This document shows, piece by piece, positions 1 through 57,190 of a stretch of DNA of 57,190 nucleotides. The notes below the pieces were generated by a model. That model worked only from the letters and a program-made list of their open reading frames with translations. It was not told where the DNA came from and searched no databases. Source of the stretch: Rhodospirillaceae bacterium (lineage in GTDB: Bacteria; Pseudomonadota; Gammaproteobacteria; Burkholderiales; SG8-41). Where the stretch lies: contig JBLNBW010000298.1 in the NCBI GenBank assembly GCA_050260255.1, positions 1 through 57,190 of the forward strand. The letters run 5' to 3'. The stretch's first letter is position 1; every line of letters starts with the position of its first letter. Made by a program: the position numbers and the translations under genes.

Positions 1-811
1 TGAGCAGCATGAAGCAACCGGTGCCGTAGGTGTTCTTGGCCATGCCCGGAGCGTGGCACGCCTGACCGAACAGCGCCGCCTGCTGGTCGCCCGCGATTCC
101 CGCGATCGGGATTTCCGCGCCGAGCAGCGCACGTATCGTCGTCCCATAGGGCGCTGCGGAGGCCACCACGCGCGGAAGCAGAGCGGCCGGTACTCGAAAG
201 AGGCGCAGCAGCTCGTCATCCCAGGCACCGGAGTGGATATCGTAGAGTAACGTGCGCGACGCATTCGTGACATCGGTAAGATGCAGCGCGCCGCCCGTGA
301 GCTTCCACACGAGCCACGCGTCCACCGTCCCGAACGCGAGCTCGCCGCGCTCGGCCCGCGCCCGCAGCCCGCGTACGCTGTCGAGCATCCACGCGATCTT
401 GGTCGCGGAAAAATAAGGATCGATGACGAGACCGGTCTTCTTGCGCACGTCCTCCGCATGGCCTTCGCGGTTGAGCGACTCGCATCGCGCAGCCGTGCGC
501 CGGTCCTGCCATACGATCGCATTGCAGACCGGCTTACCGGTACGCCGCTCCCACAGTATCGTCGTCTCGCGTTGATTCGCGATGCCCAGGCCCGCCACGT
601 GCTCGCCCTTGACGCCCGCCCGCTTCAGCGCAGCACGTGCGCACGCAAGCTGGCTGCGCCAGATCTCCTCCGGATCGTGCTCGACCCAGCCGGGCCGCGG
701 ATAGTGCTGCGTGTATTCCTTCTGCGCCAGCCCTCTCACCGTGCCGCGTTCGTCGAACACGATAGCACGCGAGCTGGTGGTGCCTTGGTCGAGTGCGAGC
801 AGGTAACGCAT
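1..811 (-). CDS. glpK: glycerol kinase, N-terminal ~270 aa (3' end runs off the window)
   Basis: Absent from the ORF track because it has no in-window stop. Reverse complement from ATG at 811..809 reads [51 protein letters not shown]..., the FGGY/glycerol kinase N-terminal signature. Confidence 0.85.
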
Positions 812-897
812 CCGCGTCGTCCTCCGGTGTGGACGAGGCAGTGTAGCATCGCCGCCGGTGCGATCCGGCATAATCCCACCATCGCTACGGAGACCCG

Positions 898-1557
898 ATG
901 CTGCCAGTGCTGTCAATGCTCGAAACGCGCGTGCTCGGCGTGCTCGCGGAAAAAGAGCGCACCGTGCCCGACACCTATCCGCTGACGCTCAACGCGCTCC
1001 TCGCCGGCTGCAATCAGAAAACCAGCCGCGATCCGGTCCTCAATGCAACCGAAACCGAAGTGCAGGCCGCGATCGATAGCTTGAGAGGCATGTCGCTCGT
1101 CATCGAATCGAGCGGCGGCCGCGTCGCTCGTTATGCGCATAACATGGAGCGCGTGCTGCAGATCCCGCGGCAATCGACCGCGATATTGACCGTTCTCATG
1201 CTGCGCGGCCCTCAAACGGCAGGAGAGCTGCGCATCAATTGCGAGAGACTGCACAGGTTCGAGGACATATCATCCGTGGAGGCATTCCTGCACGAGCTCG
1301 CGCAGCGTCCGGCCGGCGCACTCGTCACCGAGCTTCCGCGCCAAGCCGGAACGCGGGAGACGCGCTGGCTGCATCTATTGTCCGGCGCCGCGCCCGCGCA
1401 TGACTTTCCAGAACAACCTGCCGCAGCCGCCCACGCGGGCACCGCTTCAACCGGCGAAGTGGCCGCGCTCAAGGCCAACGTGGCGCGATTGCAGGACGAA
1501 GTGGACGATTTGAAGGCGAAGCTCGAAAAAATCCTGAATGAGTTGGGCCTTAAGTAA
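898..1557 (+). CDS. yceH: YceH/DUF480 family protein
   Basis: 219 aa [43 protein letters not shown]... and [11 protein letters not shown]...[11 protein letters not shown] align with my recollection of E. coli YceH. Divergent from glpK. Confidence 0.8.
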
Positions 1558-1657
1558 ACCGTGAATGGTGAATGGAGCGAAGGGCGACGCCACTACCCAT
1601 CACTCCTTACTTGTTACACCTCACCCCTCACCGCGTCAGCGCATACTCCTCACCGCA

Positions 1658-2707
1658 TCAGCGCACGGTCTTGCGCGCGATGACGACGTTGTCGAGCACC
1701 AGGTTCTGCGTCCAGATCCAGCGCGCGCCTTCGAAGAGCTCCGGATAGCGCGTGTAGGCCGGAAGATTCGTCACGCCGATCTCCACGTCGGTGTACTCCC
1801 ACGCCCGTGGCCAGTTCGCATCATTGAAAGTCGGCGACTGCCAGTTGGCGGGAATCGGATAGTGCACCGCGTAGCACTTCTCTTCGCAGCTCGGCTTGCG
1901 AGCGTAAGGATGGGTACGGCCGCCGGCGCCGACCACCTCGTGCACGGCACCGCGCTCGACGACTTCCTTCGGATCGACCAGCGGTGCGATGTAGAACGTC
2001 TGCGCTTTCCACGAGCTGTCCGTCATCGTGCCGTCCGAGAACTTGGCGATCAGCCCGCCATCGCCCGGATAGTACTTGTTGGTCTTGGGCGTGACGGGCA
2101 CGGGGAACATCTCCATGCCGAGGCCCTGGTGCTCGTCCCAGTCCACCGCGAGGAACGCGATCGTGTAAGGGCGCTTCACCTTGAATTTTACGATCGCCGA
2201 GTTGAACGGCGTGTACGGGGTGTTGTCGACCGACACGAGCTTGCCGTTCACGTACATCTCGTAATAGTTGTCCGCCACGATGAAGCCGGTGATGACCTCC
2301 CCATCGGGATCGATCTCGATGACCGGCACCTTTGCGGTCGACACTTCCGAGGCGTTCTTCGGCGTAATCTGATTGCATTCGTTATAGAGATCGTAGCTCA
2401 GCGGACCGGTGCCTTTCTGCAGGGCCGTGACGGCCGGCATGGTGATCACGGTGCCGTCCTGCGCCGTGATCTCGCTCACCGCCGCGACGCGCACGTTCAT
2501 CTTCGGATTGGTGTGAGCGCACTTGGTGAGATTCTCGACGATGATCTTCGTCGCGGGGCCTTGCGTCACCATGCGCTTCGCCGGCGTAGTGTCAGGCGCG
2601 GATAACGCTGTCTGTGAGCCGCTCGATGCGCAACCGGCCAAAGCTCCGATGGCGGCGACAACGATGAGGCACACGGCGGTGCCGGCCGCGGATACGTGTC
2701 TGGTCAT
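1658..2707 (-). CDS. lipoprotein of unknown function
   Basis: 349 aa ORF with normal amino-acid composition. N-terminus MTRHVSAAGTAVCLIVVAAIGALAGCASSG is a signal peptide with an LAGC lipobox. GGAGGAGAA lies upstream of the ATG. No family recognised. Confidence 0.7.
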   Translation of the reverse strand: MTRHVSAAGTAVCLIVVAAIGALAGCASSGSQTALSAPDTTPAKRMVTQGPATKIIVENLTKCAHTNPKMNVRVAAVSEITAQDGTVITMPAVTALQKGTGPLSYDLYNECNQITPKNASEVSTAKVPVIEIDPDGEVITGFIVADNYYEMYVNGKLVSVDNTPYTPFNSAIVKFKVKRPYTIAFLAVDWDEHQGLGMEMFPVPVTPKTNKYYPGDGGLIAKFSDGTMTDSSWKAQTFYIAPLVDPKEVVERGAVHEVVGAGGRTHPYARKPSCEEKCYAVHYPIPANWQSPTFNDANWPRAWEYTDVEIGVTNLPAYTRYPELFEGARWIWTQNLVLDNVVIARKTVR

Positions 2708-3058
2708 GATTCTCCTCCCTGTTGGAAAACTGCCGTCCGAACGTCCGAGATATTGATGATATGCGGACGGTCCGGCTAGCTTAGCGAATCGTGCATGGGC
2801 TCACAACCACCGCGGCTTACGAGACTTGCGCCCAGGACACCGCTTCCTGCCGTGCCGCGAAGACACCGGCATGAGGTTCTAGACGTGGTCCATCCCCGAG
2901 GATTCGCGCAGCGACCGCACGCGGTATCATCCATCTGACGTCCGACGACCATCATGATCCGCTGGCATGCACCAAACGCGCCGGTGTGGAATGCGAGCAC
3001 GCCACGCCGCCTGCGACTCGCGTACAATGCCGCCTTTCGCATATCGCGAGTGGCCGAG

Positions 3059-3478
3059 ATGAAAACCACCAAGCCGTTTCCCGTCGCCGTGCGTGTCGTG
3101 CCCGTTGCGCCCAAGCCGCGCATAAAGTACTCGTGCGAGAAGTGCCCGGGCTATTGCTGCACGTATTCCGACATCGAGATCACCAAGCGCGACATCGAAC
3201 GGCTGGGCCGTCACTTCGGGCTTACGTACGCGCGCGCCGAGCAGAAGTTCACCAAGCCGGATTCCACCGGCAAGGCGCGGCTGCTGCGCCATCGCAAGGA
3301 CAGCATCTTCGACTCGGCCTGCATGTTCTTCGATCAGGAGAGACGATGCTGCACGGTGTACGAAGTGCGTCCCGGCGTGTGCCGCAAGTATCCGGACAGC
3401 GCGCGTTGCGGCTATTACGATTTCCTCATGTTCGAGCGCGAGCAGCAGGGCGACGACGACTACATCGCGCTGACCTGA
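3059..3478 (+). CDS. YkgJ-family cysteine-cluster (putative Zn/Fe-S) protein
   Basis: Internal ATG of ORF 2954..3478. MKTTKPF...YSCEKCPGYCCTY...CMFFDQERRCCTVYEVRPGVCRKYP matches the CxxCxxCC / C-rich UPF0153 pattern. Confidence 0.75.
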   Translation: MKTTKPFPVAVRVVPVAPKPRIKYSCEKCPGYCCTYSDIEITKRDIERLGRHFGLTYARAEQKFTKPDSTGKARLLRHRKDSIFDSACMFFDQERRCCTVYEVRPGVCRKYPDSARCGYYDFLMFEREQQGDDDYIALT

Positions 3479-3521
3479 CCCGCTGCAGTGAAGGGAACGG
3501 TTGCGATCGCTTCCTGGCGCC

Positions 3522-6137
3522 CTAGCTCGTGCTGCTCTCCGGCATGAGGTTTTCCACGTCGGCGGCCGTGAGCGGACGGCCGAACAGATAGCCCTGCGCT
3601 TCTTCGCACCCGAGGCTGCGCAGCAGGTTCGCCTGCTCCTCGGTCTCCACGCCTTCGGCGATCACATTGAGGCGTAGCGTGCGCCCCAGCGACACGATGG
3701 TCGACACGATGGCGGTGTCGTGCGTGCTGCCGGTCAGCCGCGCTACGAAGGACCGGTCGATCTTCAGCGCCGCCACGGGCAACTGGGCGAGATAGCCGAG
3801 AGAGGAATAGCCGGTGCCGAAGTCGTCGAGCGCGATTTCAACACCCGCGTCGCGCAGTCGGGCGAGCTTCGCTATGCCGCTCTCGAGCGATTCCATAAGC
3901 ATCGATTCAGTAATTTCGACGCTCATCTGCTCCGGCATGCTGCCGGCCGCGGTGATGCCGTCCAATATGTCACCGACGAAGTCCGGCTGCCGCAATTGCA
4001 CCGCAGATACGTTGAGCGCGACCCTCGGTGGCTCGTAGCCTTTCGCCCGCCAGCGGACGCATTGGAAGGCCGCCTCCCGCACGGCCCATGCACCGACCTC
4101 AACGATCATGCCGGTTTCTTCAAGCAGGTGAACGAAGTCGTTCGGCAGCACGAGCGGTTCCCCGGCCGGTTGCCACCGCAGCAATGCCTCGAGCCCGGTC
4201 AGCTTTCCCGTAATGAGATTCACGCGCGGCTGGTAGTAGAGCACGAATTCGTTGCGATCGAGCGCGACGCGCAGGCGATTCTCCAGTCGCAGCTTCTCCG
4301 CGACTTTCACGTTCATTTCCGGCTCGTAGAAACAATAGCGCGAACCATGCCGCTTCGCCGTGTGCAATGCAGCCTCGGCGTTCTTCATGAGCGTGTTCGC
4401 ATTCGCGCCGTCGTCCGGGCACACGGCTATGCCGGCCCGCATCTGGACACGCAGTTCCTGACCGTTCAGGGTGAAAGGCGCGGCGACCGCGCTCAGCACC
4501 CGGCCCTCGAGCAGATGCACGATCTCGGACACTTCCTCCACTGCGGGAAGACCGAATGCGTAGCGGTCGCCGCTCAACCGGGTGAGCAGCGTCGCCTCGG
4601 ACAGGGCGCCCGTCAGCCTTTGCGCGAGCTGCTGCAGCACCGTGTCGCCGGCGGCCGTTCCGAACGTGTCATTGATGACGTGGAAGCGCTCGACGTCCAG
4701 CACTACGCATGCGACGTGAGAATGCGCCGTGCGGCCGCGCACCATCTGGTTCAAGCGGTCGAAAAACAGCGTGCGATTCGGCAGGCCGGTGAGGCCGTCG
4801 TAGTAGGCGAGGTAGTCCACGCGCTCGGTCTTCGCAATATGGTCGAGTGCAAACGAAATATCGCCGGCCAACTCGTCCAGCAGCTTCATCTCTTCGGCGT
4901 TGAAAAAGCCCGTTTCCGTCGCGTACAGCAATAGCACCCCGACGGCGGCGTCCTGCAGGAAGAGCGGCAATGCAGCGAGCGCGCGATAGCCGCGGCTCAA
5001 CGCTTCCTGCCTGTATATCATTCCTCCTTCCGTTGCGATGTCGTCGACGATAACCGGACGCTTGCTCCGTATGGCGCGCGCCGCAGCGCCGGCGTGCTCA
5101 CCCACGACGCGGTTCACGACGCCGATAGCCTTGAGATAGCCCGCTTCGTGGCCCCGATGGGCGACAGGCGACAGTCTGTTCGTTTGCGTGTCCACCACGC
5201 CTATCCATGCCATGCGGAAGCCCGCATGCTCGACGGCGATGCGGCACGCCTCGTCGAACAGTTTCGTCCGATCTTTCACTCTCACGATGACTGAGTTGAT
5301 GCCGCTCAGCATGGCATGTATGCGGTTTAGTCGCGCGATACGCTCTTCCTGCTTCTTGCGCAGCGTGATGTCGCTGGTGAGCCCGTCTATTCGCAAAATA
5401 GATCCGTCGTCTGCGCGCACTGCGTGGCCGCGCGAGTGCACCCATCGCACGCTGCCGTCGCCTCGAACGATGCGAAACTCCGCGTCGAACGGCAGGCCCT
5501 GCGTCGTCATCGCATCCCAGGCGGCCTCGACACGCGCCGCGTCCGGCGGAAACAGCGCGCGCCGCCAGTTTTCCGGGTTGTCAAGGAATTCCCGCGGCCG
5601 TCCCCAGATGAGCTCCACGGCCGGATTGAGATAGACGACCTCGCCGTTTGCGGACAGCGACCACACGGCGTCCGTGATCGATGCCAGTATGCTGTCGAGG
5701 CGGCTTTTCGTTTCCGCGAGTTCAGCTTCTGCCCGTGCGCGTGCGCGCCTGTCGCGGGCCTCCGCCAGCGCGCGCCTCACCACGGGCACGAGGCGATGCA
5801 GCCTGTCCTTCAGCACGTAATCGGTCGCGCCCCGCCTCATCGCTTCCACGGCGCGTTCTTCGCCTATCGTGCCGGAAACGAATATGAAGGGCACGTCGGG
5901 CACGCGCGCTGCAGCGAGCTGAAGCGCCGCGAGTCCATCGAACGCCGTCGGCAGAGTGAAATCCGATATGATGAGATCGGGCTTCGTGCTTTCCAGCGCC
6001 GCTTCGAATGCAGCTCGCGTATCGACCCGGTTAAATCCGCATCGCATGCCGGCACGCAAGAGCTCCCGCCGGCACAGCTCCGCGTCGGTTTCCTCGTCCT
6101 CCACGATCAGCACCGTGAGGTGCCGCTCCCCATCCAT
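3522..6137 (-). CDS. response-regulator receiver-PAS-GAF-GGDEF-EAL protein (c-di-GMP turnover)
   Basis: 871 aa. The N-terminus LTVLIVEDEETDAE...ISDFTLP is a REC domain. YYDGLTGLPNR...GDRYAF is a GGDEF domain. YYQPRV...EALLRW...EITES...DDFGTGYSSL...KIDRSF is an EAL domain. Confidence 0.9.
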   Translation of the reverse strand: MDGERHLTVLIVEDEETDAELCRRELLRAGMRCGFNRVDTRAAFEAALESTKPDLIISDFTLPTAFDGLAALQLAAARVPDVPFIFVSGTIGEERAVEAMRRGATDYVLKDRLHRLVPVVRRALAEARDRRARARAEAELAETKSRLDSILASITDAVWSLSANGEVVYLNPAVELIWGRPREFLDNPENWRRALFPPDAARVEAAWDAMTTQGLPFDAEFRIVRGDGSVRWVHSRGHAVRADDGSILRIDGLTSDITLRKKQEERIARLNRIHAMLSGINSVIVRVKDRTKLFDEACRIAVEHAGFRMAWIGVVDTQTNRLSPVAHRGHEAGYLKAIGVVNRVVGEHAGAAARAIRSKRPVIVDDIATEGGMIYRQEALSRGYRALAALPLFLQDAAVGVLLLYATETGFFNAEEMKLLDELAGDISFALDHIAKTERVDYLAYYDGLTGLPNRTLFFDRLNQMVRGRTAHSHVACVVLDVERFHVINDTFGTAAGDTVLQQLAQRLTGALSEATLLTRLSGDRYAFGLPAVEEVSEIVHLLEGRVLSAVAAPFTLNGQELRVQMRAGIAVCPDDGANANTLMKNAEAALHTAKRHGSRYCFYEPEMNVKVAEKLRLENRLRVALDRNEFVLYYQPRVNLITGKLTGLEALLRWQPAGEPLVLPNDFVHLLEETGMIVEVGAWAVREAAFQCVRWRAKGYEPPRVALNVSAVQLRQPDFVGDILDGITAAGSMPEQMSVEITESMLMESLESGIAKLARLRDAGVEIALDDFGTGYSSLGYLAQLPVAALKIDRSFVARLTGSTHDTAIVSTIVSLGRTLRLNVIAEGVETEEQANLLRSLGCEEAQGYLFGRPLTAADVENLMPESSTS

Positions 6138-6157
6138 CCGCGCTCCCGCCTCTCCCG

Positions 6158-6595
6158 CTACGGCGTTCGGTTCATCACGACCCAGTAGAAACCGAGCTGG
6201 GCAACCTGGTCGACGAAAGCATCGAAATCGACGGGCTTCACGATATAGCTGTTGACGCCGAGCTCGTAGCTGCGCATGAGGTCGCTTTCTTCCGCGCTCG
6301 ACGTGAGCATGACGACCGGCGTCGCAGCCAACCGTGCATCGCCGCGGATCGCTCGCAGCACGTCGATGCCGTCGACTTTAGGCATCTTGATGTCGAGGAG
6401 CACGAGCTTCGGCACCGTGCCGGGCCTGTCCGCGTACGCGCCCCGGCAGAAGAGGTAGTCGAGCGCCTCGGCTCCGTCCTTAACCCAGGTGATCGCGTTG
6501 CCGAGCGCCTTCTTCTCGAGGGCGCGCAACGTGAGCTCCGCATCCGTCTCGTTGTCCTCTGCGAGGAGGATCTCCACCTGTTGCATATCATTCAT
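6158..6595 (-). CDS. single-domain CheY-like response regulator
   Basis: Internal start gives MNDMQQVEILLAEDNETDAELTLRAL...LLDIKMPKVDGIDVL...VVMLTSS...SYIVKP. Its ATG (6595..6593) overlaps the stop (6590..6588) of the upstream kinase. Confidence 0.85.
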   Translation of the reverse strand: MNDMQQVEILLAEDNETDAELTLRALEKKALGNAITWVKDGAEALDYLFCRGAYADRPGTVPKLVLLDIKMPKVDGIDVLRAIRGDARLAATPVVMLTSSAEESDLMRSYELGVNSYIVKPVDFDAFVDQVAQLGFYWVVMNRTP

Positions 6596-8354
6596 CGTTG
6601 CCCCCGTCCGGCAGACTGAAATAGAAAGTGGCGCCCTCGCCGACCGCTCCTTCCGCGCGCACGCGCCCGGCATGGCGCGTCACCGCGCGCTTGACGATCG
6701 CGAGACCCACACCGGTGCCCGGATACTCCTGCTGGGAGTGCAGCCGCTGGAACACGCCGAACAGCTTGTCGGCGTACTTCATGTCGAAGCCCGCGCCGTT
6801 GTCGCGCACCCAGTAGAGGCAGCCCTCCACGGTCCTGCAGCCGCCGACTTCGATCTGCGGCTGCCCCCTTCCCGCCGTGAACTTCACCGCATTCGAGAGC
6901 AGATTGATCCACACCTGCCTCAACAGCGCCTTGTCCCCCCAAGCGGCGGGGAGCTCCGCCATCCGCAGCTCGGGCAGCGGCCGCTCGGCTCCCTGCTGCA
7001 TCAGGTGGTACGCTTCACGCACGAGCCTCGTCATGTCGAGAAGGGCCATGTTGAGCGGCTTGCGGCCCAATCGCGAGAAGGAGAGCAGATCGTCGATCAG
7101 CTGCCCCATCTTGCGCGCGCTGTCGCGCACCACGGTGATCTTCCGGCGATCCTCGGCATCGAGCTTGTCGTCGATGTCTTCCTGCAGCATTCGGGCATAG
7201 CCATCGATGGCGCGAAGCGGTACGCGCAGATCGTGCGACACGGAGTAGCTGAATCCTTCAAGCTCCTGGTTCACGGCAACGAGCTGCGTGTTACGCCGCT
7301 CGAGCTCGACGTTGAGCTGCTTCGCGCGGCTTTCCGCGGAACGGCGCGCGGTGATGTCGAACATGGTGACCCGGCTCATGACGAAGCGCCCCGATTCATC
7401 GCGCACCGCTGTGGCGCTCAGCGATACCGGAAAAGTCGAGCCGTCCTTGCGCCGCAGATCGAACTCGGCATCGTGCACGGAGCCCTCGTTCTTCAAGCAC
7501 TCGAACCGCTCGTCGAACTGCCGCCGTCCCGTTTCGGTGAGCAGTGATGCGAACGGCTTGCCGATGAGCTCGTCGCGCTCGTATCCGAGCCAGGCGAGTT
7601 CCGTATCGTTGGCCCGAACGATGCGGCCCTGCGCGTCCAGCGAGTGATAGGCGCACGGCGCGTGGTTGTACAGATCCTCCACCTCGCGGCCATAGTCTTC
7701 CGCCTTCTTCTGCGCCGCCTCGCGCGCATGGAGCTCGCGCCGCACGACGACCAGCGCGACGAGCAGGAACGCCATCGCGAGCGTGCTGCCGCCGGCCATC
7801 GTGGCGACCGTCGTGCGGGAGGTCGATTCCCAGTGGCGCGTCCAGTGCTCGAGCTGCGCCTCTTCGTCCTTCTTCATGCTCGCCACGAGACTTCGCGCGT
7901 CATCCATGATGCGCTTCCCCGGCCCGCCCACAACGCGCCCTATGGCTTCCGGCGCCTCCCCGTCCCGGCGGAGCTTGATCGCCGTGCGGAGCAGTACGTA
8001 GCGCTGCGAGACCAGTTCGCCGAGTGCGATCACGCGGTCGCGGTGGGACTCGTTGCCGGCCGCCATCTCCGTAAGACTCTTGATGAGGCCGGGCAAAGCG
8101 CGTGTAGCGCTTTCGTACGGCTCGAGAAACGCAGGATTACCGGTAATGACATATCCGCGCTGGCCGCTCTCCGCGTCCTTGAGCTGGGATAGCAGCTCCT
8201 CGAGCTCGGCGACGAAGCGGGAGGAATGGACGATGCGCCGCGAGCTTTCTTCGGCGTCCCTCATGTTGATGAAGGCTGCGAGGCCAATGGCGACGAGGAT
8301 AGTGAGCGCTGCCGTCACGCCGACATTGAATAGTGGTTTTTTCACGCCGTGCAT
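6588..8354 (-). CDS. CHASE3-PAS sensor histidine kinase
   Basis: Start chosen at MHGVKKPLFNVGV (TM segment). RFVAELEELLSQLKDAESGQRGYVITGNPAFLEPY is CHASE3-like. The H-box is FSYSVSHDLRVPLRAI and the ATPase G-boxes are RDNGAGFD / GTGVGLAIV. The start is uncertain; the ORF extends to 8456. Confidence 0.85.
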   Translation of the reverse strand: MHGVKKPLFNVGVTAALTILVAIGLAAFINMRDAEESSRRIVHSSRFVAELEELLSQLKDAESGQRGYVITGNPAFLEPYESATRALPGLIKSLTEMAAGNESHRDRVIALGELVSQRYVLLRTAIKLRRDGEAPEAIGRVVGGPGKRIMDDARSLVASMKKDEEAQLEHWTRHWESTSRTTVATMAGGSTLAMAFLLVALVVVRRELHAREAAQKKAEDYGREVEDLYNHAPCAYHSLDAQGRIVRANDTELAWLGYERDELIGKPFASLLTETGRRQFDERFECLKNEGSVHDAEFDLRRKDGSTFPVSLSATAVRDESGRFVMSRVTMFDITARRSAESRAKQLNVELERRNTQLVAVNQELEGFSYSVSHDLRVPLRAIDGYARMLQEDIDDKLDAEDRRKITVVRDSARKMGQLIDDLLSFSRLGRKPLNMALLDMTRLVREAYHLMQQGAERPLPELRMAELPAAWGDKALLRQVWINLLSNAVKFTAGRGQPQIEVGGCRTVEGCLYWVRDNGAGFDMKYADKLFGVFQRLHSQQEYPGTGVGLAIVKRAVTRHAGRVRAEGAVGEGATFYFSLPDGGNDE

Positions 8355-8554
8355 GATTTCACAATGCGCGCTCATCATGCTGTAACACCGACGGCAACGC
8401 TCGTCATATCTTGCGCAGAAGCGCCAATTCTTGCGATGGCGGAAAATACCGTGCAAATGTCACATACGACGACCTTGTGCGCGTCTTCGTCTTCATCTAA
8501 CGTTTTCGCGCAGTCGCACCACGTCAGTGCCGCGGGTCCTGTTCATAATTTGAG

Positions 8555-9448
8555 ATGCCGATCATCACGCCGGAGGTCATGAGCGCCTGGCTCAAGCTGC
8601 AGCCGGAAGCGTCGAGTGCCGGGCTTCACACCAAGGTAGGCGCTGCCCTGTGGGACATCCGTGTTCCTGCCGGAGGCGCGTGGGAAGGGGCCACGCAGCG
8701 CAGCACCACGAGCCACGTGCTGTGGTTCGTGGTCAAACCGTTCTTCCTGGAGTACGAGGTGGACGGGCGCGCGATGTGGTCCGGCCCTGTGGAGCGACAC
8801 GCCTCGCACCTCCTGCGCGCCGGCGAGCGCGCGCGCGGTATATTCCACGGACCCGGACAGGTGCTGCACTTGTACATACCGCACGAGCTGCTCGCCGAGG
8901 TGTCCCGGGACTTCGGCCATCCGGCGTTCGAGCTCGTCGATCCGGGCTTGCGGGTCGAGCCGGACCTGGCGCCGATCGAGAAGCTCATCACGAATCTCAT
9001 CGCCAAAAGGGACCGCCTCGCGCAGCTCGAGCTGGACAATGTCGGCATCATGGCGTGCGCGCGGCTGCTGCGTTGCTGGTCCACGCGGCAGCCCGCGAGC
9101 GAGATGAAAGGAGGCCTGGGCGCCTGGCAGGTGAAGCGCGCAATCACCTTCCTGATGGACCATCTGCAGGAGGACATCAGCCTTAGCGACGTCGCATCGC
9201 ACGTCGGCCTGTCGCAGTTCCATTTCAATCGTGCATTCAAGCGCAGCGTCGGTGTGTCGCCGCATCGCTATCTTCTTCTGAAGCGCATCGAGAAGGCGAA
9301 AGAGTTGCTCGCGCACGGCACGCTCAGCATCACCGAGATCGCGGAGCGCGTCGGCTACACCGATCCCAACCAGCTCGCCCGTGCGTTCCGAAAAGAGGTG
9401 CTTACGACGCCCAGCGAGTACCGCCGGCGATATCGGGGCAGGCCGTAA
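8555..9448 (+). CDS. AraC-family transcriptional regulator
   Basis: The C-terminal double HTH reads LSDVASHVGLSQFHFNRAFKRSVGVSPHRYLLLKRIEKAKELL...ITEIAERVGYTDPNQLARAFRKEVLTTPSEYRR. Confidence 0.85.
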   Translation: MPIITPEVMSAWLKLQPEASSAGLHTKVGAALWDIRVPAGGAWEGATQRSTTSHVLWFVVKPFFLEYEVDGRAMWSGPVERHASHLLRAGERARGIFHGPGQVLHLYIPHELLAEVSRDFGHPAFELVDPGLRVEPDLAPIEKLITNLIAKRDRLAQLELDNVGIMACARLLRCWSTRQPASEMKGGLGAWQVKRAITFLMDHLQEDISLSDVASHVGLSQFHFNRAFKRSVGVSPHRYLLLKRIEKAKELLAHGTLSITEIAERVGYTDPNQLARAFRKEVLTTPSEYRRRYRGRP

Positions 9449-9800
9449 ATGCTGCGGATCGCACCATAAGGATGCCGGAGCTGCTCGCGGTCACCGCGAG
9501 CCTACGGCCCGAGCGCCATCGTCGCAGAAGCGGACGAACAGGATACGCGCTCGCTGGTGCGAAGACGGTCGAGCTGTTCACCTCGCTGCTGGTCGCCATC
9601 GCCAAGCGCGCCGATCATGCGGCGTCGCGCGGTGGGTACACGCGGCGCGCAGCGCTGTCGGGCTTCGGAGACACTCGGTCAGTACGCGCACTCTTGCCCA
9701 AGCTTGCGTGCTAAAGTCGCGTCGAGCCGACCGGTTACCACGCTGGATTCGGCCACAAGAATCCAGCAGCATCCTCCTGCTACAAACCGTTCTTTAATCA

Positions 9801-11375
9801 ATGCAAGTTCAGCCTTACAGCATAGGGACACCTCAGGTTGTCGCGAACGGCAACGTGTTGGCGGACGAGATCTCGCGCGAGCTCTTCGACCGCGCGGCCA
9901 TCGGCATGGCGCTCGCGGAAGTGGCCACGCGGCGCTTTCTCTGGGTCAATCGCAAGCTTTGCGAGATCACCGGCTACACGAAAGAAGAGCTGCTGCAGCG
10001 GACCGCCGTCGATCTTACGCATCCGGACGATCGCGAAATGGACCGCGTCACGTTCGCTCAGTACCTGCGCGGCGAGATCGATCAGCGCATCGTCGAGAAG
10101 CGCTACATCCGGAAGGACGGCAGCGTCGTGTGGGTACGCATCACGACGAGCATCGTGAACATCCGCGGGCGGCAATGCTCCTACGGCGTCACGGAAGACA
10201 TCTCGGACCGCCGACGCGCCGAGCTCGAGTTGCGCGAAGCCGACCGGCGCAAAGACGAGTTCCTCGCCATGCTCGCGCACGAGCTGCGCAACCCGCTTGC
10301 CGCCATCCGCAACTCCGTCGAAGTGATGCGCGCCTCATGTGGCGGCGACCAGCAGATGGGGCGCGTGCAGGAAATCGTGGATCGCCAATCGCAGCATCTC
10401 GCACGGCTCATCGACGATCTGCTCGACGTCGCGCGCGTCGCGACCGGCAAAGTGGCGCTGCGCAAGCAGCGTCTCGCCGTGGCCGACATCGCCGCCTGCG
10501 CGCTGGAACGCGTGCGCCCGCTGGTCGTCGCGCGGGAGCAGGAGCTGGTCACCCGCATTCCGGCCGAGCCGATACACGTGCTGGGCGACGAGCTGCGCCT
10601 CATACAGATCGTCGACAATCTGCTCAACAATGCCGCGAAGTACACCCACAACAAGGGCCGCATCGAGCTCGCGGTCGAGCGCAGCGGCGGCGAGATTTGC
10701 ATCCGCGTGAGCGATACCGGCGTCGGCATCGCGGCCGACGTGCTTCCCCACGTGTTCGGCCTCTTCAAGCAGGCGGACGGCTCGCTCGCGCGCACGAGCG
10801 GCGGGCTCGGCATAGGGCTCACGATCGTGAAAGACCTGGTGGACATGCACGGCGGCCGCATCAGCGTGCACAGCGTCGTGAACGAAGGCAGCGTCTTCGA
10901 AGTGCGTCTGCCGGAAGCGCCGGCGCCCGTGCTGCCCAAGAGCAAGGAAGGCGCCGAAAACGTCGATCCCATGCACATCCTGATCGTCGAAGACAACGAG
11001 GACGCGGCCGAAAGCCTCGCGTTGCTGCTCGAGCTCGGAGGGCATGCCGTGCATACCGCGCCCGACGGCATGTCCGCGCTCAATATGCTGGAGCACCGCA
11101 CGCCCGACGCGATACTGGTCGACATCGGCCTGCCCGGCATGAGCGGCTACGAGTTCGCGCAGAAAGTGCGAGAAAGCGACCGCGCCGGCCGCACGCTGCT
11201 CGTCGCCATCAGCGGTTACGGCTCGGCCGAAGACAAGGCGAAATCCGCGCAGGCGGGCTTCGACGCGCATCTCGTGAAGCCGGTCGATTTTCGCGCGCTC
11301 GCGACGCTGCTCGCTTCGCACAGCGAATCCGGCACGCCCGGCCGCGGATCCGGGAATGCGATCGCGTCGTTCTGA
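9801..11375 (+). CDS. PAS-containing hybrid sensor histidine kinase/response regulator
   Basis: 524 aa. Contains a PAS domain (ITGYTKEELL...KDGSVVWV) and the H-box FLAMLAHELRNPLAAI. The ATPase motifs are NLLNNAAKY / SDTGVGI / GGLGIGLT. The C-terminal REC domain reads ILIVEDNEDAAE...LVDIGLPGMSGYE...HLVKP. Confidence 0.9.
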   Translation: MQVQPYSIGTPQVVANGNVLADEISRELFDRAAIGMALAEVATRRFLWVNRKLCEITGYTKEELLQRTAVDLTHPDDREMDRVTFAQYLRGEIDQRIVEKRYIRKDGSVVWVRITTSIVNIRGRQCSYGVTEDISDRRRAELELREADRRKDEFLAMLAHELRNPLAAIRNSVEVMRASCGGDQQMGRVQEIVDRQSQHLARLIDDLLDVARVATGKVALRKQRLAVADIAACALERVRPLVVAREQELVTRIPAEPIHVLGDELRLIQIVDNLLNNAAKYTHNKGRIELAVERSGGEICIRVSDTGVGIAADVLPHVFGLFKQADGSLARTSGGLGIGLTIVKDLVDMHGGRISVHSVVNEGSVFEVRLPEAPAPVLPKSKEGAENVDPMHILIVEDNEDAAESLALLLELGGHAVHTAPDGMSALNMLEHRTPDAILVDIGLPGMSGYEFAQKVRESDRAGRTLLVAISGYGSAEDKAKSAQAGFDAHLVKPVDFRALATLLASHSESGTPGRGSGNAIASF

Positions 11376-11379
11376 CGCG

Positions 11380-14169
11380 TCAGCCGGCGCGGGTCCGATC
11401 TTCCGCAGCGGCCACCGGCAGGTGAATCTGCAGCAGGCCGAAAAGCTCGTGCGGATCGACGGGCTTGGTGACGATAGCGCGTAATCCCGTTTTTTTCAGA
11501 TCGGCCCGTGCCAATCCGTCGTTGCGTCCCGTATAGAGGATGACGGGCAGCTCCGGGCGTATCGCCATGAGCTTGCGCGCAAGCTCCATCCCCGTCATGC
11601 GCGGCATCATTTGGTCGGTGATGACGAGATCGCACCGCGCCGTACCGCTCGAGAGCAGCGCCAGCGCATCGACTGCATTCGCGGCCTGCATCACTTCCAG
11701 CCCCCAGCTCTCGAGCAGATCGCCCATGAATGTAGCCACAGCGCGCTCATCGTCGACGACCAGCACGCGGCCGGCGAGGCGCCGCAACGGCGCACGCCGC
11801 GTGGCGGCCGGCCGAACGTCGTCCTCTTCCTGACCATCGGGTAACGCAGGAAACAACACGCAAAAGCGGGTGCCTTTCCCCACCGCCGTCTCGACGACGA
11901 CGTGGCCGCCCAGCTCATGCACGATGCCATGGACGCTCGCGAGCCCCATGCCGCTGCCCTTGCCCACTTCCTTGGTGGTAAAGAACGGCTCGAAGATGCG
12001 GTCTACGATCTCCGGAGCGATGCCGGGCCCGTCGTCCTCTACGCACAGCTGCACGTACTCGCCGCTGCCGCGCTTGCGGCACGCCGTGCACACGTGCTCG
12101 CCCGGCGGCGCAGGCGCAACGCTCACGCGTATGGTGCCCGTGCCAGCAATGGCATCGCGGGCGTTTAAGCAGAGGTTGAGCAGAATCTGGTCGAGCTGCA
12201 CCGGATCGAGCATCACGGCGCACACTTCGCGCTCGAGCTTGAGCTCCATGCCGATGGCTGCGGGCAGCGACGACGAAAAGAGGTTCACTGATTCCGCGAC
12301 GAGCGCCGACAGCGCGACGGGACGCGGCTGCCCGCGCTGACCGCGGCTGAACATCAGCATCTGCTGTATGAGGTCCCGCGCGCGCTCGCACGAGAACTGC
12401 GCCTGCTCGAGATACTTGCGCAGCCGCACCTCGGTCTGCGCGGACGGCTGCTCGGACGCGAGCACGACGTAGCCCATGATGCTCGTGAGCAGGTTGTTGA
12501 AGTCGTGCGCGATGCCGCCGGTGAGATGACCCAGCGCTTCCATCTTCTGCGCCTGCCGCAGCGCCTGCTCGGCATGCTTGCGCTCGGTGATCTCACGCGT
12601 GAACGCGAGCAGCCGGCGCCTGCCCGCGATCACCGCAGGGCGCAGCACCACTTCATCCCAATGCAGGCTGCCATCCTTGTTGCGCCGGTGCCATTCCATG
12701 CGCACCGTGTGGCCGGCCTTCGCCTCCTGCAGCCGCTTCGCCGCTTCCGCCGCAGTGTACGGGTGCTCGCCGGAGCTCACCTCGGCGATGGAAAGGCGCC
12801 TGAACTCCTCGTGGCTATAGCCGTACACCTCGCACGCGCGCTGGTTCACGTCGATCAGCGCGCCGCTGTCCCAGTCGTGCACGAAGATCGCGTCCTCGCT
12901 TGCTTCGAAGATCGCGCGGTAGCTCGCTTCCGATGCGCGCAGCGTTTCCTCGGCGCGCTGGCGCTCGAGCTCCGCGGCGGCACGCACGGCGAAGATCTTC
13001 AGTATCGACTCGACGAACTCGGCGTTCATCATCTTCGCGCGCGACACGACCGAGATGATGCCCAGCGGGTCGCCGTTCCCGCCGCGCAGCGGGAAGCCTG
13101 CGTAGCTTTCGAATCCCATGCGCTTGAAATCGACGTCCGCGGGAAACAGCTCGCTCACGGCCGACGGATAAATGCGAAACGATTGACCCATCACCGTCTC
13201 GCACGGCGTGCCGGCGAGCGGATAATCGAAGTTCTCGCGCACTTCGCCGTCGAGAAAAAATGCGTGCATGCGCATGTGGCACTGATCGCCGCCTTCGGGC
13301 CACGGCGCTGCGATGAATGCCGCCTCCATCCCGAGGATCGTCGCGAGGTAGCGTACGAGTTCCTGGAACACCGTCGCGCCTTGTGCACTGGAGACGGCGA
13401 GCGCCGCGCTGGTGAGGGCGTCCTGGGTGCGCTTGCGGTCGGTGATGTCGGTGGCGATGCCGCATATCGCGTACGGCTCGCCGTCGGCGCCGAACAACGG
13501 AAACTTGAAGGACAGGAACGTGCGCTGCTGGTGCGCGACCTCCGCCCCCACTTCGAATTCGATCGCGCTGCGCTCTCGCAGCACCTGCGCGTCGTTCGCG
13601 CGGAAATGCTGCGCGACTTCCGGCGGCCACAGCTCGTGATCGGTATGCCCCACGATCTGCTCGGCCGGCACGCGTACGACGCGCTCCAGCTCGCGATTGG
13701 CGAAGACGTAGCGGCCTTCCAGGTCCTTCACGAATATGACGGCCTTGGTGTGATCGAGCACATCCTGCAGCCGCGACAGACTCTCGGGCTTGATCCACCC
13801 GGCCTGCTGCAAGTTGGAAAGGTCGTGCACGTGCGCGACGAGCGTATCGTTCGCCGTGGCCGAAAGATGCACGAGCGCATGGACGCGCCGGCCGCCGGCA
13901 TTGCGAAATTGCCACGGGAACCACTGCGGCAAACCACTCTTCGCGGCCTGCGTGCGCCGTTGCCAGCGCTCGCGCGAGAACGCGCCGTCCGCCTGCACCT
14001 GCGGACAGACCTCGAGCAACGGCCGGCCGACGAGCGCCTCGCGGGCCTGCCCCATCATGCGGCAGAAGCGCTCGTTGCACGCCTGGACGGTATCGCCGAG
14101 CACGACGAGGCCGTGTGTGGCTATGCGGAGCGGCGCCTCCGTCATGTCGCGATCATCGGTGCGATTCAC
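11380..14169 (-). CDS. multi-PAS/GAF hybrid sensor histidine kinase/response regulator
   Basis: 929 aa with several PAS-like blocks (FVKDLEGRYVFAN..., IFVHDWDSGALIDVN...) and a GAF-like block. The H-box is GGIAHDFNNLLT and the ATPase motifs are EDDGPGI / GSGMGLA. The C-terminal REC domain reads VLVVDDERAV...ITDQMMPRMTG. Converges on the previous kinase with a 4-bp gap. Confidence 0.9.
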   Translation of the reverse strand: MNRTDDRDMTEAPLRIATHGLVVLGDTVQACNERFCRMMGQAREALVGRPLLEVCPQVQADGAFSRERWQRRTQAAKSGLPQWFPWQFRNAGGRRVHALVHLSATANDTLVAHVHDLSNLQQAGWIKPESLSRLQDVLDHTKAVIFVKDLEGRYVFANRELERVVRVPAEQIVGHTDHELWPPEVAQHFRANDAQVLRERSAIEFEVGAEVAHQQRTFLSFKFPLFGADGEPYAICGIATDITDRKRTQDALTSAALAVSSAQGATVFQELVRYLATILGMEAAFIAAPWPEGGDQCHMRMHAFFLDGEVRENFDYPLAGTPCETVMGQSFRIYPSAVSELFPADVDFKRMGFESYAGFPLRGGNGDPLGIISVVSRAKMMNAEFVESILKIFAVRAAAELERQRAEETLRASEASYRAIFEASEDAIFVHDWDSGALIDVNQRACEVYGYSHEEFRRLSIAEVSSGEHPYTAAEAAKRLQEAKAGHTVRMEWHRRNKDGSLHWDEVVLRPAVIAGRRRLLAFTREITERKHAEQALRQAQKMEALGHLTGGIAHDFNNLLTSIMGYVVLASEQPSAQTEVRLRKYLEQAQFSCERARDLIQQMLMFSRGQRGQPRPVALSALVAESVNLFSSSLPAAIGMELKLEREVCAVMLDPVQLDQILLNLCLNARDAIAGTGTIRVSVAPAPPGEHVCTACRKRGSGEYVQLCVEDDGPGIAPEIVDRIFEPFFTTKEVGKGSGMGLASVHGIVHELGGHVVVETAVGKGTRFCVLFPALPDGQEEDDVRPAATRRAPLRRLAGRVLVVDDERAVATFMGDLLESWGLEVMQAANAVDALALLSSGTARCDLVITDQMMPRMTGMELARKLMAIRPELPVILYTGRNDGLARADLKKTGLRAIVTKPVDPHELFGLLQIHLPVAAAEDRTRAG

Positions 14170-14279
14170 GGTTCACGAAGGAAATCACGAGTCACGCCAG
14201 CAGTATAGGCACGAGGCGCGCCTGCCCGCGTAACTGTTACACGGCTGAAACGTACCGATACGAGCCCGAAAAAGAAGGG

Positions 14280-14984
14280 TCAGGGAACGAACATGTAGCC
14301 GGCGCCGCGCACCGTGCGCAGCGCCCGCGGCTGCTCCGGATCGGCCTCGACCTTGCGCCTTAGCCGCGCAATCCGGATGTCGATGGAGCGGTCGAACGGC
14401 TCCCACTCGCGATTGCGCGTGAGCGTGAGGATCTGGTCGCGCGTGAGCACCTTGTTCGGATGGTCCGTGAAGAGCTTGAGCAGCTCGAACTCCATGCTGG
14501 TGAGCGGCACTTCCTGACCGTTCGCATCGAGCAGGCGATGCGCCGCAACGTCGAGAAAGCAGCGGCCGACGGGGACGTGCGCCGAAGACGTCGCCTCGGG
14601 CTGCGCCGCGCGCGACTGCATCCGCCGCATCACGCTCTTCAGACGTGCAAGGAGCTCGCGCGGATCGAAAGGCTTGGTAATGTAATCGTCGGCGCCGATT
14701 TCGAGACCGACGACGCGGTCGACCACCTCGCCAGCAGCGGTAACCATGATGATGCCGACGTCGTGACGCTCGCGAAGATGGCGTGCGAGGGTGAGGCCGT
14801 CTTCGCCCGGCAGGCGCACGTCGAGCAGCACGACGGTCGCACGATGATGCGCCATGATGTCGCGCATCTCCGCGCCGCAGCCTGCCTGGTGCACTTCGTA
14901 GCCGTGGCCTTGGAGATACTCCGCGATCATCTCGCGCACGTTGCGGTCATCTTCGACGATCAGAACGCAGCCGTTGTTCGCCAT
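14280..14984 (-). CDS. OmpR/PhoB-family response regulator
   Basis: 234 aa. The REC domain reads VLIVEDDRNVRE...LLDVRLPGEDG...DDYITKPF. The winged-helix C-terminus reads LTSMEFELLKLF...VLTRDQIL...DRSIDIRIARLRRK...IRTVRGAGY. Confidence 0.9.
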   Translation of the reverse strand: MANNGCVLIVEDDRNVREMIAEYLQGHGYEVHQAGCGAEMRDIMAHHRATVVLLDVRLPGEDGLTLARHLRERHDVGIIMVTAAGEVVDRVVGLEIGADDYITKPFDPRELLARLKSVMRRMQSRAAQPEATSSAHVPVGRCFLDVAAHRLLDANGQEVPLTSMEFELLKLFTDHPNKVLTRDQILTLTRNREWEPFDRSIDIRIARLRRKVEADPEQPRALRTVRGAGYMFVP

Positions 14985-15152
14985 GGCGGTCTCCCCGGGG
15001 AGCGAAATTTTATATCGCTTTAGCCGCTACAGACCAGAAACAAACTGTTTCACCGCTGACATCGCCCCGATACCGGCGCTGCCTAGACTGCGAATCATCG
15101 AGAAAGCGGCAAGCCGCCGCGATCCGAGACCAGCCGAGAAAAGGAGCGACTA

Positions 15153-16127
15153 ATGCAAAATGCAGTCCTGCTTCAAACCCATGCAAGTTTCGACGGCGAT
15201 TTGCCGGCCGCGCGCCGTTACGCTCAATGCATCGAAGTCTCCAAGCGTGTGCGCTGGGACATCGACCGCGATGTGATCCGCGGGCGCACGTTCGACTTCG
15301 ATCGCAAGTTCCTGCCCGACGGCCTGTCGAAGATCGCCGAGCTCGATTTCCTGAGCGCCGAAGAGCGGCGGTTCCTCTCGCATATTCAGGGGCGCACTTA
15401 CGCCAACATGTTCGGCATGGTGGAGCGATACATCGGAGCCAAGATGCTGGAGGTGGCGCAAAGCCACAGCCTGGGCGACCAGACGGCGCTCGAGGCCCTG
15501 GTGCGCTTCACCGACGAGGAGCTCAAGCACCAGGAGCTCTTCCGCCGCATCGAGCGGCTGGCAGCCCGCGGCATGCCTGCAGGCTACGTTTTCCGGCCAC
15601 GGGCGAATGACGTCGCAAGCGTGGTGCTCGGCAAGTCCACCTGGGCGGTGCTCGCCGTCACGTGCATGATCGAGCTCTTTACCCAGACCCATTACCGGGC
15701 GAGCATCGGCCGCGACACCGGTCTTTCCGAGCTCTACAAGGACGTGTTCCTGTTCCACTGGCGCGAAGAATCGCAGCACGCGATCCTGGATGAACTCGAG
15801 TGGCGACGCCACGATGCAACGCTCACCGACGCGGAACGCGACGCCGCCGTGAACGACCTCATCGCGCTGGTGGCGGCCTTCGACGGCGTGGTCGAGCAGC
15901 AGGCCGACGCGGACGCAAGCTACTTCCTTGCTTCGTGCGGCCGCGCGCTGTCCGTGGAGCAGTCCCGACGTGTGCGGGGCACCGTCCTCAAAGCGTACCG
16001 CTGGCAATACATTCTGTCCGGCGTGCAGGAGCAACGATTCCACGATCTGCTCGAAGCGCTCACCACGCCGGAGCAGCGTGCACGTATCGGCGAAGCCCTG
16101 GTGCCCCTCGTCGAAAGCCAGAGCTGA
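15153..16127 (+). CDS. ferritin-like diiron-carboxylate protein (AurF-like oxygenase fold)
   Basis: 324 aa with AAAGGAG upstream. Two ExxH motifs (DEELKHQE and WREESQHAILDE) plus upstream acidic helices (SAEERRFLSHIQG, MIELFTQTHY) are typical of diiron oxygenases. Family assignment is from motifs only. Confidence 0.65.
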   Translation: MQNAVLLQTHASFDGDLPAARRYAQCIEVSKRVRWDIDRDVIRGRTFDFDRKFLPDGLSKIAELDFLSAEERRFLSHIQGRTYANMFGMVERYIGAKMLEVAQSHSLGDQTALEALVRFTDEELKHQELFRRIERLAARGMPAGYVFRPRANDVASVVLGKSTWAVLAVTCMIELFTQTHYRASIGRDTGLSELYKDVFLFHWREESQHAILDELEWRRHDATLTDAERDAAVNDLIALVAAFDGVVEQQADADASYFLASCGRALSVEQSRRVRGTVLKAYRWQYILSGVQEQRFHDLLEALTTPEQRARIGEALVPLVESQS

Positions 16128-16152
16128 CATCAACCCTGTCGAGAGCCCCGTC

Positions 16153-16503
16153 ATGCATCGCCTGCAATGGCTGTCGCAATCGGCCCGGACCTTCGGGCCT
16201 TATCTGCTGATCGAAATGCTGCTGCCCGGTGGAACGCTGTTCGCGCTCCTGCTGTGGCTGTCGCAGCGCATGCGCCAGCAGCGCGCCATGCCGTGGCAGG
16301 CGATGGCACAATCGGCTCCGACGGCACTCGTCCAACCTCGCGACATGCCACACCCTCTTCTTCACACAGGAGGAAACATCGATGCAACACGTGCTGCTTC
16401 CCGCCGCGCTCTGTGCTCTGTCCGTGCTGCCGCTCGCCGCTGGTGCCGCGCAAGGCGACCCGGCCCGATCCCAGCAGATAGACCGAGGCAGATATCTGGT
16501 TAA
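16153..16503 (+). CDS. possible small membrane protein (uncertain end)
   Basis: ATG lies 25 nt after the diiron gene. MHRLQWLSQSARTFGPYLLIEMLLPGGTLFALLLWLSQRMRQQR has one clear TM segment. The distal half overlaps the cytochrome c gene and looks like out-of-frame sequence. Confidence 0.3.
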   Translation: MHRLQWLSQSARTFGPYLLIEMLLPGGTLFALLLWLSQRMRQQRAMPWQAMAQSAPTALVQPRDMPHPLLHTGGNIDATRAASRRALCSVRAAARRWCRARRPGPIPADRPRQISG

Positions 16504-16870
16504 AATCGCCGGCTGCAACGACTGCCACACGCCCGGCTATGCGCAAACCGGAGGGAAGGTGCCGGAAGCGCAATGGCTCACGGGCGATGCGCTGGGCTGG
16601 CGCGGCCCCTGGGGCACGACGTATCCGGCTAACCTGCGCATTTACATGTCCGGCCTGTCCGAGACGCAATGGGTGCAGCGCGCGAAGACGATGGAAACGC
16701 GCCCGCCGATGCCCTGGTTCGCCTTGCGCGACATGAGCGAGCAGGACTTGAAGGCGCTCTATCACTATGTGCGCTCGCTGGGTCCGGGCGGCAAGGCAGC
16801 GCCGGCTTACGTGCCCCCCGGCAAGGAGCCGCGCACGCCGTACGTGCAGTTCCCGGGATCACCGCAGTAA
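16382..16870 (+). CDS. monoheme c-type cytochrome, exported
   Basis: Internal ATG of ORF 16229..16870. The signal peptide is MQHVLLPAALCALSVLPLAAGAAQG. A heme-binding CNDCH (CxxCH) motif is present, with a downstream PPMPWF segment as a candidate Met ligand region. Confidence 0.8.
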   Translation: MQHVLLPAALCALSVLPLAAGAAQGDPARSQQIDRGRYLVKIAGCNDCHTPGYAQTGGKVPEAQWLTGDALGWRGPWGTTYPANLRIYMSGLSETQWVQRAKTMETRPPMPWFALRDMSEQDLKALYHYVRSLGPGGKAAPAYVPPGKEPRTPYVQFPGSPQ

Positions 16871-16887
16871 AACGCAACGAGGAGCAT

Positions 16888-17844
16888 ATGAACAAGAGTG
16901 GAACCAGCCCGGCGGCATTGCTGGAGAAGATGATGCTCGTGCGGGCCTTCGAAGATCAGAATCGCGCCCTGGTCGCTGCCGGCAAAGGTGCCGGCACCTG
17001 CACCTCGACCGGCCAGGAAGCGGCGGCCGTGGGCGCCGTGTGTGCGCTCACCTGCGACGACTACATACTCACCAATCATCGAAGCGCGGGACATCTGCTC
17101 GCACGTGGTGCGGACCCCGGGCGGCTGCTCGCGGAGATCCTGGGCAAGGCGACCGGCTACTGCAAGGGCAAGAGCGGCTCGCTGCACATTTCTGTGAAAG
17201 AGCTGGGCGTGGTCCTCACCTCGACCATCGTCGGCGGGGAGCTTTCGCTCGCCACCGGCGTCGCGCTCTCGGTGGCGATGGAGAAAAAGCGCGGCATCGT
17301 CGCCTGCTTTTTCGGCGACGGCGCGGCGTGCGAAGGGATATTCCACGAGTCGGTGAATCTTGCGGCCGTGTGGCAGCTGCCCGTCCTCTACCTGTGCGAG
17401 AACAACCAATGGCAGGCGTACGTCCACCGGAAGGAAACGATGCTGGTAGACAGCATCGCGACACGCGCCTCGGGATACGGCATCGAAGGCGTTACGGTAG
17501 ACGGCAACGACGTGCGGGCGGTGTACGCCGCAACGCGCGAGGCCGCCGAGAAGGTGCGCAGGACGCGCAAGCCGATGCTGCTCGAGCTCGCCACCTATCG
17601 CCTCAAAGGTCATTACGAGCCGGATGATCAGTCGTACGTCGATCCGAGCGAGCTCGCCGCGTGGTCGCGCCGCGATCCGATCGAGATGGCAAAGGCCGCG
17701 CTGCTGAAGGAAGGCCTGGTCACGCCTACCGATATAGAGCTCATGCAGGCGCGCACGCGCAAAGCCGTCGAGGAAGCGCTCGCGTACGCACAGCGCTCGC
17801 CGTTTCCCGATGCGAGCGAGCTCAACACCGACGTATATGCCTGA
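16888..17844 (+). CDS. TPP-dependent 2-oxoacid/acetoin dehydrogenase E1 component, alpha subunit
   Basis: GGAG lies 4 nt upstream of the ATG. MLVRAFEDQ...STGQEA...LTNHRSAGHLLARG...GKSGSLH and the TPP motif FFGDGAACEGIFHESVNLAAVWQLPVLYLCENNQW are present. Confidence 0.9.
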   Translation: MNKSGTSPAALLEKMMLVRAFEDQNRALVAAGKGAGTCTSTGQEAAAVGAVCALTCDDYILTNHRSAGHLLARGADPGRLLAEILGKATGYCKGKSGSLHISVKELGVVLTSTIVGGELSLATGVALSVAMEKKRGIVACFFGDGAACEGIFHESVNLAAVWQLPVLYLCENNQWQAYVHRKETMLVDSIATRASGYGIEGVTVDGNDVRAVYAATREAAEKVRRTRKPMLLELATYRLKGHYEPDDQSYVDPSELAAWSRRDPIEMAKAALLKEGLVTPTDIELMQARTRKAVEEALAYAQRSPFPDASELNTDVYA

Positions 17845-17854
17845 GGACACCGCC

Positions 17855-18820
17855 ATGCCGCAAATGAACGTCAACGAAGCGATAGGGCTCGCGCTCGCCG
17901 AAGAGATGCGCCGGGACAGCCGCATCCTCATGTTCGGCGAAGGGGTCGCCACCAAGCGCGCGGATCTCGTGAAGGAATTCGGCGCCCAGCGCGTGCGCAA
18001 CACGCCGCTTGCCGAGGGCATCATCGCGGGCACCGCGGTCGGGGCCGCCGCCACGGGTCTGCGCCCGGTGGTCGATCTGCTGTTCGTGCCCTTTCTCACC
18101 TACGCCATGGATGAGATCGTCAACAGCGCGGGCAAGCTGCGCTATATCTCGGGCGGCCAGTTCTCCTTTCCGCTGGTCGTCATGGCGATGACCGGCACCG
18201 GGTGGACGGTCGGTGCTCAACACAATCACAACCTCGAGGCGTGGTTCGTGCACAGCCCGGGGCTCAAGGTCGTCATGCCCTCCACCCCCGAGGATTACTA
18301 CGGCCTGCTCAAGTCCGCCATACGCGACGACAATCCCGTGATGTTCTTCACCGACATGACGCAAGGCTACGAGCAAGGCATGGTGACGCCGAGCGAGCAC
18401 GGCATCCCGCTGGGCACGGCTGCCGTGCGGCGCGTCGGCAAGGACGTCACCATCGTCTCGTACTCGAAGGCCGTTCACGCATGCGTCAAGGCGGCGCAGT
18501 TGCTCGAAGCCGCAAACATCTCCGCCGAAGTAGTCGATCTGCGCACCTTGAAGCCCCTCGACGAGGGCACGGTCCTCGCATCGGTGCGCAAGACCGGCCG
18601 CGTGCTCATCGTCCACGAGGCAAGCGGCATGTGCGGCGTAGGCGCGGAGATCGCAGCGCTGGTGGCGGAGAAGGCGTTTCGTGCGCTGAAGGCGCCGGTG
18701 ATGCGACTTACGGGCCCGGATGCGCCCACGCCGTCGAGCTACGCGCTCGAGCAGGCTTATCTGCCGCAGCCGGAAGGCATCGTTGCCGCCGTGCGCACGC
18801 TCCTCACGTCGGAGCGGTAA
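17855..18820 (+). CDS. TPP-dependent dehydrogenase E1 component, beta subunit
   Basis: Starts 10 nt after the alpha-subunit stop. MNVNEAIGLALAEEMRRDSRILMFGEGV...VRNTPLAEGIIAGTAVGAA...AQHNHNLEAWFVHSPGLKVVMPSTPEDYYGLLKSAIRDDNPVMF is transketolase-like pyrimidine-binding and C-terminal domain sequence. Confidence 0.9.
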   Translation: MPQMNVNEAIGLALAEEMRRDSRILMFGEGVATKRADLVKEFGAQRVRNTPLAEGIIAGTAVGAAATGLRPVVDLLFVPFLTYAMDEIVNSAGKLRYISGGQFSFPLVVMAMTGTGWTVGAQHNHNLEAWFVHSPGLKVVMPSTPEDYYGLLKSAIRDDNPVMFFTDMTQGYEQGMVTPSEHGIPLGTAAVRRVGKDVTIVSYSKAVHACVKAAQLLEAANISAEVVDLRTLKPLDEGTVLASVRKTGRVLIVHEASGMCGVGAEIAALVAEKAFRALKAPVMRLTGPDAPTPSSYALEQAYLPQPEGIVAAVRTLLTSER

Positions 18821-18837
18821 CGGACGGCGGCGGCGAG

Positions 18838-19902
18838 CTAGTCGCTGCCGCCTTCTACGGTGTGGCGCTGCGCGCGCCACCGCAGCATGCCGCCCGGCAG
18901 GTTCGCCACCTTATCGAATCCGGCTTTCTGCAGCAGCACCGTCGCCTGCGCGGAACGCGCACCCGAGCGGCACACGGCGACGATAGGCCTGTCCTTCGAC
19001 AGCCTGTCGCAGGAAGCGCGCAGCGAGCCGAGCGGCATCAGCATCGCACCCGGAATGCGGCCGAGCGGTCCTTCGAATTCGCCCGGCTCGCGCACGTCGA
19101 CGATCTGCACGTCCGTGAGATGCTCTTCGACCCATTGCGGCAGCACTTCCACGATGCCCGCAAACGTGTACGTGAGCGGCGCCCAATCTTTCACGACGGG
19201 CGCCTCGCCCTTGGGACGGCCGCATTGCAGATTCGCCGGCACGGCGATGTCCATCTGCTTCGGATGCGGAAGCCCGAGATGCTTCATGTAGCCGACGAAG
19301 TCGTCCTTCAGTACGTGCCGGTTGAGCCGCGGATTGAAGCGCTTCTCTTCGCCCACGCTCGTCACCGTAAGGCCGCGATAATCGTGAGCCGGATAGATGA
19401 GACACGCGTCGGGCAGCGAGAAGATCTGCTCGTTCACCGATTCGTATAGAGCGTCGGCGCTGCCCTCCTGGAAGTCGGTCCGGCCGCACCCCCTGATCAA
19501 CAAGGCATCGCCGGTGAATGCCATGCCGCGATCGTCGAGCACGTACGTCATGCAGCCGTTGGTATGGCCGGGTGTCGCTCGCGCTTCCAGCCAGCGCTCG
19601 CCGAATGCGATCCGGTCGGCGGGGTCGAGCACGCGGTCGGCACCCTGCGCGCCGCTTGCGCGCGAGATCCCGATGCGGCTGCCCCACCGCTCGCGCAGCA
19701 CGGACGCTGCCGTGACGTGATCGGCATGCACGTGCGTTTCCAGCGTCCAGACGAGGGTGAGGCCGAGCTCCTCGAGCAGCGCGGAGTCGCGCCGCGCCTG
19801 CTCGAAGACCGGATCGATGAGCACCGCGGTGGTCGACCGCTCGTCGGCAAGGAGATAGGTGTAGGTCGAAGACTGCGGATCGAACAATTGTCGGAAGAGC
19901 AT
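18838..19902 (-). CDS. persulfide (sulfur) dioxygenase ETHE1-like MBL-fold domain fused to a rhodanese domain
   Basis: Start at MLFRQLFDPQSSTYTYLLAD, with GGAGG 5 nt upstream. The metal motif is ETHVHADH...PGHT. The C-terminal rhodanese domain has the active-site loop IVAVCRSGARS. Confidence 0.85.
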   Translation of the reverse strand: MLFRQLFDPQSSTYTYLLADERSTTAVLIDPVFEQARRDSALLEELGLTLVWTLETHVHADHVTAASVLRERWGSRIGISRASGAQGADRVLDPADRIAFGERWLEARATPGHTNGCMTYVLDDRGMAFTGDALLIRGCGRTDFQEGSADALYESVNEQIFSLPDACLIYPAHDYRGLTVTSVGEEKRFNPRLNRHVLKDDFVGYMKHLGLPHPKQMDIAVPANLQCGRPKGEAPVVKDWAPLTYTFAGIVEVLPQWVEEHLTDVQIVDVREPGEFEGPLGRIPGAMLMPLGSLRASCDRLSKDRPIVAVCRSGARSAQATVLLQKAGFDKVANLPGGMLRWRAQRHTVEGGSD

Positions 19903-20035
19903 GGGCGCCTCCATGCGTTTACCGGAACCATATTAAAGCGTGAAGCGCGCCGTGACGAGCGCCGCGACGGGGTTACGCGACGGTACGCAATTCTGTAACC
20001 TCGCTGCAGGAGACCACTCGAGGAGGAGCCGTACC

Positions 20036-21772
20036 ATGCAGGGCATGAAGAGCGAAGTCCGGGACGGGATGCAAATCGAATGGGACGCGCCGATCGCGAT
20101 GGAGGACGGCATCGTCCTGCGAGCGGACGTGTTCCGGCCCGCCGCGCCCGGCCGGTATCCCGTAATCATCAGCTACGGTCCGTACGCGAAGGGCCTCGAT
20201 TTCCGCGAAGGCTACAAGAGCCAGTGGGCTCGGCTGGAGAAAGCCGCGCCCGAGGCTATGCAAGGCACGAGCAACAAGTATCAGAACTGGGAGCTCGTCG
20301 ATCCGGAGAAGTGGGTCCCCGACGGCTACGTGTGCGTGCGCGTCGACTCGCGCGGCGCCGGACGCTCGCCCGGCGTCATCGACTGCTGGTCGGCGCGCGA
20401 GAGTCAGGACTTCTACCAGTGTATCGAGTGGGCCGGGACGCAGCCGTGGAGCAACGGCAAGGTCGGCGTCAACGGCATCTCGTACTACGCCATGAATCAA
20501 TGGACGGTCGGTGCGCTGCGACCGCCGCATCTTGCCGCGCTGTGCGTATGGGAAGGCGCCTCGGATTATTATCGCGAGCTCGCCCGCCACGGCGGCATAC
20601 TGTGCGATTTCCTGAACAGCTGGTACAACCGCCAGGTCGTCAGCGTGCAGCACGGTGTGGGCGATCGCGGCGCACGCAATCCGGTCACGGGAGACACGAT
20701 CGCCGGACCGGAGACGCTGAGCGACGACGCGCTCAGGAAGAACCGCGTCGATCTCGACGGCGAAGCACGGCGTCGTCCCCTCATCGACGACTACTACCTC
20801 GCGCGCATGCCGGATTTCTCGCGGATCGAGGTGCCGCTGCTCTCGGCCGGCAACTGGGGCGGCATGGGGCTGCATCCGCGCGGCAACTTCGAAGGTTACA
20901 TGCGGGCCGGATCCAAGCAAAAGTGGCTGGAAGTGCACGGCGACACGCACTTCACGCACTTCTACAGCAACTACGGTGTGGCGCTGCAAAAGAAGTTTTT
21001 CGGTCATTTCCTCAAGGGCGAGGACACCGGCTGGGACAAGCAGCCCAGGGTGTCGCTCAACATCCGTCACCCGGGTGAGAAATTCGAGCTGCGCGCCGAG
21101 AACGAATGGCCGCTCGCCCGCACGCAGTGGACCAAGTACTACCTGAATCCTGTGAATCGCGAGTTCACGACCCGGGTGCCTGACGCGCGCACGACGCTGA
21201 CGTACGAGACCACCGGCGACGGCCTGACGTTCTTGACGCCGCCGATCGAGCGCGAGCTCGAAATCACGGGACCGGTCGCGGCGAAGCTGTGGCTCGCCTC
21301 CGATACGACCGATGCCGACGTGTTCGTGGTGCTGCGCGTGTTCGACCCGCACGGCAAAGAAGTCACCTTCATCGGCGCGAACGATCCGCGCACGCCGATC
21401 GCGCTGGGCTGGCTGCGCGCCTCGCAGCGCAAGATCGATCCGCAGTTGAGCGCGCCCTATCGTCCCTGGCACCCGCACGACGAGTCGTGGCCGCTCGAGC
21501 CCGGCGTCCCGGTGGAGCTGGACGTCGAAGTATGGCCGACATCGATCGTGGTGCCGGTCGGCTATCGCCTCGGCTTCACCGTGCGCGGCAGGGACTACGA
21601 ATATGACGGCACCGACGCCGGCGTCGCTCACGCGCCGTATCCGATGAAAGGCGTGGGACCCTTTACGCACACCGATCCGGTGGACAGGCCCGCGGCCATA
21701 TTCGGCGGCAGGAACACGCTGCATTTCGCACCGGGGAAGATGCCGTACGTGCTCCTGCCGATCATTCCCTAG
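20036..21772 (+). CDS. CocE/NonD-family (X-Pro dipeptidyl-peptidase S15-like) hydrolase
   Basis: AGGAGG lies upstream. DGIVLRADVFRP...YPVIISYGPY...VRVDSRGAGRSPG...NGISYYA (nucleophile Ser context) is followed by a long C-terminal beta domain. Confidence 0.85.
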   Translation: MQGMKSEVRDGMQIEWDAPIAMEDGIVLRADVFRPAAPGRYPVIISYGPYAKGLDFREGYKSQWARLEKAAPEAMQGTSNKYQNWELVDPEKWVPDGYVCVRVDSRGAGRSPGVIDCWSARESQDFYQCIEWAGTQPWSNGKVGVNGISYYAMNQWTVGALRPPHLAALCVWEGASDYYRELARHGGILCDFLNSWYNRQVVSVQHGVGDRGARNPVTGDTIAGPETLSDDALRKNRVDLDGEARRRPLIDDYYLARMPDFSRIEVPLLSAGNWGGMGLHPRGNFEGYMRAGSKQKWLEVHGDTHFTHFYSNYGVALQKKFFGHFLKGEDTGWDKQPRVSLNIRHPGEKFELRAENEWPLARTQWTKYYLNPVNREFTTRVPDARTTLTYETTGDGLTFLTPPIERELEITGPVAAKLWLASDTTDADVFVVLRVFDPHGKEVTFIGANDPRTPIALGWLRASQRKIDPQLSAPYRPWHPHDESWPLEPGVPVELDVEVWPTSIVVPVGYRLGFTVRGRDYEYDGTDAGVAHAPYPMKGVGPFTHTDPVDRPAAIFGGRNTLHFAPGKMPYVLLPIIP

Positions 21773-21975
21773 AAAGGCCTCGGACTTGCAGACGCCACGT
21801 ATGACGAACCGGCAATGGGGTGACGCCAGCGACGCGCTTACGCCTGTTCGTGTCGCGCCGAGACAGGACCCGTCTCACTCGGAACGGCGTTGAACCGGCG
21901 GTCGCGGGGAAAGGTCGAATAAGAGTTGTTTTCCCGACCGTCGAACCCCGCTGTCCTGAACGAGAGGAGACTGTT

Positions 21976-22491
21976 ATGTGGAGGCGCAGGATATACGTGA
22001 TATGTCCGGATCTGCAGTCGGCGCAACAAACCATGAACGATCTGCTGCTCGCGCGTATCGGCGAGCGGCACATCCATGTTCTCGCCCGGCGTGGCGCGTC
22101 TATGGAGGGCCTGCACGAGGCCAACGTTCTGCAAAAGACCGACCTTGTGCACGGCGCGGGGCTGGGCCTGCTCATCGGCGGCGCGGCGGGCATCATCCTC
22201 GGCGTGTTTCTCGTCCTTCAACCCCCTGAAGGCGTCACGTTGCGGTTCGTCACCGTGCTGCTCACGGCGTTGGGCGGCGCGTTCTTCGGGACGTGGGTGT
22301 CGAGCATGGTGGGTGCGGGCGTGCCGAATACGAAGCTCCTCGCCTTCGCCAAAGATATCGAAGAAGGCCGATACCTGATGATGGTCGACGTTCCTGCCCG
22401 GCGCATCGGCGAAATCCAGTCGTTGCTGGCACAGCGCCATCCGGAGGACAGGGACGCCGGCATAGAACCTACGATGCCCGCGTTTCCCTGA
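21976..22491 (+). CDS. glycine-zipper membrane protein, general-stress/DUF1269-like
   Basis: GAGAGGAG lies upstream. It has a soluble N-domain, then GAGLGLLIGGAAGIILGVF and LTALGGAFFGTWVSSMVGAG segments, then a C-terminal LAFAKDIEEGRYLMMVDV module. Confidence 0.6.
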   Translation: MWRRRIYVICPDLQSAQQTMNDLLLARIGERHIHVLARRGASMEGLHEANVLQKTDLVHGAGLGLLIGGAAGIILGVFLVLQPPEGVTLRFVTVLLTALGGAFFGTWVSSMVGAGVPNTKLLAFAKDIEEGRYLMMVDVPARRIGEIQSLLAQRHPEDRDAGIEPTMPAFP

Positions 22492-22553
22492 TTCTCCAAT
22501 CCGTCCTGCCGGCGGCGCGCTCGTCGGTCAGGCAGGACCCGTATGGAGGCGTG

Positions 22554-23096
22554 ATGATGACTCCATCATCCGGCGGCAGGCGCCGCATGGTCACGGCGTT
22601 GTTCGGCGATGGCGAAAGTGCCGAGCGCGCATACGAAATCTGCAAGGAGCACGGCTACGACGTCGGCGAGGTGAACGTCGTCATGGCGGAGGAGACGCGT
22701 AAGAGACTTTTCTCCGGCAAGTCCGAGGCCGCGGCTGAATTAACGAGCAAGAAAGCGGAGGGCGGCGAGCTGGGAGGTCCCACCGGCGGGCGCATCGGAA
22801 TCCTCGTGACCATCTTCGCCGCGGTAGGGGCCGCAGTGACGGTCCCCGCTCTCGGGTTTGTCGTGGCCGGGCCTCTCGCCGTGGCGCTGGCCGGCGCCGG
22901 CGCCGCCGGGCTTGCCGCCGGTCTCATCGGAACGCTCGGCGACTGGGGCATCCCGGAGGAACGCGTGCGCCGTTACGAAGCCGGTATTCGCGACGGCGGC
23001 GTCCTCATGATGGTGGAAGCGCGCTCCGACGAGGATGTCCGCCAGATCGAGCAGGAGTGGAACGCCATCGGCGCCCGCGAGGTTTATTGCTGCTGA
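22554..23096 (+). CDS. glycine-zipper membrane protein, paralogous architecture to the previous gene
   Basis: GGAGG lies upstream. N-domain is ALFGDGESAERAYEICKEHGYD. A Gly/Ala-rich hydrophobic core follows. The C-terminal module is IPEERVRRYEAGIRDGGVLMMVEA, and the protein ends in CC. Confidence 0.6.
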   Translation: MMTPSSGGRRRMVTALFGDGESAERAYEICKEHGYDVGEVNVVMAEETRKRLFSGKSEAAAELTSKKAEGGELGGPTGGRIGILVTIFAAVGAAVTVPALGFVVAGPLAVALAGAGAAGLAAGLIGTLGDWGIPEERVRRYEAGIRDGGVLMMVEARSDEDVRQIEQEWNAIGAREVYCC

Positions 23097-23108
23097 CGGA
23101 CGCCGGCT

Positions 23109-23555
23109 TTACTGGTGCTGCACCGATGGCGGCGGCGCGGGTGTTGCGCCGAAGAACACGCCGCGCGTCAGGAACGTGTAATCGGCTTCCAGCGCTCCGA
23201 TGGCGAGAAGCACGAGGAGCAGCAGCGGCGGCACGACGATGGCGTAGACCAGCGCCAGCCGCTCCCATAGCATGTGCATGAAGACCGCGACGATAAGCCC
23301 CGCCTTCAGCAGCATGAACGTGACGATCAGAAACCACCGCAGCAGACCCTGCACGTGGAAATAATCCACGAGGTACGAGGCGATGCTCAGCACGAACAGC
23401 AAGCCCCAGATCTTGAAATAAATACCGAGCGGATGCTGCTGGCCCTGCGCATGCGACGCAGCCTCGCGTTGCGCATGGTCGACCGACCGCCCGGCTCCGT
23501 GGGCCAGATGCTCGGCGTCGGCATGTTCCAGGTGCTGTCGTTCCACAGGCGTCAT
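23109..23555 (-). CDS. cytochrome c oxidase subunit IV-like small membrane protein
   Basis: Only the last 148 aa of ORF 23109..24176 look real: MTPVERQHLEH...GIYFKIWGLLFVLSIASYLVDY...FLIVTFMLLKAGLIVAVFMHM. Three TM segments lie immediately downstream of subunit III. Confidence 0.6.
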   Translation of the reverse strand: MTPVERQHLEHADAEHLAHGAGRSVDHAQREAASHAQGQQHPLGIYFKIWGLLFVLSIASYLVDYFHVQGLLRWFLIVTFMLLKAGLIVAVFMHMLWERLALVYAIVVPPLLLLVLLAIGALEADYTFLTRGVFFGATPAPPPSVQHQ

Positions 23556-23563
23556 GATGGGGC

Positions 23564-24286
23564 CTACCAGAGATAGAAGAACGCGAAGATGAAGACCCAC
23601 ACGAGGTCGACGAAGTGCCAGTACAGACCCATGATTTCGACGATCTCGTAGTTGCCTCGCCGCCCCGTGAGGAAACCGGGCCGCTCGTGGTCCAGGTCCC
23701 CGCGCCAGACCTTCATCGCCACGATGATCAGAAAGATCACGCCTATCGTCACGTGCGTGCCGTGAAAACCCGTAATCATGAAGAAGGACGAGCCGAACTG
23801 CGCGGCTCCCCAGGGATTCGCCCACGGCCGGACGCCTTCGAGGATGAGCTTGGTCCATTCGAACGCCTGCATGCCGACGAACGTGGCGCCGAGCGCCGCG
23901 GTAGCGAGCAGCAGAACGCACGTCCTCCTGCGGTCTTTGCGGTAGCCGTAATTCACCGCAAGCGCCATGGTGCCGCTGCTGCTGATCAGCACGAAGGTCA
24001 TGATGGCGATCAGCAGCAGGGGAACGCTCTGCCCGAACAGAGTCAGCGAGAAGACCTCGCTGGGATTGGGCCAGGGCACGGTGGTGGATCCTCGCACGGT
24101 CATGTACGAGATCAGGAAGCTGCCGAAGATGAACGTGTCGCTCACGAGGAAGATCCACATCATCGGCTTGCCCCACGGCACGTCCTTGAACAACCGTTGA
24201 TCCGAGGAGGCGTCGGCGATGATGCTCTGCAGGCCTTCCGCCCGCGGCGGCGAACCTGCTGTACCGGTCATGTCATGTGGCGCCAT
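23564..24286 (-). CDS. heme-copper oxidase subunit III
   Basis: 240 aa. FMITGFHGTHVTIGVIFLIIV...MGLYWHFVDLVWVFIFAFFYLW is the classic subunit III C-terminus. Confidence 0.85.
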   Translation of the reverse strand: MAPHDMTGTAGSPPRAEGLQSIIADASSDQRLFKDVPWGKPMMWIFLVSDTFIFGSFLISYMTVRGSTTVPWPNPSEVFSLTLFGQSVPLLLIAIMTFVLISSSGTMALAVNYGYRKDRRRTCVLLLATAALGATFVGMQAFEWTKLILEGVRPWANPWGAAQFGSSFFMITGFHGTHVTIGVIFLIIVAMKVWRGDLDHERPGFLTGRRGNYEIVEIMGLYWHFVDLVWVFIFAFFYLW

Positions 24287-24302
24287 GGATGCGGGAACCT
24301 CT

Positions 24303-24965
24303 TTACGTTGACATCAGCAGAGCGAACAGAACCAGCCAGACGAGCAGCAGGAAGTGCCCGTAGATCGCGCACAGCTCGATGCCGAGGCGTACCGTCGCGA
24401 GTTCCACGCCGCGCGACACCTTCGCCGTGGTTCGCGCCCAGGCCACCAGCCCGCCCAGCAGATGCACGCCATGGACCGCGGTCAGCAGATAAAAGAACGC
24501 GTTGGCCGGATTCGAGTTGAGGAACGCCCCGGCATCGTTCAACTGCTTCCAGACCAGAAGCTGACCGGCGAGGAAAGCCACGGTGAGGACTCCTCCGGCC
24601 ACCAGGGCGCGCCTCACCCCCTCGACGTCCGCGCGACGTGCGGCGACGACCGTCCACTGCATCACCCCGCTGGTTACGATCAGCAGGCCTGTATTCCACG
24701 TGAGCAGGGTGGGCTTACGCAGCGGGGTCCAATCGCCGAAGTGCATACGCATCGCGTATGCGCTGATGAACAGCGCGAAAACCGACGTCACGACGGCAAG
24801 AAAGACCCACAAGGCGGTTTTCGCCGGCGGCCGTGACAGCACGGCGCCGTGCACGTCCCGCGACGACGCCTGTGCCACCCAGGGCTGCACGTTGACGCTC
24901 TGCCGGAACAGCCACCACAGGATGGCTGCCATGAGGCAGGCGAGGAAAACCAGGGTGATCGTCAT
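24303..24965 (-). CDS. second heme-copper oxidase subunit III-like protein
   Basis: 220 aa. FFYLLTAVHGVHLLGGLVAW...AIYGHFLLLVWLVLFALL is subunit III family but shorter and divergent. Confidence 0.8.
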   Translation of the reverse strand: MTITLVFLACLMAAILWWLFRQSVNVQPWVAQASSRDVHGAVLSRPPAKTALWVFLAVVTSVFALFISAYAMRMHFGDWTPLRKPTLLTWNTGLLIVTSGVMQWTVVAARRADVEGVRRALVAGGVLTVAFLAGQLLVWKQLNDAGAFLNSNPANAFFYLLTAVHGVHLLGGLVAWARTTAKVSRGVELATVRLGIELCAIYGHFLLLVWLVLFALLMST

Positions 24966-24983
24966 GTCGCCACCTCGAATGCC

Positions 24984-26765
24984 CTATGACTTGACCCACG
25001 CGCCGGCCGCGACCTCGCCGGGCGGCACATTCTGCGGGATGAAATCGTGCTTCACGCCCGGGACGCCGTAGTCGTACGCCCAGCGATAGACCGCCGGAAG
25101 CGTCTTGCCGAAATTGCCATGCTTGGGCGGCGTATCCGGCGTCTGCCATTCCAGCGTCGTGGCGTGCCAGGGGTTGCCGCCTGCGGGCCTGCCCCGGAAA
25201 TAGCTCGACACGAGGTTGTAGAAGAACACGATCTGGGCGAAGCCCACGATGAGCGCCGCGAGCGTGATCGCGACATTGAGCGAATGCGCCGAATCGGGGA
25301 TGAAGTTGGTGCCGCCGATGGCGTAATAGCGGCGCGGAACGCCCATGAACCCGAGATAGTGCATCGGGTAATAGATGGCGTAGCTGCCCACGAACGTGAC
25401 CCAGAAGTGGAACTTGCCGAGCGTGTCGTTCAGCATGCGCCCGGTGATTTTCGGGTACCAGTGATAAATCGCGCCGAACACGACGAGGATGGGGGCGATC
25501 GCCATGACCATGTGGAAATGCGCGACGACGAACATCGTATCGGACAGCGGCAAATCCACGACGACGTTGCCGAGGAAGAGGCCCGTCAGCCCTCCGTTGA
25601 CGAACGTGAAAATGAATCCGATCGCGAACAGCATCGGCACCGTGAGGTGGATGTTGCCCCGCCACAGCGTGAGGATCCAGTTGTAGACCTTGATCGCCGT
25701 CGGAATGGCGATGATCAGCGTCGTCGTCGCGAAGAAGAACCCGAAATACGGGTTCATGCCGCTCACGTACATGTGGTGCGCCCAGACGATGAAGCTCAAG
25801 CCGCCGATCACGAGAATCGCCCACACCATCATGCGATAGCCGAAGATGTTCTTTCTCGCATGCGTGCTGATCAAGTCCGAGACGATGCCGAACGCGGGCA
25901 GCGCGACGATGTACACCTCGGGGTGTCCGAAAAACCAGAACAGATGCTGGAACAGGATCGGGCTGCCGCCGCTGTAGCCCGTGGCCTGGCCCTTGGAGAC
26001 GAGCGCCGGCATGAAAAAGCTCGTGCCGAGCGTCAAATCGAGCAGCATCATGATGGCGCTCACGAACAGCGCCGGAAACGCAAGCAGCGCGAGTATCGTC
26101 GCCATGAAGATGCCCCAGACGGTGAGCGGCAGACGCATCATCGTCATGCCGCGTGTGCGCGCCTGCAGCACGGTGACGACGTAGTTCAAGCCGCCCATCG
26201 TGAAGCCGATGATGAAGAACGCGAGCGAAACGAGCATCAGGATAATGCCCCCGTTCGCCCCCGGCGTGCCGTCGAGGATCACCTGCGGGGGGTAGAGCGT
26301 CCACCCGGCGCCCGTCGGCCCGCCCGGCACGAAGAAGCTCGCGGCGAGCAGCAGCACCGCGAACAGATAGACCCAATAGCTCAACATGTTGACGTACGGG
26401 AACACCATGTCGCGCGCGCCGACCATCAGCGGGATCAGATAATTGCCAAAGCCGCCGAGGAACAACGCCGTGAGGAGGTAGATCACCATGATCATGCCGT
26501 GCATGCTGACGGCCTGCAGGTAATTGGACGGATCGATGAACGCGAAGCGGTTCGGAAATCCGAGCTGCAGCCGCATCACCCACGACAGCACCAGCGCCAC
26601 CACCCCGATGCCGATCGCGGTGAGCGCGTACTGCACGGCGATCACTTTCGCGTCCTGGCTCCAGATGTATTTGCCGATGAACGTTTTCGGATGGTAGAGC
26701 TCGACCTCCGCAACTTCGGCGGGCGGAGCGTAATCCGTTTCGTCATGCGCAACGTAAGTCGACAT
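24984..26765 (-). CDS. heme-copper (aa3-type) cytochrome c oxidase subunit I
   Basis: 593 aa. SMHGMIMVIYL...FPYVNMLSYW...WFFGHPEVYI...VWAHHMY...VAHFHMVM are the canonical subunit I histidine-ligand blocks. Confidence 0.95.
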   Translation of the reverse strand: MSTYVAHDETDYAPPAEVAEVELYHPKTFIGKYIWSQDAKVIAVQYALTAIGIGVVALVLSWVMRLQLGFPNRFAFIDPSNYLQAVSMHGMIMVIYLLTALFLGGFGNYLIPLMVGARDMVFPYVNMLSYWVYLFAVLLLAASFFVPGGPTGAGWTLYPPQVILDGTPGANGGIILMLVSLAFFIIGFTMGGLNYVVTVLQARTRGMTMMRLPLTVWGIFMATILALLAFPALFVSAIMMLLDLTLGTSFFMPALVSKGQATGYSGGSPILFQHLFWFFGHPEVYIVALPAFGIVSDLISTHARKNIFGYRMMVWAILVIGGLSFIVWAHHMYVSGMNPYFGFFFATTTLIIAIPTAIKVYNWILTLWRGNIHLTVPMLFAIGFIFTFVNGGLTGLFLGNVVVDLPLSDTMFVVAHFHMVMAIAPILVVFGAIYHWYPKITGRMLNDTLGKFHFWVTFVGSYAIYYPMHYLGFMGVPRRYYAIGGTNFIPDSAHSLNVAITLAALIVGFAQIVFFYNLVSSYFRGRPAGGNPWHATTLEWQTPDTPPKHGNFGKTLPAVYRWAYDYGVPGVKHDFIPQNVPPGEVAAGAWVKS

Positions 26766-26809
26766 CGACCTTTCCTCCTCCGTGATGCTTCATGAGATCT
26801 CGAGTCTCA

Positions 26810-28213
26810 TCAGTGCGCCGTTTGGTTGGCCGCCTGCCTGCTGCCATCGCCCTTTTCCGCGCCAAGCGTGTTGATGTGGGCGACGAGGTCGCTGATGGTC
26901 TGGTCGTCGGTGAGCATCGCGGCCATCAGGGACATCTGCGCCCCGTACAGGTCCTGCGGATGCGCGCCGCGAATGCGATCGCGGAAGTGCTTCAGCTGGG
27001 TCACCATGTACCAGTCGCTCATGCCCTTCAACCTCGGCGCATTGGTTGCCGCGATGCCGCGCCCATCGGCGCCATGACACGCACTGCACGTTGCGAAGCG
27101 CTGCTCGCCGTTTCTGGCATTGCCTTTCACCGTGCTCGCGGCCGGCTTGTCGGGCAGCGTCCCGATATAGGCTACGACGTTGTCGATAGCGGTCTCATCC
27201 GGGAGCGTCGCTGCCATCGGCGCCATCACCTTGCCGTAGGTATCCTTTTCGTGCTTCCCGCGGGCGCCTTCCTTGAAATGCGCCAATTGCCGCTTGAGGT
27301 ACCAGCCGCCCTGTCCCGCGAGCTTGGGCGCGTTCATTGCGGGATTGCCCTCGCCCTGCGCACCGTGGCATGCGGCACAGGCGGCGTACAGCGCCTGACC
27401 GGCGGCGGGGTCCCCGGTGGGACGCGCCGCGGACTGCGCAAAGGTCGGCTGGCGACCGAGCCACGTCTGAAACTCGCGGTCATCTTCGACCACCATACGG
27501 CCGCGCATCGCAAAGTGAGCGACGCCGCAGAGCTCTTCGCACAGCAGATCGAAAGTCCCGGCGCGCGTCGGTGTGAACCACGCGTGGGTCACGAGGCCGG
27601 GGACGAGGTCCATCTTGACCCGCAGCTGTGCGATCGAGAAGTTATGCAGCACGTCCTTGGAGCGAAGCAGCAGCTTGATCGGCTTGCCGAGCGGCAGATG
27701 CAATTCGGGATTCGCGATCACGACGTCGTCGTGCCCGTGAGGGTCGTTTGGATTGAGACCGAACGGATTGGTGTCGCTGAAGTGCTTGGCGTCGACGGTA
27801 CCGAGCCTGCCGTCCTTCCCGGGAAAGCGATACATCCAGTGCCATTGCTGACCCAGCGCTTCGACTTCCGAAGCCTCCGCCGGCACGTCGACGAACTTCG
27901 CCCATACGAACAAACCCGGAGCCAGCATCGCCGCCACGCCGACCGCCGTCACTCCGAGCAGCCACCATTCCAGCTTCTTGTTTTCCGGCTCGTACGCCGC
28001 GCGCGCGTCCCGCCGGTAACGAAACCGGATGATGGCGAGAGCCATAAACAGGTTCACGGCTACGAAGACTATGCCCGTGACCCAGAAAGTAATTGCCACC
28101 GTGTCGTCGATCGTCCCCCAGTTCGACGCGATCGGCGTGAAATACCATGGACTCAGGAAGTGAAACAGCAGCGAGCCGGCGATCAGGACGATCAAGACGA
28201 TGGCGACATACAT
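26810..28213 (-). CDS. cytochrome c oxidase subunit II fused to a C-terminal diheme cytochrome c
   Basis: 467 aa. It has two N-terminal TM helices and the CuA site VLHNF...CEELCGVAHFAM. Two CxxCH motifs follow (CAACH, CSACH) in c4-like repeats. Confidence 0.9.
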   Translation of the reverse strand: MYVAIVLIVLIAGSLLFHFLSPWYFTPIASNWGTIDDTVAITFWVTGIVFVAVNLFMALAIIRFRYRRDARAAYEPENKKLEWWLLGVTAVGVAAMLAPGLFVWAKFVDVPAEASEVEALGQQWHWMYRFPGKDGRLGTVDAKHFSDTNPFGLNPNDPHGHDDVVIANPELHLPLGKPIKLLLRSKDVLHNFSIAQLRVKMDLVPGLVTHAWFTPTRAGTFDLLCEELCGVAHFAMRGRMVVEDDREFQTWLGRQPTFAQSAARPTGDPAAGQALYAACAACHGAQGEGNPAMNAPKLAGQGGWYLKRQLAHFKEGARGKHEKDTYGKVMAPMAATLPDETAIDNVVAYIGTLPDKPAASTVKGNARNGEQRFATCSACHGADGRGIAATNAPRLKGMSDWYMVTQLKHFRDRIRGAHPQDLYGAQMSLMAAMLTDDQTISDLVAHINTLGAEKGDGSRQAANQTAH

Positions 28214-28294
28214 GGCGGTAGCCCCGGTTCAATGGACGCGATGACGCGCGGCTCGTGGAAAGCGCGCGACAAGTCCGCAACAGCGCGGTTCGCG

Positions 28295-28798
28295 TTACCT
28301 GACGCCCCCTCCTTCGAGCCTCCAGTAAAGCCAGGCGGCAACCATGCCGAAAACCAGGTGGGCACCGAGCGTGGGCCAGCCGCGCAGGTCCGCGAGCCAG
28401 GGAAACCACCGCACCATGCCGAAAAAATTGAAGAAGTACAGCAGCGCTCCGAACACCGCGCCGGTGGCCAGCGCCCGGCCCACTCTCGCATCGAGATGCA
28501 GCGGCGCCATGATCGAAGCGAGAATCAGCCCGAATGCGATGCCCAGCACGTAGTGCACGGCGAGCGCGATCGCGACGACATGATGCTCGAAATTGAACGT
28601 CGTCCGCGCCGCATCGGTGCCGAGAATAATGGGCGCGATCATGTGCGACGTCCGCCATGGACCTCCGGGATCGACGATGCTCGACCAGATGAGATCGAGC
28701 ACCATCAATACCGCCCCGGCGGCGAACCCCGAGACCGCCGCGACGAGCCAGTTCGGCGCACGACGTTCCCAATGAAGCGTAGTGAGTGGAAGGTCCAT
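28295..28798 (-). CDS. integral membrane protein of unknown function, first gene of the oxidase operon
   Basis: Internal ATG of ORF 28295..29299 with GAAGGAGAG upstream. MDLPLTTLHWERRAPNWLVAAVSGFAAGAVLMVL... has about 4 hydrophobic helices. The upstream part of the ORF is Arg/Pro-rich junk. Confidence 0.55.
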   Translation of the reverse strand: MDLPLTTLHWERRAPNWLVAAVSGFAAGAVLMVLDLIWSSIVDPGGPWRTSHMIAPIILGTDAARTTFNFEHHVVAIALAVHYVLGIAFGLILASIMAPLHLDARVGRALATGAVFGALLYFFNFFGMVRWFPWLADLRGWPTLGAHLVFGMVAAWLYWRLEGGGVR

Positions 28799-29339
28799 AG
28801 GAATCTCTCCTTCAGCGGACGATTGCAAGCGAGGTGATGGCGGAAGCGCTGTGGCCCGTCGTGCGGGATGTGGGCGCCGACGGACGCCGCGCGCGCTGGA
28901 AAGCGGCTTCGTGTGCCGGCCGCGGGATTGCGCCGGCGTCGAGGGATAACGCGGAGGCACGATCTCACCCGCGCGCATGTCGGCGACCATGCGTGTGTCG
29001 ATGATCCGCGGCGACGCGGAATCGGTCGCCCGTCCGGCGTCGGCCGGAACGGGACTTAGCGGGTTGCTGCAGAGGCGCATGCCCCCTCCGCGCCCTGTCG
29101 GGCAATGGCGGGACAATTGTTTTTCTACACCTGATCGTGCCGCGCGACAAGCACAACGGCGGCTCCACCGCTTCAATCCAGGACAACGGATGCACGAGGC
29201 AGCGCACGCGAGGCATACAGAGCTTGGCGCGGTACAGCGGGCACGCATGGCGACCGACGGGAAATCGCACAGTGAGCGGCGAGGCACGAATTGCCCCACC
29301 CGCGCGGCGCATGCGCAAGCCGCCGCGCGGGGTCGCCGA

Positions 29340-29447
29340 CTAGTCCTGCCGGGCGGCCGACAGGTTGCCGACCGGGCCGGTGGCCGTGATGTGCAGGGCT
29401 ACGCCCAACAACGCTGCCGCACGGTACGGTCCATGGTGACGTCGCAT
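29340..29447 (-). CDS. possible 35-aa ORF
   Basis: AGGGAGG lies 6 nt upstream of the ATG. The product is MRRHHGPYRAAALLGVALHITATGPVGNLSAARQD. The only support is the strong Shine-Dalgarno sequence and a hydrophobic core. Confidence 0.2.
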   Translation of the reverse strand: MRRHHGPYRAAALLGVALHITATGPVGNLSAARQD

Positions 29448-29672
29448 GTAAGCCTCCCTGATGAGACCGCATGATGCGGCAGCGGGCAAGCGCAATCGCC
29501 CGTGAAGCATCATCGGGGCCAACGCCGAATATCAACGCCTTACGTTGGCGCAGCGCAGAAAATGTAAACGACGCCGACACCGACGGCTGGCACGCCATGC
29601 CAGGGGCATCGCCGCCGGACACAATGAAGCGGGCAGGCGCGTGCGCTTGCTATCGCGCTTCGCTTGCCTGGG

Positions 29673-29858
29673 TCAGGTATCGTCTGCGCCGTACATCGCG
29701 CGGCGTAGCAGGTGATCCACACACGAGAAACAGAGGCACACTATCGTTCCCGCCATGGCAAGTGTCAGCTTGCTGAGGAATTCGGGGCGGGCGCCGCAGC
29801 CGTGACAACAACACAGCGGAACGCAATCCTCGCTGCGCACGACTTCTACGAACGTCAT
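29673..29858 (-). CDS. possible 61-aa cysteine-rich small protein
   Basis: GGGAGAAAAAACC precedes the ATG. The product is MTFVEVVRSEDCVPLCCCHGCGARPEFLSKLTLAMAGTIVCLCFSCVDHLLRRAMYGADDT, with 8 Cys and one hydrophobic stretch. Confidence 0.3.
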   Translation of the reverse strand: MTFVEVVRSEDCVPLCCCHGCGARPEFLSKLTLAMAGTIVCLCFSCVDHLLRRAMYGADDT

Positions 29859-30345
29859 GGTTTTTTCTCCCGTCGTTGTTGACGTCTTGTTCCCGGTTGA
29901 CGAGGCAATCGCGTTGCAACCCACATGCCGCGCAGCGCGTGCGAACAGACCACGACACGCGGCGGCGCGGCTCACGGCCTACCCGCGCATGATCGGTTCT
30001 ATCTTGGGAATGAAATCGTTGGACAGCCCGGCCGCCGATGCATCGTACGCAAGCAGAACCCCGACTGTGCGGTCATTGAGTGGAACGTGCGCGGGAAATG
30101 AAGCCGTTGTCGGGGCGATACGAATTGCACGGCTCGGCCGGAATGCTGGCCGGCGTCGTGCGATGCGATGCCATCGAAGAAGTGCCGTGCGACTACGCCA
30201 CGAGCCCGGTCGACATTGCAAGCACCGTGCGAAGCACGGAAGCACGGCGTAACAAAGAGTTACTTCTTCGGTGGATATTTGGACTGAGGCAGCGCTCTAA
30301 CATTGTAGATATATCGATTTACGCGCTGGCCACGAGGAGCGACGC

Positions 30346-30840
30346 ATGAAACCAGTCATCGCTGCGGCATCCGTCGTCGCTGCAGTGGTCCTGGCAGCGA
30401 CGGGCGCCGCACGCGCCGATAGTTCGCTCGGGCATTTCGTCCCGACCACCATGCTCGTGCCCAAGCCTCCACCGCAAGCGCCGGCTGCGCCGCGTGCTGC
30501 GCCTGCGCCCCAGCACCCGCATGGGTCGGCGTCAGTGCCGCCCGGCAGGCCGTTCGCGCATCATCCGCCGGGACCGCACCCCTTCGCACATGACAGACCG
30601 TTTCATCATCACCGGCCATTTTTCGCACCCGTACCTGTCATCGTGCCGCCACCGGCTTACTACGGCTACGTTCCGCCGCCGCCCGCGTATTACGGCTACA
30701 GGCCGCCCGCCTACGTCGTTCCCCCGCCCGTGTACATCGAGCGCGACAGCGGTTACTGGTATTACTGTCCGCCGCTCGGTGCGTACTATCCGGACGTCAC
30801 GGAATGCTCCGAACCTTGGGTGCCTGTGCCGCCGAGCTGA
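30346..30840 (+). CDS. exported Pro/His/Tyr-rich protein with C-terminal YWYYC...C motif
   Basis: GAGGAG lies upstream, preceded by an AT-richer promoter-like stretch. The signal peptide is MKPVIAAASVVAAVVLAATGAARA. His-rich (HHPPGPHPFAHDRPFHHH) and PPPAYYGY repeats are present. The C-terminus is SGYWYYCPPLGAYYPDVTECSEPWVPV. Confidence 0.7.
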   Translation: MKPVIAAASVVAAVVLAATGAARADSSLGHFVPTTMLVPKPPPQAPAAPRAAPAPQHPHGSASVPPGRPFAHHPPGPHPFAHDRPFHHHRPFFAPVPVIVPPPAYYGYVPPPPAYYGYRPPAYVVPPPVYIERDSGYWYYCPPLGAYYPDVTECSEPWVPVPPS

Positions 30841-30858
30841 CCGCGGCTGCGTTGCGGT

Positions 30859-31833
30859 TCAATTGGCCCTTATTCCCGCCTCGCGCACGAGCTTGCCCCA
30901 CTTGTCGGTCTCGGCCTTGAGGTAAGGCGCGAACTCGTCGGGCGGCATGCCGACCGGGTCCAGTCCCATGGAAAGCAGCCGTTCTCTGATCTGCGGGTTT
31001 GCGACGGTCTTCGCCACCTCGCCGTACAGCTTCGCAACGACCTCTTTGGGCGTGCCCGCCGGCGCGAACAGCGCGTACCACTGATCCACGGCGAATCCCG
31101 GCACGCCCGCCTCCGATACGGTGGGCAGCTCGGGCACCGAAGGCGATCGCCTGGCGCTCGACACGGCCAACGCGCGCAGCTTGCCGGCGCGTACGTGGGG
31201 CATCGTGGAGATCGCGCTCGCCGATGTGACGGATACGCGGCCGGCGACGAGATCGAGGATGCTCGGTGCGGTGCCCTTGTAGGGCACGTGAACGAGCTGC
31301 AAGCCGGCCATCCGGTTGAGCAGCTCCATGGCAAGATGCTGACCGCTGCCGCTGCCGGACGACGAGAACAGAATCTGATTGGGTCTCGCCTTGGTGAAGG
31401 TAACAAGCTCCTTCACGCTCTTCACGGGCAGTGAAGGATGGACCGCCAGCACGCTCGGCGACTGCACGAACAGCGAGATCGGCGCGAAGTCCCGAATGGA
31501 GTCGTACGGCAGCTTGTAGAGCGCGGGCGTGATCGCATGGCTCATGGACTGCATGAGCAGCGTATAACCGTCGGGGGCGGCACGCGCGACCAGCTCCGAT
31601 GCGATGGTGCCGCCGGCTCCCGCCCGATTTTCCGCGACGACCTGCTGTCCCCATGCCTCGGTGAATCGCTGCCCCAGCAGCCGCCCGGACGTATCGACAC
31701 CGCCGCCGGGGGCGAGCGCAATGACGATACGAATGGGCTTGGTGGGGTAACCCGCGGCCTCTTGAGCACGCGACGCGCCGGCTGATACGGCGAGCGCCAC
31801 CGAGACGGCGCATAGCTTCGCTATTTTTCCCAC
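30859..31833 (-). CDS. Bug-family (TctC-like) tripartite tricarboxylate transporter substrate-binding protein
   Basis: GTG start preceded by GAGGAGGAGGA. A signal peptide is followed by YPTKPIRIVIALAPGGGVDT...VPYKGTAPS...AGTPKEVV. Alternative ATG at 31866. Confidence 0.9.
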   Translation of the reverse strand: MGKIAKLCAVSVALAVSAGASRAQEAAGYPTKPIRIVIALAPGGGVDTSGRLLGQRFTEAWGQQVVAENRAGAGGTIASELVARAAPDGYTLLMQSMSHAITPALYKLPYDSIRDFAPISLFVQSPSVLAVHPSLPVKSVKELVTFTKARPNQILFSSSGSGSGQHLAMELLNRMAGLQLVHVPYKGTAPSILDLVAGRVSVTSASAISTMPHVRAGKLRALAVSSARRSPSVPELPTVSEAGVPGFAVDQWYALFAPAGTPKEVVAKLYGEVAKTVANPQIRERLLSMGLDPVGMPPDEFAPYLKAETDKWGKLVREAGIRAN

Positions 31834-32023
31834 GCTTATCCTCCTCCTCGTAGCACTGGCGAGCATATTGCGCCGGCGCGTGGCCCTGCGCAACGATTGC
31901 ATCGCTCGCAGCCCGTATCCTGCCGCGGCGCCCGCCTTGCGCTGGCGGCTGCCTTCTCCGCTGCACGGCAACGACTTTGCTATGATGCGAGCATAACGGC
32001 CGGCGTCCAATTCAGGGGGGAAA

Positions 32024-34207
32024 GTGCAGTTCACCGCCACGATGCTGCGCGGCGATGCCGTGCGGCAAACCACTGTCGATATTTTCTCGGGACTGCTCCT
32101 CGGTTTCGTCAGCCTCAACTACTCTCTCACTTACGGCGCGCTGATTTTCAGCGGCGCGCTGGGCCCGTTCGCTGCGCAGGGCATTGCGGCGGCGCTGCTG
32201 AGCGCCGTGTTGCTGGGCCTCATCATCGCCTGGCGCAGCACCATCCCGATCGCCATCGCGGGCCCGGAAGCCAACGTCGCCGCCGTCGTCTGTGTCATGG
32301 CCGCCTCGGCTGCGACGGATCTGCACGCCAGAGCGCTGCCCGATGCCGTAGTCGCCGACACGGTGCTTGCCGCGATTGCGGCGACATCATTCGTGGTCGG
32401 CGCGTTCCTTTACCTCCTGGGCCGCGCGCGCCGCGGGCGTATCGTTCAGTTCATTCCATATCCGGTGATGGCAGGCTTCCTAACCGGGACGGGATGCATG
32501 GTGATCATCGGCGCGCTGCGCCTCGCGACCGGAGAACAAGCGGCGCTCGCCGGAGCAAAAGCCCTCGTCGACCTGCCGGCCGCCGGGCTGCTGGCGGCAG
32601 CAATCACGCTGCTCGCCATGTTCGTCCTCGGTCGGCGGCTGAAGAAGCACTGGGTCTTTCCGGTCGCGCTTTTTCTGGGCTGCGCTTCGTTCTACGCGCT
32701 TCTCGCGTCGAGCGGCATCTCGCTCGCCGAAGCACGCGAGCGCGGCCTGCTCCTTGCGCCGCTTCATTCGACCCACTTGCCGTGGCTGGGCACCGCATCG
32801 AGCGCCGCGCGCTGGGACATCATCCTGGATTACCTGCCCGACATGCTGGCCGTGGCAGTCGTCGCGACACTGTCGATCCTCCTCAATGCGACCGGCGTCG
32901 GTCTGGCGGCCAACATGGAGGTCGATTTCAACGCGGAACTGCGTGCGGCCGGGCTAGCGAACGTCGCCGCAAGCGCGGTGTGTGGCATTCCGGGCTACAT
33001 GTCGACCGGCCGGACCCTGCTCAATTTTGGCGCCGGGGCCACGGGACGCACGAGCGGCATCGCCGCCGCGCTGTTCATACTCGTTACACTGCTCGCTCTG
33101 CCGGATGCGATTTCCTACTTCCCGGTCCCCGTACTGTTCGGGCTGCTGCTGTTCATAGGCATCATGCTGGTCGTCGAATGGGCGGGAAAATCATTGCGGC
33201 GCCTGCCGCGGTTCGAATACCTTCTGCTTCTCAGCATCGCCGCGCTGATCGTCGCCTACGGCTTCGTGAGTGCGGTACTCATCGGTGTCATCGCCGCGTG
33301 CGTGCTCTTCGTCATCAACTACGGCCGCATCACGTGCATCAAGGCCGAGTTTTCGGGCGAGGTACGCGCTTCCAAGGTCGAGCGGACGATAGAGGAAGGG
33401 CAGATCTTGAGAGAGCGCGGCTCGCTCGTCTTCGGCCTCACGCTGCAGGGATTTCTGTTCTTCGGCACGGCGAATTACATCCTCAACCGCGTGAGCGAGC
33501 GGCTGCTCACGCCGCTGCGCTATCTCGTGCTCGACCTGAAAATGGTGCAGGGCCTGGACGCGTCCGCTTCCGTCGCCTTCATCAAGCTCGCGCAGCTCTG
33601 CTCCAAGAACGACACGCGCATCGTGCTGTCTGGTCTGTCGCGCGACATGCACACGCTGCTCACGCGATCTCACGCCATCGCAGGCGACATACGCGTGCAC
33701 GCCGATGTCGACGAGGCGCTCGAATGGGTGGAGGACGAGATCATCGCGAGTGCGCGCGCCGGCACGGTGGCGAAGCCGGATCTGCGCAGCCAGCTCGCAG
33801 TGCATTTCGACGAGCGTGCGCTCGAGGTCCTGATGAGCCATATGGAAGCCGAAGCGTTCGAGGCAGGACATCATCTGTTCCGCAGAGGCGATCCCGGCGT
33901 CTGTCTGTACTTCATTGAATCGGGCCAGGTGAGGGTGTCGATCCCGACGGCGGACGGCGCACTGTTGCGGTTGCGCGCGTTCGGCCCGGGCACCATGGTC
34001 GGCGAGATGAGCCTGTATGCGCAGCTTCCCCGCACGGCCGACGTGGTCGCGGAACGACCGACGACGGTGCGCAAGCTCGCGTTCGAAGACGTGCGACGAC
34101 TGGAAACGGAAGACGCGTCGGTCGCAATTCAGTTCCATCACTACGTCATCCGCGTGCTCGCGTCGCGGCTTGCGGTATCGAACGAGGATTTCCGCTCGCT
34201 GCTTTGA
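32024..34207 (+). CDS. SulP/SLC26-family anion transporter with STAS and cyclic-nucleotide-binding domains
   Basis: 727 aa with a GTG start. The polytopic N-half reads SLNYSLTYGALIFSG...GIPGYMSTGRT. A STAS-like block follows (LVFGLTLQGFLFFGTA...LVLDLKMVQGLDASA). The C-terminal cNMP-binding motif reads FRRGDPGVCLYFIESGQVRV...FGPGTMVGEMSL...RTADVVA. Confidence 0.9.
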   Translation: MQFTATMLRGDAVRQTTVDIFSGLLLGFVSLNYSLTYGALIFSGALGPFAAQGIAAALLSAVLLGLIIAWRSTIPIAIAGPEANVAAVVCVMAASAATDLHARALPDAVVADTVLAAIAATSFVVGAFLYLLGRARRGRIVQFIPYPVMAGFLTGTGCMVIIGALRLATGEQAALAGAKALVDLPAAGLLAAAITLLAMFVLGRRLKKHWVFPVALFLGCASFYALLASSGISLAEARERGLLLAPLHSTHLPWLGTASSAARWDIILDYLPDMLAVAVVATLSILLNATGVGLAANMEVDFNAELRAAGLANVAASAVCGIPGYMSTGRTLLNFGAGATGRTSGIAAALFILVTLLALPDAISYFPVPVLFGLLLFIGIMLVVEWAGKSLRRLPRFEYLLLLSIAALIVAYGFVSAVLIGVIAACVLFVINYGRITCIKAEFSGEVRASKVERTIEEGQILRERGSLVFGLTLQGFLFFGTANYILNRVSERLLTPLRYLVLDLKMVQGLDASASVAFIKLAQLCSKNDTRIVLSGLSRDMHTLLTRSHAIAGDIRVHADVDEALEWVEDEIIASARAGTVAKPDLRSQLAVHFDERALEVLMSHMEAEAFEAGHHLFRRGDPGVCLYFIESGQVRVSIPTADGALLRLRAFGPGTMVGEMSLYAQLPRTADVVAERPTTVRKLAFEDVRRLETEDASVAIQFHHYVIRVLASRLAVSNEDFRSLL

Positions 34208-34419
34208 GGGTCTCCGCAGCATGCCGGCTTGACCGGGGCTATCCGGCCGCTGCGCGGGTTTCGTATGAACGGTCGCTGCGGCCTGAGGGAAGAAAAATGC
34301 CGGCGAGGCATCGCGTTTGCACGTCTTTCGAAGTGCCCCGTCAACCCGCATGCCGTCGGCCCCGAAATCCGCATCCACAGCGCGGTTGATTGCGGCGGAA
34401 GGCGGCTCATAATGGGCTG

Positions 34420-35466
34420 ATGAACGTGCACCCGAGCGTCATTGACGCCATTGGCAACACCCCGCTCATCCGCTTGCGCCGCGCATCGGAAGCGACCGGC
34501 TGCGCGATTTACGGCAAGGCGGAGTTCCTCAACCCCGGCGGCTCGGTGAAAGACCGCGCGGCGCTCTTCATCATCCGCGACGCCGAAGAGCGCGGCCTGT
34601 TGCGCCCCGGCGGCGTGATCGTGGAAGGCACGGCGGGCAATACCGGCATCGGCCTGGCACTCGTGGCCAACGCGCGCGGCTATCGTACCGTGATCGTCAT
34701 CCCGGAAACACAAAGCCAGGAGAAGAAGGATGCGCTGCGGCAGAACGGCGCGGACCTGCGCGAGGTGCCGGCCGTGCCGTACGCGAATGCCAACAACTAC
34801 GTGAAGGTATCGGGACGCCTCGCGGAAGCGCTTGCGAAGGTCGAGCCGGCCGGCGCGGTGTGGGCGAACCAGTTCGACAACGTCGCGAACCGCCGCGCCC
34901 ATTACGAGACGACGGGACCCGAAATCTGGCAGCAGACCGAGGGCAGAATCGACGGCTTCATATGCGCCGTAGGCACGGGCGGCACGCTCGCCGGTGTCGG
35001 CATGTTTCTCAAGGAGCGCAAGCCGGGCGTCGTGATCGGCCTCGCCGATCCCATGGGAGCTGCGCTCTACAGCTGGTACAAGCATGGCGAACTGAAAGCG
35101 GAAGGCAGCTCGATCACGGAAGGCATAGGGCAGAGCCGCATCACGCGCAATCTGGAAGGCGCGCCGGTGGACGAAGCGTGGCAGATTCCGGACGACGAAG
35201 CGTTGAACGTCCTGTTCGACCTGCTGCGGCATGAAGGTCTGCCGATGGGCACGTCGACCGGCATCAATGTGGCCGGCGCCATCCGTCTCGCTCGCAAGCT
35301 TGGCCCCGGTCACACCATCGTTACCGTGCTCGCCGACGGCGCACAGCGCTATGCGAGCCGGCTGTTCAATCCGGCATTCCTGCGCTCGAAAAATCTTCCC
35401 GTGCCCGAATGGCTCGAGGAGCGCGCAGCCGTGTCGGTTGCGACACCCCTGCTCGATGCCGCCTGA
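34420..35466 (+). CDS. PLP-dependent cysteine synthase / cystathionine beta-synthase family protein
   Basis: Internal ATG. IGNTPLIRL...KAEFLNPGGSVKDRAA (PLP lysine)...EGTAGNTGIGLA...GTGGTLAGV are present. Confidence 0.85.
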   Translation: MNVHPSVIDAIGNTPLIRLRRASEATGCAIYGKAEFLNPGGSVKDRAALFIIRDAEERGLLRPGGVIVEGTAGNTGIGLALVANARGYRTVIVIPETQSQEKKDALRQNGADLREVPAVPYANANNYVKVSGRLAEALAKVEPAGAVWANQFDNVANRRAHYETTGPEIWQQTEGRIDGFICAVGTGGTLAGVGMFLKERKPGVVIGLADPMGAALYSWYKHGELKAEGSSITEGIGQSRITRNLEGAPVDEAWQIPDDEALNVLFDLLRHEGLPMGTSTGINVAGAIRLARKLGPGHTIVTVLADGAQRYASRLFNPAFLRSKNLPVPEWLEERAAVSVATPLLDAA

Positions 35467-35510
35467 GGTGCAGCCGGAGCGAGCGCGAGGAAGCCTAAGG
35501 AGAACCTGCC

Positions 35511-35735
35511 ATGTCAGAGCCCGAAACCATCGGCACGCGGGGTAACGCGCGCATCGATGTGCACGACGATGCGGCTTGCCGCTACTGGTGCGCGCATCTC
35601 GGCATACGACCGAAGGAATTGAAGCGCGTCGTGCATATAGTGGGCGACCGCGTATCGGATGTCGAAGACTATCTCGCCGAGGCGAAGCTTCACGATTATT
35701 TCGAAGAGGACAACACCGAAGCGAGCCCGACGTAG
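35511..35735 (+). CDS. DUF3606-like small protein
   Basis: 74 aa with AAGGAGAA upstream. RIDVHDDAACRYWCAHLGIRPKELKRVVHIVGDRVSDVEDYL fits my recollection of the DUF3606 pattern. Confidence 0.6.
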   Translation: MSEPETIGTRGNARIDVHDDAACRYWCAHLGIRPKELKRVVHIVGDRVSDVEDYLAEAKLHDYFEEDNTEASPT

Positions 35736-35820
35736 CAGCGATCGGACGCACGCATGCATAACGGTAACGAGTCGGACGCCGCGTTGCCGAAGCCTCGTGC
35801 GTTGTGCAGACACCATCACC

Positions 35821-36258
35821 CTACGCGCGCCGGCGCCGCAGCCACGCGTCTAGACTGTACCGACCGCCTCCGACGGCAAAGAGCAGCAGATAACCGCCGA
35901 ACATAGAGAGGTTCTTGAAGAACTGGCTCTCCTGGCTGCGCCGCGCCGCTGCATCGGCGTACTCCCAGAAGCGGTGCGAAATGCCGGTCGCCACGACGAT
36001 GAAGAGCAGCATGAGCAGGGATGCGGCGCGCGTGCGAAAGCCGGTGACTATCATCAATCCGCCGACGAATTCCACCGTGGCGCCGATGAGCGCCCAGGTG
36101 GCCGACGACGGAATGCCGCGGCTCGCCAGGCTTGCGGCGAAGGCGCCGAGGCCGAGGAGCTTCTGAAAGCCGCTTTTCACGAAGATGATGCCTAGCGCAA
36201 GACGGCCCGCGAGCAGAATCGCTTCTTCGGTATCGGCGGGCAGACGGTTCCCTTCCAT
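35821..36258 (-). CDS. DoxX-family membrane protein
   Basis: Real part of the 493-aa ORF 35821..37302, with GGGAGGAGAG upstream of the ATG. LLAGRLALGIIFVKSGFQKL...ATVEFVGGLMIVTGFRTR...KNLSMFGGYLLL are present. Confidence 0.8.
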   Translation of the reverse strand: MEGNRLPADTEEAILLAGRLALGIIFVKSGFQKLLGLGAFAASLASRGIPSSATWALIGATVEFVGGLMIVTGFRTRAASLLMLLFIVVATGISHRFWEYADAAARRSQESQFFKNLSMFGGYLLLFAVGGGRYSLDAWLRRRRA

Positions 36259-36320
36259 GTGCTCTCCTCCCTGCAGCTTCACTGCTCGGGCATTCCATGC
36301 CCTGACGGTCTCGCGCGCGT

Positions 36321-37289
36321 TCATTCGGCCCTCGCACCCGAGATTTTCACCACCCGCGCCCATTTTTCTTTTTCGTTCTTGAGATACGCGCCGAATTCTT
36401 CGGGCGTGCCGCCCGCGACCTCGGTGCCCAGATTCGCATAGCGCTCCTGCAGTTCGGGCAGCACGCGGTTTACCGTCTCGTTCAACCGCGCAATCACGGC
36501 CCTCGGCGTTCCTGCCGTCGCCGCAAGGCCGTACCAGCCGCTTACTTCGTACCCCGGCACGCCCGCCTCCGCGATCGTCGGAATATCGGGCGCCGATATC
36601 GACCGCTTGGCCCCTGTCACCGCGAGGGCGCGTATGCGGCCGGCGTTGACATGCGGAAAGAGCACGCCGCTGCTGCTGAACAACACCTGCACTTCGCCCG
36701 AGATTAGCGCGCTCAATGCCGGCGCACCGCCTTTGTAGGGCACATGAACCATGTCGATGTCCGTCATCGACTTGAACAGCTCGGCCGACATGTGATTCGC
36801 GCTGCCGATTCCGGTCGACGCATAGTTGAGCGGCGGCTTGCGATTTTTCGCATACGCGATGAGCTCCTTCACCGAGGTGACCGGGGTCGAGGCGCCCACC
36901 GAAAGCACGTAGTTGGTCGAGACCATCATCACGACGGGTGCGAAGTCCCGCACGGCGTCGTAGCGCAGATTGCGGAACAGGCTCGCGTTCACCACATGGG
37001 TCGGCGTCACGGTAATGAGCGTATAGCCGTCGGGTGCAGCGCGCGCCGCAAGCTCGCCCGCGACATTGCCACCGGCGCTCGGCCGGTTGTCGACGACGAA
37101 GGGCTGCCCGAGCACCTCCGAAAGTTTCTGCGTCATGACGCGTGTCACCGTGTCGGTCCCTCCGCCGGGCGCAAGGCCGACGATCACCCTGACCGGCCGC
37201 TCGGGATAGGATGGCTTGTCCGCCGCGTTTCCTGACGTTGGCACACCGCCAAGCACAAGCAATGCAGCACACACCGGATACGCATTCAT
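36321..37289 (-). CDS. Bug-family (TctC-like) substrate-binding protein
   Basis: 322 aa. A signal peptide is followed by YPERPVRVIVGLAPGGGTDT...VPYKGGAPA...AGTPRAVI. Confidence 0.9.
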   Translation of the reverse strand: MNAYPVCAALLVLGGVPTSGNAADKPSYPERPVRVIVGLAPGGGTDTVTRVMTQKLSEVLGQPFVVDNRPSAGGNVAGELAARAAPDGYTLITVTPTHVVNASLFRNLRYDAVRDFAPVVMMVSTNYVLSVGASTPVTSVKELIAYAKNRKPPLNYASTGIGSANHMSAELFKSMTDIDMVHVPYKGGAPALSALISGEVQVLFSSSGVLFPHVNAGRIRALAVTGAKRSISAPDIPTIAEAGVPGYEVSGWYGLAATAGTPRAVIARLNETVNRVLPELQERYANLGTEVAGGTPEEFGAYLKNEKEKWARVVKISGARAE

Positions 37290-37414
37290 CGATCTCCTCC
37301 ATTCCGTAAACCTGCGGATTACCGAATGTTCGGCAGAACGCTTGCTGGACTGTGAGTGGGACGCGACCTCCTCGCCGGATGCGCGATCGACGGGCTCGGG
37401 ATGCAGTTATGCGC

Positions 37415-38785
37415 CTAAGCGCTTAGCAAAGGACGGAGCTCGCGCACGGACCGCAGCGTCTCCAAGCGGTCGATCGCTGCAATGAGCTGCCCGGCGCGTG
37501 CGTTGCCGAGCACCGGCTCCAGGAGTTCTTCTGCCTTCTCCTGGACCTCGGCGGTGGTCAGTGGATTCTCGTTGCGGCCCTTGAACGTCGTCGCACGCTT
37601 TTCGATCTTCCTGGCATCGCGCGTGACAACGGCAACGATAGACTGCCCTTCCGGCCGCGCCCGCGTGAGATCGGGATCGCCGATCAGCGTGATCTTCTTC
37701 TTGAGCGACAGCACCTCGGGCTGCGTCATGCGCGCGACGTCGTGCGCGGCTTCGAACGTGAGTCGGCCGTCGATCAGCGTCACGGCGAAGACATACTGCA
37801 GATTGATGTCGGGCATCTCCCGGTCGTTGACCGTGTGCGCGCCGCTTTCGGGCAGCCGCGCGGTAATCGACTCGATGTGCTCGGGCCGCAGGTGGTGCTC
37901 GGCCATGAGATCGGTCAGCGCCTGGAGCGCCGACTGTATCGGAAAGCCCACACAGTATTTCTTGATGTTGGTGAGCATGATCTCGTAGCGCGTACCGAGC
38001 TCGGCAACGAGCTCGTGCGCCTGCGGCTTGTCGGCGTATGCCACGAGGAAATTCCCGGTGCCATCGAAAACGTCGTACACGCCGGTGAACCCGTCCTGCA
38101 CCATCGTCGCCGCCGTGACGCCGTTGCGCGCCGGCATGCCGCCGAAGATGAACGCCTTTTCGATGTGCTCGGTGTCGCGCGGATACGTCATCACGCCGGA
38201 CGCCTGCTGCGCGCCGTATGACAGCAGGTAGCGGTACTGCTCCTCGCCGAGCCGGGCGAGATAGCCCGCTGCCGCCGTCGCGCCCATCGTGCCGCCAATG
38301 CTGAAGGGCAGATGGTTCCTCGCGCGCATGGCGTCGCGGCCCAGCGCCTTGTTGGTACGCGAGCCGATGTCGTAGCCGAGAATGACGGCACGCAGGAAGT
38401 CTTCGCCGGTCGCGTTCTCGCGCTCGGCCATCGCCATGGCCGCCGAAACGATGGCGCAGCCGGGATGCAGGCTCGCCGAACCGTTCGAGTCATCGGTCTC
38501 GTCGGAATGGGCCAGCATGCCGTTCGCGATTGCTGCATTGATGGCAGAGGTGACGATGCGGCTGCCCACGACTTGCGCCTCGGGAGTCCCGCCCAGCCGC
38601 TCGATGTAGCGCAGCGCGAACGCGCCGGGCTTGAGCGTCGTGCCGGACACCATCGCCGCCAGCGTGTCGAGGACGTGGTGCTTCGCTTTGGTGAGGACCG
38701 CAGGCGGTATCGCTGCGGTGCACGCATGGGCCATGTAACGAATCAGCTCCGGCGTAATGCTCGCAGCAAGGATCGTCATCGCCAC
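37415..38785 (-). CDS. MmgE/PrpD-family (2-methylcitrate dehydratase-like) protein
   Basis: 456 aa. HHVLDTLAAMVSG...NGMLAHSDETDDS...HPGCAIVSAA are characteristic PrpD-family blocks. Confidence 0.9.
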   Translation of the reverse strand: MAMTILAASITPELIRYMAHACTAAIPPAVLTKAKHHVLDTLAAMVSGTTLKPGAFALRYIERLGGTPEAQVVGSRIVTSAINAAIANGMLAHSDETDDSNGSASLHPGCAIVSAAMAMAERENATGEDFLRAVILGYDIGSRTNKALGRDAMRARNHLPFSIGGTMGATAAAGYLARLGEEQYRYLLSYGAQQASGVMTYPRDTEHIEKAFIFGGMPARNGVTAATMVQDGFTGVYDVFDGTGNFLVAYADKPQAHELVAELGTRYEIMLTNIKKYCVGFPIQSALQALTDLMAEHHLRPEHIESITARLPESGAHTVNDREMPDINLQYVFAVTLIDGRLTFEAAHDVARMTQPEVLSLKKKITLIGDPDLTRARPEGQSIVAVVTRDARKIEKRATTFKGRNENPLTTAEVQEKAEELLEPVLGNARAGQLIAAIDRLETLRSVRELRPLLSA

Positions 38786-38984
38786 CTCCTCCGGTCGGAC
38801 GTGAGGCTACTTTACCGTGCCCACCGGCGGGACAGCAATGCGCCGCACCGATCCGGCATGCCTGCCGACTGGGTCGTAGCCGGCAACCCATACCACCCAT
38901 ACCTTGGTCGAACGATCAAGGTCTAATGGCTTCCGGTGCCTGCCGCGGGAAGAATCTCTACTCGTCGTTCCAGGTGGAGGGAAC

Positions 38985-39305
38985 ATGCAAATGCAAACAC
39001 GAATCGAACGCGAGCGACTGCACCAGCACTATGCAGTCGATGATCCCGCATCACCGCGCGCCGTGCTCGTCGGCTGCGCCGTCGGTCTGTGCGCCGTGGC
39101 GACTGTCGCCGGCGCCGCACTTCTCACGGACTCCGATCCGGTAAACCTTGGCGAGCGGCTGCAAAGCGAACGCGCGCGTGTTGCGGTGACTCACGCCGCG
39201 ACGGAACACCAGCGGGAGGTTTTCGTCGCCCGACAGGACCAGTTCGACAAGCGCTCTGCACCATCGGTGTACGCAAGCGCGGCGGCCGCCACAGCCGGCC
39301 GCTGA
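38985..39305 (+). CDS. hypothetical protein
   Basis: GGTGGAGGG lies upstream of the ATG. The product MQMQTRIERERLHQHY...VLVGCAVGLCAVATVAGAALL has one TM-like segment. Weak support. Confidence 0.3.
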   Translation: MQMQTRIERERLHQHYAVDDPASPRAVLVGCAVGLCAVATVAGAALLTDSDPVNLGERLQSERARVAVTHAATEHQREVFVARQDQFDKRSAPSVYASAAAATAGR

Positions 39306-39420
39306 CGCCACGGCATTCGGAGGCGGCGATCCGTATGCCGCAAATCGCCGCCATGGCTACGAACGACCGTGGATGTGAGGTATCGAGACTGAGGGGCGGA
39401 CGCTCCTCGAGGAGGGTGCA

Positions 39421-39645
39421 ATGAAAAAGGTTCTTTATGTAGCTGTTGTCGCCGGCATCGTGACGGCTAGCGGTCTCGCGATGAGCGGGTTCTTCGGCCA
39501 TTCGACCGGCGCAACCAACGCCGCTGCGACGGCGGCGACGATCGTCGGCACGCCGGCTTATACCCCGACGCCGGGCTTCGTGTATTTCCCTGCGCAATAC
39601 ACGAACGCCGCAACGACCCCGGAAGAACACATCCAGGCGTTCTGA
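39421..39645 (+). CDS. small exported hypothetical protein
   Basis: GAGGAGGG lies upstream. The N-terminus MKKVLYVAVVAGIVTASGLAMSGFF is signal- or anchor-like. 74 aa. Confidence 0.45.
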   Translation: MKKVLYVAVVAGIVTASGLAMSGFFGHSTGATNAAATAATIVGTPAYTPTPGFVYFPAQYTNAATTPEEHIQAF

Positions 39646-39672
39646 GCGCGGCTCCCAGCGGGGAAGCGAAGG

Positions 39673-40647
39673 TCAATCGACTTCGACCCTCGCTTCCTTG
39701 GCGACGCGCGCCCACTTCGCGAGCTCGCTTCTGATATAAGCGGCGAGATCTTCCGGCGAGCTGTTGATCGGCTCTATGCCTGCGTTCGCGAAGAGCTTCG
39801 TCATGTCCGGATGCGTTGCGGCGCGGACGATTTCGTCATGCAGCTTGGCGACGATGTCCCGCGGCGTACCAGCCGGCGCCAGGATCGCATACCACACGCC
39901 GGCGTCGTATCCCGGCAACGCAGCTTCGGCTATGGTCGGAATGTCGACGCCAGTGAGCCGCTTGGACGTCGTCACGGCCAGGGCGCGCACGCGTCCGGCG
40001 TCGATGTGCTGCCTGCACGAAAGGTACGTCGCGAACAGCACCTGCAGGTTGCCTGCGATGAGGTCCACGAGCGCAGGCCCTGCGCCCTTGTAGGGCACAT
40101 GGACCATTTTCACCCCGGCCATGCTGTTGAGCAGCTCGTTGGCGAGATGTGCACCGCTGCCGTTGCCCGCTGAGCCGTAAGCGAGCTGACCCGGCTTACG
40201 GCGTGCGAGCGCAATCAGCTCCTTCACGTTCTTTGCGGGCACCGACGGATGCACGAGCAGCGTATAGGGTCCGGCGCCGAGAAGGGTGATGGGCTGGAAG
40301 TCGCGTACAGGATCGTACGGCAATTTCCGGTAGAGGCTGGGATTGACCGCGAGTTGCGCCGTGAGCGCGAGCACCAGCGTATAGCCGTCCGGCGGTGACT
40401 TCGCGACGATTTCCATTCCGATGTTGCCGTTCGCGCCGCCGCGGTTGTCGATGATCACTTGCTGACGCAAGTTGTCGGTGAGGCGCTGCGCGAGCGGACG
40501 TGCGAGGGTGTCGGTGCCGCCGCCTGGTGGATAGGGTATGACCACGCGAATCGGTTTATTCGGATAACCTTGAGCAAGAGCCGGTATCGAAACCGCCATC
40601 GCACAAGCACACACGATCTTGGCGAAGATGGCTTCAAGCCGATCCAT
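39673..40647 (-). CDS. Bug-family (TctC-like) substrate-binding protein (core gene)
   Basis: Start at MDRLEAIFAKIVCACAMAVSIPALAQGYPNKPIRVVIPYPPGGGTDT...VPYKGAGPA...AGTPRDIV gives the 324 aa typical of the family. The ORF continues in frame upstream to 40860 through a duplicated 5' end. Confidence 0.8.
   Translation of the reverse strand: MDRLEAIFAKIVCACAMAVSIPALAQGYPNKPIRVVIPYPPGGGTDTLARPLAQRLTDNLRQQVIIDNRGGANGNIGMEIVAKSPPDGYTLVLALTAQLAVNPSLYRKLPYDPVRDFQPITLLGAGPYTLLVHPSVPAKNVKELIALARRKPGQLAYGSAGNGSGAHLANELLNSMAGVKMVHVPYKGAGPALVDLIAGNLQVLFATYLSCRQHIDAGRVRALAVTTSKRLTGVDIPTIAEAALPGYDAGVWYAILAPAGTPRDIVAKLHDEIVRAATHPDMTKLFANAGIEPINSSPEDLAAYIRSELAKWARVAKEARVEVD
40520..40624. repeat. direct repeat copy A (Bug gene 5' end)
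   Basis: Hand alignment with 40712..40816 gives about 88 of 105 identical positions at an offset of exactly 192 bp. Confidence 0.85.
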
Positions 40648-40860
40648 CAGCCCCGGCGGCCGCACCCCGTCTCCGCCCCAACACCAACCCCTTCGCCGAG
40701 ATCCGGTGCGCCCGCCTGGCGGATAGGGTATGACCACGCGAATCGGTTTATGTGGATATGTTTGGGCAAGAGCCGGTATCGCTACCGCCATCGCGGCACC
40801 GCATACGATCTTAACGGTGCAGACCGATGCCGAAAGCAACGCCTTCATCGTCGTCATCAC
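40648..40860 (-). pseudogene. duplicated 5' end (RBS, start, signal peptide, first mature residues) of a Bug gene, fused in frame to the core gene
   Basis: It encodes MMTTMKALLSASVCTVKIVCGAAMAVAIPALAQTYPHKPIRVVIPYPPGG, then 21 junk-like residues. A strong GGAGGAAAGG lies upstream of 40860. Confidence 0.55.
40712..40816. repeat. direct repeat copy B (Bug gene 5' end)
   Basis: See copy A. The shared core is CCGCCTGGyGGATAGGGTATGACCACGCGAATCGGTTTAT...GCAAGAGCCGGTATCG...ACCGCCATCGC. Confidence 0.85.
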
Positions 40861-40892
40861 CTTTCCTCCACTTCACGCGCCGCAGGGGCGAG

Positions 40893-42044
40893 CTACGCTC
40901 CGCCCTCATGCGTGCTGACGGCGAGCACGGCGCGAGCAGCCGTGCGGTTGCTCCACGCATGGCGCACGCCTTTCAGCAGCGCGACTTCGCCCTGTCTCAC
41001 AGTCTTCTCGTCTTTATCCAGCACCAGCACGAGCTCGCCTTCGAGCACGACGCAGTAGTCGAACGTCGTCGTCTTCTGCATGTAGGGGTGCCTGGCGTCC
41101 GCGCTCCACGCGCATGCTTCCGGCGATCCCATGCGCTTGAAGTAGTCCCGCACGTCGTGTTCCGTCACCTTGTCCCGCCAGGTGCGGTCGGGTGGAAGGA
41201 TGTCCACGCGGAAGGTCGTGCCGCCATGCCGGGGCTGCAGCGTGCGCGGGAGATGGAGCGTCTCGTAGACGATGCGCGCAGGACATGAGTCGGTCGTCCA
41301 CATGCGCTGCGACGCGTAGCCGGGGCGCGCCGCGTCCAACAGCACATCGGGACTCGGGCCATCGCTCACGATCACGCTCTTGCCGTCGGGTCGGTCGATC
41401 GTCACGATGCGTCGGTTGAGCTTGATCCCGGATGGCGGCGCAGCAGGCTCGAGCGGCTTATCGTCGCCGACCGCCGTACCGTTCCCCTGCGGGAATTCCG
41501 CGCCGATCATGTCGAACGCCATCTGCCCGTCGAGCGGGTAGCCCCATTGGTGCCATGCGCCGACCTGTATCACGATGTCGCCGGGCTGCATCAGCACCCG
41601 GCCTTCGTCGAGGATGAGCTCGCGCGCGCCGTTGAGCATCATGCCGTAATCGACGGTCTGCGTTTTATGCATCGTGGATGCGTACGCGTCGCTCCCGCCG
41701 CGCTCCCACGTGCCGGTCGTTCCCGCGCGCAGCTTGGGCGGGTGGAACGGCGACGCCTCGGGATCTTTCGTGCGATCGTAATCCGGCGGCCGCCCGGCTC
41801 GCTGCACGACGCGCAGATGTCCGCCACGCGGTTCGCCGGGAAAAGCGTACTCCAGATTGCCCTCATCGCTCGTCCCGCCGAGTTCGAGAGGCGAGTCGTT
41901 CCATACCCAAAGGTCCGTGTGCCCGCAGCCGGGCAGCGTCGGAGACGGATGCGAATTCGGCGCGGGGCCGTCGATGAGGACGGTCGACAGTCCGTCGACA
42001 TCATTGCCCGCGACGAGACGCCGTATCGGTTTCAAGCTCGACAT
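40893..42044 (-). CDS. cupin-domain (bicupin-like) protein
   Basis: 383 aa with two beta-barrel-like halves. The second half ends ...DYCVVLEGELVLVLDKDEKTVRQGEVALLKGVRHAWSN, a cupin motif-2-like block. Lies upstream of and co-oriented with the Bug gene. Confidence 0.7.
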   Translation of the reverse strand: MSSLKPIRRLVAGNDVDGLSTVLIDGPAPNSHPSPTLPGCGHTDLWVWNDSPLELGGTSDEGNLEYAFPGEPRGGHLRVVQRAGRPPDYDRTKDPEASPFHPPKLRAGTTGTWERGGSDAYASTMHKTQTVDYGMMLNGARELILDEGRVLMQPGDIVIQVGAWHQWGYPLDGQMAFDMIGAEFPQGNGTAVGDDKPLEPAAPPSGIKLNRRIVTIDRPDGKSVIVSDGPSPDVLLDAARPGYASQRMWTTDSCPARIVYETLHLPRTLQPRHGGTTFRVDILPPDRTWRDKVTEHDVRDYFKRMGSPEACAWSADARHPYMQKTTTFDYCVVLEGELVLVLDKDEKTVRQGEVALLKGVRHAWSNRTAARAVLAVSTHEGGA

Positions 42045-42243
42045 GTCTGCACGCTCTCACAAAAAGGTCGAAGCGAACGAGAGCGAAGTGTATCAGGCGC
42101 CCGGTCGGCGCGATGACATGCGCTGCAGGCGAGCGCGACGAGCACGTCGCTGGCGCGTGTCATCCCGGCTTCCCGCGTTCATTTGCCGGCAGCGCATCGA
42201 GGGCGGAAAATAAGTCGGTTCGTGTCTCGCACAGGAGGCAAGC

Positions 42244-42690
42244 ATGATCACTCGCCGCCTACCCACCGTCCGCGACTTCATGGATCGCTATGTCGAGACG
42301 ATCTCTCCCGGGATGGATATCATGGCAGCGGTCGACTTTCTGCTGGAGAAACGCGTCACCGGCGCGCTGGTCGCCAACGCCGAAAAAGAGCTCGTGGGCA
42401 TACTCTCGGAATTCGACTGCCTCAAACTGCTCACGCTCGGCGACGCCGCACGTCATGAAATACCGAAAGGCAAAGTGAGGGATTTCATGAACACGGACGT
42501 CCAGACCATACCGCCCACCATGGACATCTATTATTGCGCGGGGCTCTTCATGAACGTCGCGTTTCGCCGTTTCCCCGTCGTCGAGGGCCAGCGCATCGTG
42601 GGCGCCATCACGCGGTTCGACCTGCTGCGCGCAGTACGGCAGAGTCTCATGCCGTACCGGGTCGATTCTTTATTGCCTGACGTTCCGTGA
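42244..42690 (+). CDS. CBS-domain pair protein
   Basis: 148 aa with AGGAGG upstream. VRDFMDRYVETISPGMDIMAAVDFLLEKRVTGALV and VRDFMNTDVQTIPPTMDI...FRRFPVVEGQRIVGAITRFDLL are two CBS motifs. Confidence 0.85.
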   Translation: MITRRLPTVRDFMDRYVETISPGMDIMAAVDFLLEKRVTGALVANAEKELVGILSEFDCLKLLTLGDAARHEIPKGKVRDFMNTDVQTIPPTMDIYYCAGLFMNVAFRRFPVVEGQRIVGAITRFDLLRAVRQSLMPYRVDSLLPDVP

Positions 42691-42738
42691 GCGCATTACC
42701 GTGAACCGCCCCGAGCAACCGCACGTGAGGAGCAAACG

Positions 42739-43566
42739 ATGACCGCTTTGCGCTATGCGGCAGCCGTCCTGTGCAGCGCTTGGCTTGTTTTGTCCAGCGC
42801 GCCGACACCGGCACAGGATGTACGAGCGAAAACCGAATACGAGCCGTACGTGGGACAGCACGGCAAGGACGTCGTCTGGGTCCCCACGCCGCAGTCGCTG
42901 GTGAATCGCATGCTGAACCTTGCCCGGCTGCGGCGCGACGACTACCTCATCGATCTCGGTGCAGGCGACGGACGTACGGTCATTTCGGCCGCGAAGCGCG
43001 GAACACGCGCGCTGGGCATCGAATACAACGCGGACATGGTCGCGCTCGCGAGGCGCAACGCCGAGCAGGCCGGCGTCGCGGACAAAGCGCAGTTCCGTGA
43101 AGCCGACCTGTTTCAGACTGACCTGTCGCAGGCAACCGTCATCACGATGTTCCTGCTGCCCGAAATCAACGTGAAGCTTCGCCCGAGCCTGCTCAAGCTC
43201 AAGCCGGGAACGCGGGTGGTCTCCAATTCCTTTCGCATGGGAAACTGGAAGCCGGACGCGATGACGACCGCCACGAAAGATTGCACGGACTACTGCACCG
43301 CATACCTTTGGGTCGTACCGGCGCCCGTCGCAGGCACCTGGGATACGCCGCACGGCAGGCTCACGCTCGAGCAGCGCTTTCAGTACGTGACCGGCACGTT
43401 GCACGGCCGCGACGGCGCTGTGGCGGCGAAAGGCAAGTTGAGCGGCGCGCATATCGCGCTCACCGCGGGGGCGACGAAGTATGAAGGGAGAGTGTCGGGT
43501 AATACGATACACGGCACCGCTACGGCATCTGGCGATGCGACGCAGTGGCTCGCCACGAAGCGCTGA
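42739..43566 (+). CDS. class I SAM-dependent methyltransferase-like protein with N-terminal signal peptide and C-terminal beta-rich domain
   Basis: The N-terminus is MTALRYAAAVLCSAWLVLSSAPTPAQD. SAM motif I is YLIDLGAGDGRTVISAA, followed by GIEYN...FREADLF...VITMFLLP. Confidence 0.8.
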   Translation: MTALRYAAAVLCSAWLVLSSAPTPAQDVRAKTEYEPYVGQHGKDVVWVPTPQSLVNRMLNLARLRRDDYLIDLGAGDGRTVISAAKRGTRALGIEYNADMVALARRNAEQAGVADKAQFREADLFQTDLSQATVITMFLLPEINVKLRPSLLKLKPGTRVVSNSFRMGNWKPDAMTTATKDCTDYCTAYLWVVPAPVAGTWDTPHGRLTLEQRFQYVTGTLHGRDGAVAAKGKLSGAHIALTAGATKYEGRVSGNTIHGTATASGDATQWLATKR

Positions 43567-43622
43567 GGCGATGCTGCGCGGCGTACGCCACGCTCCGGCA
43601 TCCCGCTTGCACCGTTGATCGG

Positions 43623-44426
43623 ATGGTCGACAAGGAATTCGTCTTCGTCCTCGGCGCACGCGATCCGGAAATGCGTGAAATCGCCGAGGTGCTCAAAGCG
43701 GACAACCGGAGCTTCGTTCATGCGGCGAAGGACGATCGCGCCGTCACGCCGCGCACCGCGTACGAGGCAGACGCCGTAGTGCACCTGTCGCGCGCGGGGC
43801 GCCCGTTGCCCGCGGTCCTGCCTCCGCAAACGCCCGCGGTATTCGTCGAATGCACGCTCGCGGGCCATGCACCTAAACTGCGCGTGGACCATCACAATCC
43901 TGGAGATCCGGGTTTCGCCATGCCGCCCGAGCGGTATATGGAAGGCGCATCGATCGGCCAGACGCTGCACCTGCTCGAACGCGAGCCCACCGGCACGCAA
44001 CGGCTGCTTGCGGCCGCGGACCACTGCCTGACAGCGGCTTACCAGGGACAGTGTCCGGGCATCGATCCCAAGGAGCTCCTCTTCCTGCGCGCCTCGTGGC
44101 GCGCACGCGTCACCGGCCGGAGCTTCGGCGACGTGATGGACGGCATACTGGATTCGGCTAAGCGCGTGCGACGGCACTACGATTCCGAATTCCGCGAAAG
44201 CGTGTTCACCGATCCCACCGAAATCCCGCCCGATCTCGCGGAAGGCGCCGCTTACGCCGGCGTGCCGGTGCGCTACCGCGAGCTGCTGCCCGATGGCGAG
44301 CTCAAGGAGATGCTCAAAGGCGCAGCCCCGGAACACATCGAGCGCTTCATGCACGCGCATCGCACGCGCGGCCGCAACGTCTACGGCAACCCGTATCGGG
44401 GCTACGCAGGCGCGTACCTGCCGTAG
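43623..44426 (+). CDS. hypothetical protein (contains VDHHNPGDPG motif)
   Basis: Internal ATG of ORF 43545..44426. The 267-aa product has normal composition (MVDKEFVFVLGARDPEMREIAEVLK...). No family recognised. Confidence 0.55.
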   Translation: MVDKEFVFVLGARDPEMREIAEVLKADNRSFVHAAKDDRAVTPRTAYEADAVVHLSRAGRPLPAVLPPQTPAVFVECTLAGHAPKLRVDHHNPGDPGFAMPPERYMEGASIGQTLHLLEREPTGTQRLLAAADHCLTAAYQGQCPGIDPKELLFLRASWRARVTGRSFGDVMDGILDSAKRVRRHYDSEFRESVFTDPTEIPPDLAEGAAYAGVPVRYRELLPDGELKEMLKGAAPEHIERFMHAHRTRGRNVYGNPYRGYAGAYLP

Positions 44427-44557
44427 CCATCACATCACCCCGTTTGCTGGGCCTCGCAGCATCGCCGTCCGCGGTATGGCGGACCTCGCAATGCCATCCA
44501 TCGTAATTCCATCGCGGCGACGGTGCATAATGCCGCGTGACGAAAAGGAGGCGCGGC

Positions 44558-45892
44558 GTGGGGACGAACATTCTTTTGATACTTGCGGACAACCTGGGCT
44601 GGGGCGAGCTCGGTTGCTACGGCGGCGGCGCGCTGCGCGGGGCACCGACGCCGCGCATCGACGCGCTCGCCGGCGAAGGCGTGCGCTTTCTCAACTTCAA
44701 CGTCGAAAGCGATTGCGTGCCGACGCGCTCCGCGCTGATGACCGGACGCCATCCGATACGCACCGGCGCGCTGCAGTCCGTCCCCGCCGGGCTGCCGCAA
44801 GGCCTGATCCCGTGGGAAATCACGCTCGGTGAGCTCATGCAGCACCGCGGTTATGCGACCGCGTGCTTCGGCAAATGGCATCTCGGCGACCGGCCCGGCC
44901 GATATCCGCACGAGCGCGGCTTCGACGAGTGGTACGGCATACCGCGCACGACGAACGAAAGCATGTTCACGAGCTCGCCGGGCTACGATGCCAACGCGAC
45001 GCCGCTGCCCTACGTCATGTCGGGCAAGCGCGGGGAGCCGGCGAAGGAGCTGCACGTCTACGACCTCGACGCGCGCAGGCGCATCGACGGCGAGCTCACG
45101 GCGCACGCCATCGATTTCATGACGCGGCAAACCGGAGCGGGCAAGCCGTTCTTCTGCTACGTGCCGCTCACCCAACTGCACTATCCGACGCTGCCACATC
45201 GTGATTTCGCAGGAAGGACGGGCGCGGGCGATTTCGCCGACGCGATGAGCGAAATGGATCATCGGGTGGGCCAGATGCTCGACGCCGTCGAATCACTCGG
45301 CATTGCGAACGACACGCTGGTGCTCTTCGGCAGCGACAACGGACCGGAATTTCGCAGGCCGTGGCGCGGCACTGCGGGCCCGTGGACCGGCACTTATCAC
45401 ACCGCGATGGAAGGCGCGCTGCGCGTTCCGTTCATGGCGCGCTGGCCGGGCCGCATACCCGCAGGCGGTGTGACGAACGAGATCGTGCATATCACCGACC
45501 TCTATGTGACGCTCGCACGTGTAGCGGGCGCCGAAGTGCCGCGCGATCGGCCGATCGACGGCGTGGACCAGCTTGACTTCTTCCTCGGCAGAAAGCCAAA
45601 GTCGAATCGCGAAGGCTTCGTGTACTACATCAAGCAGGAGCTGCGCGCGGCAAAGTGGCGCGACTGGAAGATGCACATGGTATGGGAGCCCGAGCCCAAC
45701 CAGGGTCCGAATCACCTCGAAACGCCGTGGCTCTTCAATCTCACACGCGATCCGAAGGAGGAGACCGACGTCGCGACGGAGGCAAGCTGGGTGCGCACGC
45801 CGATGCGTCGCATGATCCACGCGTTCACGGAAACGCTCAAAGCACACCCGCCGATACCGCCCGGCGCGCCGGACGACTTCCGCCCCACGTAA
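44558..45892 (+). CDS. Cys-type sulfatase (arylsulfatase family), no signal peptide
   Basis: GTG start 6 nt after AAAGGAGG; alternative ATG at 44537. NILLILADNLGWGELGCYGG...ESDCVPTRSALMTGR carries the C-x-P-x-R formylglycine motif. GKWHLG is also present. Confidence 0.85.
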   Translation: MGTNILLILADNLGWGELGCYGGGALRGAPTPRIDALAGEGVRFLNFNVESDCVPTRSALMTGRHPIRTGALQSVPAGLPQGLIPWEITLGELMQHRGYATACFGKWHLGDRPGRYPHERGFDEWYGIPRTTNESMFTSSPGYDANATPLPYVMSGKRGEPAKELHVYDLDARRRIDGELTAHAIDFMTRQTGAGKPFFCYVPLTQLHYPTLPHRDFAGRTGAGDFADAMSEMDHRVGQMLDAVESLGIANDTLVLFGSDNGPEFRRPWRGTAGPWTGTYHTAMEGALRVPFMARWPGRIPAGGVTNEIVHITDLYVTLARVAGAEVPRDRPIDGVDQLDFFLGRKPKSNREGFVYYIKQELRAAKWRDWKMHMVWEPEPNQGPNHLETPWLFNLTRDPKEETDVATEASWVRTPMRRMIHAFTETLKAHPPIPPGAPDDFRPT

Positions 45893-45900
45893 GAACGGCG

Positions 45901-46500
45901 TCAGCGCGCGTTACGCGCGTGCGCGACCAATTGCCGCAGATGCTCGACCGGCCGCACGCCGGGAAGCGCGACGGTCCGGTTCGCGACGAAGGCGGGCACG
46001 CCGGTGAGTACCATCTCGTGCGCAAGCCGTTCGTCGTCGAGAACGGACTGCGTGTATGCGCCCGTCTTCAGCGCCTCGCGCAACGTGTCACCTTCGAGTC
46101 CCAGCGATTGCGCCAGATCGGTCAGGACCTCGACCTGCCCGATGTTCCGGCCGTGCTCGAAAAAGGCATGGAACACCGCCTCGTTGTAATCGTCGAACCG
46201 TTCCTGCGCGCGTGCCCAGTGCGCCGCCTCGTGCGCAAGGCGCGAGCGCGGCTGCACGGGCGGCAGCTTCATGGTGATGCCCATTTGCGCCGCCATGGGG
46301 TAGACCGAGGCGTCCCACACGCGATGCAGATATTCGCCGTCCGGATCGAGCGTAGGCGCAGGCTCGGGACGCAGCTCGTATGCGCGCCAAATGACGTGCA
46401 GATCGGGATCGCTGCGCGCAAGCTCTGTGACGGCCGGCTCCGCCAGCCAACAGAACGGTCAAACGTAGTCCGAGAAGATTTCCAGCGTGACGGTACTCAT
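45901..46500 (-). CDS. DsbA/FrnE-like thiol:disulfide oxidoreductase with in-frame UGA at the first Cys of CxxC (selenocysteine candidate, or nonsense pseudogene)
   Basis: The ORF track shows only 45901..46320. Extending upstream in the same frame gives ATG(46500) MSTVTLEIFSDYV-TGA(46461..46459)-PFCWLAEPAVTELARSDPDLHVIWRAYELRPEP..., continuous with the listed ORF. DsbA-like proteins (PF01323) begin ...I.SD.VCPFCY... Confidence 0.6.
46424..46454 (-). promoter_or_regulatory. stem-loop immediately 3' of the in-frame UGA (bSECIS-like)
   Basis: The mRNA reads UGA CCGU UCUGU-U-GGCUGGC-GGA-GCCGGCC-GUC-ACAGA. It forms a 5-bp lower stem, an internal loop, a 7-bp upper stem (one G-U) and a G-rich apical loop. 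Confidence 0.45.
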
Positions 46501-46686
46501 GATGTGACCCGAGCAGGTTGCAGGCCTGCTGGAGAAGGCGTGACGAGGTACGGCAGCAACGACACCGCTTTTTTAGAGCGCGTAACAGAATGAGGCGCGC
46601 GTGCGGCGCGCGCTGCCGCCCTGTCAGCGAATTCTCCTAGCCGGAATCGTGACAGCGCAGCGCGTGTTTCATTTTGTTAGGGCCTC

Positions 46687-47124
46687 TTAATGCATCACCT
46701 CGAGCAGCTCGATCTGGAACACCAGCGTCGCATTCGGCGGGATCACGCCGCCGGCGCCGCGCTCGCCGTATGCTATGGAAGAAGGACAGGTTAGCTTCGC
46801 CTTGCCGCCCGTCTTCATGCGCTGCACGCCCTCGGTCCAGCACGGGATAACGCGGTTCAGCGGAAACTCGGCGGGGCGCCCGCGTTTGTACGAGCTGTCG
46901 AACTCGCGCCCATCGGGAAACGTGCCCTGATAGTGCACGCGCACGGTGTCGCTCGCCGACGGACTCTCGCCGCTGCCTTCCTTGAGCGAACGGTACACGA
47001 GACCGCTCTTCGTCACTACTGCGCCGGGTTCCTTCGCGGCCGTTGCCGCCACGTCTGATTGGGCCCAGGCAGCCGACACACCCAGCGCCAGCATCACGGT
47101 CAACACACTCGTTTTCACTTGCAT
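46687..47124 (-). CDS. exported FKBP-type peptidyl-prolyl cis-trans isomerase
   Basis: 145 aa. The signal peptide is MQVKTSVLTVMLALGVSAAWA. VRVHYQGTFPDGREFDSS...FPLNRVIPCWTEG...PSSIAYGERGAGGVIPPNATLVFQIELL is FKBP sequence. Confidence 0.9.
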   Translation of the reverse strand: MQVKTSVLTVMLALGVSAAWAQSDVAATAAKEPGAVVTKSGLVYRSLKEGSGESPSASDTVRVHYQGTFPDGREFDSSYKRGRPAEFPLNRVIPCWTEGVQRMKTGGKAKLTCPSSIAYGERGAGGVIPPNATLVFQIELLEVMH

Positions 47125-47235
47125 CGCTCCGGCGGTTTGAAAAGGGGGACATGATCCCCGCTCCTCCGCAGCTTGGCAACCGCCGTAGGCAAGCGCCGGA
47201 CTCGCGGCGAGCGAGCCCGGCGTGGCGAACGAGGG

Positions 47236-50200
47236 TCAATCGACGGCGAGGAACAGCGCCACAGCCGCCGCCAGCGCCGCCGGTATGCCGTAGCGCTCGA
47301 AGTTCGACACCGAATCACCGACGATGATCTCGACCGGCAGTGGCGTGAGTTCCAGCACGCGGTTAGTCACCGAATCCTCGACAAGGCGCGTGAGCGAGTT
47401 CTTGCGGGCGGTGCTCATCACGATCTGGTCGCAGCGCAGCCGCCGCGCAGTGTGCGTGATGCACTTGGCGCGATCGCCGATCTCCGTGTGCACGGAGTAC
47501 GGTATGCCGAACCTGTCGAGCATCTGGCGCGCCGGCTCGAGCGCCTTCTCCGCGGCGGCACGATAGTAGTCCGCGCGGTTCCTGCGCGGCACGAAGCGTG
47601 CGATGCGGCTCGTGAGCGGCGTCTGGACGTTGAGCAGATGGACCTGCATCGTCGTATCGTTCATGAACTGCTTGATGACGTGCCTCACCGCCAACTCGGA
47701 GTTGGGCGAGCCGTCGACCGGAATCAGCACTTTTTGCATGGCATTCCGTCCTGTAGAAGTCATGAAGCCCAACTCGGCCGCGAATCGGTGCATCGCGGTC
47801 GCCCTTTGTGCCTTGCGCGCCTGCTGCGCCCCTCCCCCGGCCGCCCTGCGCGCGAAGTACAGCTTGAGGAGCTCCATCGCCGCCGGCGCGGCGAAAAAGA
47901 ACGGCAGCATGAGCAGCCAGTCGTCTGCGCCAAGCGGCACCGTATCGAAGAACGGCTGGAAGAAAGGCACGTAGACGACCATCATCACGAGCAGGAACGA
48001 CACGCCTACGGCCCATACCATCCAGCGGTTGGAGGTGAGTCCTATGGCGAAGATGCTACGGTATTCGGACCTCGCGGTGAATGCGCGTATCAGCTCCGAA
48101 CCGCACAGCGTCACGAACGCAATGGTCTGCGCGGCTTCGAGGTGGCCCGGATAGCGCTGCAGCGCGAGGAAGAACACGGTCAGTATGGCGACGGCGTCGA
48201 CCAGACCGACGATGGCTATGCCGAGCGCCATGTCGCGATTGATGACGTGCTCCGACGCCGGTCTGGGCGGGCGCTTCATGATGTCCGGATCGCCTTTCTC
48301 CAGCCCGAGGGCGAGCGCGGGCGCGCCGTCGCTCACGAGATTGAGCCACAAGAGCTGCACCGGCCGCAGCGGAATCGGCATACCGGCCAGCATGGCACCG
48401 AACACGATCAGGATTTCGCCGATGTTGCAGGCGAGCAGGAAGTACACGAACTTGCGGATATTCGAGTAGATGATGCGTCCCTGCTCGATCGCCGCCACGA
48501 TGCTCGCGAAGTTGTCATCGGTGAGAACCATGTCGGCGGTCTGCTTGGCGACATCCGTGCCGGTGATGCCCATCGCGACACCGATGTCCGCGCGCTTGAG
48601 CGCCGGCGCATCGTTCACGCCATCCCCCGTCATCGCGACGACGTGCCCTCTCGACTTGAGCGCTTCCACGATGCGTGTCTTGTGCTGGGGCGACACGCGG
48701 CAGCACACGTCGAGCCTGTGCGCCTGCGCCGCGAGCGCTTCGTCGCTCATCTGCTCGATCTCCGGTCCGGTCAGGACGAGACCTTCGGGCGTGCGCAGCC
48801 CGATGTCGCGCGCGATGGCTTCGGCCGTGTCCTTGTAGTCGCCGGTCACCATGATGCTCTTCAGTCCGGCTCCCCGCGCCACCTTGAGCGCCTCGATCGC
48901 TTCCGCGCGCGGCGGATCGATCATGCCCAGCAGCCCGACGAACACGAGGTCCTTCTCTATCGTGTCCGGGGCCACCTTTTCGGGCCGCGCAGCAAGCGGA
49001 CGATAAGCAACGGCCAGCACGCGCAGCGCATTGCTCGCCATGTCGTGGTTATGCTCGAGGATTTCCGCGCGCATCTTCGCCGTGAGCGGAACGGACTCGC
49101 CGTTGTCGGAGCGGCGAGCGCAAAGATCGAGGATCACATCGGGTGCGCCTTTCACGAACGCGACCACCGGCGGATAGCTTACGCCTGAAGCGAAGGCGTG
49201 CCCATCGCCTGGCTCGAACGTGTGGATGGTGGTCATGCGCTTCCTGTCCGAGTCGAAAGGTATCTCCTGGACCCGGGGCAGCAGCTTTTCCAATTCCTCG
49301 CGCACGCAGCCGCTTTTCGCCGCCGCCACGACCAGCGCGCCCTCCGTCGGATCGCCAACGATGCGCCACGACCGCTTGCCGGCTTCGTCGCACGTTTCCT
49401 CCAGCTTTGCGTCGTTGCAGATGAGTGCCCCGTGCAGCAGCAGCTGCGCGTCGGCATCCTTGCGCGGATCGAACGGCTCGGCGCCGATGAAAAACTGCCC
49501 CAGCGGGCTGTAGCCCTCTCCGGTGATGCGCAGCCGCTTGCCCCCGGCCCAGCCCTGCACGACGGTCATCTCGTTCTGCGTCAGCGTGCCGGTCTTGTCC
49601 GAGCACACCACCGTGGCGCAGCCCAGCGTCTCCACCGCAGGGAGCTTACGGATCAGCGCGTGGTGCCTGATCATGCGCTGCATGCCGAGCGCAAGACAGA
49701 TGGTGACGATCGCCGGCAGGCCCTCGGGCACGGCCGCGATCGCAAGGCTCACCGCGGTCATGAACAGATTGACGATATCCTTTTTCTCGGCGCGGAGGTA
49801 CTCCACGAGCCCGCCCTGCAGCGCGGACGCGAGCTGCGTATCGCGCAGCAGCCCGTAGACGAACACCAGCGCGCAGATCGCGAGGCATGCCGTGCCCAGC
49901 ACCTTGCCCAGATGCTCGAGCTTGCGTTGCAGCGGCGTCGGCTCCGCCTCGAACGACTGGATCATTTCCGCGATGAGACCGATCTGCGTGTGCATCCCCG
50001 TCGCCGTTGCGATGCCTTTGCCGCGCCCGTAAGTGATGAGGCTCCCCATGAACGCGCTGTTACTGCGGTCGCCCAGCGGTATGTCGCTCGCCAGCACGGC
50101 ACCCGCCTGCTTTTCGACCACGACCGACTCGCCGGTGAGCGACGCTTCGTCGATCTTCAAGTTCACGCTTTCCGTGAGCCGCAGGTCGGCCGGCACGTAA

Positions 50201-50640
50201 TTGCCCGCTTCGAGCAGCACGACATCTCCCGGGACGATGGCCCGCCCCGGCACCGTGAGCTGGCGGCCGTCCCGTATCACCTGCGCGTTGGGCGCGGACA
50301 TCTTCTGCAGCGCTTCGAGCGCCTGCTCGGCCTTGGACTCCTGCACCACGCCAACGACCGCGTTGAGCATGACAATCACCATGATCGCTATGGAATCGAC
50401 GTACTCTCCGAGCAGCAGCGATACGACGGCGGCGACGACCAGAATGATGACGAGATAATTGTTGAACTGCTCCCACAAGAGCGCGAGAAACCCGGGCCGG
50501 GCACGCTCGGTGAGCTCGTTCGGGCCGTACGTCCGCAGCCGGGCTTCGGCCTCCTCGCTGGTAAGGCCGTGCATGAGATCGGTTCTCATGCTCGCGACGA
50601 CTTCGGCGACCGGCGCGCCATGCGCATGCGTGTCGTGCAT
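47236..50640 (-). CDS. P2-type (Ca2+/Mn2+-like) cation-transporting P-type ATPase continuous with a C-terminal USP domain
   Basis: Start at MHDTHAHG with GGGAGAG upstream. [42 protein letters not shown] and [11 protein letters not shown] are present. After TM10 there is no stop; the frame continues into [21 protein letters not shown]... (USP fold, 47236..47739), which ends in a hydrophobic tail. Confidence 0.9.
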
Positions 50641-50764
50641 TGCGACTCTCCCGGTGAAGACGACAAGCGCAGTATGGTCACGCGCGACGCGCGTGAAAAT
50701 TCGAAAGATGCAACGCTCGCCGTTACGAATGCGCAACTTCGCGCACGAATCGCCAAGCCTGCAT

Positions 50765-50777
50765 TTACGATTCGTAA
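50765..50777. promoter_or_regulatory. TTACGA-T-TCGTAA perfect inverted repeat (T-N11-A LysR-type box candidate)
   Basis: Lies in the ATPase/LysR divergent intergenic region. A related half-site, TTACGAAT, sits about 40 bp to the left (about 50722). Confidence 0.4.
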
Positions 50778-50851
50778 CCGATCGCGCCTTGACGGGCGGC
50801 ACACCGCGGTGCTAAAAAGTTTGCGTGCTCGGCGTATCGCCGGCACGACCC

Positions 50852-50957
50852 CAGAGGGGAGTAGCTACAGCAGCCGCAAGGCTGTTGCGAGGCGGCCGTC
50901 AACACGGGCTCACAGCTCCGGCCGCAGCGGCATCCGAGGATGCGGGCGAGACCTTTG
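50852..50957 (+). promoter_or_regulatory. yybP-ykoY (Mn2+) riboswitch-like aptamer
   Basis: Reads CAGAGG-GGGGAGUAGC, then a hairpin CAGCAGCC-GCAA-GGCUGUUG and a helix GCGGCC...GGCCGC. A hairpin GCAUC-CGAG-GAUGC follows, then GGGCGAGACC-UUUG. The outer CAGAGG/CCUUUG pair closes P1. The 5' and 3' conserved strands match my recollection of the family consensus. Confidence 0.6.
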
Positions 50958-50985
50958 CCGACAGGTGAAGGTTTGCTCCCGAAAA

Positions 50986-51026
50986 CAGCGGCCTTCACCT
51001 GACGAGGGAAGGCCGCTGTGCTTTTG
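50986..51026 (+). terminator. intrinsic-terminator-like hairpin of the riboswitch expression platform
   Basis: CAGCGGCCUUC-(11-nt loop)-GAAGGCCGCUG is a perfect 11-bp stem followed by UGCUUUUG. It lies 35 nt before the LysR ATG. Confidence 0.55.
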
Positions 51027-51060
51027 CACGGCGGGAATGGCCAACTGCGCGGAGAAAGCC

Positions 51061-52032
51061 ATGTCCCACACCGACATCCACCGGTATCTACGTCACGGTA
51101 CGCTGCCGCAACTGCGGGTGTTCGAAGCAAGTGCGCGATTGGGAAGCCTCGCACGCGCCGCCGAGGAACTGCACATGGCGGCGCCGACGGCTTCCGTGCA
51201 GATCAAGAAGCTCACGGACACGCTCGGTGTACCGCTGTTCGAGCAGGTGGGCCGCCGCATGTACCTCACCGAGGCCGGACAGCGCCTGTACGAGAGCTGC
51301 ACCGACGTGTTTCGCGTGTTCGCCGAGCTCGAGCAATCGCTCGACAGCCTGCGCAGCCTGCGGGCGGGGCACCTGCGGCTCGCCGCAACATCGACGGCGA
51401 AGTATTTCGCGCCGCGCCTGCTGGGGGGCTTTCTCGAGCGGCACGCGGGCGTGGAGATCTCGCTGCAGATTCACAACCGCGAGGGGTTGATCGCACGGCT
51501 GGAGAACAACGCGGACGATCTCTACCTTTTCACCTATCCGCCGATGGAGAAAGACATCATCGTGCAGGCGTTGCTGCCCAATCCGCTCGTCGTGCTCGCG
51601 CGCCGCGATCATCCTTTGGCGCAGCGGAAAGCGATACCGTTCGCGCGGCTTGCCGAAGAGCCGTTCCTCATGCGCGAGCCGGGATCCGGCACCCGGATGG
51701 CGGTACTGAGACAGTTCGAGCAGCACGGTCTCACGCCGCGCACCAGAATGGAATTGAGCACGAACGAGGCCATACGCGAGGCGATACTCGCCGGCCTCGG
51801 TGTGTCGATCATGTCGCGCTACACCCTGGGGCTCGGCACGGAAGCGAGCGATCTGATATGCCTCGACGTCGAGGGATTCCCGCTCGAAAGCCACTGGCAC
51901 TTGGTGTATCCGGCCGGCAAGCAGCTTTCGGCCGCGGCGCAGGCATTCATGACGTTCACGCGCGCCGAGGCGAAGAACCTGGCGATCGCCGGATTCGGCG
52001 CGGCGACGCGAATCGATACCGCGCGCGCCTAG
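51061..52032 (+). CDS. LysR-family (CbbR-like) transcriptional regulator
   Basis: Real part of the 944-aa ORF 49198..52032, with GGAGA 5 nt upstream of the ATG. LPQLRVFEASARLGSLARAAEELHMAAPTASVQIKKLTDTLGVPLFEQVGRRMYLTEAG is the HTH. ATSTAKYFAPRLLGGF...FLMREPGSGTR... is CbbR-like. Confidence 0.9.
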   Translation: MSHTDIHRYLRHGTLPQLRVFEASARLGSLARAAEELHMAAPTASVQIKKLTDTLGVPLFEQVGRRMYLTEAGQRLYESCTDVFRVFAELEQSLDSLRSLRAGHLRLAATSTAKYFAPRLLGGFLERHAGVEISLQIHNREGLIARLENNADDLYLFTYPPMEKDIIVQALLPNPLVVLARRDHPLAQRKAIPFARLAEEPFLMREPGSGTRMAVLRQFEQHGLTPRTRMELSTNEAIREAILAGLGVSIMSRYTLGLGTEASDLICLDVEGFPLESHWHLVYPAGKQLSAAAQAFMTFTRAEAKNLAIAGFGAATRIDTARA

Positions 52033-52145
52033 CCTCATGCATCAGCGCTTTATGTGCGTGACAAGCGCGCCTCATGCGGTGGCTGCGCCCGCGGTGCGGA
52101 GCGGCAGCGCGGAGCGCATGCGCGCCGCGCCGCTCGCTCAAGACC

Positions 52146-53048
52146 TCATTGGCTCTTCGCCGCCTTCTCCTTCTGCAACTGCGCCTGATAGAGCTTCTCG
52201 TAGTGCTCCACCTTCGCGAGATATCCGGCAGGGTCCACGAAACGCTTCGGATCGTACGCGTCGCCCGGCTTGTACTTCTGATGCAGGTTGAAATGCCCCG
52301 CATGGGACGAAACCCACACATCAGGCTTCATCTGCTTCTGCTTCGCGAACGTGCTCTCGTAGGCCTGCGTGATTCCGGGGAAGCCCGGCATGCCGCTTAC
52401 CGTAACGCCGGGATTGATCGTTCCCATGTTGACGATCAGCACGTTGTACGGCTTGCCGCCTTCCTGCACGGTATAGCTGAAGCTGCTCGCGCCCTTGGTA
52501 TGCCCCGGATGGTGATGCAGCGTGAGCTCGACTTCGCCGAGCCGCACCTTGTCGCCGTCCTTCAACCGCTGATCCACCTTGATCGGCTCGTAGATCGCGC
52601 CGCGTCCCTGCGGGTAGCGGTAGTCCATGCTGCCGCCGGATTCGAGCAGGTCCGCGTCGTCCTCGTGCATCAGCATGCGCGCGCCGGTGAGTCGCTTGAT
52701 CTCCGTCATGCCGGCGACATGGTCCCAGTGGCCATGAGTCGCGAGCAGCAGCTTGATGTCGCCGAACTTGAAGCCCAGCTTTTCGATGTTGGCGCGTATC
52801 CCGGGCACCGAGTTATTGATGCCGGTGTTGATCAGGATGTTGCCGTCGCGCGTGGTGATGAGGTAGACCGCGAGGTCGTAGGTGCCGACGTAGTACAGGT
52901 TGCCGATGATGCGCAGCGGCTCGAACGGCCTCACGTACGCTTCGTTGGTGACGGGAAGCTGGCGGAAGCCCTGCGCCTGTGAGGCGAGCGGCACCGCGGC
53001 GGCGAGCCCGGCGACCAGTGCGGCCGCCGCGAGGTATGCGACTCTCAT
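52146..53048 (-). CDS. subclass B3 metallo-beta-lactamase-like exported hydrolase
   Basis: Internal ATG with AGGGAG upstream, followed by a signal peptide. PLRIIGNLYYVGTYDLAVYLITTRDGNILINTG...LLATHGHWDHVAG...HHHPGHTKG matches the B3 layout (HxHxDH). Confidence 0.8.
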   Translation of the reverse strand: MRVAYLAAAALVAGLAAAVPLASQAQGFRQLPVTNEAYVRPFEPLRIIGNLYYVGTYDLAVYLITTRDGNILINTGINNSVPGIRANIEKLGFKFGDIKLLLATHGHWDHVAGMTEIKRLTGARMLMHEDDADLLESGGSMDYRYPQGRGAIYEPIKVDQRLKDGDKVRLGEVELTLHHHPGHTKGASSFSYTVQEGGKPYNVLIVNMGTINPGVTVSGMPGFPGITQAYESTFAKQKQMKPDVWVSSHAGHFNLHQKYKPGDAYDPKRFVDPAGYLAKVEHYEKLYQAQLQKEKAAKSQ

Positions 53049-53246
53049 GTGGATCTCCCTGGTGATGTGGTGAAGCCGCGCCACCTCCTGCCTGCGGCGT
53101 TGACGCGGGCCCGTCCTGCGACGGTCGGGAAAGTGTAGCACCGCCCCGCGCGAACGTTCGCCCGACGCGCCTGCCGGGATGGTGTGAAAGCTGCCGCCTG
53201 CCCGTACCCGGCACGCCGCAGCATTTGCCGAGCGGTTTGCGTCGGG

Positions 53247-54119
53247 CTAGCGCAGCAGAAAAGGCCTGGTCGCTTCGACGAATCCGGAAGGATTGTCGAG
53301 CATCACATGGTGATACGTGTTCTCCGCTTCGCTGAGCTCGAGCTGCGGGCAAAGCCGTCGCGCGTCCGCATAGACCTCGGGCGTGATGCGCTCGCTGTGG
53401 CTGCCGCGCACGAGCAGCGCGGGGATCTTAATGCGGCTCCAGTAAGGACGGCCGTCGTGATCTTCACGCGTCGCATACACCGCGCGATCGAACTTGAGCT
53501 TCCACGTGCCGTCGGGCAGCTGGCGGCCGCTGTGACGTGCGATGTGATGCACGACTTGCGGCGCAGCCACCGAATGCCCCGGGCGCAGGCGATAGCGTGA
53601 GACGAGCTCCTGCTGCGATGCATAAATGCTGCCCGGCTTCTTTCCCACGTCGCGCAGCCTCGCTACGCGCTCCGGCGTCAGATGGAAAGTGCTGTCGACG
53701 ACGATCAGCTTCTTCACGCGCCCGGGATACGTAGCCGCATAGAGCTGCGACACGATGCCGCCCATCGAATGTCCCATCAGCACGAAATCCTTGAGGTCGA
53801 GCGCATGCACCGCCGCGTCCAGATCGGATGCGTAATCGCGATACAAGTACGAGGCCGGCGTCTTCCACTCGCTGTCGCCGTGGCCCCGCAAGTCGATCGC
53901 CAGTACGTGAAAGTCGCGCACGTAAGCTCCCGCGACGAAATCGTACCAGTGGGCGTGCGCAGCTCCACCATGCACGCACAGCATCACCGGGCGCCCCGCG
54001 GTGCCGTAGTCGAGGTAGTGCAGCTTAAGGCCGTTCGCCTCGACGTAGCGGCTGGTGGAGGGCGCGGGTGTGAGCGCGGGCGTCGCGGCTGCGCTCGTCG
54101 CGTGCGGCTGTGAGTTCAT
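53247..54119 (-). CDS. alpha/beta-fold hydrolase
   Basis: 290 aa. VMLCVHGGAAHAHWYDF...DLRGHGDS...LMGHSMGG (nucleophile elbow GHSMG) are present. Confidence 0.85.
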   Translation of the reverse strand: MNSQPHATSAAATPALTPAPSTSRYVEANGLKLHYLDYGTAGRPVMLCVHGGAAHAHWYDFVAGAYVRDFHVLAIDLRGHGDSEWKTPASYLYRDYASDLDAAVHALDLKDFVLMGHSMGGIVSQLYAATYPGRVKKLIVVDSTFHLTPERVARLRDVGKKPGSIYASQQELVSRYRLRPGHSVAAPQVVHHIARHSGRQLPDGTWKLKFDRAVYATREDHDGRPYWSRIKIPALLVRGSHSERITPEVYADARRLCPQLELSEAENTYHHVMLDNPSGFVEATRPFLLR

Positions 54120-54226
54120 GCTTCGGACTCCGTTGCGGCAAGTGTTGGCCGCGAATCATACGCGAGGCGGCCCGTCGCGGCAGCAAGTGCGCAACCTCCA
54201 ACGGATGGCCGGGTCCAAACTCGTCT

Positions 54227-54670
54227 ATGGATGCACGCTGGAAACGACGGCTTGCCGGATCGCTCGCGGGCCTGATGTGGTACGCCATGACCGCGCATGC
54301 CCAGATGCCGGCGGAGTCGGTCGCCCGTCACCGGCTGCAACGGCAACAGGTCGAGGATGCGTTGCGTCTCGGAACGCAGCAGGCCCGCGTGCCACGGGGC
54401 GTGTTGTCGCCTTCGGACGCGCGTCGCCTCGATGAGCTGCAGCTCCGGCAACGTGTCGAACAGCAGCGGCTGGCCCACGAGCAGCTCATGCTGCAGCAGC
54501 AACGCGCGCGCGATCCGCACGCGCTGGGTCTGGACACGCAGCAGCGGCTGCTCGACCAGGAGCGGCAGCTGCAATTGCAGCGTTTTGCGCTCGAGCAGGA
54601 GCAGCTCCTGCGCACAGCGAGGCCGCGCCCGCTGCAGCGCCCGGTCCCCGACGGCGCGCTGCATCCTTGA
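54227..54670 (+). CDS. hypothetical exported Gln/Arg/Leu-rich coiled-coil-like protein
   Basis: Internal ATG. The N-terminus MDARWKRRLAGSLAGLMWYAMTAHAQ is signal-like. Low-complexity QQRL/LQLQ periodic sequence follows. Confidence 0.35.
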   Translation: MDARWKRRLAGSLAGLMWYAMTAHAQMPAESVARHRLQRQQVEDALRLGTQQARVPRGVLSPSDARRLDELQLRQRVEQQRLAHEQLMLQQQRARDPHALGLDTQQRLLDQERQLQLQRFALEQEQLLRTARPRPLQRPVPDGALHP

Positions 54671-54762
54671 CATTCTCCGTGCTCGGCCGCCCATGCGCCG
54701 ACGCGCAACGGCGGCCGCCGGCTCTGTTGTAGAATCGCCGTTCACACCGAGGAGGAGCTCGC

Positions 54763-55647
54763 ATGCAAGTCACCGCAGAACAAGTCGGTTCCGCCAGCAC
54801 CGTCCGCGTCGTCCCGCTTTCGGCACATATAGGCGCCGAGATCGCGGGCGTCGATCTGGCGCACCTCACCGACGCGCAGTTCAAGATCATCTACGACGCC
54901 TGGATGGACCATCTCGTCCTGCGTTTCCGCGGCCAGAATCTCACCAAGGAAGACCTGCTCGCGTTCAGCCGCCGCTTCGGCGAGTTCGACAAAGCGCCGA
55001 TCAACGTCAAGGGCGAGCCGTGGATAGCCGGCTATCCCCATCTCGCCGTGATGTCCAACATCGTGGAAAACGGCCAGCTGCTCGGCAGCCTTGGCTACGG
55101 CGAAGCGGTGTGGCACACCGACATGTCGTACAACGACGTCACGCCCTCGGCCGCGCTGCTGTACGCCCTCGAAGTGACGAAAACCGGCGGCGAAACCGGT
55201 TTCCTCAGCATGTACCACGCGTACGAGACGCTGCCCGACGATCTCAAGTCGGCCATCGAAGGCCGGCAGATCAAGCATGACGCCAGCCGCAACAGCGCCG
55301 GCGAGCTGCGGAAAGGCTACAGGGACGTCACCGACCCGCGGGAAGCGCCCGGAGCGGTGCACCCGATCGTCGTGCGCCACCCCGTCACACAACGTCGCGC
55401 ACTGTTTCTTGGGCGCCGGCCGCTCTCCTACATCATGGGCATGCCGCTCGAGGAGAGCGAAGCGCTGCTCGATCGACTCTGGGCGCACGCAACGCGCGAG
55501 GAGTTCGCGTGGTTCCAGAAATGGAGCGTCGGCGATTTGATGATGTGGGACAACCGCTGCGCGATGCACAAGCGCACCGCATTCGATCCGAACGAGCGTC
55601 GCTACATGCTGCGAACGCAAGTCAAAGGCGTGCGTCCCGTCGCCTGA
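54763..55647 (+). CDS. TauD/TfdA-family Fe(II)/2-oxoglutarate dioxygenase
   Basis: GAGGAGGAG lies upstream. HIGAEIAGVDL...VWHTDMSY (HxD)...GGETGF...MWDNRCAMHKR are present. Confidence 0.9.
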   Translation: MQVTAEQVGSASTVRVVPLSAHIGAEIAGVDLAHLTDAQFKIIYDAWMDHLVLRFRGQNLTKEDLLAFSRRFGEFDKAPINVKGEPWIAGYPHLAVMSNIVENGQLLGSLGYGEAVWHTDMSYNDVTPSAALLYALEVTKTGGETGFLSMYHAYETLPDDLKSAIEGRQIKHDASRNSAGELRKGYRDVTDPREAPGAVHPIVVRHPVTQRRALFLGRRPLSYIMGMPLEESEALLDRLWAHATREEFAWFQKWSVGDLMMWDNRCAMHKRTAFDPNERRYMLRTQVKGVRPVA

Positions 55648-55686
55648 TCGTCCCGCCGTGGCAGGCGCTCCTGTGCGCCTGCCTGC

Positions 55687-57015
55687 TCACGGCTGCAGGT
55701 ATCTTTCCTCTTCGGCGGTCATGTGCCCCGCTCGGCGCGTATCGGGCATCAGGATCGCGGCAACGAGCGAGACGGACGCAAACACGGTCACGTACCAGAA
55801 GAAGCTCGACTCCTCGCCTATCGACTTGAACCACAACGCGACGTACTCCGCCGTTCCGCCGAACGCGGCGTTCGCGAGCGCGTACGACAACCCGACTCCG
55901 AGCGCGCGCACGTGCATCGGAAAAAGCTCGGCCTTCACCACACCGCTCACCGACGTATAAAAGCTCGCCCCGGCGAGCGCGAGCAGTATGAGCCCGAAGG
56001 CCGAATACGGACTCCTGACGTTGGCGAGATTGCTGAGTATGGGCACGGTAGCGAGCGTCATGAAGCTGCCGAAGCACAGCATCGAATTGCGGCGCCCGAT
56101 GCGATCGGACAGCGCGCCGAACGCGGGCTGCATCAGCATGAAGCAGCACAGCGCCGCCGTCATCACGTTGCTCGCCATGGAAGCGCTCATGCCCGCCGTG
56201 TTCACCAGGTACTTCTGCATGTAAGTCGTGTAGGTATAGAACGTAAGCGACCCGCCTGCGGTGAATCCAAGCACGGTGAAGAAGGAGCGCGGATAGCGGA
56301 ACACGCCGCGTATCGTCCCCGCTTCGTGATGTTGCCGCGCGCTCGCCGACGTGGTCTCGGCGAGCGTGCGCCGCAGATAGAAAGCGATGACTGCGGCAAT
56401 CGCGCCGATGAAGAACGGGATGCGCCAGCCCCACGCATGAATCTCCGCGTCGGAGAGCACGTGCTGCAGGACGACGATCACCAGCACGGCGAGCAGCTGG
56501 CCGCCGATGAGCGTCACGTACTGGAAAGATGAAAAGAAGCCGCGATTTCTGTGTGTGGCCACTTCGCTCATGTAGGTTGCGCTCGTCCCGTACTCGCCGC
56601 CGACAGACAGGCCTTGCACCAGACGCGCCACGAGCAGCAGCGCCGGTGCGGCGAGCCCGACGCTCTCGTACGTCGGCAGCACGGACACCATGAGCGATCC
56701 CGCGCACATCATGATGACGGCCACCATCATCGAGAAGCGGCGTCCCTTTTTGTCGGCGAGATAGCCGAACAGCCAGCTCCCGATCGGGCGCATCAGAAAA
56801 CCGGCCGCGAACACGCCGGCTGCGTTCAGCAGCTGCGTGGTCTGGTTGCCTGCCGGAAAGAACTGCGACGCGAAATAAAGCGCCGTGAATGCGTAGACAT
56901 AGAAGTCGAACCACTCGACGAGGTTCCCGGAGGAGCCGGCGACGATGGCGCGTATGCGGCGAGCGGTGTCCGACGGATGGGACGCCGATACGGCAGGTGC
57001 ATGAGCAGAGGCCAT
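55687..57015 (-). CDS. MFS transporter, metabolite:H+ symporter (KgtP/ProP-like) family
   Basis: Start at [21 protein letters not shown]...[15 protein letters not shown]...[12 protein letters not shown] are hallmark MHS blocks. Confidence 0.9.
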
Positions 57016-57066
57016 GCACCCTGGCTGCAAGTTCGGGACCCGGAAAAGCGTGCGGTGCGCGCGAAG

Positions 57067-57190
57067 TCAGGAGAACTTGAAGTACGCCAGCACGGTGGCG
57101 AGGATGAGCGCCACCGATACGGCGAGCCAACCCAGCCAGTCGGGAATGATGCGATCTCTTCTTTGGCGGTCTGCCACGCGTTCGCTCCGG
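57067..57190 (-). CDS. 3' end of an unidentified gene (partial) encoding a C-terminal TM segment
   Basis: Reverse complement reads ...ADRQRRDRIIPDWLGWLAVSVALILATVLAYFKFS-stop. It runs off the window. Confidence 0.3.
   Translation of the reverse strand, partial: RSERVADRQRRDRIIPDWLGWLAVSVALILATVLAYFKFS

Follow-up and report, generated by a model that had tools for sequence, protein, structure and literature searches.

The window analysed here, a stretch of 57,190 nucleotides, carries a five-gene operon at positions 15153-18820, with a two-component system on the opposite strand. The features of this region are given below in window coordinates.

11380-14169, minus strand: cytoplasmic hybrid sensor kinase with several PAS domains, HisKA, HATPase_c, and a receiver domain (Pfam).
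14280-14984, minus strand: OmpR/PhoB-family response regulator, divergent from the operon (Pfam Response_reg and Trans_reg_C).
15010-15015, minus strand: TTATAT, candidate -10 element of the regulator gene (aligned intergenic regions).
15028-15074, plus strand: tandem boxes spaced by about 10-11 bp, namely CTACA (15028-15032), GAAACA (15037-15042), GTTTCA (15047-15052), GACATC (15058-15063), and GATACC (15069-15074) (alignment A2 of nine promoters).
15084-15089, plus strand: TAGACT, candidate -10 element of the operon promoter (alignment A2).
15140-15146: AAAGGAG, ribosome-binding site of the diiron gene.
15153-16127, plus strand: AurF/CmlI-like ferritin-fold diiron protein, 324 aa (Pfam, structure model, and ligand motifs).
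16153-16503, plus strand: small single-pass membrane protein, 116-aa ORF (alignment of six sequences).
16382-16870, plus strand: class I monoheme cytochrome c, 162 aa, predicted to be exported (Pfam and motifs).
16888-17844, plus strand: TPP-dependent E1 alpha, 318 aa (PF00676 E1_dh, 254 bits).
17855-18820, plus strand: E1 beta, 321 aa (PF02779 Transket_pyr and PF02780 Transketolase_C).
18838-19914, minus strand: MBL-fold and rhodanese gene, convergent and outside the system (Pfam and NCBIfam).

The sequence-only reading had described five co-oriented ORFs separated by 10-25 nt, and the coordinates agree with it. The order is diiron protein, small membrane protein, cytochrome c, E1 alpha, and E1 beta, with intergenic gaps of 25, 17, and 10 nt; the small membrane ORF and the cytochrome c gene overlap instead, and the proposed 3' overlap measures 122 nt. 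No terminator-like sites were found in the intergenic spaces of the cluster. Two such sites, fewer than in shuffled sequences, fall within E1 alpha itself, and the single promoter-like match inside the cluster is no excess over shuffles. The convergent MBL-rhodanese gene forms the 3' boundary, and we infer that the five genes are co-transcribed. Profile assignment placed cytochrome c, E1 alpha, and E1 beta in Pfam families, with a sub-threshold AurF match for the diiron protein. A full-text literature search found no description of this diiron/cytochrome c/E1ab system.

Lying 63 nt ahead of the start codon of the diiron gene, the TAGACT element is probably the -10 of the operon promoter. The tandem boxes, which are of the GA(A/T)ACA type and stand at the usual place of a -35 element, are probably binding sites of the OmpR-type regulator. 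In alignment A2, whose nine promoters come from different genomes and contigs, 14 columns are invariant, including T67, A68, and T72 of the TAGACT element. On the regulator side, TTATAT aligns with ATTATA in eight of nine intergenic regions compared and with ATTATG in the ninth; ATTATA corresponds to TATAAT when read on the minus strand, where the window itself has ATATAA. TTATAT probably serves as the regulator gene's -10. Across the 2.33 Mb of loci fetched, a regular expression for the promoter pattern matched 13 distinct sites, 11 of which lie upstream of diiron genes or of cytochrome c genes with or without the small membrane gene (sites in L003/L029, L005/L022, L018/L021, L081, L084/L206, L085, L211, L216, L231, and the window). 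The remaining two (L290 and L291) are in stretches of the window's own genome that were fetched since the pattern had already been found there. None of the 13 sites precedes E1ab in another genome, and the conserved promoter precedes whichever cargo gene stands first.

The response regulator has OmpR as its best NCBIfam match (239 bits, under the equivalog cut-off of 331), and the hybrid kinase gene lies downstream of it on the same strand. In relatives, regulator orthologues (61-81% identity) are divergent from the diiron gene or from the small membrane-cytochrome c genes, and kinase orthologues (49-76% identity) stand beside diiron or cytochrome c genes in L021, L022, L023, L027, L028, and L031, and further in L083-L085, L206, L211, and L231. 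An orthologue of OmpR or HK929 adjoins 7 of the 16 diiron loci and also adjoins cytochrome c in L083, L084, and L085, which are of the same genus, and in L211 and L231. Because of the conserved boxed promoter and this adjacency in relatives, the regulator and the hybrid kinase likely control the operon, as had been suggested before the comparison was made.

The small membrane protein matches no Pfam family. In its six-sequence alignment (A3), 21 columns are invariant and the core reads GPYLLVELLLPGGTLLALLLWLSQ; the conserved part covers approximately residues 1-45 (16153 to about 16290). Homologues of 49, 63, 67, 68, and 78 aa show no overlap where a complete cytochrome c gene follows, whereas the 116-aa ORF of the window overruns it. 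The small membrane gene precedes cytochrome c in five relatives, directly 5' of it in L206, L211, L212, and L213, and separated in L231 by a 160-nt gap from an N-terminally cut cytochrome c frame. Judging by gene order, the two are a fixed pair, and with its periplasmic cytochrome c this pair is, in the comparisons, the most constant cargo of the OmpR-type regulator. The cytochrome c gene is preceded by AGGAGG, and its product scores 29.8 against the Cytochrom_C profile PF00034 (cut-off 21.3). Its haem motif is C45NDCH49 and its Met ligand lies in an invariant PPM110P; C45, C48, H49, and M110 are invariant in alignment A4. The N-terminus is hydrophobic and signal-like as judged by eye. The closest solved relatives are single haem domains in cytochrome subunits of membrane-bound fructose (7w2j_C, the best match, E 2.5e-10), glucose (8hdd_B), and alcohol (8gy2_B) dehydrogenases, with E values from 2.5e-10 to 1e-4.

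The E1 alpha subunit has the motifs GDG143-145...NN172-173 and His242, and does not reach either equivalog cut-off for PDH E1-alpha (scores of 296 for a cut-off of 394, and 232 for 411). The E1 beta subunit exceeds the cut-off of subfamily NF006667 (333 against 321) and has Glu54 and His123, the active-site His being kept in the alignment to Geobacillus stearothermophilus 3duf_B. Canonical E1s use the active-site His residues of E1 alpha and E1 beta for the reductive acylation of lipoamide. Since both lipoamide-interacting residues are conserved here (E1 alpha His242 and E1 beta His123), an E2 could be supplied in trans. In our survey 343 relatives were confirmed and 80 orthologue loci were kept (61-74% identity in E1 alpha), spanning Betaproteobacteria, Azospirillum, and Acidobacteriota; the loci come from related genomes and are non-independent samples, and genes were called with a GC3-based picker and tblastn panels, by which small or divergent genes can be missed. 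E1 beta is present at 78 of these loci, and a homologue of the MBL-rhodanese gene at just 2. None of the 80 has an E2, or an E3 by any of three queries, within 8 kb on either side, whereas the same E2 query, used as a control, finds E2 at 16 of the 25 E1ab paralogue loci, whose flanks were just 1.5 kb. The absence of E2 and E3 claimed for the window was thus borne out, also just beyond the related clusters, and by these comparisons it is a property of the whole orthologue group, a distinct, widespread, and uncharacterised E1ab lineage.

Conceivably, E1ab is an ordinary E1 that makes use of a borrowed lipoyl-E2 and E3 whose genes lie elsewhere, such as those of a PDH or branched-chain complex, with cytochrome c as a co-regulated neighbour only. 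A whole-genome Pfam search found no E2 catalytic or E3-type dimerisation domain on the window's contig (C298); the E2 catalytic domain PF00198 occurs on contigs C215, C345, and C250, and the E3-type dimerisation domain PF02852 on C216, C154, and C54. The C215 E2 is complete, with lipoyl, E3-binding, and catalytic domains, and is the sole E2 of the genome without an adjoining E1. This orphan E2 and the three E3-type genes favour borrowing, as do the two catalytic His residues, the canonical TPP motif, and the fragmentation of the source assembly into 350 contigs. However, in G055 and G118 the C215-type E2 is the neighbour and partner of a different E1ab paralogue, and no close copy of it was found in the orthologue carriers G156, G130, and G074, whose best matches are just 34-39% identical. 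With the 80 orthologue loci empty of E2 and E3 and the E1 alpha scores under both PDH cut-offs also standing against it, we regard borrowing as distinctly improbable.

The tie between cytochrome c and E1ab proposed from the window recurs elsewhere. A cytochrome c of the same family lies within 2.3 kb at 20 of the 80 E1ab loci, in 19 of them co-oriented with E1ab. Ten of the carriers are Acidobacteriota and the others are 7 Beta-, 1 Gamma-, and 2 Alphaproteobacteria, which makes two phyla. In L121, L186, L191, L178, and L176 the cytochrome c gene is the immediate neighbour of E1 alpha or E1 beta, and the link is also found in G156, G118, G345, and G308, and in L210, L212, and L231. In L270, L276, and L277, moreover, E1ab of a second lineage (identities of 40% and 46%) follows the same cytochrome c family, with no E2 match beside it. 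A same-family cytochrome c is absent within 8 kb from 60 of the 80 loci, three same-genus E1ab orthologues (G257, G237, and G210) stand without it, and E1ab adjoins just 1 of 29 family-level cytochrome c loci. Other recurrent neighbours of E1ab are a 160-aa PNPOx-like protein with a PNPOx_N-GAF protein (34/80 loci) and a membrane protein of 141 aa that matches COX1 weakly and carries the motif HxH (16/80 loci), and it is possible that these are redox proteins. The PNPOx-GAF protein has the look of a sensory or regulatory protein; its place is occupied in the window by the two-component system.

The core of the sequence-only reading was that E1ab acts as an E2-independent 2-oxoacid:acceptor oxidoreductase. 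Spelled out, such an enzyme would be akin to PoxB but built on an E1 scaffold; hydroxyethyl-TPP would be oxidised by a non-lipoyl acceptor and electrons would pass through flavin/haem proteins or the quinone pool to the periplasmic cytochrome c. The contrast in E2 between orthologue and paralogue loci, the 19 co-oriented cytochrome c genes in two phyla, the possible redox neighbours, and the second, E2-less lineage behind cytochrome c all point in this direction. Against it, the E1 is cytoplasmic and the cytochrome periplasmic, a compartment mismatch that had been remarked upon and that persists, with no signal peptide in E1ab and a signal-like cytochrome N-terminus. Furthermore, the PNPOx-GAF and 160-aa genes are absent from the window's genome and the 141-aa protein has a weak, partial match there (59 aa, E 8e-4), so that no electron conduit is encoded here, nor does the operon itself encode a membrane conduit. 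The resemblance of the PNPOx-GAF protein to a sensor or regulator and the retention of the lipoamide-interacting His also weigh against an oxidoreductase, which we consider unlikely.

The diiron protein scores 25.4 bits against AurF (PF11583), under the gathering score of 29.6. Its AlphaFold2 model (pLDDT 95) has CmlI (5hyh), AurF (3chu/2jcd), and R2lox as best Foldseek matches, with TM scores of 0.44-0.58. The two ExxH motifs noticed earlier are present within a larger set of four Glu and three His ligands (E91, E123xxH126, E174, and H202xxxE206xxH209), although these columns are retained by only 20-35 of 43 diverse homologues. A two-carbon transfer feeding the diiron enzyme had been suggested. 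Read as one pathway, this would have E1 deliver an activated two-carbon unit, or else electrons, to the oxygenase, and cytochrome c would mediate between them. The tight abutment of the genes is consistent with such a single pathway, and metagenome contig L212, from a very close relative, has the same order of diiron, small membrane, cytochrome c, and E1 alpha genes. The diiron protein and E1 alpha each have a 95%-identical copy that lists a 6173-bp contig as its longest, probably a second very close relative with the three-part layout. However, no diiron homologue lies at any of the 80 E1ab orthologue loci, and none of the 16 diiron loci examined has E1ab; their downstream genes vary (methyltransferase, BBE-type FAD oxidase with EamA, GNAT, alpha/beta hydrolase). 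L231 combines cytochrome c with E1 alpha and lacks the diiron gene, and L211 combines the diiron gene with cytochrome c and lacks E1ab. Across the loci compared, cytochrome c and E1ab recur together in a part of them, and the arrangement of all three parts was seen only in very close relatives. The diiron gene is, on this distribution, accessory cargo of the regulon, and the single pathway, largely refuted by the locus comparisons, is very hard to credit.

We consider it likely that the locus is a mosaic operon, in which one regulated promoter serves three modules that other genomes carry separately. Behind the shared promoter, the AurF-like diiron gene takes first place either as an alternative or as an addition, and E1ab represents a separate and widespread orthologue group that has no E2 or E3 nearby and repeatedly stands beside this cytochrome c family. 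The PAS-rich cytoplasmic hybrid kinase presumably phosphorylates the divergent OmpR-type regulator, which would bind the GA(A/T)ACA-like tandem boxes in place of a -35 element and activate the promoter with TAGACT as its -10. The transcript would run from the diiron gene through the small membrane, cytochrome c, and E1 alpha genes to E1 beta, ending at the convergent gene. E1ab most likely functions as a cytoplasmic decarboxylating enzyme on a pyruvate-like 2-oxoacid, may operate without a dedicated lipoyl-E2, and may be co-expressed with a periplasmic electron carrier in a redox- or oxygen-responsive respiratory adjustment. Any coupling between E1 and the cytochrome would be indirect, via the membrane or the quinone pool, and the substrate of the diiron protein would be unrelated to E1ab.

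When compared with known systems, E1ab shares the domain architecture of the E1 alpha2beta2 of PDH, branched-chain, and acetoin complexes (human BCKDH 1dtw, G. stearothermophilus PDH 1w85/3duf), including the TPP motif GDG-X26-NN, the cofactor-activating beta Glu, and both active-site His. It differs from them in lacking E2/E3 in the window or within 8 kb at 80 loci, in its sub-cut-off PDH E1-alpha scores, and in its recurrent neighbours, cytochrome c and PNPOx/GAF proteins. PoxB/pyruvate oxidase performs TPP-dependent oxidative decarboxylation without a lipoyl-E2 and passes electrons to a respiratory acceptor. These enzymes are functional analogues only, of the bolder reading of E1ab. They are single chains with a FAD domain from a different TPP family; E1ab has two subunits, in which Pfam found no flavin domain.

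The arylamine N-oxygenases AurF and CmlI and the R2-like ligand-binding oxidases are all ferritin-like diiron or Mn/Fe proteins. The window's diiron protein shares their fold (Foldseek probability 1.0, TM 0.44-0.58 to 5hyh, 3chu, 2jcd, and 4xb9), and their ligand pattern E, ExxH, E, HxxxExxH, which we take to be the AurF signature. It is only 14-16% identical to them, it falls below the Pfam gathering score, and its gene lies outside any biosynthetic context and under a two-component regulator. The cytochrome resembles the haem domains of 7w2j_C, 8hdd_B, and 8gy2_B, cytochrome subunits from flavoprotein and quinoprotein dehydrogenases bound to the membrane, in its class I fold, CxxCH motif, and MP(W/x)F-type Met ligand; those subunits belong to periplasmic dehydrogenases and are membrane-associated with three haems, whereas the window's protein is free-standing, has a single haem in 162 aa, and neighbours a cytoplasmic enzyme. 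Finally, in PhoB/OmpR-type activation, tandem direct repeats replace the -35 element. The window matches this arrangement in the receiver and winged-helix domains of its response regulator and in its four to five boxes, spaced by about 10-11 bp and ending about 10 bp before the -10, and differs from it in its kinase, which is cytoplasmic and carries several PAS domains.

The operon at 15153-18820 has the five-gene layout proposed in the sequence-only reading, as borne out by ORF listing and start-codon inspection; a convergent gene follows it.

15153-16127, + strand: diiron protein
16153-16503, + strand: small membrane ORF
16382-16870, + strand: cytochrome c, with AGGAGG upstream
16888-17844, + strand: E1 alpha
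17855-18820, + strand: E1 beta
18838-19914, - strand: MBL-rhodanese gene, convergent, 3' of the operon

These five genes are co-oriented with intergenic gaps of 25, 17, and 10 nt, and a signal scan of the cluster found no terminator-like sites between them; we infer that they are co-transcribed. A look-up of sequencing runs listed four soil DNA data sets sharing a small portion of the sequence words, and no RNA run among them. The small membrane protein is, judging from alignment and gene position, a real gene, with 21 invariant columns among 6 sequences and a place directly upstream of cytochrome c in 4/5 relatives. Its homologues measure 49, 63, 67, 68, and 78 aa, and in the metagenome contig L231 the gene is followed by a 160-nt gap and a cytochrome c frame cut at the N-terminus. 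By this comparison, the 116-aa small ORF in the window is a run-on of the small membrane gene into the cytochrome c gene.

Textbooks present enzymes composed of E1 alpha and E1 beta as components of lipoyl-dependent multienzyme complexes. E1 alpha matched E1_dh (PF00676) at 254 bits in Pfam, while E1 beta matched Transket_pyr (PF02779) at 110 bits and Transketolase_C (PF02780) at 142 bits. Every one of these scores far exceeds its cut-off, and the predicted pair (E1ab) has the domain set of a 2-oxoacid dehydrogenase E1 heterotetramer. Narrower NCBIfam models fit less well: E1 alpha falls below the cut-offs of the PDH E1-alpha equivalogs TIGR03182 (296.2 vs 393.85) and TIGR03181 (232.4 vs 411.35), and for E1 beta the one model passed is that of the broad subfamily NF006667 (333 vs 321). 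E1 alpha carries the TPP-binding motif, with GDG at 143-145 and NN at 172-173, and His242 within TYRLKGH; His123 of E1 beta aligns with the ELH His of 3duf_B. Both histidines are active-site positions, which in canonical E1s act with lipoamide.

E1 beta occurred at 64-71% identity in only 4 of 200 other genomes sampled from the same order, the next best match being 50% identical. Scanning one genome per species yielded 343 confirmed E1 alpha relatives, from which 80 loci at 61-74% identity were kept. These originate from Noviherbaspirillum, Herbaspirillum, Azoarcus, Thauera, Aromatoleum, Accumulibacter, and Azospirillum, and further from Geothrix, Holophagales, Thermoanaerobaculia, and Vicinamibacterales. 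The neighbourhoods were surveyed by tblastn over the 80 orthologue loci with flanks of +-8 kb.

Occurrence in the 80 E1ab orthologue loci (tblastn, +-8 kb)
E1 beta: 78/80
E2: 0/80
E3 (three queries): 0/80
Diiron protein: 0/80
Small membrane protein: 0/80

The same E2 query matched directly beside E1 beta in 16/25 control loci of related E1ab outside the orthologue group (41-49% identity); these loci, from the order sample, had flanks of 1.5 kb only, and 9/25 showed no E2 within that distance. On the evidence of its neighbourhoods, E1ab is a distinct lineage in which E2 and E3 are absent nearby throughout, as the sequence-only reading had claimed for the operon itself.

A whole-genome Pfam search located E2 catalytic domains (PF00198) on contigs C215, C345, and C250 of the host assembly and E3-type domains (PF02852) on C216, C154, and C54, with no match to either on C298, the window's contig. 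The suggested search for orphan E2 and E3 genes was productive, since a complete E2 with lipoyl, E3-binding, and catalytic domains and no adjacent E1 lies at C215:17601-18851 (L109:5602-6852 in the fetched locus). Its neighbours encode an amidohydrolase, an OsmC-like protein, and a rhodanese. We rejected this E2 as a dedicated in-trans partner of E1ab because its orthologues adjoin a different E1ab paralogue in genomes G055 and G118, where an ordinary E1ab pair is followed by E2, and because the best matches in G156, G130, and G074, which carry the E1ab orthologue, are merely 34-39% identical. Nevertheless, His242 of E1 alpha and His123 of E1 beta are conserved, and E1ab may therefore work with a lipoyl-E2 borrowed from elsewhere in the genome. 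The reading we follow is that E1ab would function without a dedicated lipoyl-E2.

The profile-HMM check assigned cytochrome c, E1 alpha, and E1 beta; the diiron protein matched AurF (PF11583) at 25.4 bits, below the gathering score of 29.6. Solved structures searched by sequence gave no meaningful match to the diiron protein. Its model (pLDDT 95) has its closest folds in CmlI and AurF (top Foldseek) and in R2-like oxidases, at TM 0.44-0.58, and the ligand residues E91, E123xxH126, E174, and H202xxxE206xxH209 are present. The modelled fold is thus ferritin-like, with a predicted 4-Glu/3-His site (E, ExxH, E, HxxxExxH). These ligand columns are kept in only 20-35 of 43 diverse homologues, and therefore many relatives may not bind metal and part of the family may be non-catalytic. 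Many of the diiron homologues in alignment A1 (proteins P0121-P0269) lack at least one metal ligand, and no more than roughly half of them retain the first ExxH.

Diiron orthologues were found in 14 other genomes of the 200 sampled from the same order, a count that includes G026, which was left out thereafter, and 16 loci with wide flanks were compared. No biosynthetic genes lie near the diiron gene, and the genes 3' of it vary over the 16 loci (methyltransferase, BBE-type FAD oxidase with EamA, GNAT, alpha/beta hydrolase). E1ab was near none of the 16, a cytochrome c orthologue was present in two (L031 and L012), and an OmpR-type regulator and/or hybrid kinase adjoined seven. In these comparisons the diiron gene is not tied to E1ab, contrary to the earlier proposal: neither set of loci (0/16 and 0/80) contains the other partner. 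Given this mosaic structure, adjacency in one genome alone would have misled about the diiron enzyme.

The other half of the proposed synteny fared better. The cytochrome c scores over the cut-off of PF00034, and its C45, C48, and H49 (CxxCH) and M110 are invariant in an alignment of 14 sequences; with CxxCH, a distal Met, and an export signal (the signal peptide judged by eye), it has the predicted features of class I. A cytochrome c of this family lies within 2.3 kb in 20/80 E1ab loci, co-oriented in 19 of the 20 and in some cases abutting E1 alpha or E1 beta directly. The carriers comprise 10 Acidobacteriota, 7 Beta-, 1 Gamma-, and 2 Alphaproteobacteria, and the link is further present in G156, G118, G345, and G308. 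Against strict coupling, 60/80 E1ab loci are without such a cytochrome c, none accompanies three E1ab orthologues from the same genus, and E1ab adjoins only 1/29 family-level cytochrome c loci. Gene order in these genomes thus indicates a link that is real, but not universal.

Elsewhere in the host assembly, a cytochrome c paralogue of 52% identity (C129:3818-4330, locus L112) sits among copper genes for a CusF-like protein, a cupredoxin, and a heavy-metal P-type ATPase. In other lineages the cytochrome c family is adjoined by a protein of 229 aa that weakly matches hemerythrin (HHE) (L076:7860-8549 and metagenome contigs L214, L223, L256, L257, L259, and L268), a different diiron kind in the place held by the AurF-like protein in the window.

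Several other neighbours recur beside E1ab. Two proteins occur together in 34/80 loci (among L113-L192, e.g., L168:5986-7832 and L164:5889-7700), one of 160 aa that faintly resembles PNPOx and the other a PNPOx_N-GAF protein of 445 aa. The C-terminal domain of the latter is unassigned, and the 160-aa protein, like the small membrane protein of the operon, has no Pfam or NCBIfam family and falls in unnamed clusters alone in the Atlas. To our knowledge, neither member has a described function; together they resemble a regulator pair that senses flavin or haem. A multi-pass membrane protein of 127-141 aa with a weak COX1/DUF2871 match and a PVHAHVN motif is found in 16/80 loci and may bind haem. 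This gene lies directly 3' of E1ab (e.g., L118:9978-10403) or, in L076 (8589-8972), before it. Noviherbaspirillum loci also have cbb3 oxidase genes and an FNR/CRP-type regulator nearby. The host assembly contains no homologues of the PNPOx-GAF, 160-aa, or Ack-Pta neighbours and only a weak, partial match to the 141-aa membrane protein.

The closest relatives of the operon were obtained in a metagenome scan with cytochrome c as the query. Many of the 80 metagenome contigs are only 1-3 kb long, so that absences there mean little.

Gene order in metagenome contigs (percentages are identity to the window's proteins)
L212: diiron (72%), small membrane gene, cytochrome c (81%), E1 alpha (89%); order as in the window
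L210: cytochrome c, E1 alpha, E1 beta
L231: kinase, regulator; divergent small membrane gene, cytochrome c, E1 alpha; diiron gene absent
L211: kinase, regulator; divergent diiron, small membrane gene, cytochrome c, then an unrelated reductase gene; E1ab absent
L213: small membrane gene, cytochrome c
L270, L276, L277: cytochrome c, then a second E1ab lineage (40% and 46% identity to the window's subunits); no E2 match

Modules recombine among these closest relatives.

Regulation was examined in the same comparative manner. Nine regulator-to-first-cargo intergenic regions align with 14 invariant positions and define the following elements in the window.

15028-15074, + strand: tandem boxes CTACA, GA(A/T)ACA, GTTTCA, GA(C/A)A.., and G(A/T)(T/A)AC at ~10-11 bp spacing
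15084-15089, + strand: probable -10 element TAGACT

A further element, ATTATA, corresponds to TATAAT for the regulator gene on the opposite strand, and the window reads TTATAT there. The regulator has a receiver and a winged helix in Pfam, as in the OmpR/PhoB family, and it would activate the operon promoter, its putative target, via the conserved tandem boxes; the shared promoter supports the earlier choice of likely regulators. A simple promoter consensus scan of the cluster gave one match, no excess over shuffles, and the conserved promoter emerged only through comparison of relatives. Searched for by regular expression across the fetched loci (2.33 Mb), the pattern turned up at 13 distinct sites, 11 of them upstream of diiron or cytochrome c genes (the latter with or without the small membrane gene), while the other two are host stretches chosen because the pattern was already known there. 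In the same 2.33 Mb, none precedes E1ab in other genomes. This distribution shows E1ab as coming under the regulator's presumptive control only through being appended to the cytochrome c gene. Through the boxed promoter, a putative regulon can be defined for a PAS kinase and OmpR regulator that form an uncharacterised pair in soil Burkholderiales.

Three further host sites closely resemble the operon promoter, at C69:4284 (+), C179:1218 (-), and C150:5748 (+), e.g., GAAACAAAGTGTTTCGCGCCTGACAT, and are possible members of this regulon or of a paralogous one. By-eye ORF translation suggests that the genes 3' of them encode a small membrane protein and then a TctC-like binding protein, an RND adaptor-like protein, and a 612-aa exported protein. 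Upstream of the operon, sensory genes are packed into window positions 3522-11375, encoding a REC-PAS-GAF-GGDEF-EAL protein, a CHASE3-PAS kinase, an AraC-type regulator, and a second PAS hybrid kinase (9801-11375).

It is conceivable, if rather improbable, that the E1ab lineage represents a new respiratory dehydrogenase, an alpha2beta2 TPP enzyme that has given up lipoyl-E2 and E3, oxidizes a 2-oxoacid, and delivers the electrons to a c-type cytochrome dedicated to it in the periplasm. The cytochrome c is predicted to be exported, and on topological grounds direct transfer from E1 to haem in the periplasm is implausible unless a conduit exists; the operon encodes none. The route would instead lead via the quinone pool or small proteins carrying flavin or haem. 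If true, Betaproteobacteria, Azospirillum, and Acidobacteriota would possess a previously unrecognised point of entry to electron transport under micro-oxic or anaerobic conditions. At 23109-28213 (- strand), 4 kb away from the operon, the window also carries a caa3-type haem-copper oxidase cluster made up of COX1, two COX3-like genes, and a subunit II with two fused cytochrome c domains, which may accept electrons from the cytochrome c.

In the titles and abstract openings returned by a full-text literature search, there was no account of an E2-less E1ab with cytochrome c and PNPOx/GAF neighbours, nor of the regulator's boxed promoter or a diiron/two-component pairing. The E1ab lineage spans at least two phyla, and its cultured carriers (Noviherbaspirillum, Thauera, Azoarcus, Azospirillum, and Geothrix) make the question of its function open to direct test. 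Each operon protein is a member of a known superfamily, and what sets E1ab apart is the recurrent company of a c-type cytochrome and flavin/GAF-type proteins, the lack of nearby E2/E3, and the lack of a described function. In the PDH, branched-chain, and acetoin complexes, the E1 genes come with one for a lipoyl-E2 and usually one for E3, whereas the operon described here carries its E1 genes without either.

Follow-up and report, generated by a model that had tools for sequence, protein, structure and literature searches.

The 57,190 nt stretch of DNA analysed here (the window) very probably carries a genuine, intact selenocysteine (Sec)-encoding gene of the DsbA/FrnE-like type, the ~22 kDa product of which would have the redox motif U14-P-F-C17. 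The original prediction, which placed Sec at the first position of a UxxC motif, is supported by the pairing of Sec and Cys among relatives, by selection on the codons upstream of the UGA, by a hairpin downstream of it and by the FrnE fold of the protein.

The gene occupies a frame of 199 codons on the minus strand, starting from an ATG at 46500, and its sole interruption is a TGA at 46461..46459. Read on that strand the bases are ATG (46500) AGT ACC GTC ACG CTG GAA ATC TTC TCG GAC TAC GTT TGA (46461..46459) CCG TTC TGT TGG, after which the frame stays open until a TGA at 45903..45901. The translation is MSTVTLEIFSDYV*PFCWLAEPAV..., in which the asterisk is the in-frame TGA (codon 14). The mechanical ORF list holds 45901..46320 only, a 139 aa ORF in the same frame with a GTG start 180 nt downstream of the ATG, and the public gene call on the same DNA (P0009) is shorter than this, at 127 aa. 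The ORF track was thus correctly described in the original prediction as starting at 46320 (139 aa), and all coordinates of the 180 nt upstream extension to the ATG at 46500, broken only by the TGA at 46461..46459, were verified. Start codons in relatives likewise lie 11-13 codons before the TGA. The stretch from ATG to TGA is conserved in L062, a contig from sequencing run SRR24035586 whose protein is 82% identical; the DNA 5′ of the ATG could not be aligned. The features of the gene are as follows.

45901..46500, minus strand: selenoprotein CDS, 199 codons including Sec14, then the terminal TGA at 45903..45901; predicted DsbA-fold, FrnE-type thiol/selenol-disulfide oxidoreductase with matches to Pfam DSBA and to FrnE (5cnw)
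46498..46500, minus strand: ATG start, 13 codons before the UGA
46459..46461, minus strand: in-frame UGA, predicted U14 (Sec), N-terminal nucleophile of U-P-F-C; TGA or Cys in homologues, aligned with FrnE Cys22, identical in L060, L061 and L062
46450..46452, minus strand: TGT, Cys17, predicted resolving partner of U14 and the only Cys of the protein; invariant in alignment A2
46431..46449, minus strand: conserved core of the putative SECIS, 8-bp stem and GGA loop, within codons 18-24 (W-L-A-E-P-A-V)
46422..46456, minus strand: full minimum-free-energy hairpin, 15 bp with a 2-nt bulge, from single-sequence folding
45994..45999, minus strand: codons of Val168-Pro169, an invariant V-P pair (54 sequences) at the expected position of the cis-Pro loop, just before strand beta3 of the model
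45901..46320, minus strand: truncated mechanical ORF, 139 aa, without the active site, which the 127-aa P0009 also lacks

Two independent assemblies, L060 (SRR24035587) and L061 (SRR24035588), match the window at 100% identity over 3,749 and 2,826 bases respectively, the ATG and TGA included, which rules out a sequencing error at the TGA. In L062, the gene sits in the same neighbourhood and has TGA at the same codon.

Relatives of the gene were collected by a comparative scan with one genome per species, which returned 59 loci, and the codon aligned to the first Cys could be read in 57 of them. As to whether orthologues carry Cys or TGA at this codon, a question raised with the original prediction, TGA was found in 47 of the 57 and TGC or TGT in the other 10, a distribution that rules out a chance in-frame TGA at the CxxC. 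Alternation of Sec and Cys at a single codon is the classic signature by which selenoprotein families are defined (PMC1088965, PMC9312934). The TGA forms span about ten phyla. Within the Acidobacteriota they come from many Pyrinomonadaceae, Chloracidobacterium and Thermoanaerobaculia; further forms come from Gemmatimonadota, Betaproteobacteria/Burkholderiales (L003, L022), Binatia, Desulfobacterales and other "delta" lineages, Nitrospinaceae, Nitrospirae, Verrucomicrobiia and Rubrobacter. All of them keep the peptide (L/I)E(I/V)FSDY(V/L) before the TGA. The best 120 protein clusters from a large protein database comprised 51 with a full-length CxxC and ~69 disguised TGA forms, of which 33 begin at "LAEP" right after the motif, ~31 begin slightly further on and 5 have W at the site. 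In a rough neighbour-joining tree, drawn without support values, the Cys forms were scattered inside the clade and the topology ignored taxonomy, which suggests a history of Sec/Cys switching and horizontal spread.

Three of the related copies are damaged. The copy at 6001..6105 of L056, an Acidobacteriota metagenome-assembled genome (MAG), keeps the TGA, reads PFGW instead of PFCW and meets a stop after ~35 codons, and in L048 and L053 the gene breaks off after 142 and 106 codons, respectively. These may reflect decay or assembly errors, and illustrate loss of function in the selenoprotein family.

A search for a SECIS-like element after the UGA, proposed along with the original prediction, revealed a hairpin both by folding and in the alignment. 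It starts 5 nt after the UGA, its upper part reads U GGCUGGC [GGA] GCCGGCC G (46449..46431), and the first nucleotide of the apical GGA loop (46441..46439) lies 17 nt after the UGA. For the 47 distinct TGA forms, standard pairs filled 94.7% of alignment cells of the 8-bp stem, compared with 14-50% in a control in which the 3′ arm was slid by 1-3 columns. The folding energy in a 46-nt context was -22.4 kcal/mol (z = -2.6, matched by 4 of 200 shuffles); with 71 nt of context the z score was only -0.65, which is unremarkable. The upper-stem fold is common to the window, L062 and L001, and is not formed by two Cys forms folded alone. L062 has the predicted lower stem of 7 bp as well, L001 has it with an interruption, and the family consensus lacks it, RNAalifold retaining the upper stem only. 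Two registers 3 nt apart, one from RNAalifold (loop GGCGG) and one from single-sequence folding (loop GGA), fit about equally well. By the published definition, a bacterial SECIS is a stable stem-loop that closely follows the UGA and has a small apical loop with a G in it (PMC1088965), and the putative hairpin fits this description.

As the hairpin sequence is nearly constant among the TGA forms, no genuine covariation was detected in it, and 294 of 500 shuffle-control trials scored as high as the real alignment. Synonymous-site constraint was therefore tested instead. In the TGA forms, the hairpin codons are close to frozen: 38 of 41 use GCG for Ala20 (H = 0.38), 38 of 42 use GAG for Glu21 and 39 of 40 use GCC for Ala23 (H = 0.17), compared with H = 1.24-1.88 for other conserved Ala columns and 1.78 for pooled Ala. 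These codons have the lowest codon entropy among the conserved codons of the gene (Mann-Whitney p = 0.0003 versus the rest of the gene). Six close Cys forms vary at the same codons, with GCG/GCC/ACA/GGC and GAG/GAA. Part of the nucleotide conservation at the hairpin could come from the conserved peptide PFCWLAEPA. Searches against Rfam gave no match, either for the whole window at gathering thresholds or for the 171-nt region at E <= 10. This says little, since no general bacterial SECIS model was seen in that database.

For comparison, the experimentally defined element of fdhF was taken from E. coli genomes, where it matched at 100% and carries a selenocysteine annotation, and folded alongside. 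In both genes the hairpin follows directly on the UGA within the coding sequence, and the apical loop begins with GG, at 18 nt after the UGA in fdhF and 17 nt in the window. The two differ in the loop, which is GGUC in fdhF and the 3-nt GGA in the window. Moreover, the putative element of the window has no obvious bulged U in the upper stem, and there is no sequence similarity between them.

The codons before the UGA behave as coding sequence. The eight codons immediately upstream (LEIFSDYV) occur in 36 DNA versions among 42 intact TGA forms and encode only 13 peptides, and pairwise codon differences over them amount to 2706 synonymous versus 1416 nonsynonymous. Between the window and L062 (dS = 0.44), codons 2-13 differ by 5.5 synonymous and 2.5 nonsynonymous changes (dN 0.098, dS 1.33), giving a dN/dS of ~0.07 upstream of the TGA, based on 8 substitutions only, versus 0.26 in the rest of the gene. 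These numbers are small, but their direction is clear, and by this measure selection preserves the coding capacity of the 13 codons before the UGA, so that the check on purifying selection proposed at the outset comes out in favour of Sec. Such maintenance makes sense only if translation goes on through the UGA. Moreover, despite its divergence from the window, L062 has retained the upstream peptide, the TGA and the hairpin. Selection has therefore acted on the gene ever since the two lineages separated, which argues for decoding of the UGA in the host lineage.

The main residual risk for the Sec reading is that the Sec machinery was not seen in the window: Pfam annotation of ~44 window ORFs and an ARAGORN search for tRNA-Sec revealed no selA, selB, selC or selD in the 57 kb, and the same ~44 ORFs include no other selenoprotein gene. 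ARAGORN likewise found no tRNA-Sec near the gene in 60 of the fetched loci (L001-L060), and two relatives that were inspected had no sel genes within ~10 kb of the selenoprotein gene. These results would fit a gene from a genuine selenoprotein family whose host has lost the Sec machinery or lacks selenium, a recently silenced relic from which only a 13-residue peptide is made, and the damaged copies in L048, L053 and L056 lend this some plausibility. However, the window gene has an intact frame, UxxC motif and hairpin and has kept all invariant residues, the syntenic copy in L062 shows the constraint described above on both sides of the TGA, and Sec decoding is common in Betaproteobacteria (PMC1794560). 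We therefore consider a silenced relic improbable.

A nonsense mutation of TGC or TGT to TGA, which would make the gene a pseudogene, was put forward as the alternative in the original prediction. A single nucleotide change does turn a Cys codon into TGA, and gene callers give nothing but a truncated ORF here. However, TGA is the majority state at this exact codon across ~ten phyla, for which independent nonsense mutations cannot be the source, and a pseudogene would not last so long. Purifying selection on the upstream codons also speaks against it, as does the conserved hairpin with frozen synonymous sites, which goes with the TGA forms only. On these sequence comparisons a pseudogene is effectively refuted, and we give it only a very slight probability.

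TGA is an ordinary stop in 18 of 34 window genes, making it the commonest, and also ends the selenoprotein gene itself. The genetic code is therefore standard and TGA is not reassigned. A scan of the window for a second gene with a coding-like in-frame TGA found only the selenoprotein gene. Five database proteins (P0002, P0004, P0006, P0008 and P0013) read ...FSDYVWPFCW..., with Trp at the Sec codon; they come from short contigs that were evidently translated with a TGA=Trp code, so the selenoprotein gene misled the code assignment. It is thus highly improbable that the UGA is decoded as one of the standard amino acids, whether by near-cognate read-through (Trp/Cys) or under a reassigned code, as the five W entries that would favour this stem from the gene callers' table, Trp at the catalytic position would abolish redox chemistry, the homologues alternate with Cys only, and a conserved downstream hairpin is the signature of SelB-dependent decoding.

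When the stop is replaced by Cys, the 199-aa product has a match to Pfam DSBA (PF01323) that covers residues 5-191 and profile positions 1-189 of 191 (E = 3.6e-35). The domain spans the UGA, and in the HMMER alignment the stop falls on Cys22 of the C22-P-W-C25 active site of FrnE, as expected from the original proposal that the UGA replaces the nucleophilic Cys of a DsbA-like active-site block. Among solved structures, the nearest in sequence is that of D. radiodurans FrnE (5cnw, E = 2e-19), followed by SCO1869. A structure was modelled with AF2 for the Cys homologue P0003, which is 66% identical to the window protein, from a 54-sequence alignment (pLDDT 94.2, pTM 0.90). The order of elements in the model is beta1, alpha1 with CxxC at its N-terminus, beta2, an inserted helical region, beta3-beta4 and a final helix at the C-terminus, and the predicted architecture is that of DsbA, a thioredoxin fold with an inserted helical domain. 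The conserved V-P pair precedes beta3; in thioredoxin-fold enzymes the cis-Pro loop packs against the active site. The top PDB matches of the model in Foldseek were FrnE (TM 0.84-0.86) and SCO1869 (TM 0.87), and next came further cytosolic DsbA-like proteins, namely HCCA isomerase, kappa-class GST, YjbH and DsbM, with periplasmic DsbAs lower at TM ~0.6-0.7. FrnE is thus the closest structure by both sequence and fold, in agreement with the FrnE-like identity first proposed. Matches to NCBIfam were all sub-threshold, and no model there recognises the family.

FrnE of D. radiodurans (DR_0659; PDB 5cnw, 5cp1 and others) is a cytoplasmic disulfide reductase/isomerase of the DsbA family. The window protein resembles it in the absence of a signal peptide, for which a DSBA domain starting at residue 5 leaves no room, in the C-P-(W/F)-C pattern at the start of alpha1 and in the conserved V-P pair, and is accordingly predicted from its sequence to be cytoplasmic. 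It differs from FrnE in having Sec, as predicted, in place of Cys22, in an identity of only ~27-29% and, with Cys17 as the sole Cys of its 199 aa, in lacking the C-terminal CxxxxC tail. This tail helps to regenerate the active site of FrnE, but is also missing from the FrnE of S. roseofulvus and of D. maricopensis (PMC8945050) and so is not strictly defining. Periplasmic DsbA of the E. coli type has a Sec-type signal peptide, a C-P-H-C motif and DsbB as its partner, whereas the window protein has no signal peptide, a predicted UPFC motif and a lower fold similarity to these enzymes. The scan of the window genes recognised no dsbB.

From the established bacterial Sec pathway, a ribosome reaching the UGA at 46461..46459 would be expected to insert Sec and not terminate. 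In the host organism this decoding would depend on SelB, and we assume that the genome is competent for Sec. The nucleotides of the hairpin would double as codons for W-L-A-E-P-A-V, the start of active-site helix alpha1. Once made, the product would cycle between a selenol/thiol and a selenenylsulfide (U14-C17), and by analogy with D. radiodurans FrnE, which uses Cys, it would reduce or isomerise disulfides of partner proteins. The D. radiodurans enzyme has disulfide isomerase and reductase activity in vitro, and a mutant is sensitive to cadmium and diamide (PMC8945050). As the CxxxxC tail is absent, recycling of the window protein would have to use another reductant. We infer that the protein acts as a cytoplasmic disulfide reductase or isomerase through the U14-C17 selenenylsulfide.

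DsbA-like selenoproteins with UxxC are a real, published family, as stated in the original prediction (PMC1088965, PMC1794560, PMC5029168, PMC13188914). A DsbA-like protein (COG2761, UxxC) with a predicted SECIS was described in 2005 as a new selenoprotein family from the Sargasso Sea metagenome (PMC1088965), and complete genomes later yielded it too, among them those of Anaeromyxobacter dehalogenans, Desulfovibrio desulfuricans and Desulfotomaculum reducens (PMC1794560). A count in 2016 gave 45 DsbA-like genes in 41 organisms from >5,200 genomes (PMC5029168), and reviews from 2022 and 2026 list the family as PF01323, UxxC (PMC9312934, PMC13188914). The window gene shares with these proteins ('DsbA-like protein form 1'; COG2761/PF01323) the Pfam domain, the UGA at the first CxxC position, the existence of Cys homologues and a stem-loop with a small, G-containing apical loop directly after the UGA. 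Every sequence-level hallmark of the family is thus found in it, and by its sequence it is an ordinary, mis-annotated member. It is neither a new system nor a new mechanism, as both its family and the way of decoding were known already.

The differences lie in the hosts. Published DsbA-like selenoproteins were first reported in anaerobic Deltaproteobacteria and Clostridia, whereas the window comes from an uncultured Burkholderiales bacterium and the nearest relatives of its gene are mostly from soil Acidobacteriota and other MAG lineages; such relatives are common in soil metagenome-assembled genomes. The Betaproteobacterial host class is mildly new, as is a clade that appears to be predominantly Sec-containing. 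A wider reading, which we offer tentatively and with somewhat less than even confidence, is that the clade is a FrnE-type lineage with a Sec majority (UGA in ~60-80% of sampled members), that horizontal transfer accounts for part of its spread through soil lineages, most of them aerobic (Pyrinomonadaceae and other Acidobacteriota, Gemmatimonadota, Binatia and Burkholderiales), that its SECIS is almost invariant at the nucleotide level owing to its overlap with the active-site helix, and that Sec has repeatedly reverted to Cys. A 2006 survey saw FdhA as the sole selenoprotein family in Betaproteobacteria (PMC1794560). If the Sec-majority reading is true, the DsbA-like proteins would be a second family in this class, where FdhA was thought to be the only one. 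The window gene by itself adds a predicted thiol/selenol oxidoreductase to the short list of Burkholderiales selenoproteins. The practical value lies in the annotation, as the gene is called as a fragment of 127-139 aa without its active site and no NCBIfam or Rfam model would rescue it. The same error is present in dozens of database entries, some of them wrongly translated with TGA=Trp.

The window is a complete NCBI contig, for which a plasmid BLAST search gave a 48-bp hit only. Its affiliation with Burkholderiales is consistent with its COX1, whose 90%-identity cluster includes Ramlibacter monticola and several Burkholderiales MAGs, and its multiple TctC/Bug receptors also fit this order. 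The upstream neighbour of the selenoprotein gene is an FKBP-type isomerase gene (46687..47124, minus strand) 186 nt before it, and the selenoprotein gene converges on a sulfatase gene (44537..45892, plus strand). This context is common to L062, which shares the sulfatase, methyltransferase and cupin genes, but is not conserved in distant relatives and hence offers no functional clue.

Several other observations were made on the window. The FKBP protein has a signal-peptide-like N-terminus, and upstream of its gene lies 47236..50802 (minus strand), encoding a P-type (E1-E2) cation ATPase fused to a C-terminal Usp domain; the ATPase-Usp, FKBP and selenoprotein genes are all on one strand. A published list of bacterial selenoproteins includes a family of cation-transporting E1-E2 ATPases (PMC5029168), but no in-frame TGA was found in the ATPase-Usp gene of the window. 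The ~2.6 kb at 28214..30858, between COX2 (26810..28213, minus strand) and a TctC gene, has an ordinary GC content of 0.59-0.68 and contains no ORF with coding-like third-position GC, its five candidate ORFs being without Pfam match. A TctC-family ORF at 39673..40860 (minus strand) has a tandemly duplicated N-terminal segment, in which a signal-peptide-like stretch followed by PALAQ(T/G)YP(H/N)KPIRVVIPYPPGG occurs twice in nearly identical form; the duplication could be real, or the start could have been mis-chosen. Two coding-like ORFs of 293 and 349 aa, at 43545..44426 (plus strand) and 1658..2707 (minus strand) respectively, have no Pfam or NCBIfam match. The former is apparently conserved in L062, which has a 267-aa gene, also without Pfam match, at the equivalent position. 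Lastly, the contig is rich in genes of sulfur metabolism, which, speculatively, might also handle selenium analogues. These are as follows.

18838..19914, minus strand: metallo-beta-lactamase-rhodanese fusion
32024..34207, plus strand: SulP sulfate permease with STAS and cNMP-binding domains
34390..35466, plus strand: PLP-dependent (cysteine-synthase-like) enzyme
44537..45892, plus strand: sulfatase
54763..55647, plus strand: TauD dioxygenase

Follow-up and report, generated by a model that had tools for sequence, protein, structure and literature searches.

A yybP-ykoY-type riboswitch aptamer stands in front of a transcription factor gene in the window, by which we mean the whole 57,190-nt stretch of DNA that was analysed. 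The element, which we assign to the Mn2+ riboswitch family, occupies positions 50852..50957 of the plus strand and precedes a gene for a LysR-type regulator; a gene for a P2-type cation ATPase diverges from the same intergenic region on the minus strand. The common picture of a metal riboswitch is that of a plain valve acting in cis on the mRNA of an exporter. The arrangement described here suggests an undescribed two-step circuit for metal export, RNA first and protein second, in which riboswitch, regulator and divergent pump form one module. The literature searched yielded no example of a metal riboswitch that feeds into a LysR-type regulator. Taken as a whole, the reading that a functional aptamer in the LysR leader couples Mn2+ to LysR synthesis, and LysR synthesis to control of the pump, is in our judgement probable.

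The plus-strand RNA from 50852 to 50957 (GGGGAGUAGC...GCGAGACCUUUG) folds into a four-way junction. Helix P1.1 (50852-50857, CAGAGG, with 50952-50957, CCUUUG) is separated by the internal loop L1 (5' side GGAGUA, 50858-63; 3' side GAGA, 50948-51) from P1.2 (50864-67/50944-47). P2 is a hairpin at 50869-50886 (50869-75/50880-86) capped by the GNRA loop GCAA. P3 extends over 50888-50929, its two parts P3.1 (50888-98/50919-29) and P3.2 (50906-09/50915-18) enclosing the internal loop L3 (UCAACAC, 50899-50905), and P4 (GCAUC-CGAG-GAUGC, 50930-50943; 50930-34/50939-43) completes the junction. By analogy with known members, the adenosine at 50901 in L3 is the predicted candidate for contact with Mn2+. 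The assignment draws on the alignment, RNAalifold, pair counts, a score of 93 bits with the covariance model R1 described below, and reciprocal matches to E. coli mntP and alx. All parts that the original prediction had read from this segment (the CAGAGG P1 strand, the GNRA hairpin, further helices, P4 and the closing UUUG) were recovered at their positions. Leader folds place an additional conserved hairpin, P0, directly before the aptamer (50825..50846, plus strand); a hairpin of -6 kcal/mol or better is found there in 37 of 38 leaders, with differing sequences.

Each of the 38 orthologous loci with upstream sequence carries an aptamer of this kind on the same strand as the LysR gene, 130-250 nt upstream of it, and the aptamer is absent from 28 of 28 loci encoding only distant LysR proteins. 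The LysR proteins of the aptamer-bearing loci are 41-68% identical, and the wiring of riboswitch to LysR is kept across many Burkholderiales and Rhodocyclales genomes. The module also occurs in the cultured Ramlibacter sp. AN1133 (L021) and Uliginosibacterium sp. 31-16 (L030). RNAalifold yielded the four-way junction without prior input, with the same coaxial legs as the family. In yybP-ykoY aptamers one leg comprises P1.1, L1, P1.2 and P2, and the other P3.1, L3, P3.2 and P4. In the alignment 95.8% of the cells pair, compared with 34-43% when the partners are slid against each other. The compensatory changes in homologous regions that had been foreseen are present: double-sided changes occur at 24 of the 36 pairs, in 128 cells altogether, and none of 500 shuffles came up to the observed values. 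The strand of the RNA is fixed by the frequent G-U pairs. The ligand-binding loops are unchanged although LysR identity falls to 41%. Linkage in 38 of 38 loci, absence from the 28 distant ones and strong helix covariation confirm the aptamer far beyond chance.

Membership in the family is indicated first by the loops. The L1 columns GGGGAGUAG (5') and AGACC (3') are invariant in the 38 aligned sequences, and the L1 strands of the aptamer are identical to those of E. coli mntP and alx. In the family as a whole, the 5' strand of L1 reads GGGGAGUAG and the 3' strand (G/A)AGACC, with the A-minor adenosine among the conserved positions. Likewise invariant are CGUCA at the start of L3, a loop of 7 nt with the sequence UCAAnAC throughout the alignment, and the two pairs adjoining it (alignment columns 55-105, C-G, and 56-104, G-C). 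These invariant features of L1 and L3 match those described for the family (PMC6754395, PMC12153347). Model R1, built solely from LysR-linked aptamer copies, matches E. coli mntP (46.8 bits, E 4.6e-10) and E. coli alx (43.3 bits, E 3.3e-9) over their full length, the next best match being at 10.6 bits. The likeness to the family that had been claimed from its conserved strands is thereby borne out.

A match to the Rfam model RF00080 above the gathering threshold, which the original prediction had anticipated, is absent. The window gave no match at the threshold of 45 bits and at best a local match of 7.5 bits, and 16 orthologous loci gave none. As a positive control E. coli mntP scored 41.6 bits with the RF00080 copy used, also below the cutoff, and this copy ends at P4, without P1 and the 3' strand. 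The miss therefore says little on membership, and we rejected it as an argument for placing the element outside the family. The gap between 7.5 bits here and 41.6 bits for E. coli mntP marks the aptamer as atypical for the copy used, and annotation resting on a gathering-level match to it would overlook the LysR-linked group entirely. On the evidence of sequence and covariation we regard membership in the yybP-ykoY family as supported by computation.

The gene downstream of the aptamer (51061..52032, plus strand) encodes a protein of 323 aa with an HTH_1 domain (PF00126, E 2.2e-20) and a LysR_substrate domain (PF03466, E 1.2e-55). LysR-type regulators consist of an N-terminal HTH_1 and a LysR_substrate domain, in about 300-320 aa. 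The start codon had been placed correctly at ATG 51061, and a Shine-Dalgarno sequence, GGAG, precedes it at 51051-54. This is the sole conserved gene downstream of the aptamer, and none is conserved after it. The protein matches PDB 5y2v at E 1.6e-93. Its description as CbbR-like stands as far as sequence likeness goes, but with the CbbR equivalog model NF045990 it reaches 221.9 bits, below the cutoff of 450, and its neighbours are ATPase or TerC genes and not cbb genes. We therefore rejected the identification as a true CbbR, a regulator of the RuBisCO operon, and treat the protein as a CbbR/CmpR-like yet distinct subfamily. As part of the best explanation, and with the same degree of confidence as the whole, the LysR gene is probably the one directly controlled by the riboswitch, as a monocistronic unit with a leader of ~235 nt.

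On the minus strand lies the predicted P2-type ATPase, starting at 50640 (47236..50640), with the Pfam domains Cation_ATPase_N, E1-E2_ATPase and Cation_ATPase_C and a C-terminal Usp domain. The best NCBIfam model is PMR1-type IIA2 (TIGR01522; 718.5 bits against a cutoff of 798.3), and the SERCA-type model gives 690.2 bits against a cutoff of 703.4. Orthologues of this pump are 70-80% identical in the ATPase-type loci. The divergent partner of LysR is in every case either ATPase-Usp or TerC(YjbE)-Usp, and the TerC part of the latter passes TIGR03717 "R_switched_YjbE". PMR1-like P-type ATPases and TerC(YjbE) are both classical exporter families of Mn riboswitches. The context is as unusual as had been claimed, with a regulator downstream of the aptamer and the exporter always on the other strand. 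Model R1 found no aptamer on the minus strand of the window. The TerC gene carries a riboswitch of its own in L024, L027 and L029, and twin divergent aptamers occur in these three loci and in L109, L129 and L131. Control of the ATPase by the leader through antisense transcription or transcriptional interference was considered and rejected, as the predicted divergent transcripts do not overlap.

In metagenomes the same aptamer type immediately precedes TerC/Alx-family genes in 38 loci and P-type ATPase genes in 9, and it stands upstream of LysR orthologues in 8 of 73 loci. The aptamer core is alike in the exporter-linked and LysR-linked classes, and no LysR-specific change in it was found, L1 and L3 being fixed by the search pattern. 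No other regulator family was found downstream of the aptamer type in the 10 of 18 "other" metagenomic ORFs that were scanned. Some of the downstream genes encode Na+/Ca2+-exchanger family proteins. A BLAST search of the intergenic region against plasmid records gave no match.

Mn2+ is the presumed ligand. The RNA and the circuit could also be as described while the aptamer senses another divalent cation, for example Ca2+ or a broader set of Mn2+, Ca2+ and Cd2+, so that the module would be a controller of Ca2+ or of general cation stress. The best-scoring models of the pump, PMR1-type and SERCA-type Ca2+ ATPases, and the exchanger genes are in keeping with this, and yybP variants with changed metal specificity have been proposed (PMC7266159). 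The majority L3 of the family is ACAUACU and the alx-type L3 is UCAUUAC (PMC12153347); UCAAnAC departs from the former and is close to the latter. Against another cation stand the canonical L1 and the invariance of the adenosine that makes the Mn2+-selective N7 contact (the third L3 nucleotide, assigned by analogy). The same core is also found before genes of the Mn exporter families TerC/Alx and YjbE, and PMR1-type pumps transport Mn2+ as well. We consider a different ligand unlikely and continue with Mn2+ as the signal.

Between the aptamer and the LysR start, constrained folding indicated a predicted expression platform on the plus strand, with three hairpins. With P1.1 open, its 3' strand ACCUUUGCC (50951-59) pairs with GGUGAAGGU (50964-72) in an anti-antiterminator hairpin (50951..50972). 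With P1.1 enforced, CAGGUGAAGG (50962-71) pairs with CCUUCACCUG (50992-51001) in an antiterminator (50962..51001). A terminator-like hairpin (50986..51026) joins CAGCGGCCUUC (50986-96) to GAAGGCCGCUG (51008-18) and runs into UGCUUUUG (51019-26); it is the minimum-energy structure as well as the OFF-state structure, and it is kept in most orthologues. Orthologues show one-sided and compensatory changes in the anti-antiterminator, and the antiterminator covaries, as GGCGAAG/CUUCGCC in L002 and L006 and as GGCAAAGG/CCUUUGCC in L030. The loci carry platforms of three types, all using the 3' strand of P1.1: the transcriptional one of the window; a direct-terminator version (L015, L017, L036 and L037), in which a U-run after the anti-antiterminator hairpin makes that hairpin the terminator; and one masking the Shine-Dalgarno sequence (L026). 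These findings and folds point to P1.1 as the switch helix, whose 3' strand would pair alternatively with the platform in an ON switch. To our knowledge, every characterised yybP-ykoY member is an ON switch. We infer that termination is the regulated step.

The U-tract of the terminator is weak (4 U), and a consensus scan of the window for promoters and terminators called nothing; the promoter and terminator proposed for the window rest on conservation and folding. In constrained folds the OFF fold is ~13 kcal/mol more stable than the ON fold at equilibrium, so switching must rely on tertiary and ligand energy and on kinetics. An automatic equilibrium ON/OFF classifier over all loci was uninformative, since the minimum-energy fold of the whole platform misses the co-transcriptional decision and the U-tail criterion was too strict, but it exposed the direct-terminator variants. 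A pairing relay reaching the start codon, which would mean translational control in the window, was dropped because the AUG hairpin is predicted in both the ON and the OFF folds.

The platforms also bear on the view that the leader is conserved and structured but senses no ligand, serving instead to bind a protein or to set RNA stability, or being the decaying remnant of a former exporter riboswitch. One could cite for it the missing gathering-level match to RF00080 and the LysR-side copy in L027, which is degenerate (45.5 bits with model R1). A relic, however, would not retain invariant ligand-binding loops down to 41% LysR identity, strong covariation, three matched platform types that all employ the P1.1 3' strand, and a model that reciprocally finds validated riboswitches. 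We regard this view as highly improbable and take the leader to be a probable riboswitch.

An inspection of the shared intergenic region indicated possible promoters and operators. A predicted -10 element of the ATPase promoter (CATACT on the minus strand, 50671..50676) belongs to a block conserved across loci, CAGTATGG. At only ~24 nt, the predicted pump leader is too short to contain a riboswitch. The block GAAAATTCGAAAGATGC (50695..50711; GAAAATTTGAAGTTTGTGATGC in orthologues), at ~-39 from the predicted pump start, is a candidate LysR activation site. Box 2, TTACGAATGCGCA (50723..50735), a T-N11-A motif at ~-65 from the predicted pump transcription start, recurs as TTACGAAAGCG or TCACGAAAGCG, its distance to Box 1 staying within 41-43 nt. 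Box 1 itself, TTACGATTCGTAA (50765..50777), has the form of a palindromic LysR-type operator (T-N11-A) and is strongly enriched across loci: 26 of 39 contain TTACG-N3-CGTAA with at most 2 mismatches, compared with 0.7% of control windows. Changes in Box 1 keep its symmetry (e.g. TCACG..CGTGA), no second site of this kind occurs in the window, and about a third of loci have no clear Box 1. The predicted riboswitch-LysR promoter (50789..50818, plus strand) has a -35 element TTGACG (50789-94) and an extended -10 element TGCTAAAAA (50810-18), would start transcription near 50825, and is kept as TTGAC/A-N17/18-TGCTAnAAn in orthologues. The positions of both promoters and of the activation site are our reading of these motifs, and the T-N11-A boxes are putative LysR operators that could serve autoregulation only.

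If they do, the riboswitch would control LysR but LysR would not regulate the exporter; it would act on itself or on unlinked targets, and the synteny would reflect shared history only. LysR-type regulators commonly autoregulate via boxes near their own promoter, and Box 1 immediately precedes the LysR -35. Moreover, TerC in L024, L027 and L029, with its own riboswitch, would not need LysR. We nevertheless find this quite unlikely. LysR is paired in every locus with one of two unrelated exporter families that are typical riboswitch targets, the exporters lacking a riboswitch of their own have short leaders, and Box 2 together with the conserved block near -39 of the predicted exporter promoter makes up a classical LysR activation geometry. 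From the synteny, the exporter appears to be the LysR target, and LysR probably autoregulates as well.

All the above indicate how the proposed circuit might work. At low metal, P1.1 would be open and its 3' strand ACCUUUGCC would pair with GGUGAAGGU, leaving CCUUCACC free to complete the terminator-like hairpin, so that little LysR mRNA would be made. Mn2+ would dock L1 against L3 and stabilise P1.1; GGUGAAGG would then pair with CCUUCACC in the antiterminator and allow read-through into the LysR gene. In some orthologues the P1.1 strand would form the terminator directly or mask the Shine-Dalgarno sequence. The LysR protein would bind the T-N11-A boxes and activate the divergently oriented exporter gene, whose short leader lacks a riboswitch; in the window this exporter would be the PMR1-like P-type ATPase-Usp, and elsewhere TerC(YjbE)-Usp. 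A circuit of this kind, Mn2+ to LysR to pump, had been proposed at the outset, and it has gained support from the two unrelated exporter families as divergent partners and from the T-N11-A boxes in the shared promoter region.

Tentatively, the module may be a two-input controller, in which Mn2+ sensed by the RNA sets the amount of LysR and a second effector in the CbbR-like pocket decides on activation (AND logic); we see this as possible, though doubtful. The Usp-fused exporters, possibly with a wider regulon, would then respond only when the two inputs coincide, the twin-aptamer genomes would hold a coherent feed-forward loop, and LysR would be the first regulator of its type that is metal-responsive via its own mRNA, without binding metal itself. 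The simpler Mn2+ circuit, if true, would already mean that an RNA sensor can control a divergent gene unreachable in cis and that LysR-type regulators have a route to become metalloregulators. It would make amplification, a second input or a wider regulon possible, with feed-forward loops where the exporter has its own aptamer, and would set the Usp-fused TerC and P-type ATPase exporters apart as an indirectly regulated group. In the sampled environmental contigs, roughly 1 in 10 copies of the aptamer type is linked to a transcription factor gene.

With the riboswitches of E. coli mntP, E. coli alx, L. lactis yoaB and X. oryzae yybP-ykoY (PMC6754395, PMC12153347) the aptamer shares the two-legged junction, L1 with GGGGAGUAG/GAGACC, the 7-nt L3 with a conserved A, the P1.1 switch helix and the ON logic, which is predicted here. 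In those cases the exporter mRNA itself (MntP, TerC/Alx or P-type ATPase) carries the riboswitch in its leader, whereas here a transcription factor is downstream and the exporter is divergent. The L3 sequence UCAAnAC shares its initial U with the alx type, though here the junction is four-way and the hosts are Betaproteobacteria, and the window aptamer has the conserved extra 5' hairpin P0, unlike the four known examples. S. pneumoniae mgtA and L. lactis yoaB (PMC8632737, PMC11672702) share a PMR1-like P-type ATPase as the final effector, which for our module is the presumed one. In mgtA and yoaB the riboswitch acts in cis on the pump mRNA, while here the pump mRNA has no aptamer, the pump carries a Usp fusion, and it would be reached via a protein intermediate. 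The V. cholerae Vc2 c-di-GMP riboswitch upstream of tfoY (bioRxiv 10.1101/617340, PMC4858559) has in common with the proposed circuit a two-tier cascade, in which an RNA sensor determines the amount of a regulatory protein that acts on further genes, but differs in riboswitch class, ligand, regulator family and logic, Vc2 being an OFF switch. Direct binding of a transition metal is not known for any LysR-type regulator (PMC11672702). The protein metalloregulators of Mn export, MntR and Fur on mntP, and the LysR-type CbbR, CmpR and OxyR resemble the present system in transcriptional control of an exporter whose promoter is divergent or adjacent and in T-N11-A operators, features that are putative here. 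The LysR protein is CbbR/CmpR-like in sequence, and the metal input would here enter via the mRNA of the regulator.

The aptamer lies on the plus strand upstream of the LysR regulator gene, and its elements are those described in the original prediction. P1.1 is formed by CAGAGG (50852-50857) and CCUUUG (50952-50957), and the conserved 5' strand GGGGAGUAGC directly follows CAGAGG. A GCAA-capped hairpin (50869-50886) comes next, then a long helix (50888-50929) interrupted by the internal loop UCAACAC, and then the hairpin GCAUC-CGAG-GAUGC (50930-50943). The 3' strand GGGCGAGACC-UUUG, which contains CCUUUG, closes the element. An additional conserved hairpin, P0 (50825-50846, +), is located immediately 5' of P1; it occurs in 37 of 38 LysR-linked leaders with differing sequences and is absent from the described yybP-ykoY consensus. 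A possible role of P0 is to guide folding or to keep the 5' end stable.

Scanning genomes with the LysR protein as query yielded 70 loci, 39 of which encode LysR orthologues (41-68% identical), the others only distant LysR proteins. All orthologues are from Burkholderiales or Rhodocyclales; Ramlibacter, Propionivibrio and Uliginosibacterium are among the genera. All 38 orthologous loci with upstream sequence carry GGGAGTAG at a distance of 130-250 nt before the LysR start, with RAGACC 80-120 nt past it; none of the distant-LysR loci has this arrangement upstream. R1, a covariance model built from the LysR-linked copies, places a copy on the LysR strand in 38/38 loci and a single copy in the window (93 bits). 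Four MAG contigs titled "uncultured Enterobacteriaceae" (L003, L004, L005 and L027) carry the Burkholderiales-type module and have Burkholderiales MAGs as closest relatives; these labels are probably wrong. The LysR-side aptamer of L027 (3777-3909, +) is degenerate, scoring 45.5 bits versus 72-120 elsewhere, with an intact TerC-side copy; this may reflect decay of the LysR input.

In the alignment of these 38 copies (A1), the blocks GGGAGUAG, CGUCA, CCGG and AGACC are invariant and the sequence between them is variable. RNAalifold, run on A1 without prior input, returned a four-way junction composed of P1.1, L1, P1.2, P2, P3.1, L3, P3.2 and P4, with compensatory changes in 23 of 35 pairs. Pairs were also counted with P1.1 in the register favoured by loci L034 (CGAAGG/CCUUCG) and L035 (CCCUAGG/CCUGGGG). 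Standard pairs fill 95.8% of cells; shifting the 3' partners by 1-3 columns lowers this to 34-43%. Double-sided changes affect 24 of 36 pairs and total 128 cells. In 500 shuffles no observed pairing measure was reached; the covariation proposed as a check on the aptamer is present in the homologous regions. G-U pairs are frequent (e.g., U-G in 33 sequences at A1 columns 54-106) and would become A-C mismatches on the opposite strand; the RNA therefore runs in the same direction as the LysR gene.

The gathering-level match to RF00080 that had also been proposed was not obtained. Across the window every Rfam family stayed below its gathering score, RF00080 with permissive filters gave only a local match of 7.5 bits (50844-50918), and it gave no match in 16 orthologous loci. 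The genuine E. coli K-12 mntP leader (L071, 2462-2574), used as a positive control, also remained below the gathering cutoff (41.6 bits versus 45), with the window far below mntP. The copy of RF00080 used (Rfam 15, 177 positions) treats GGGGAGUAGC as unpaired in the printed alignment and ends at the P4 3' strand, without P1 closure and the GCRAGACC strand; P1 and the conserved 3' strand are therefore not represented. The mntP match accordingly stops at 2558, and the GGCGAGACC strand (from 2560) falls outside. Because mntP scores below the cutoff and the model is incomplete, the lack of a significant RF00080 hit cannot be used against the aptamer with this copy.

For the reciprocal comparison, R1, derived from LysR-linked copies only, was run unfiltered against 12 kb surrounding E. 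coli mntP and alx. R1 recovered the mntP riboswitch (L071, 2463-2574; 46.8 bits, E 4.6e-10) and the alx riboswitch (L072, 2373-2501; 43.3 bits, E 3.3e-9), each as a full-length, correctly oriented match; the next match scored 10.6 bits. In members of the yybP-ykoY family, a junction joins two coaxial legs; L1 is SRL-like and, through its conserved adenosine, forms an A-minor contact with a P3.1 G-C pair; L3 is 7 nt long and includes an invariant adenosine that contacts Mn2+ through its N7; and P1.1 serves as the switch helix (PMC6754395, PMC12153347). At the level of sequence and predicted structure, all four features are present in the element. Its L1 has the strands seen in E. coli mntP and alx, L3 reads UCAAnAC with an invariant A at the third position (A1 columns 57-63; window 50899-50905), and the two base pairs adjoining L3 are invariant. 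Most of the family has ACAUACU as L3; the present sequence departs from this and is nearest to the alx-type UCAUUAC, a U-initial form given as Enterobacterales-specific (PMC12153347). Here the U-initial L3 occurs in four-way-junction aptamers of Betaproteobacteria, LysR-linked and exporter-linked alike. Since R1 recovers both E. coli riboswitches and the four family features are present, we assign the element to the yybP-ykoY family, as predicted, as a putative metal sensor. We consider it very likely that this is a real, conserved aptamer of the family that controls the LysR gene, and there is a good likelihood that its ligand is Mn2+.

The predicted leader (50825-51075) adopted two states under constrained folding. 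When the P1.1 5' strand is unpaired, as in the unconstrained minimum, ACCUUUGCC (50951-50959) pairs with GGUGAAGGU (50964-50972), and a hairpin (50986-50996/51008-51018) forms that is followed by UGCUUUUG (-128 to -132 kcal/mol). When P1.1 is enforced, CAGGUGAAGG (50962-50971) pairs with CCUUCACCUG (50992-51001) and the terminator stem is broken (-118.6 kcal/mol). Closure of P1.1 would thus be the ON state, the logic of all characterised yybP-ykoY members. The U-tract of the predicted terminator is weak, and a consensus scan of the window called no terminator. The platform helices covary across orthologues, with GGCGAAG/CUUCGCC in L002 and L006 and GGCAAAGG/CCUUUGCC in L030. Four other loci (L015, L017, L036 and L037) have a hairpin with the P1.1 3' strand directly before a U-run, a canonical direct terminator. 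L026 has a short leader whose CCUUUGCCUC complements the Shine-Dalgarno region GAGGUAAAGG, a predicted translational design that resembles mntP and alx. The combination of a single aptamer with several kinds of predicted platform, each built on one and the same P1.1 strand, is typical of true riboswitches. The LysR start codon itself lies in a conserved hairpin (51038-51062, +; AUGGC/GCCAU in the window, GCAUGGCGG...CCGCCAUGC in orthologues), which persists in both the ON and OFF folds.

The gene context agrees with the prediction that a regulator lies downstream and an exporter is divergent. The LysR gene (ATG 51061, end 52032, +) encodes 323 amino acids with HTH_1 and LysR_substrate domains. 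Its predicted CbbR-like character holds in that the protein is CbbR/CmpR-like (PDB 5y2v, E 1.6e-93), but it scores well under the CbbR equivalog cutoff and therefore represents a distinct subfamily. The divergent minus-strand ORF begins at 50640; its product is a P2-type ATPase that carries a Usp domain at its C-terminus and scores best, slightly under the cutoff, as a PMR1-type (IIA2) Ca2+/Mn2+ pump. Orthologous loci carry either this ATPase-Usp (70-80% identical in most such loci, down to ~46% in L008 and L033) or a TerC-Usp fusion that shares only the Usp part with it. The TerC domain of the fusion lies above the cutoff of TIGR03717 "R_switched_YjbE", a name in which we take "R_switched" to mean riboswitch-linked. 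The C-terminal Usp is present on both exporter types (window ~47330-47740, -; L004 2287-3573, -; L030 2336-3604, -). LysR is always paired with one of these two unrelated exporter families, which are classical targets of this riboswitch, and the aptamer faces LysR, not the exporter. No gene downstream of LysR is conserved across orthologous loci, so LysR is the direct target and the sole conserved one. The convergent metallo-beta-lactamase-fold gene that comes next (52146-53141, -) and the alpha/beta hydrolase gene (53247-54119, -) are unconserved there and thus outside the module.

A context-agnostic pattern, GGGGAGTAGC-N12-42-CGTCAANACGG, matched at least 120 stretches on metagenome contigs, with 80 loci among the matches listed. 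On the aptamer strand of these, the downstream gene belongs to the TerC/Alx family in at least 38 loci, is a P-type ATPase in at least 9, a LysR orthologue in at least 8 and another gene in at least 18; in at least 7 the downstream sequence is too short to tell. Among these listed matches, a divergent TerC (YjbE) or ATPase gene is present in 6/6 LysR loci with at least 300 nt upstream. ORFs of 10 of the 18 other loci listed encode an IS66 transposase, a carbonic anhydrase-UPF0114 fusion and the Na+/Ca2+-exchanger family (unusual genes located at L149 842-2377 (+), L088 6512-7582 (-), L102 589-1551 (+) and L125 1031-2089 (+)) and further TerC; no other regulator family was found in these ten. 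The transposase is probably an insertion. The consensus core is the same in LysR-linked and exporter-linked copies, including the 3' strand GCGAGACC, which the search pattern did not impose. This shared core provides the strongest indirect case for LysR-linked and exporter-linked copies sensing one and the same ligand.

In three genome loci the divergent TerC gene has its own aptamer too (L024 1069-1166(-)/1373-1512(+); L027 3506-3612(-)/3777-3909(+); L029 3498-3594(-)/3811-3913(+)). Twin divergent aptamers also occur on several metagenomic contigs among the matches listed, L109, L129, L131 and L095 being examples. One aptamer points toward LysR and the other toward TerC in L024, L027, L029, L129 and L131, and such twins would make a feed-forward arrangement. 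L129 holds a third copy (4456-4555) before an ORF resembling Alx/TerC by eye. The TerC proteins of the three genome loci lack a Usp fusion, and in L029 Usp is encoded by a separate gene.

The intergenic region is organised like a divergent promoter under LysR control. Box 1, a palindromic T-N11-A motif (TTACGATTCGTAA, 50765-50777), is followed after ~12 nt by a conserved predicted leader promoter (TTGACG-N18-TAAAAA, extended TGn, +; start near 50825). Box 2 (TTACGAATGCGCA, 50723-50735) lies 42 nt from Box 1, and a third conserved block is found at 50695-50711. With the conserved predicted pump -10 CATACT (50671-50676, -; pump leader ~24 nt), Box 2 and the third block fall near -65 and -39 of the predicted pump start, positions that are themselves inferred. 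This is the classical geometry of LysR recognition and activation. Box 1 occurs with up to two mismatches in 26 of 39 loci; control windows drawn from these loci reach that level in 0.7% of cases. Variants of Box 1 change symmetrically (TCACG...CGTGA), and the window holds no further copy of the box. The spacing between the boxes is kept at 41-43 nt, and the Box 2 half-site mostly changes together with Box 1 (12 of 13 scorable loci); the loci, coming from related genomes, are not independent. LysR probably regulates the divergent exporter, and on balance we regard the whole circuit, from Mn2+ riboswitch to LysR to divergent exporter, as reasonably likely.

The finding is well supported, conserved and made from known parts, and it could be tested directly in the cultured Ramlibacter sp. 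AN1133 and Uliginosibacterium sp. 31-16. The downstream genes of yybP-ykoY riboswitches are given as transporters and membrane proteins only (PMC7266159, PMC8632737, PMC3766115). As supposed in the prediction, the arrangement is apparently undescribed: the literature searched contains no regulator gene downstream of a yybP-ykoY/manganese riboswitch, and an earlier mention may exist in the supplements of Dambach 2015 or Price 2015. Riboswitches of other classes are known to precede regulator genes, Vc2-tfoY being one example; here the aptamer is a further member of a known family, and its wiring to LysR is apparently a new version of a known type of arrangement.
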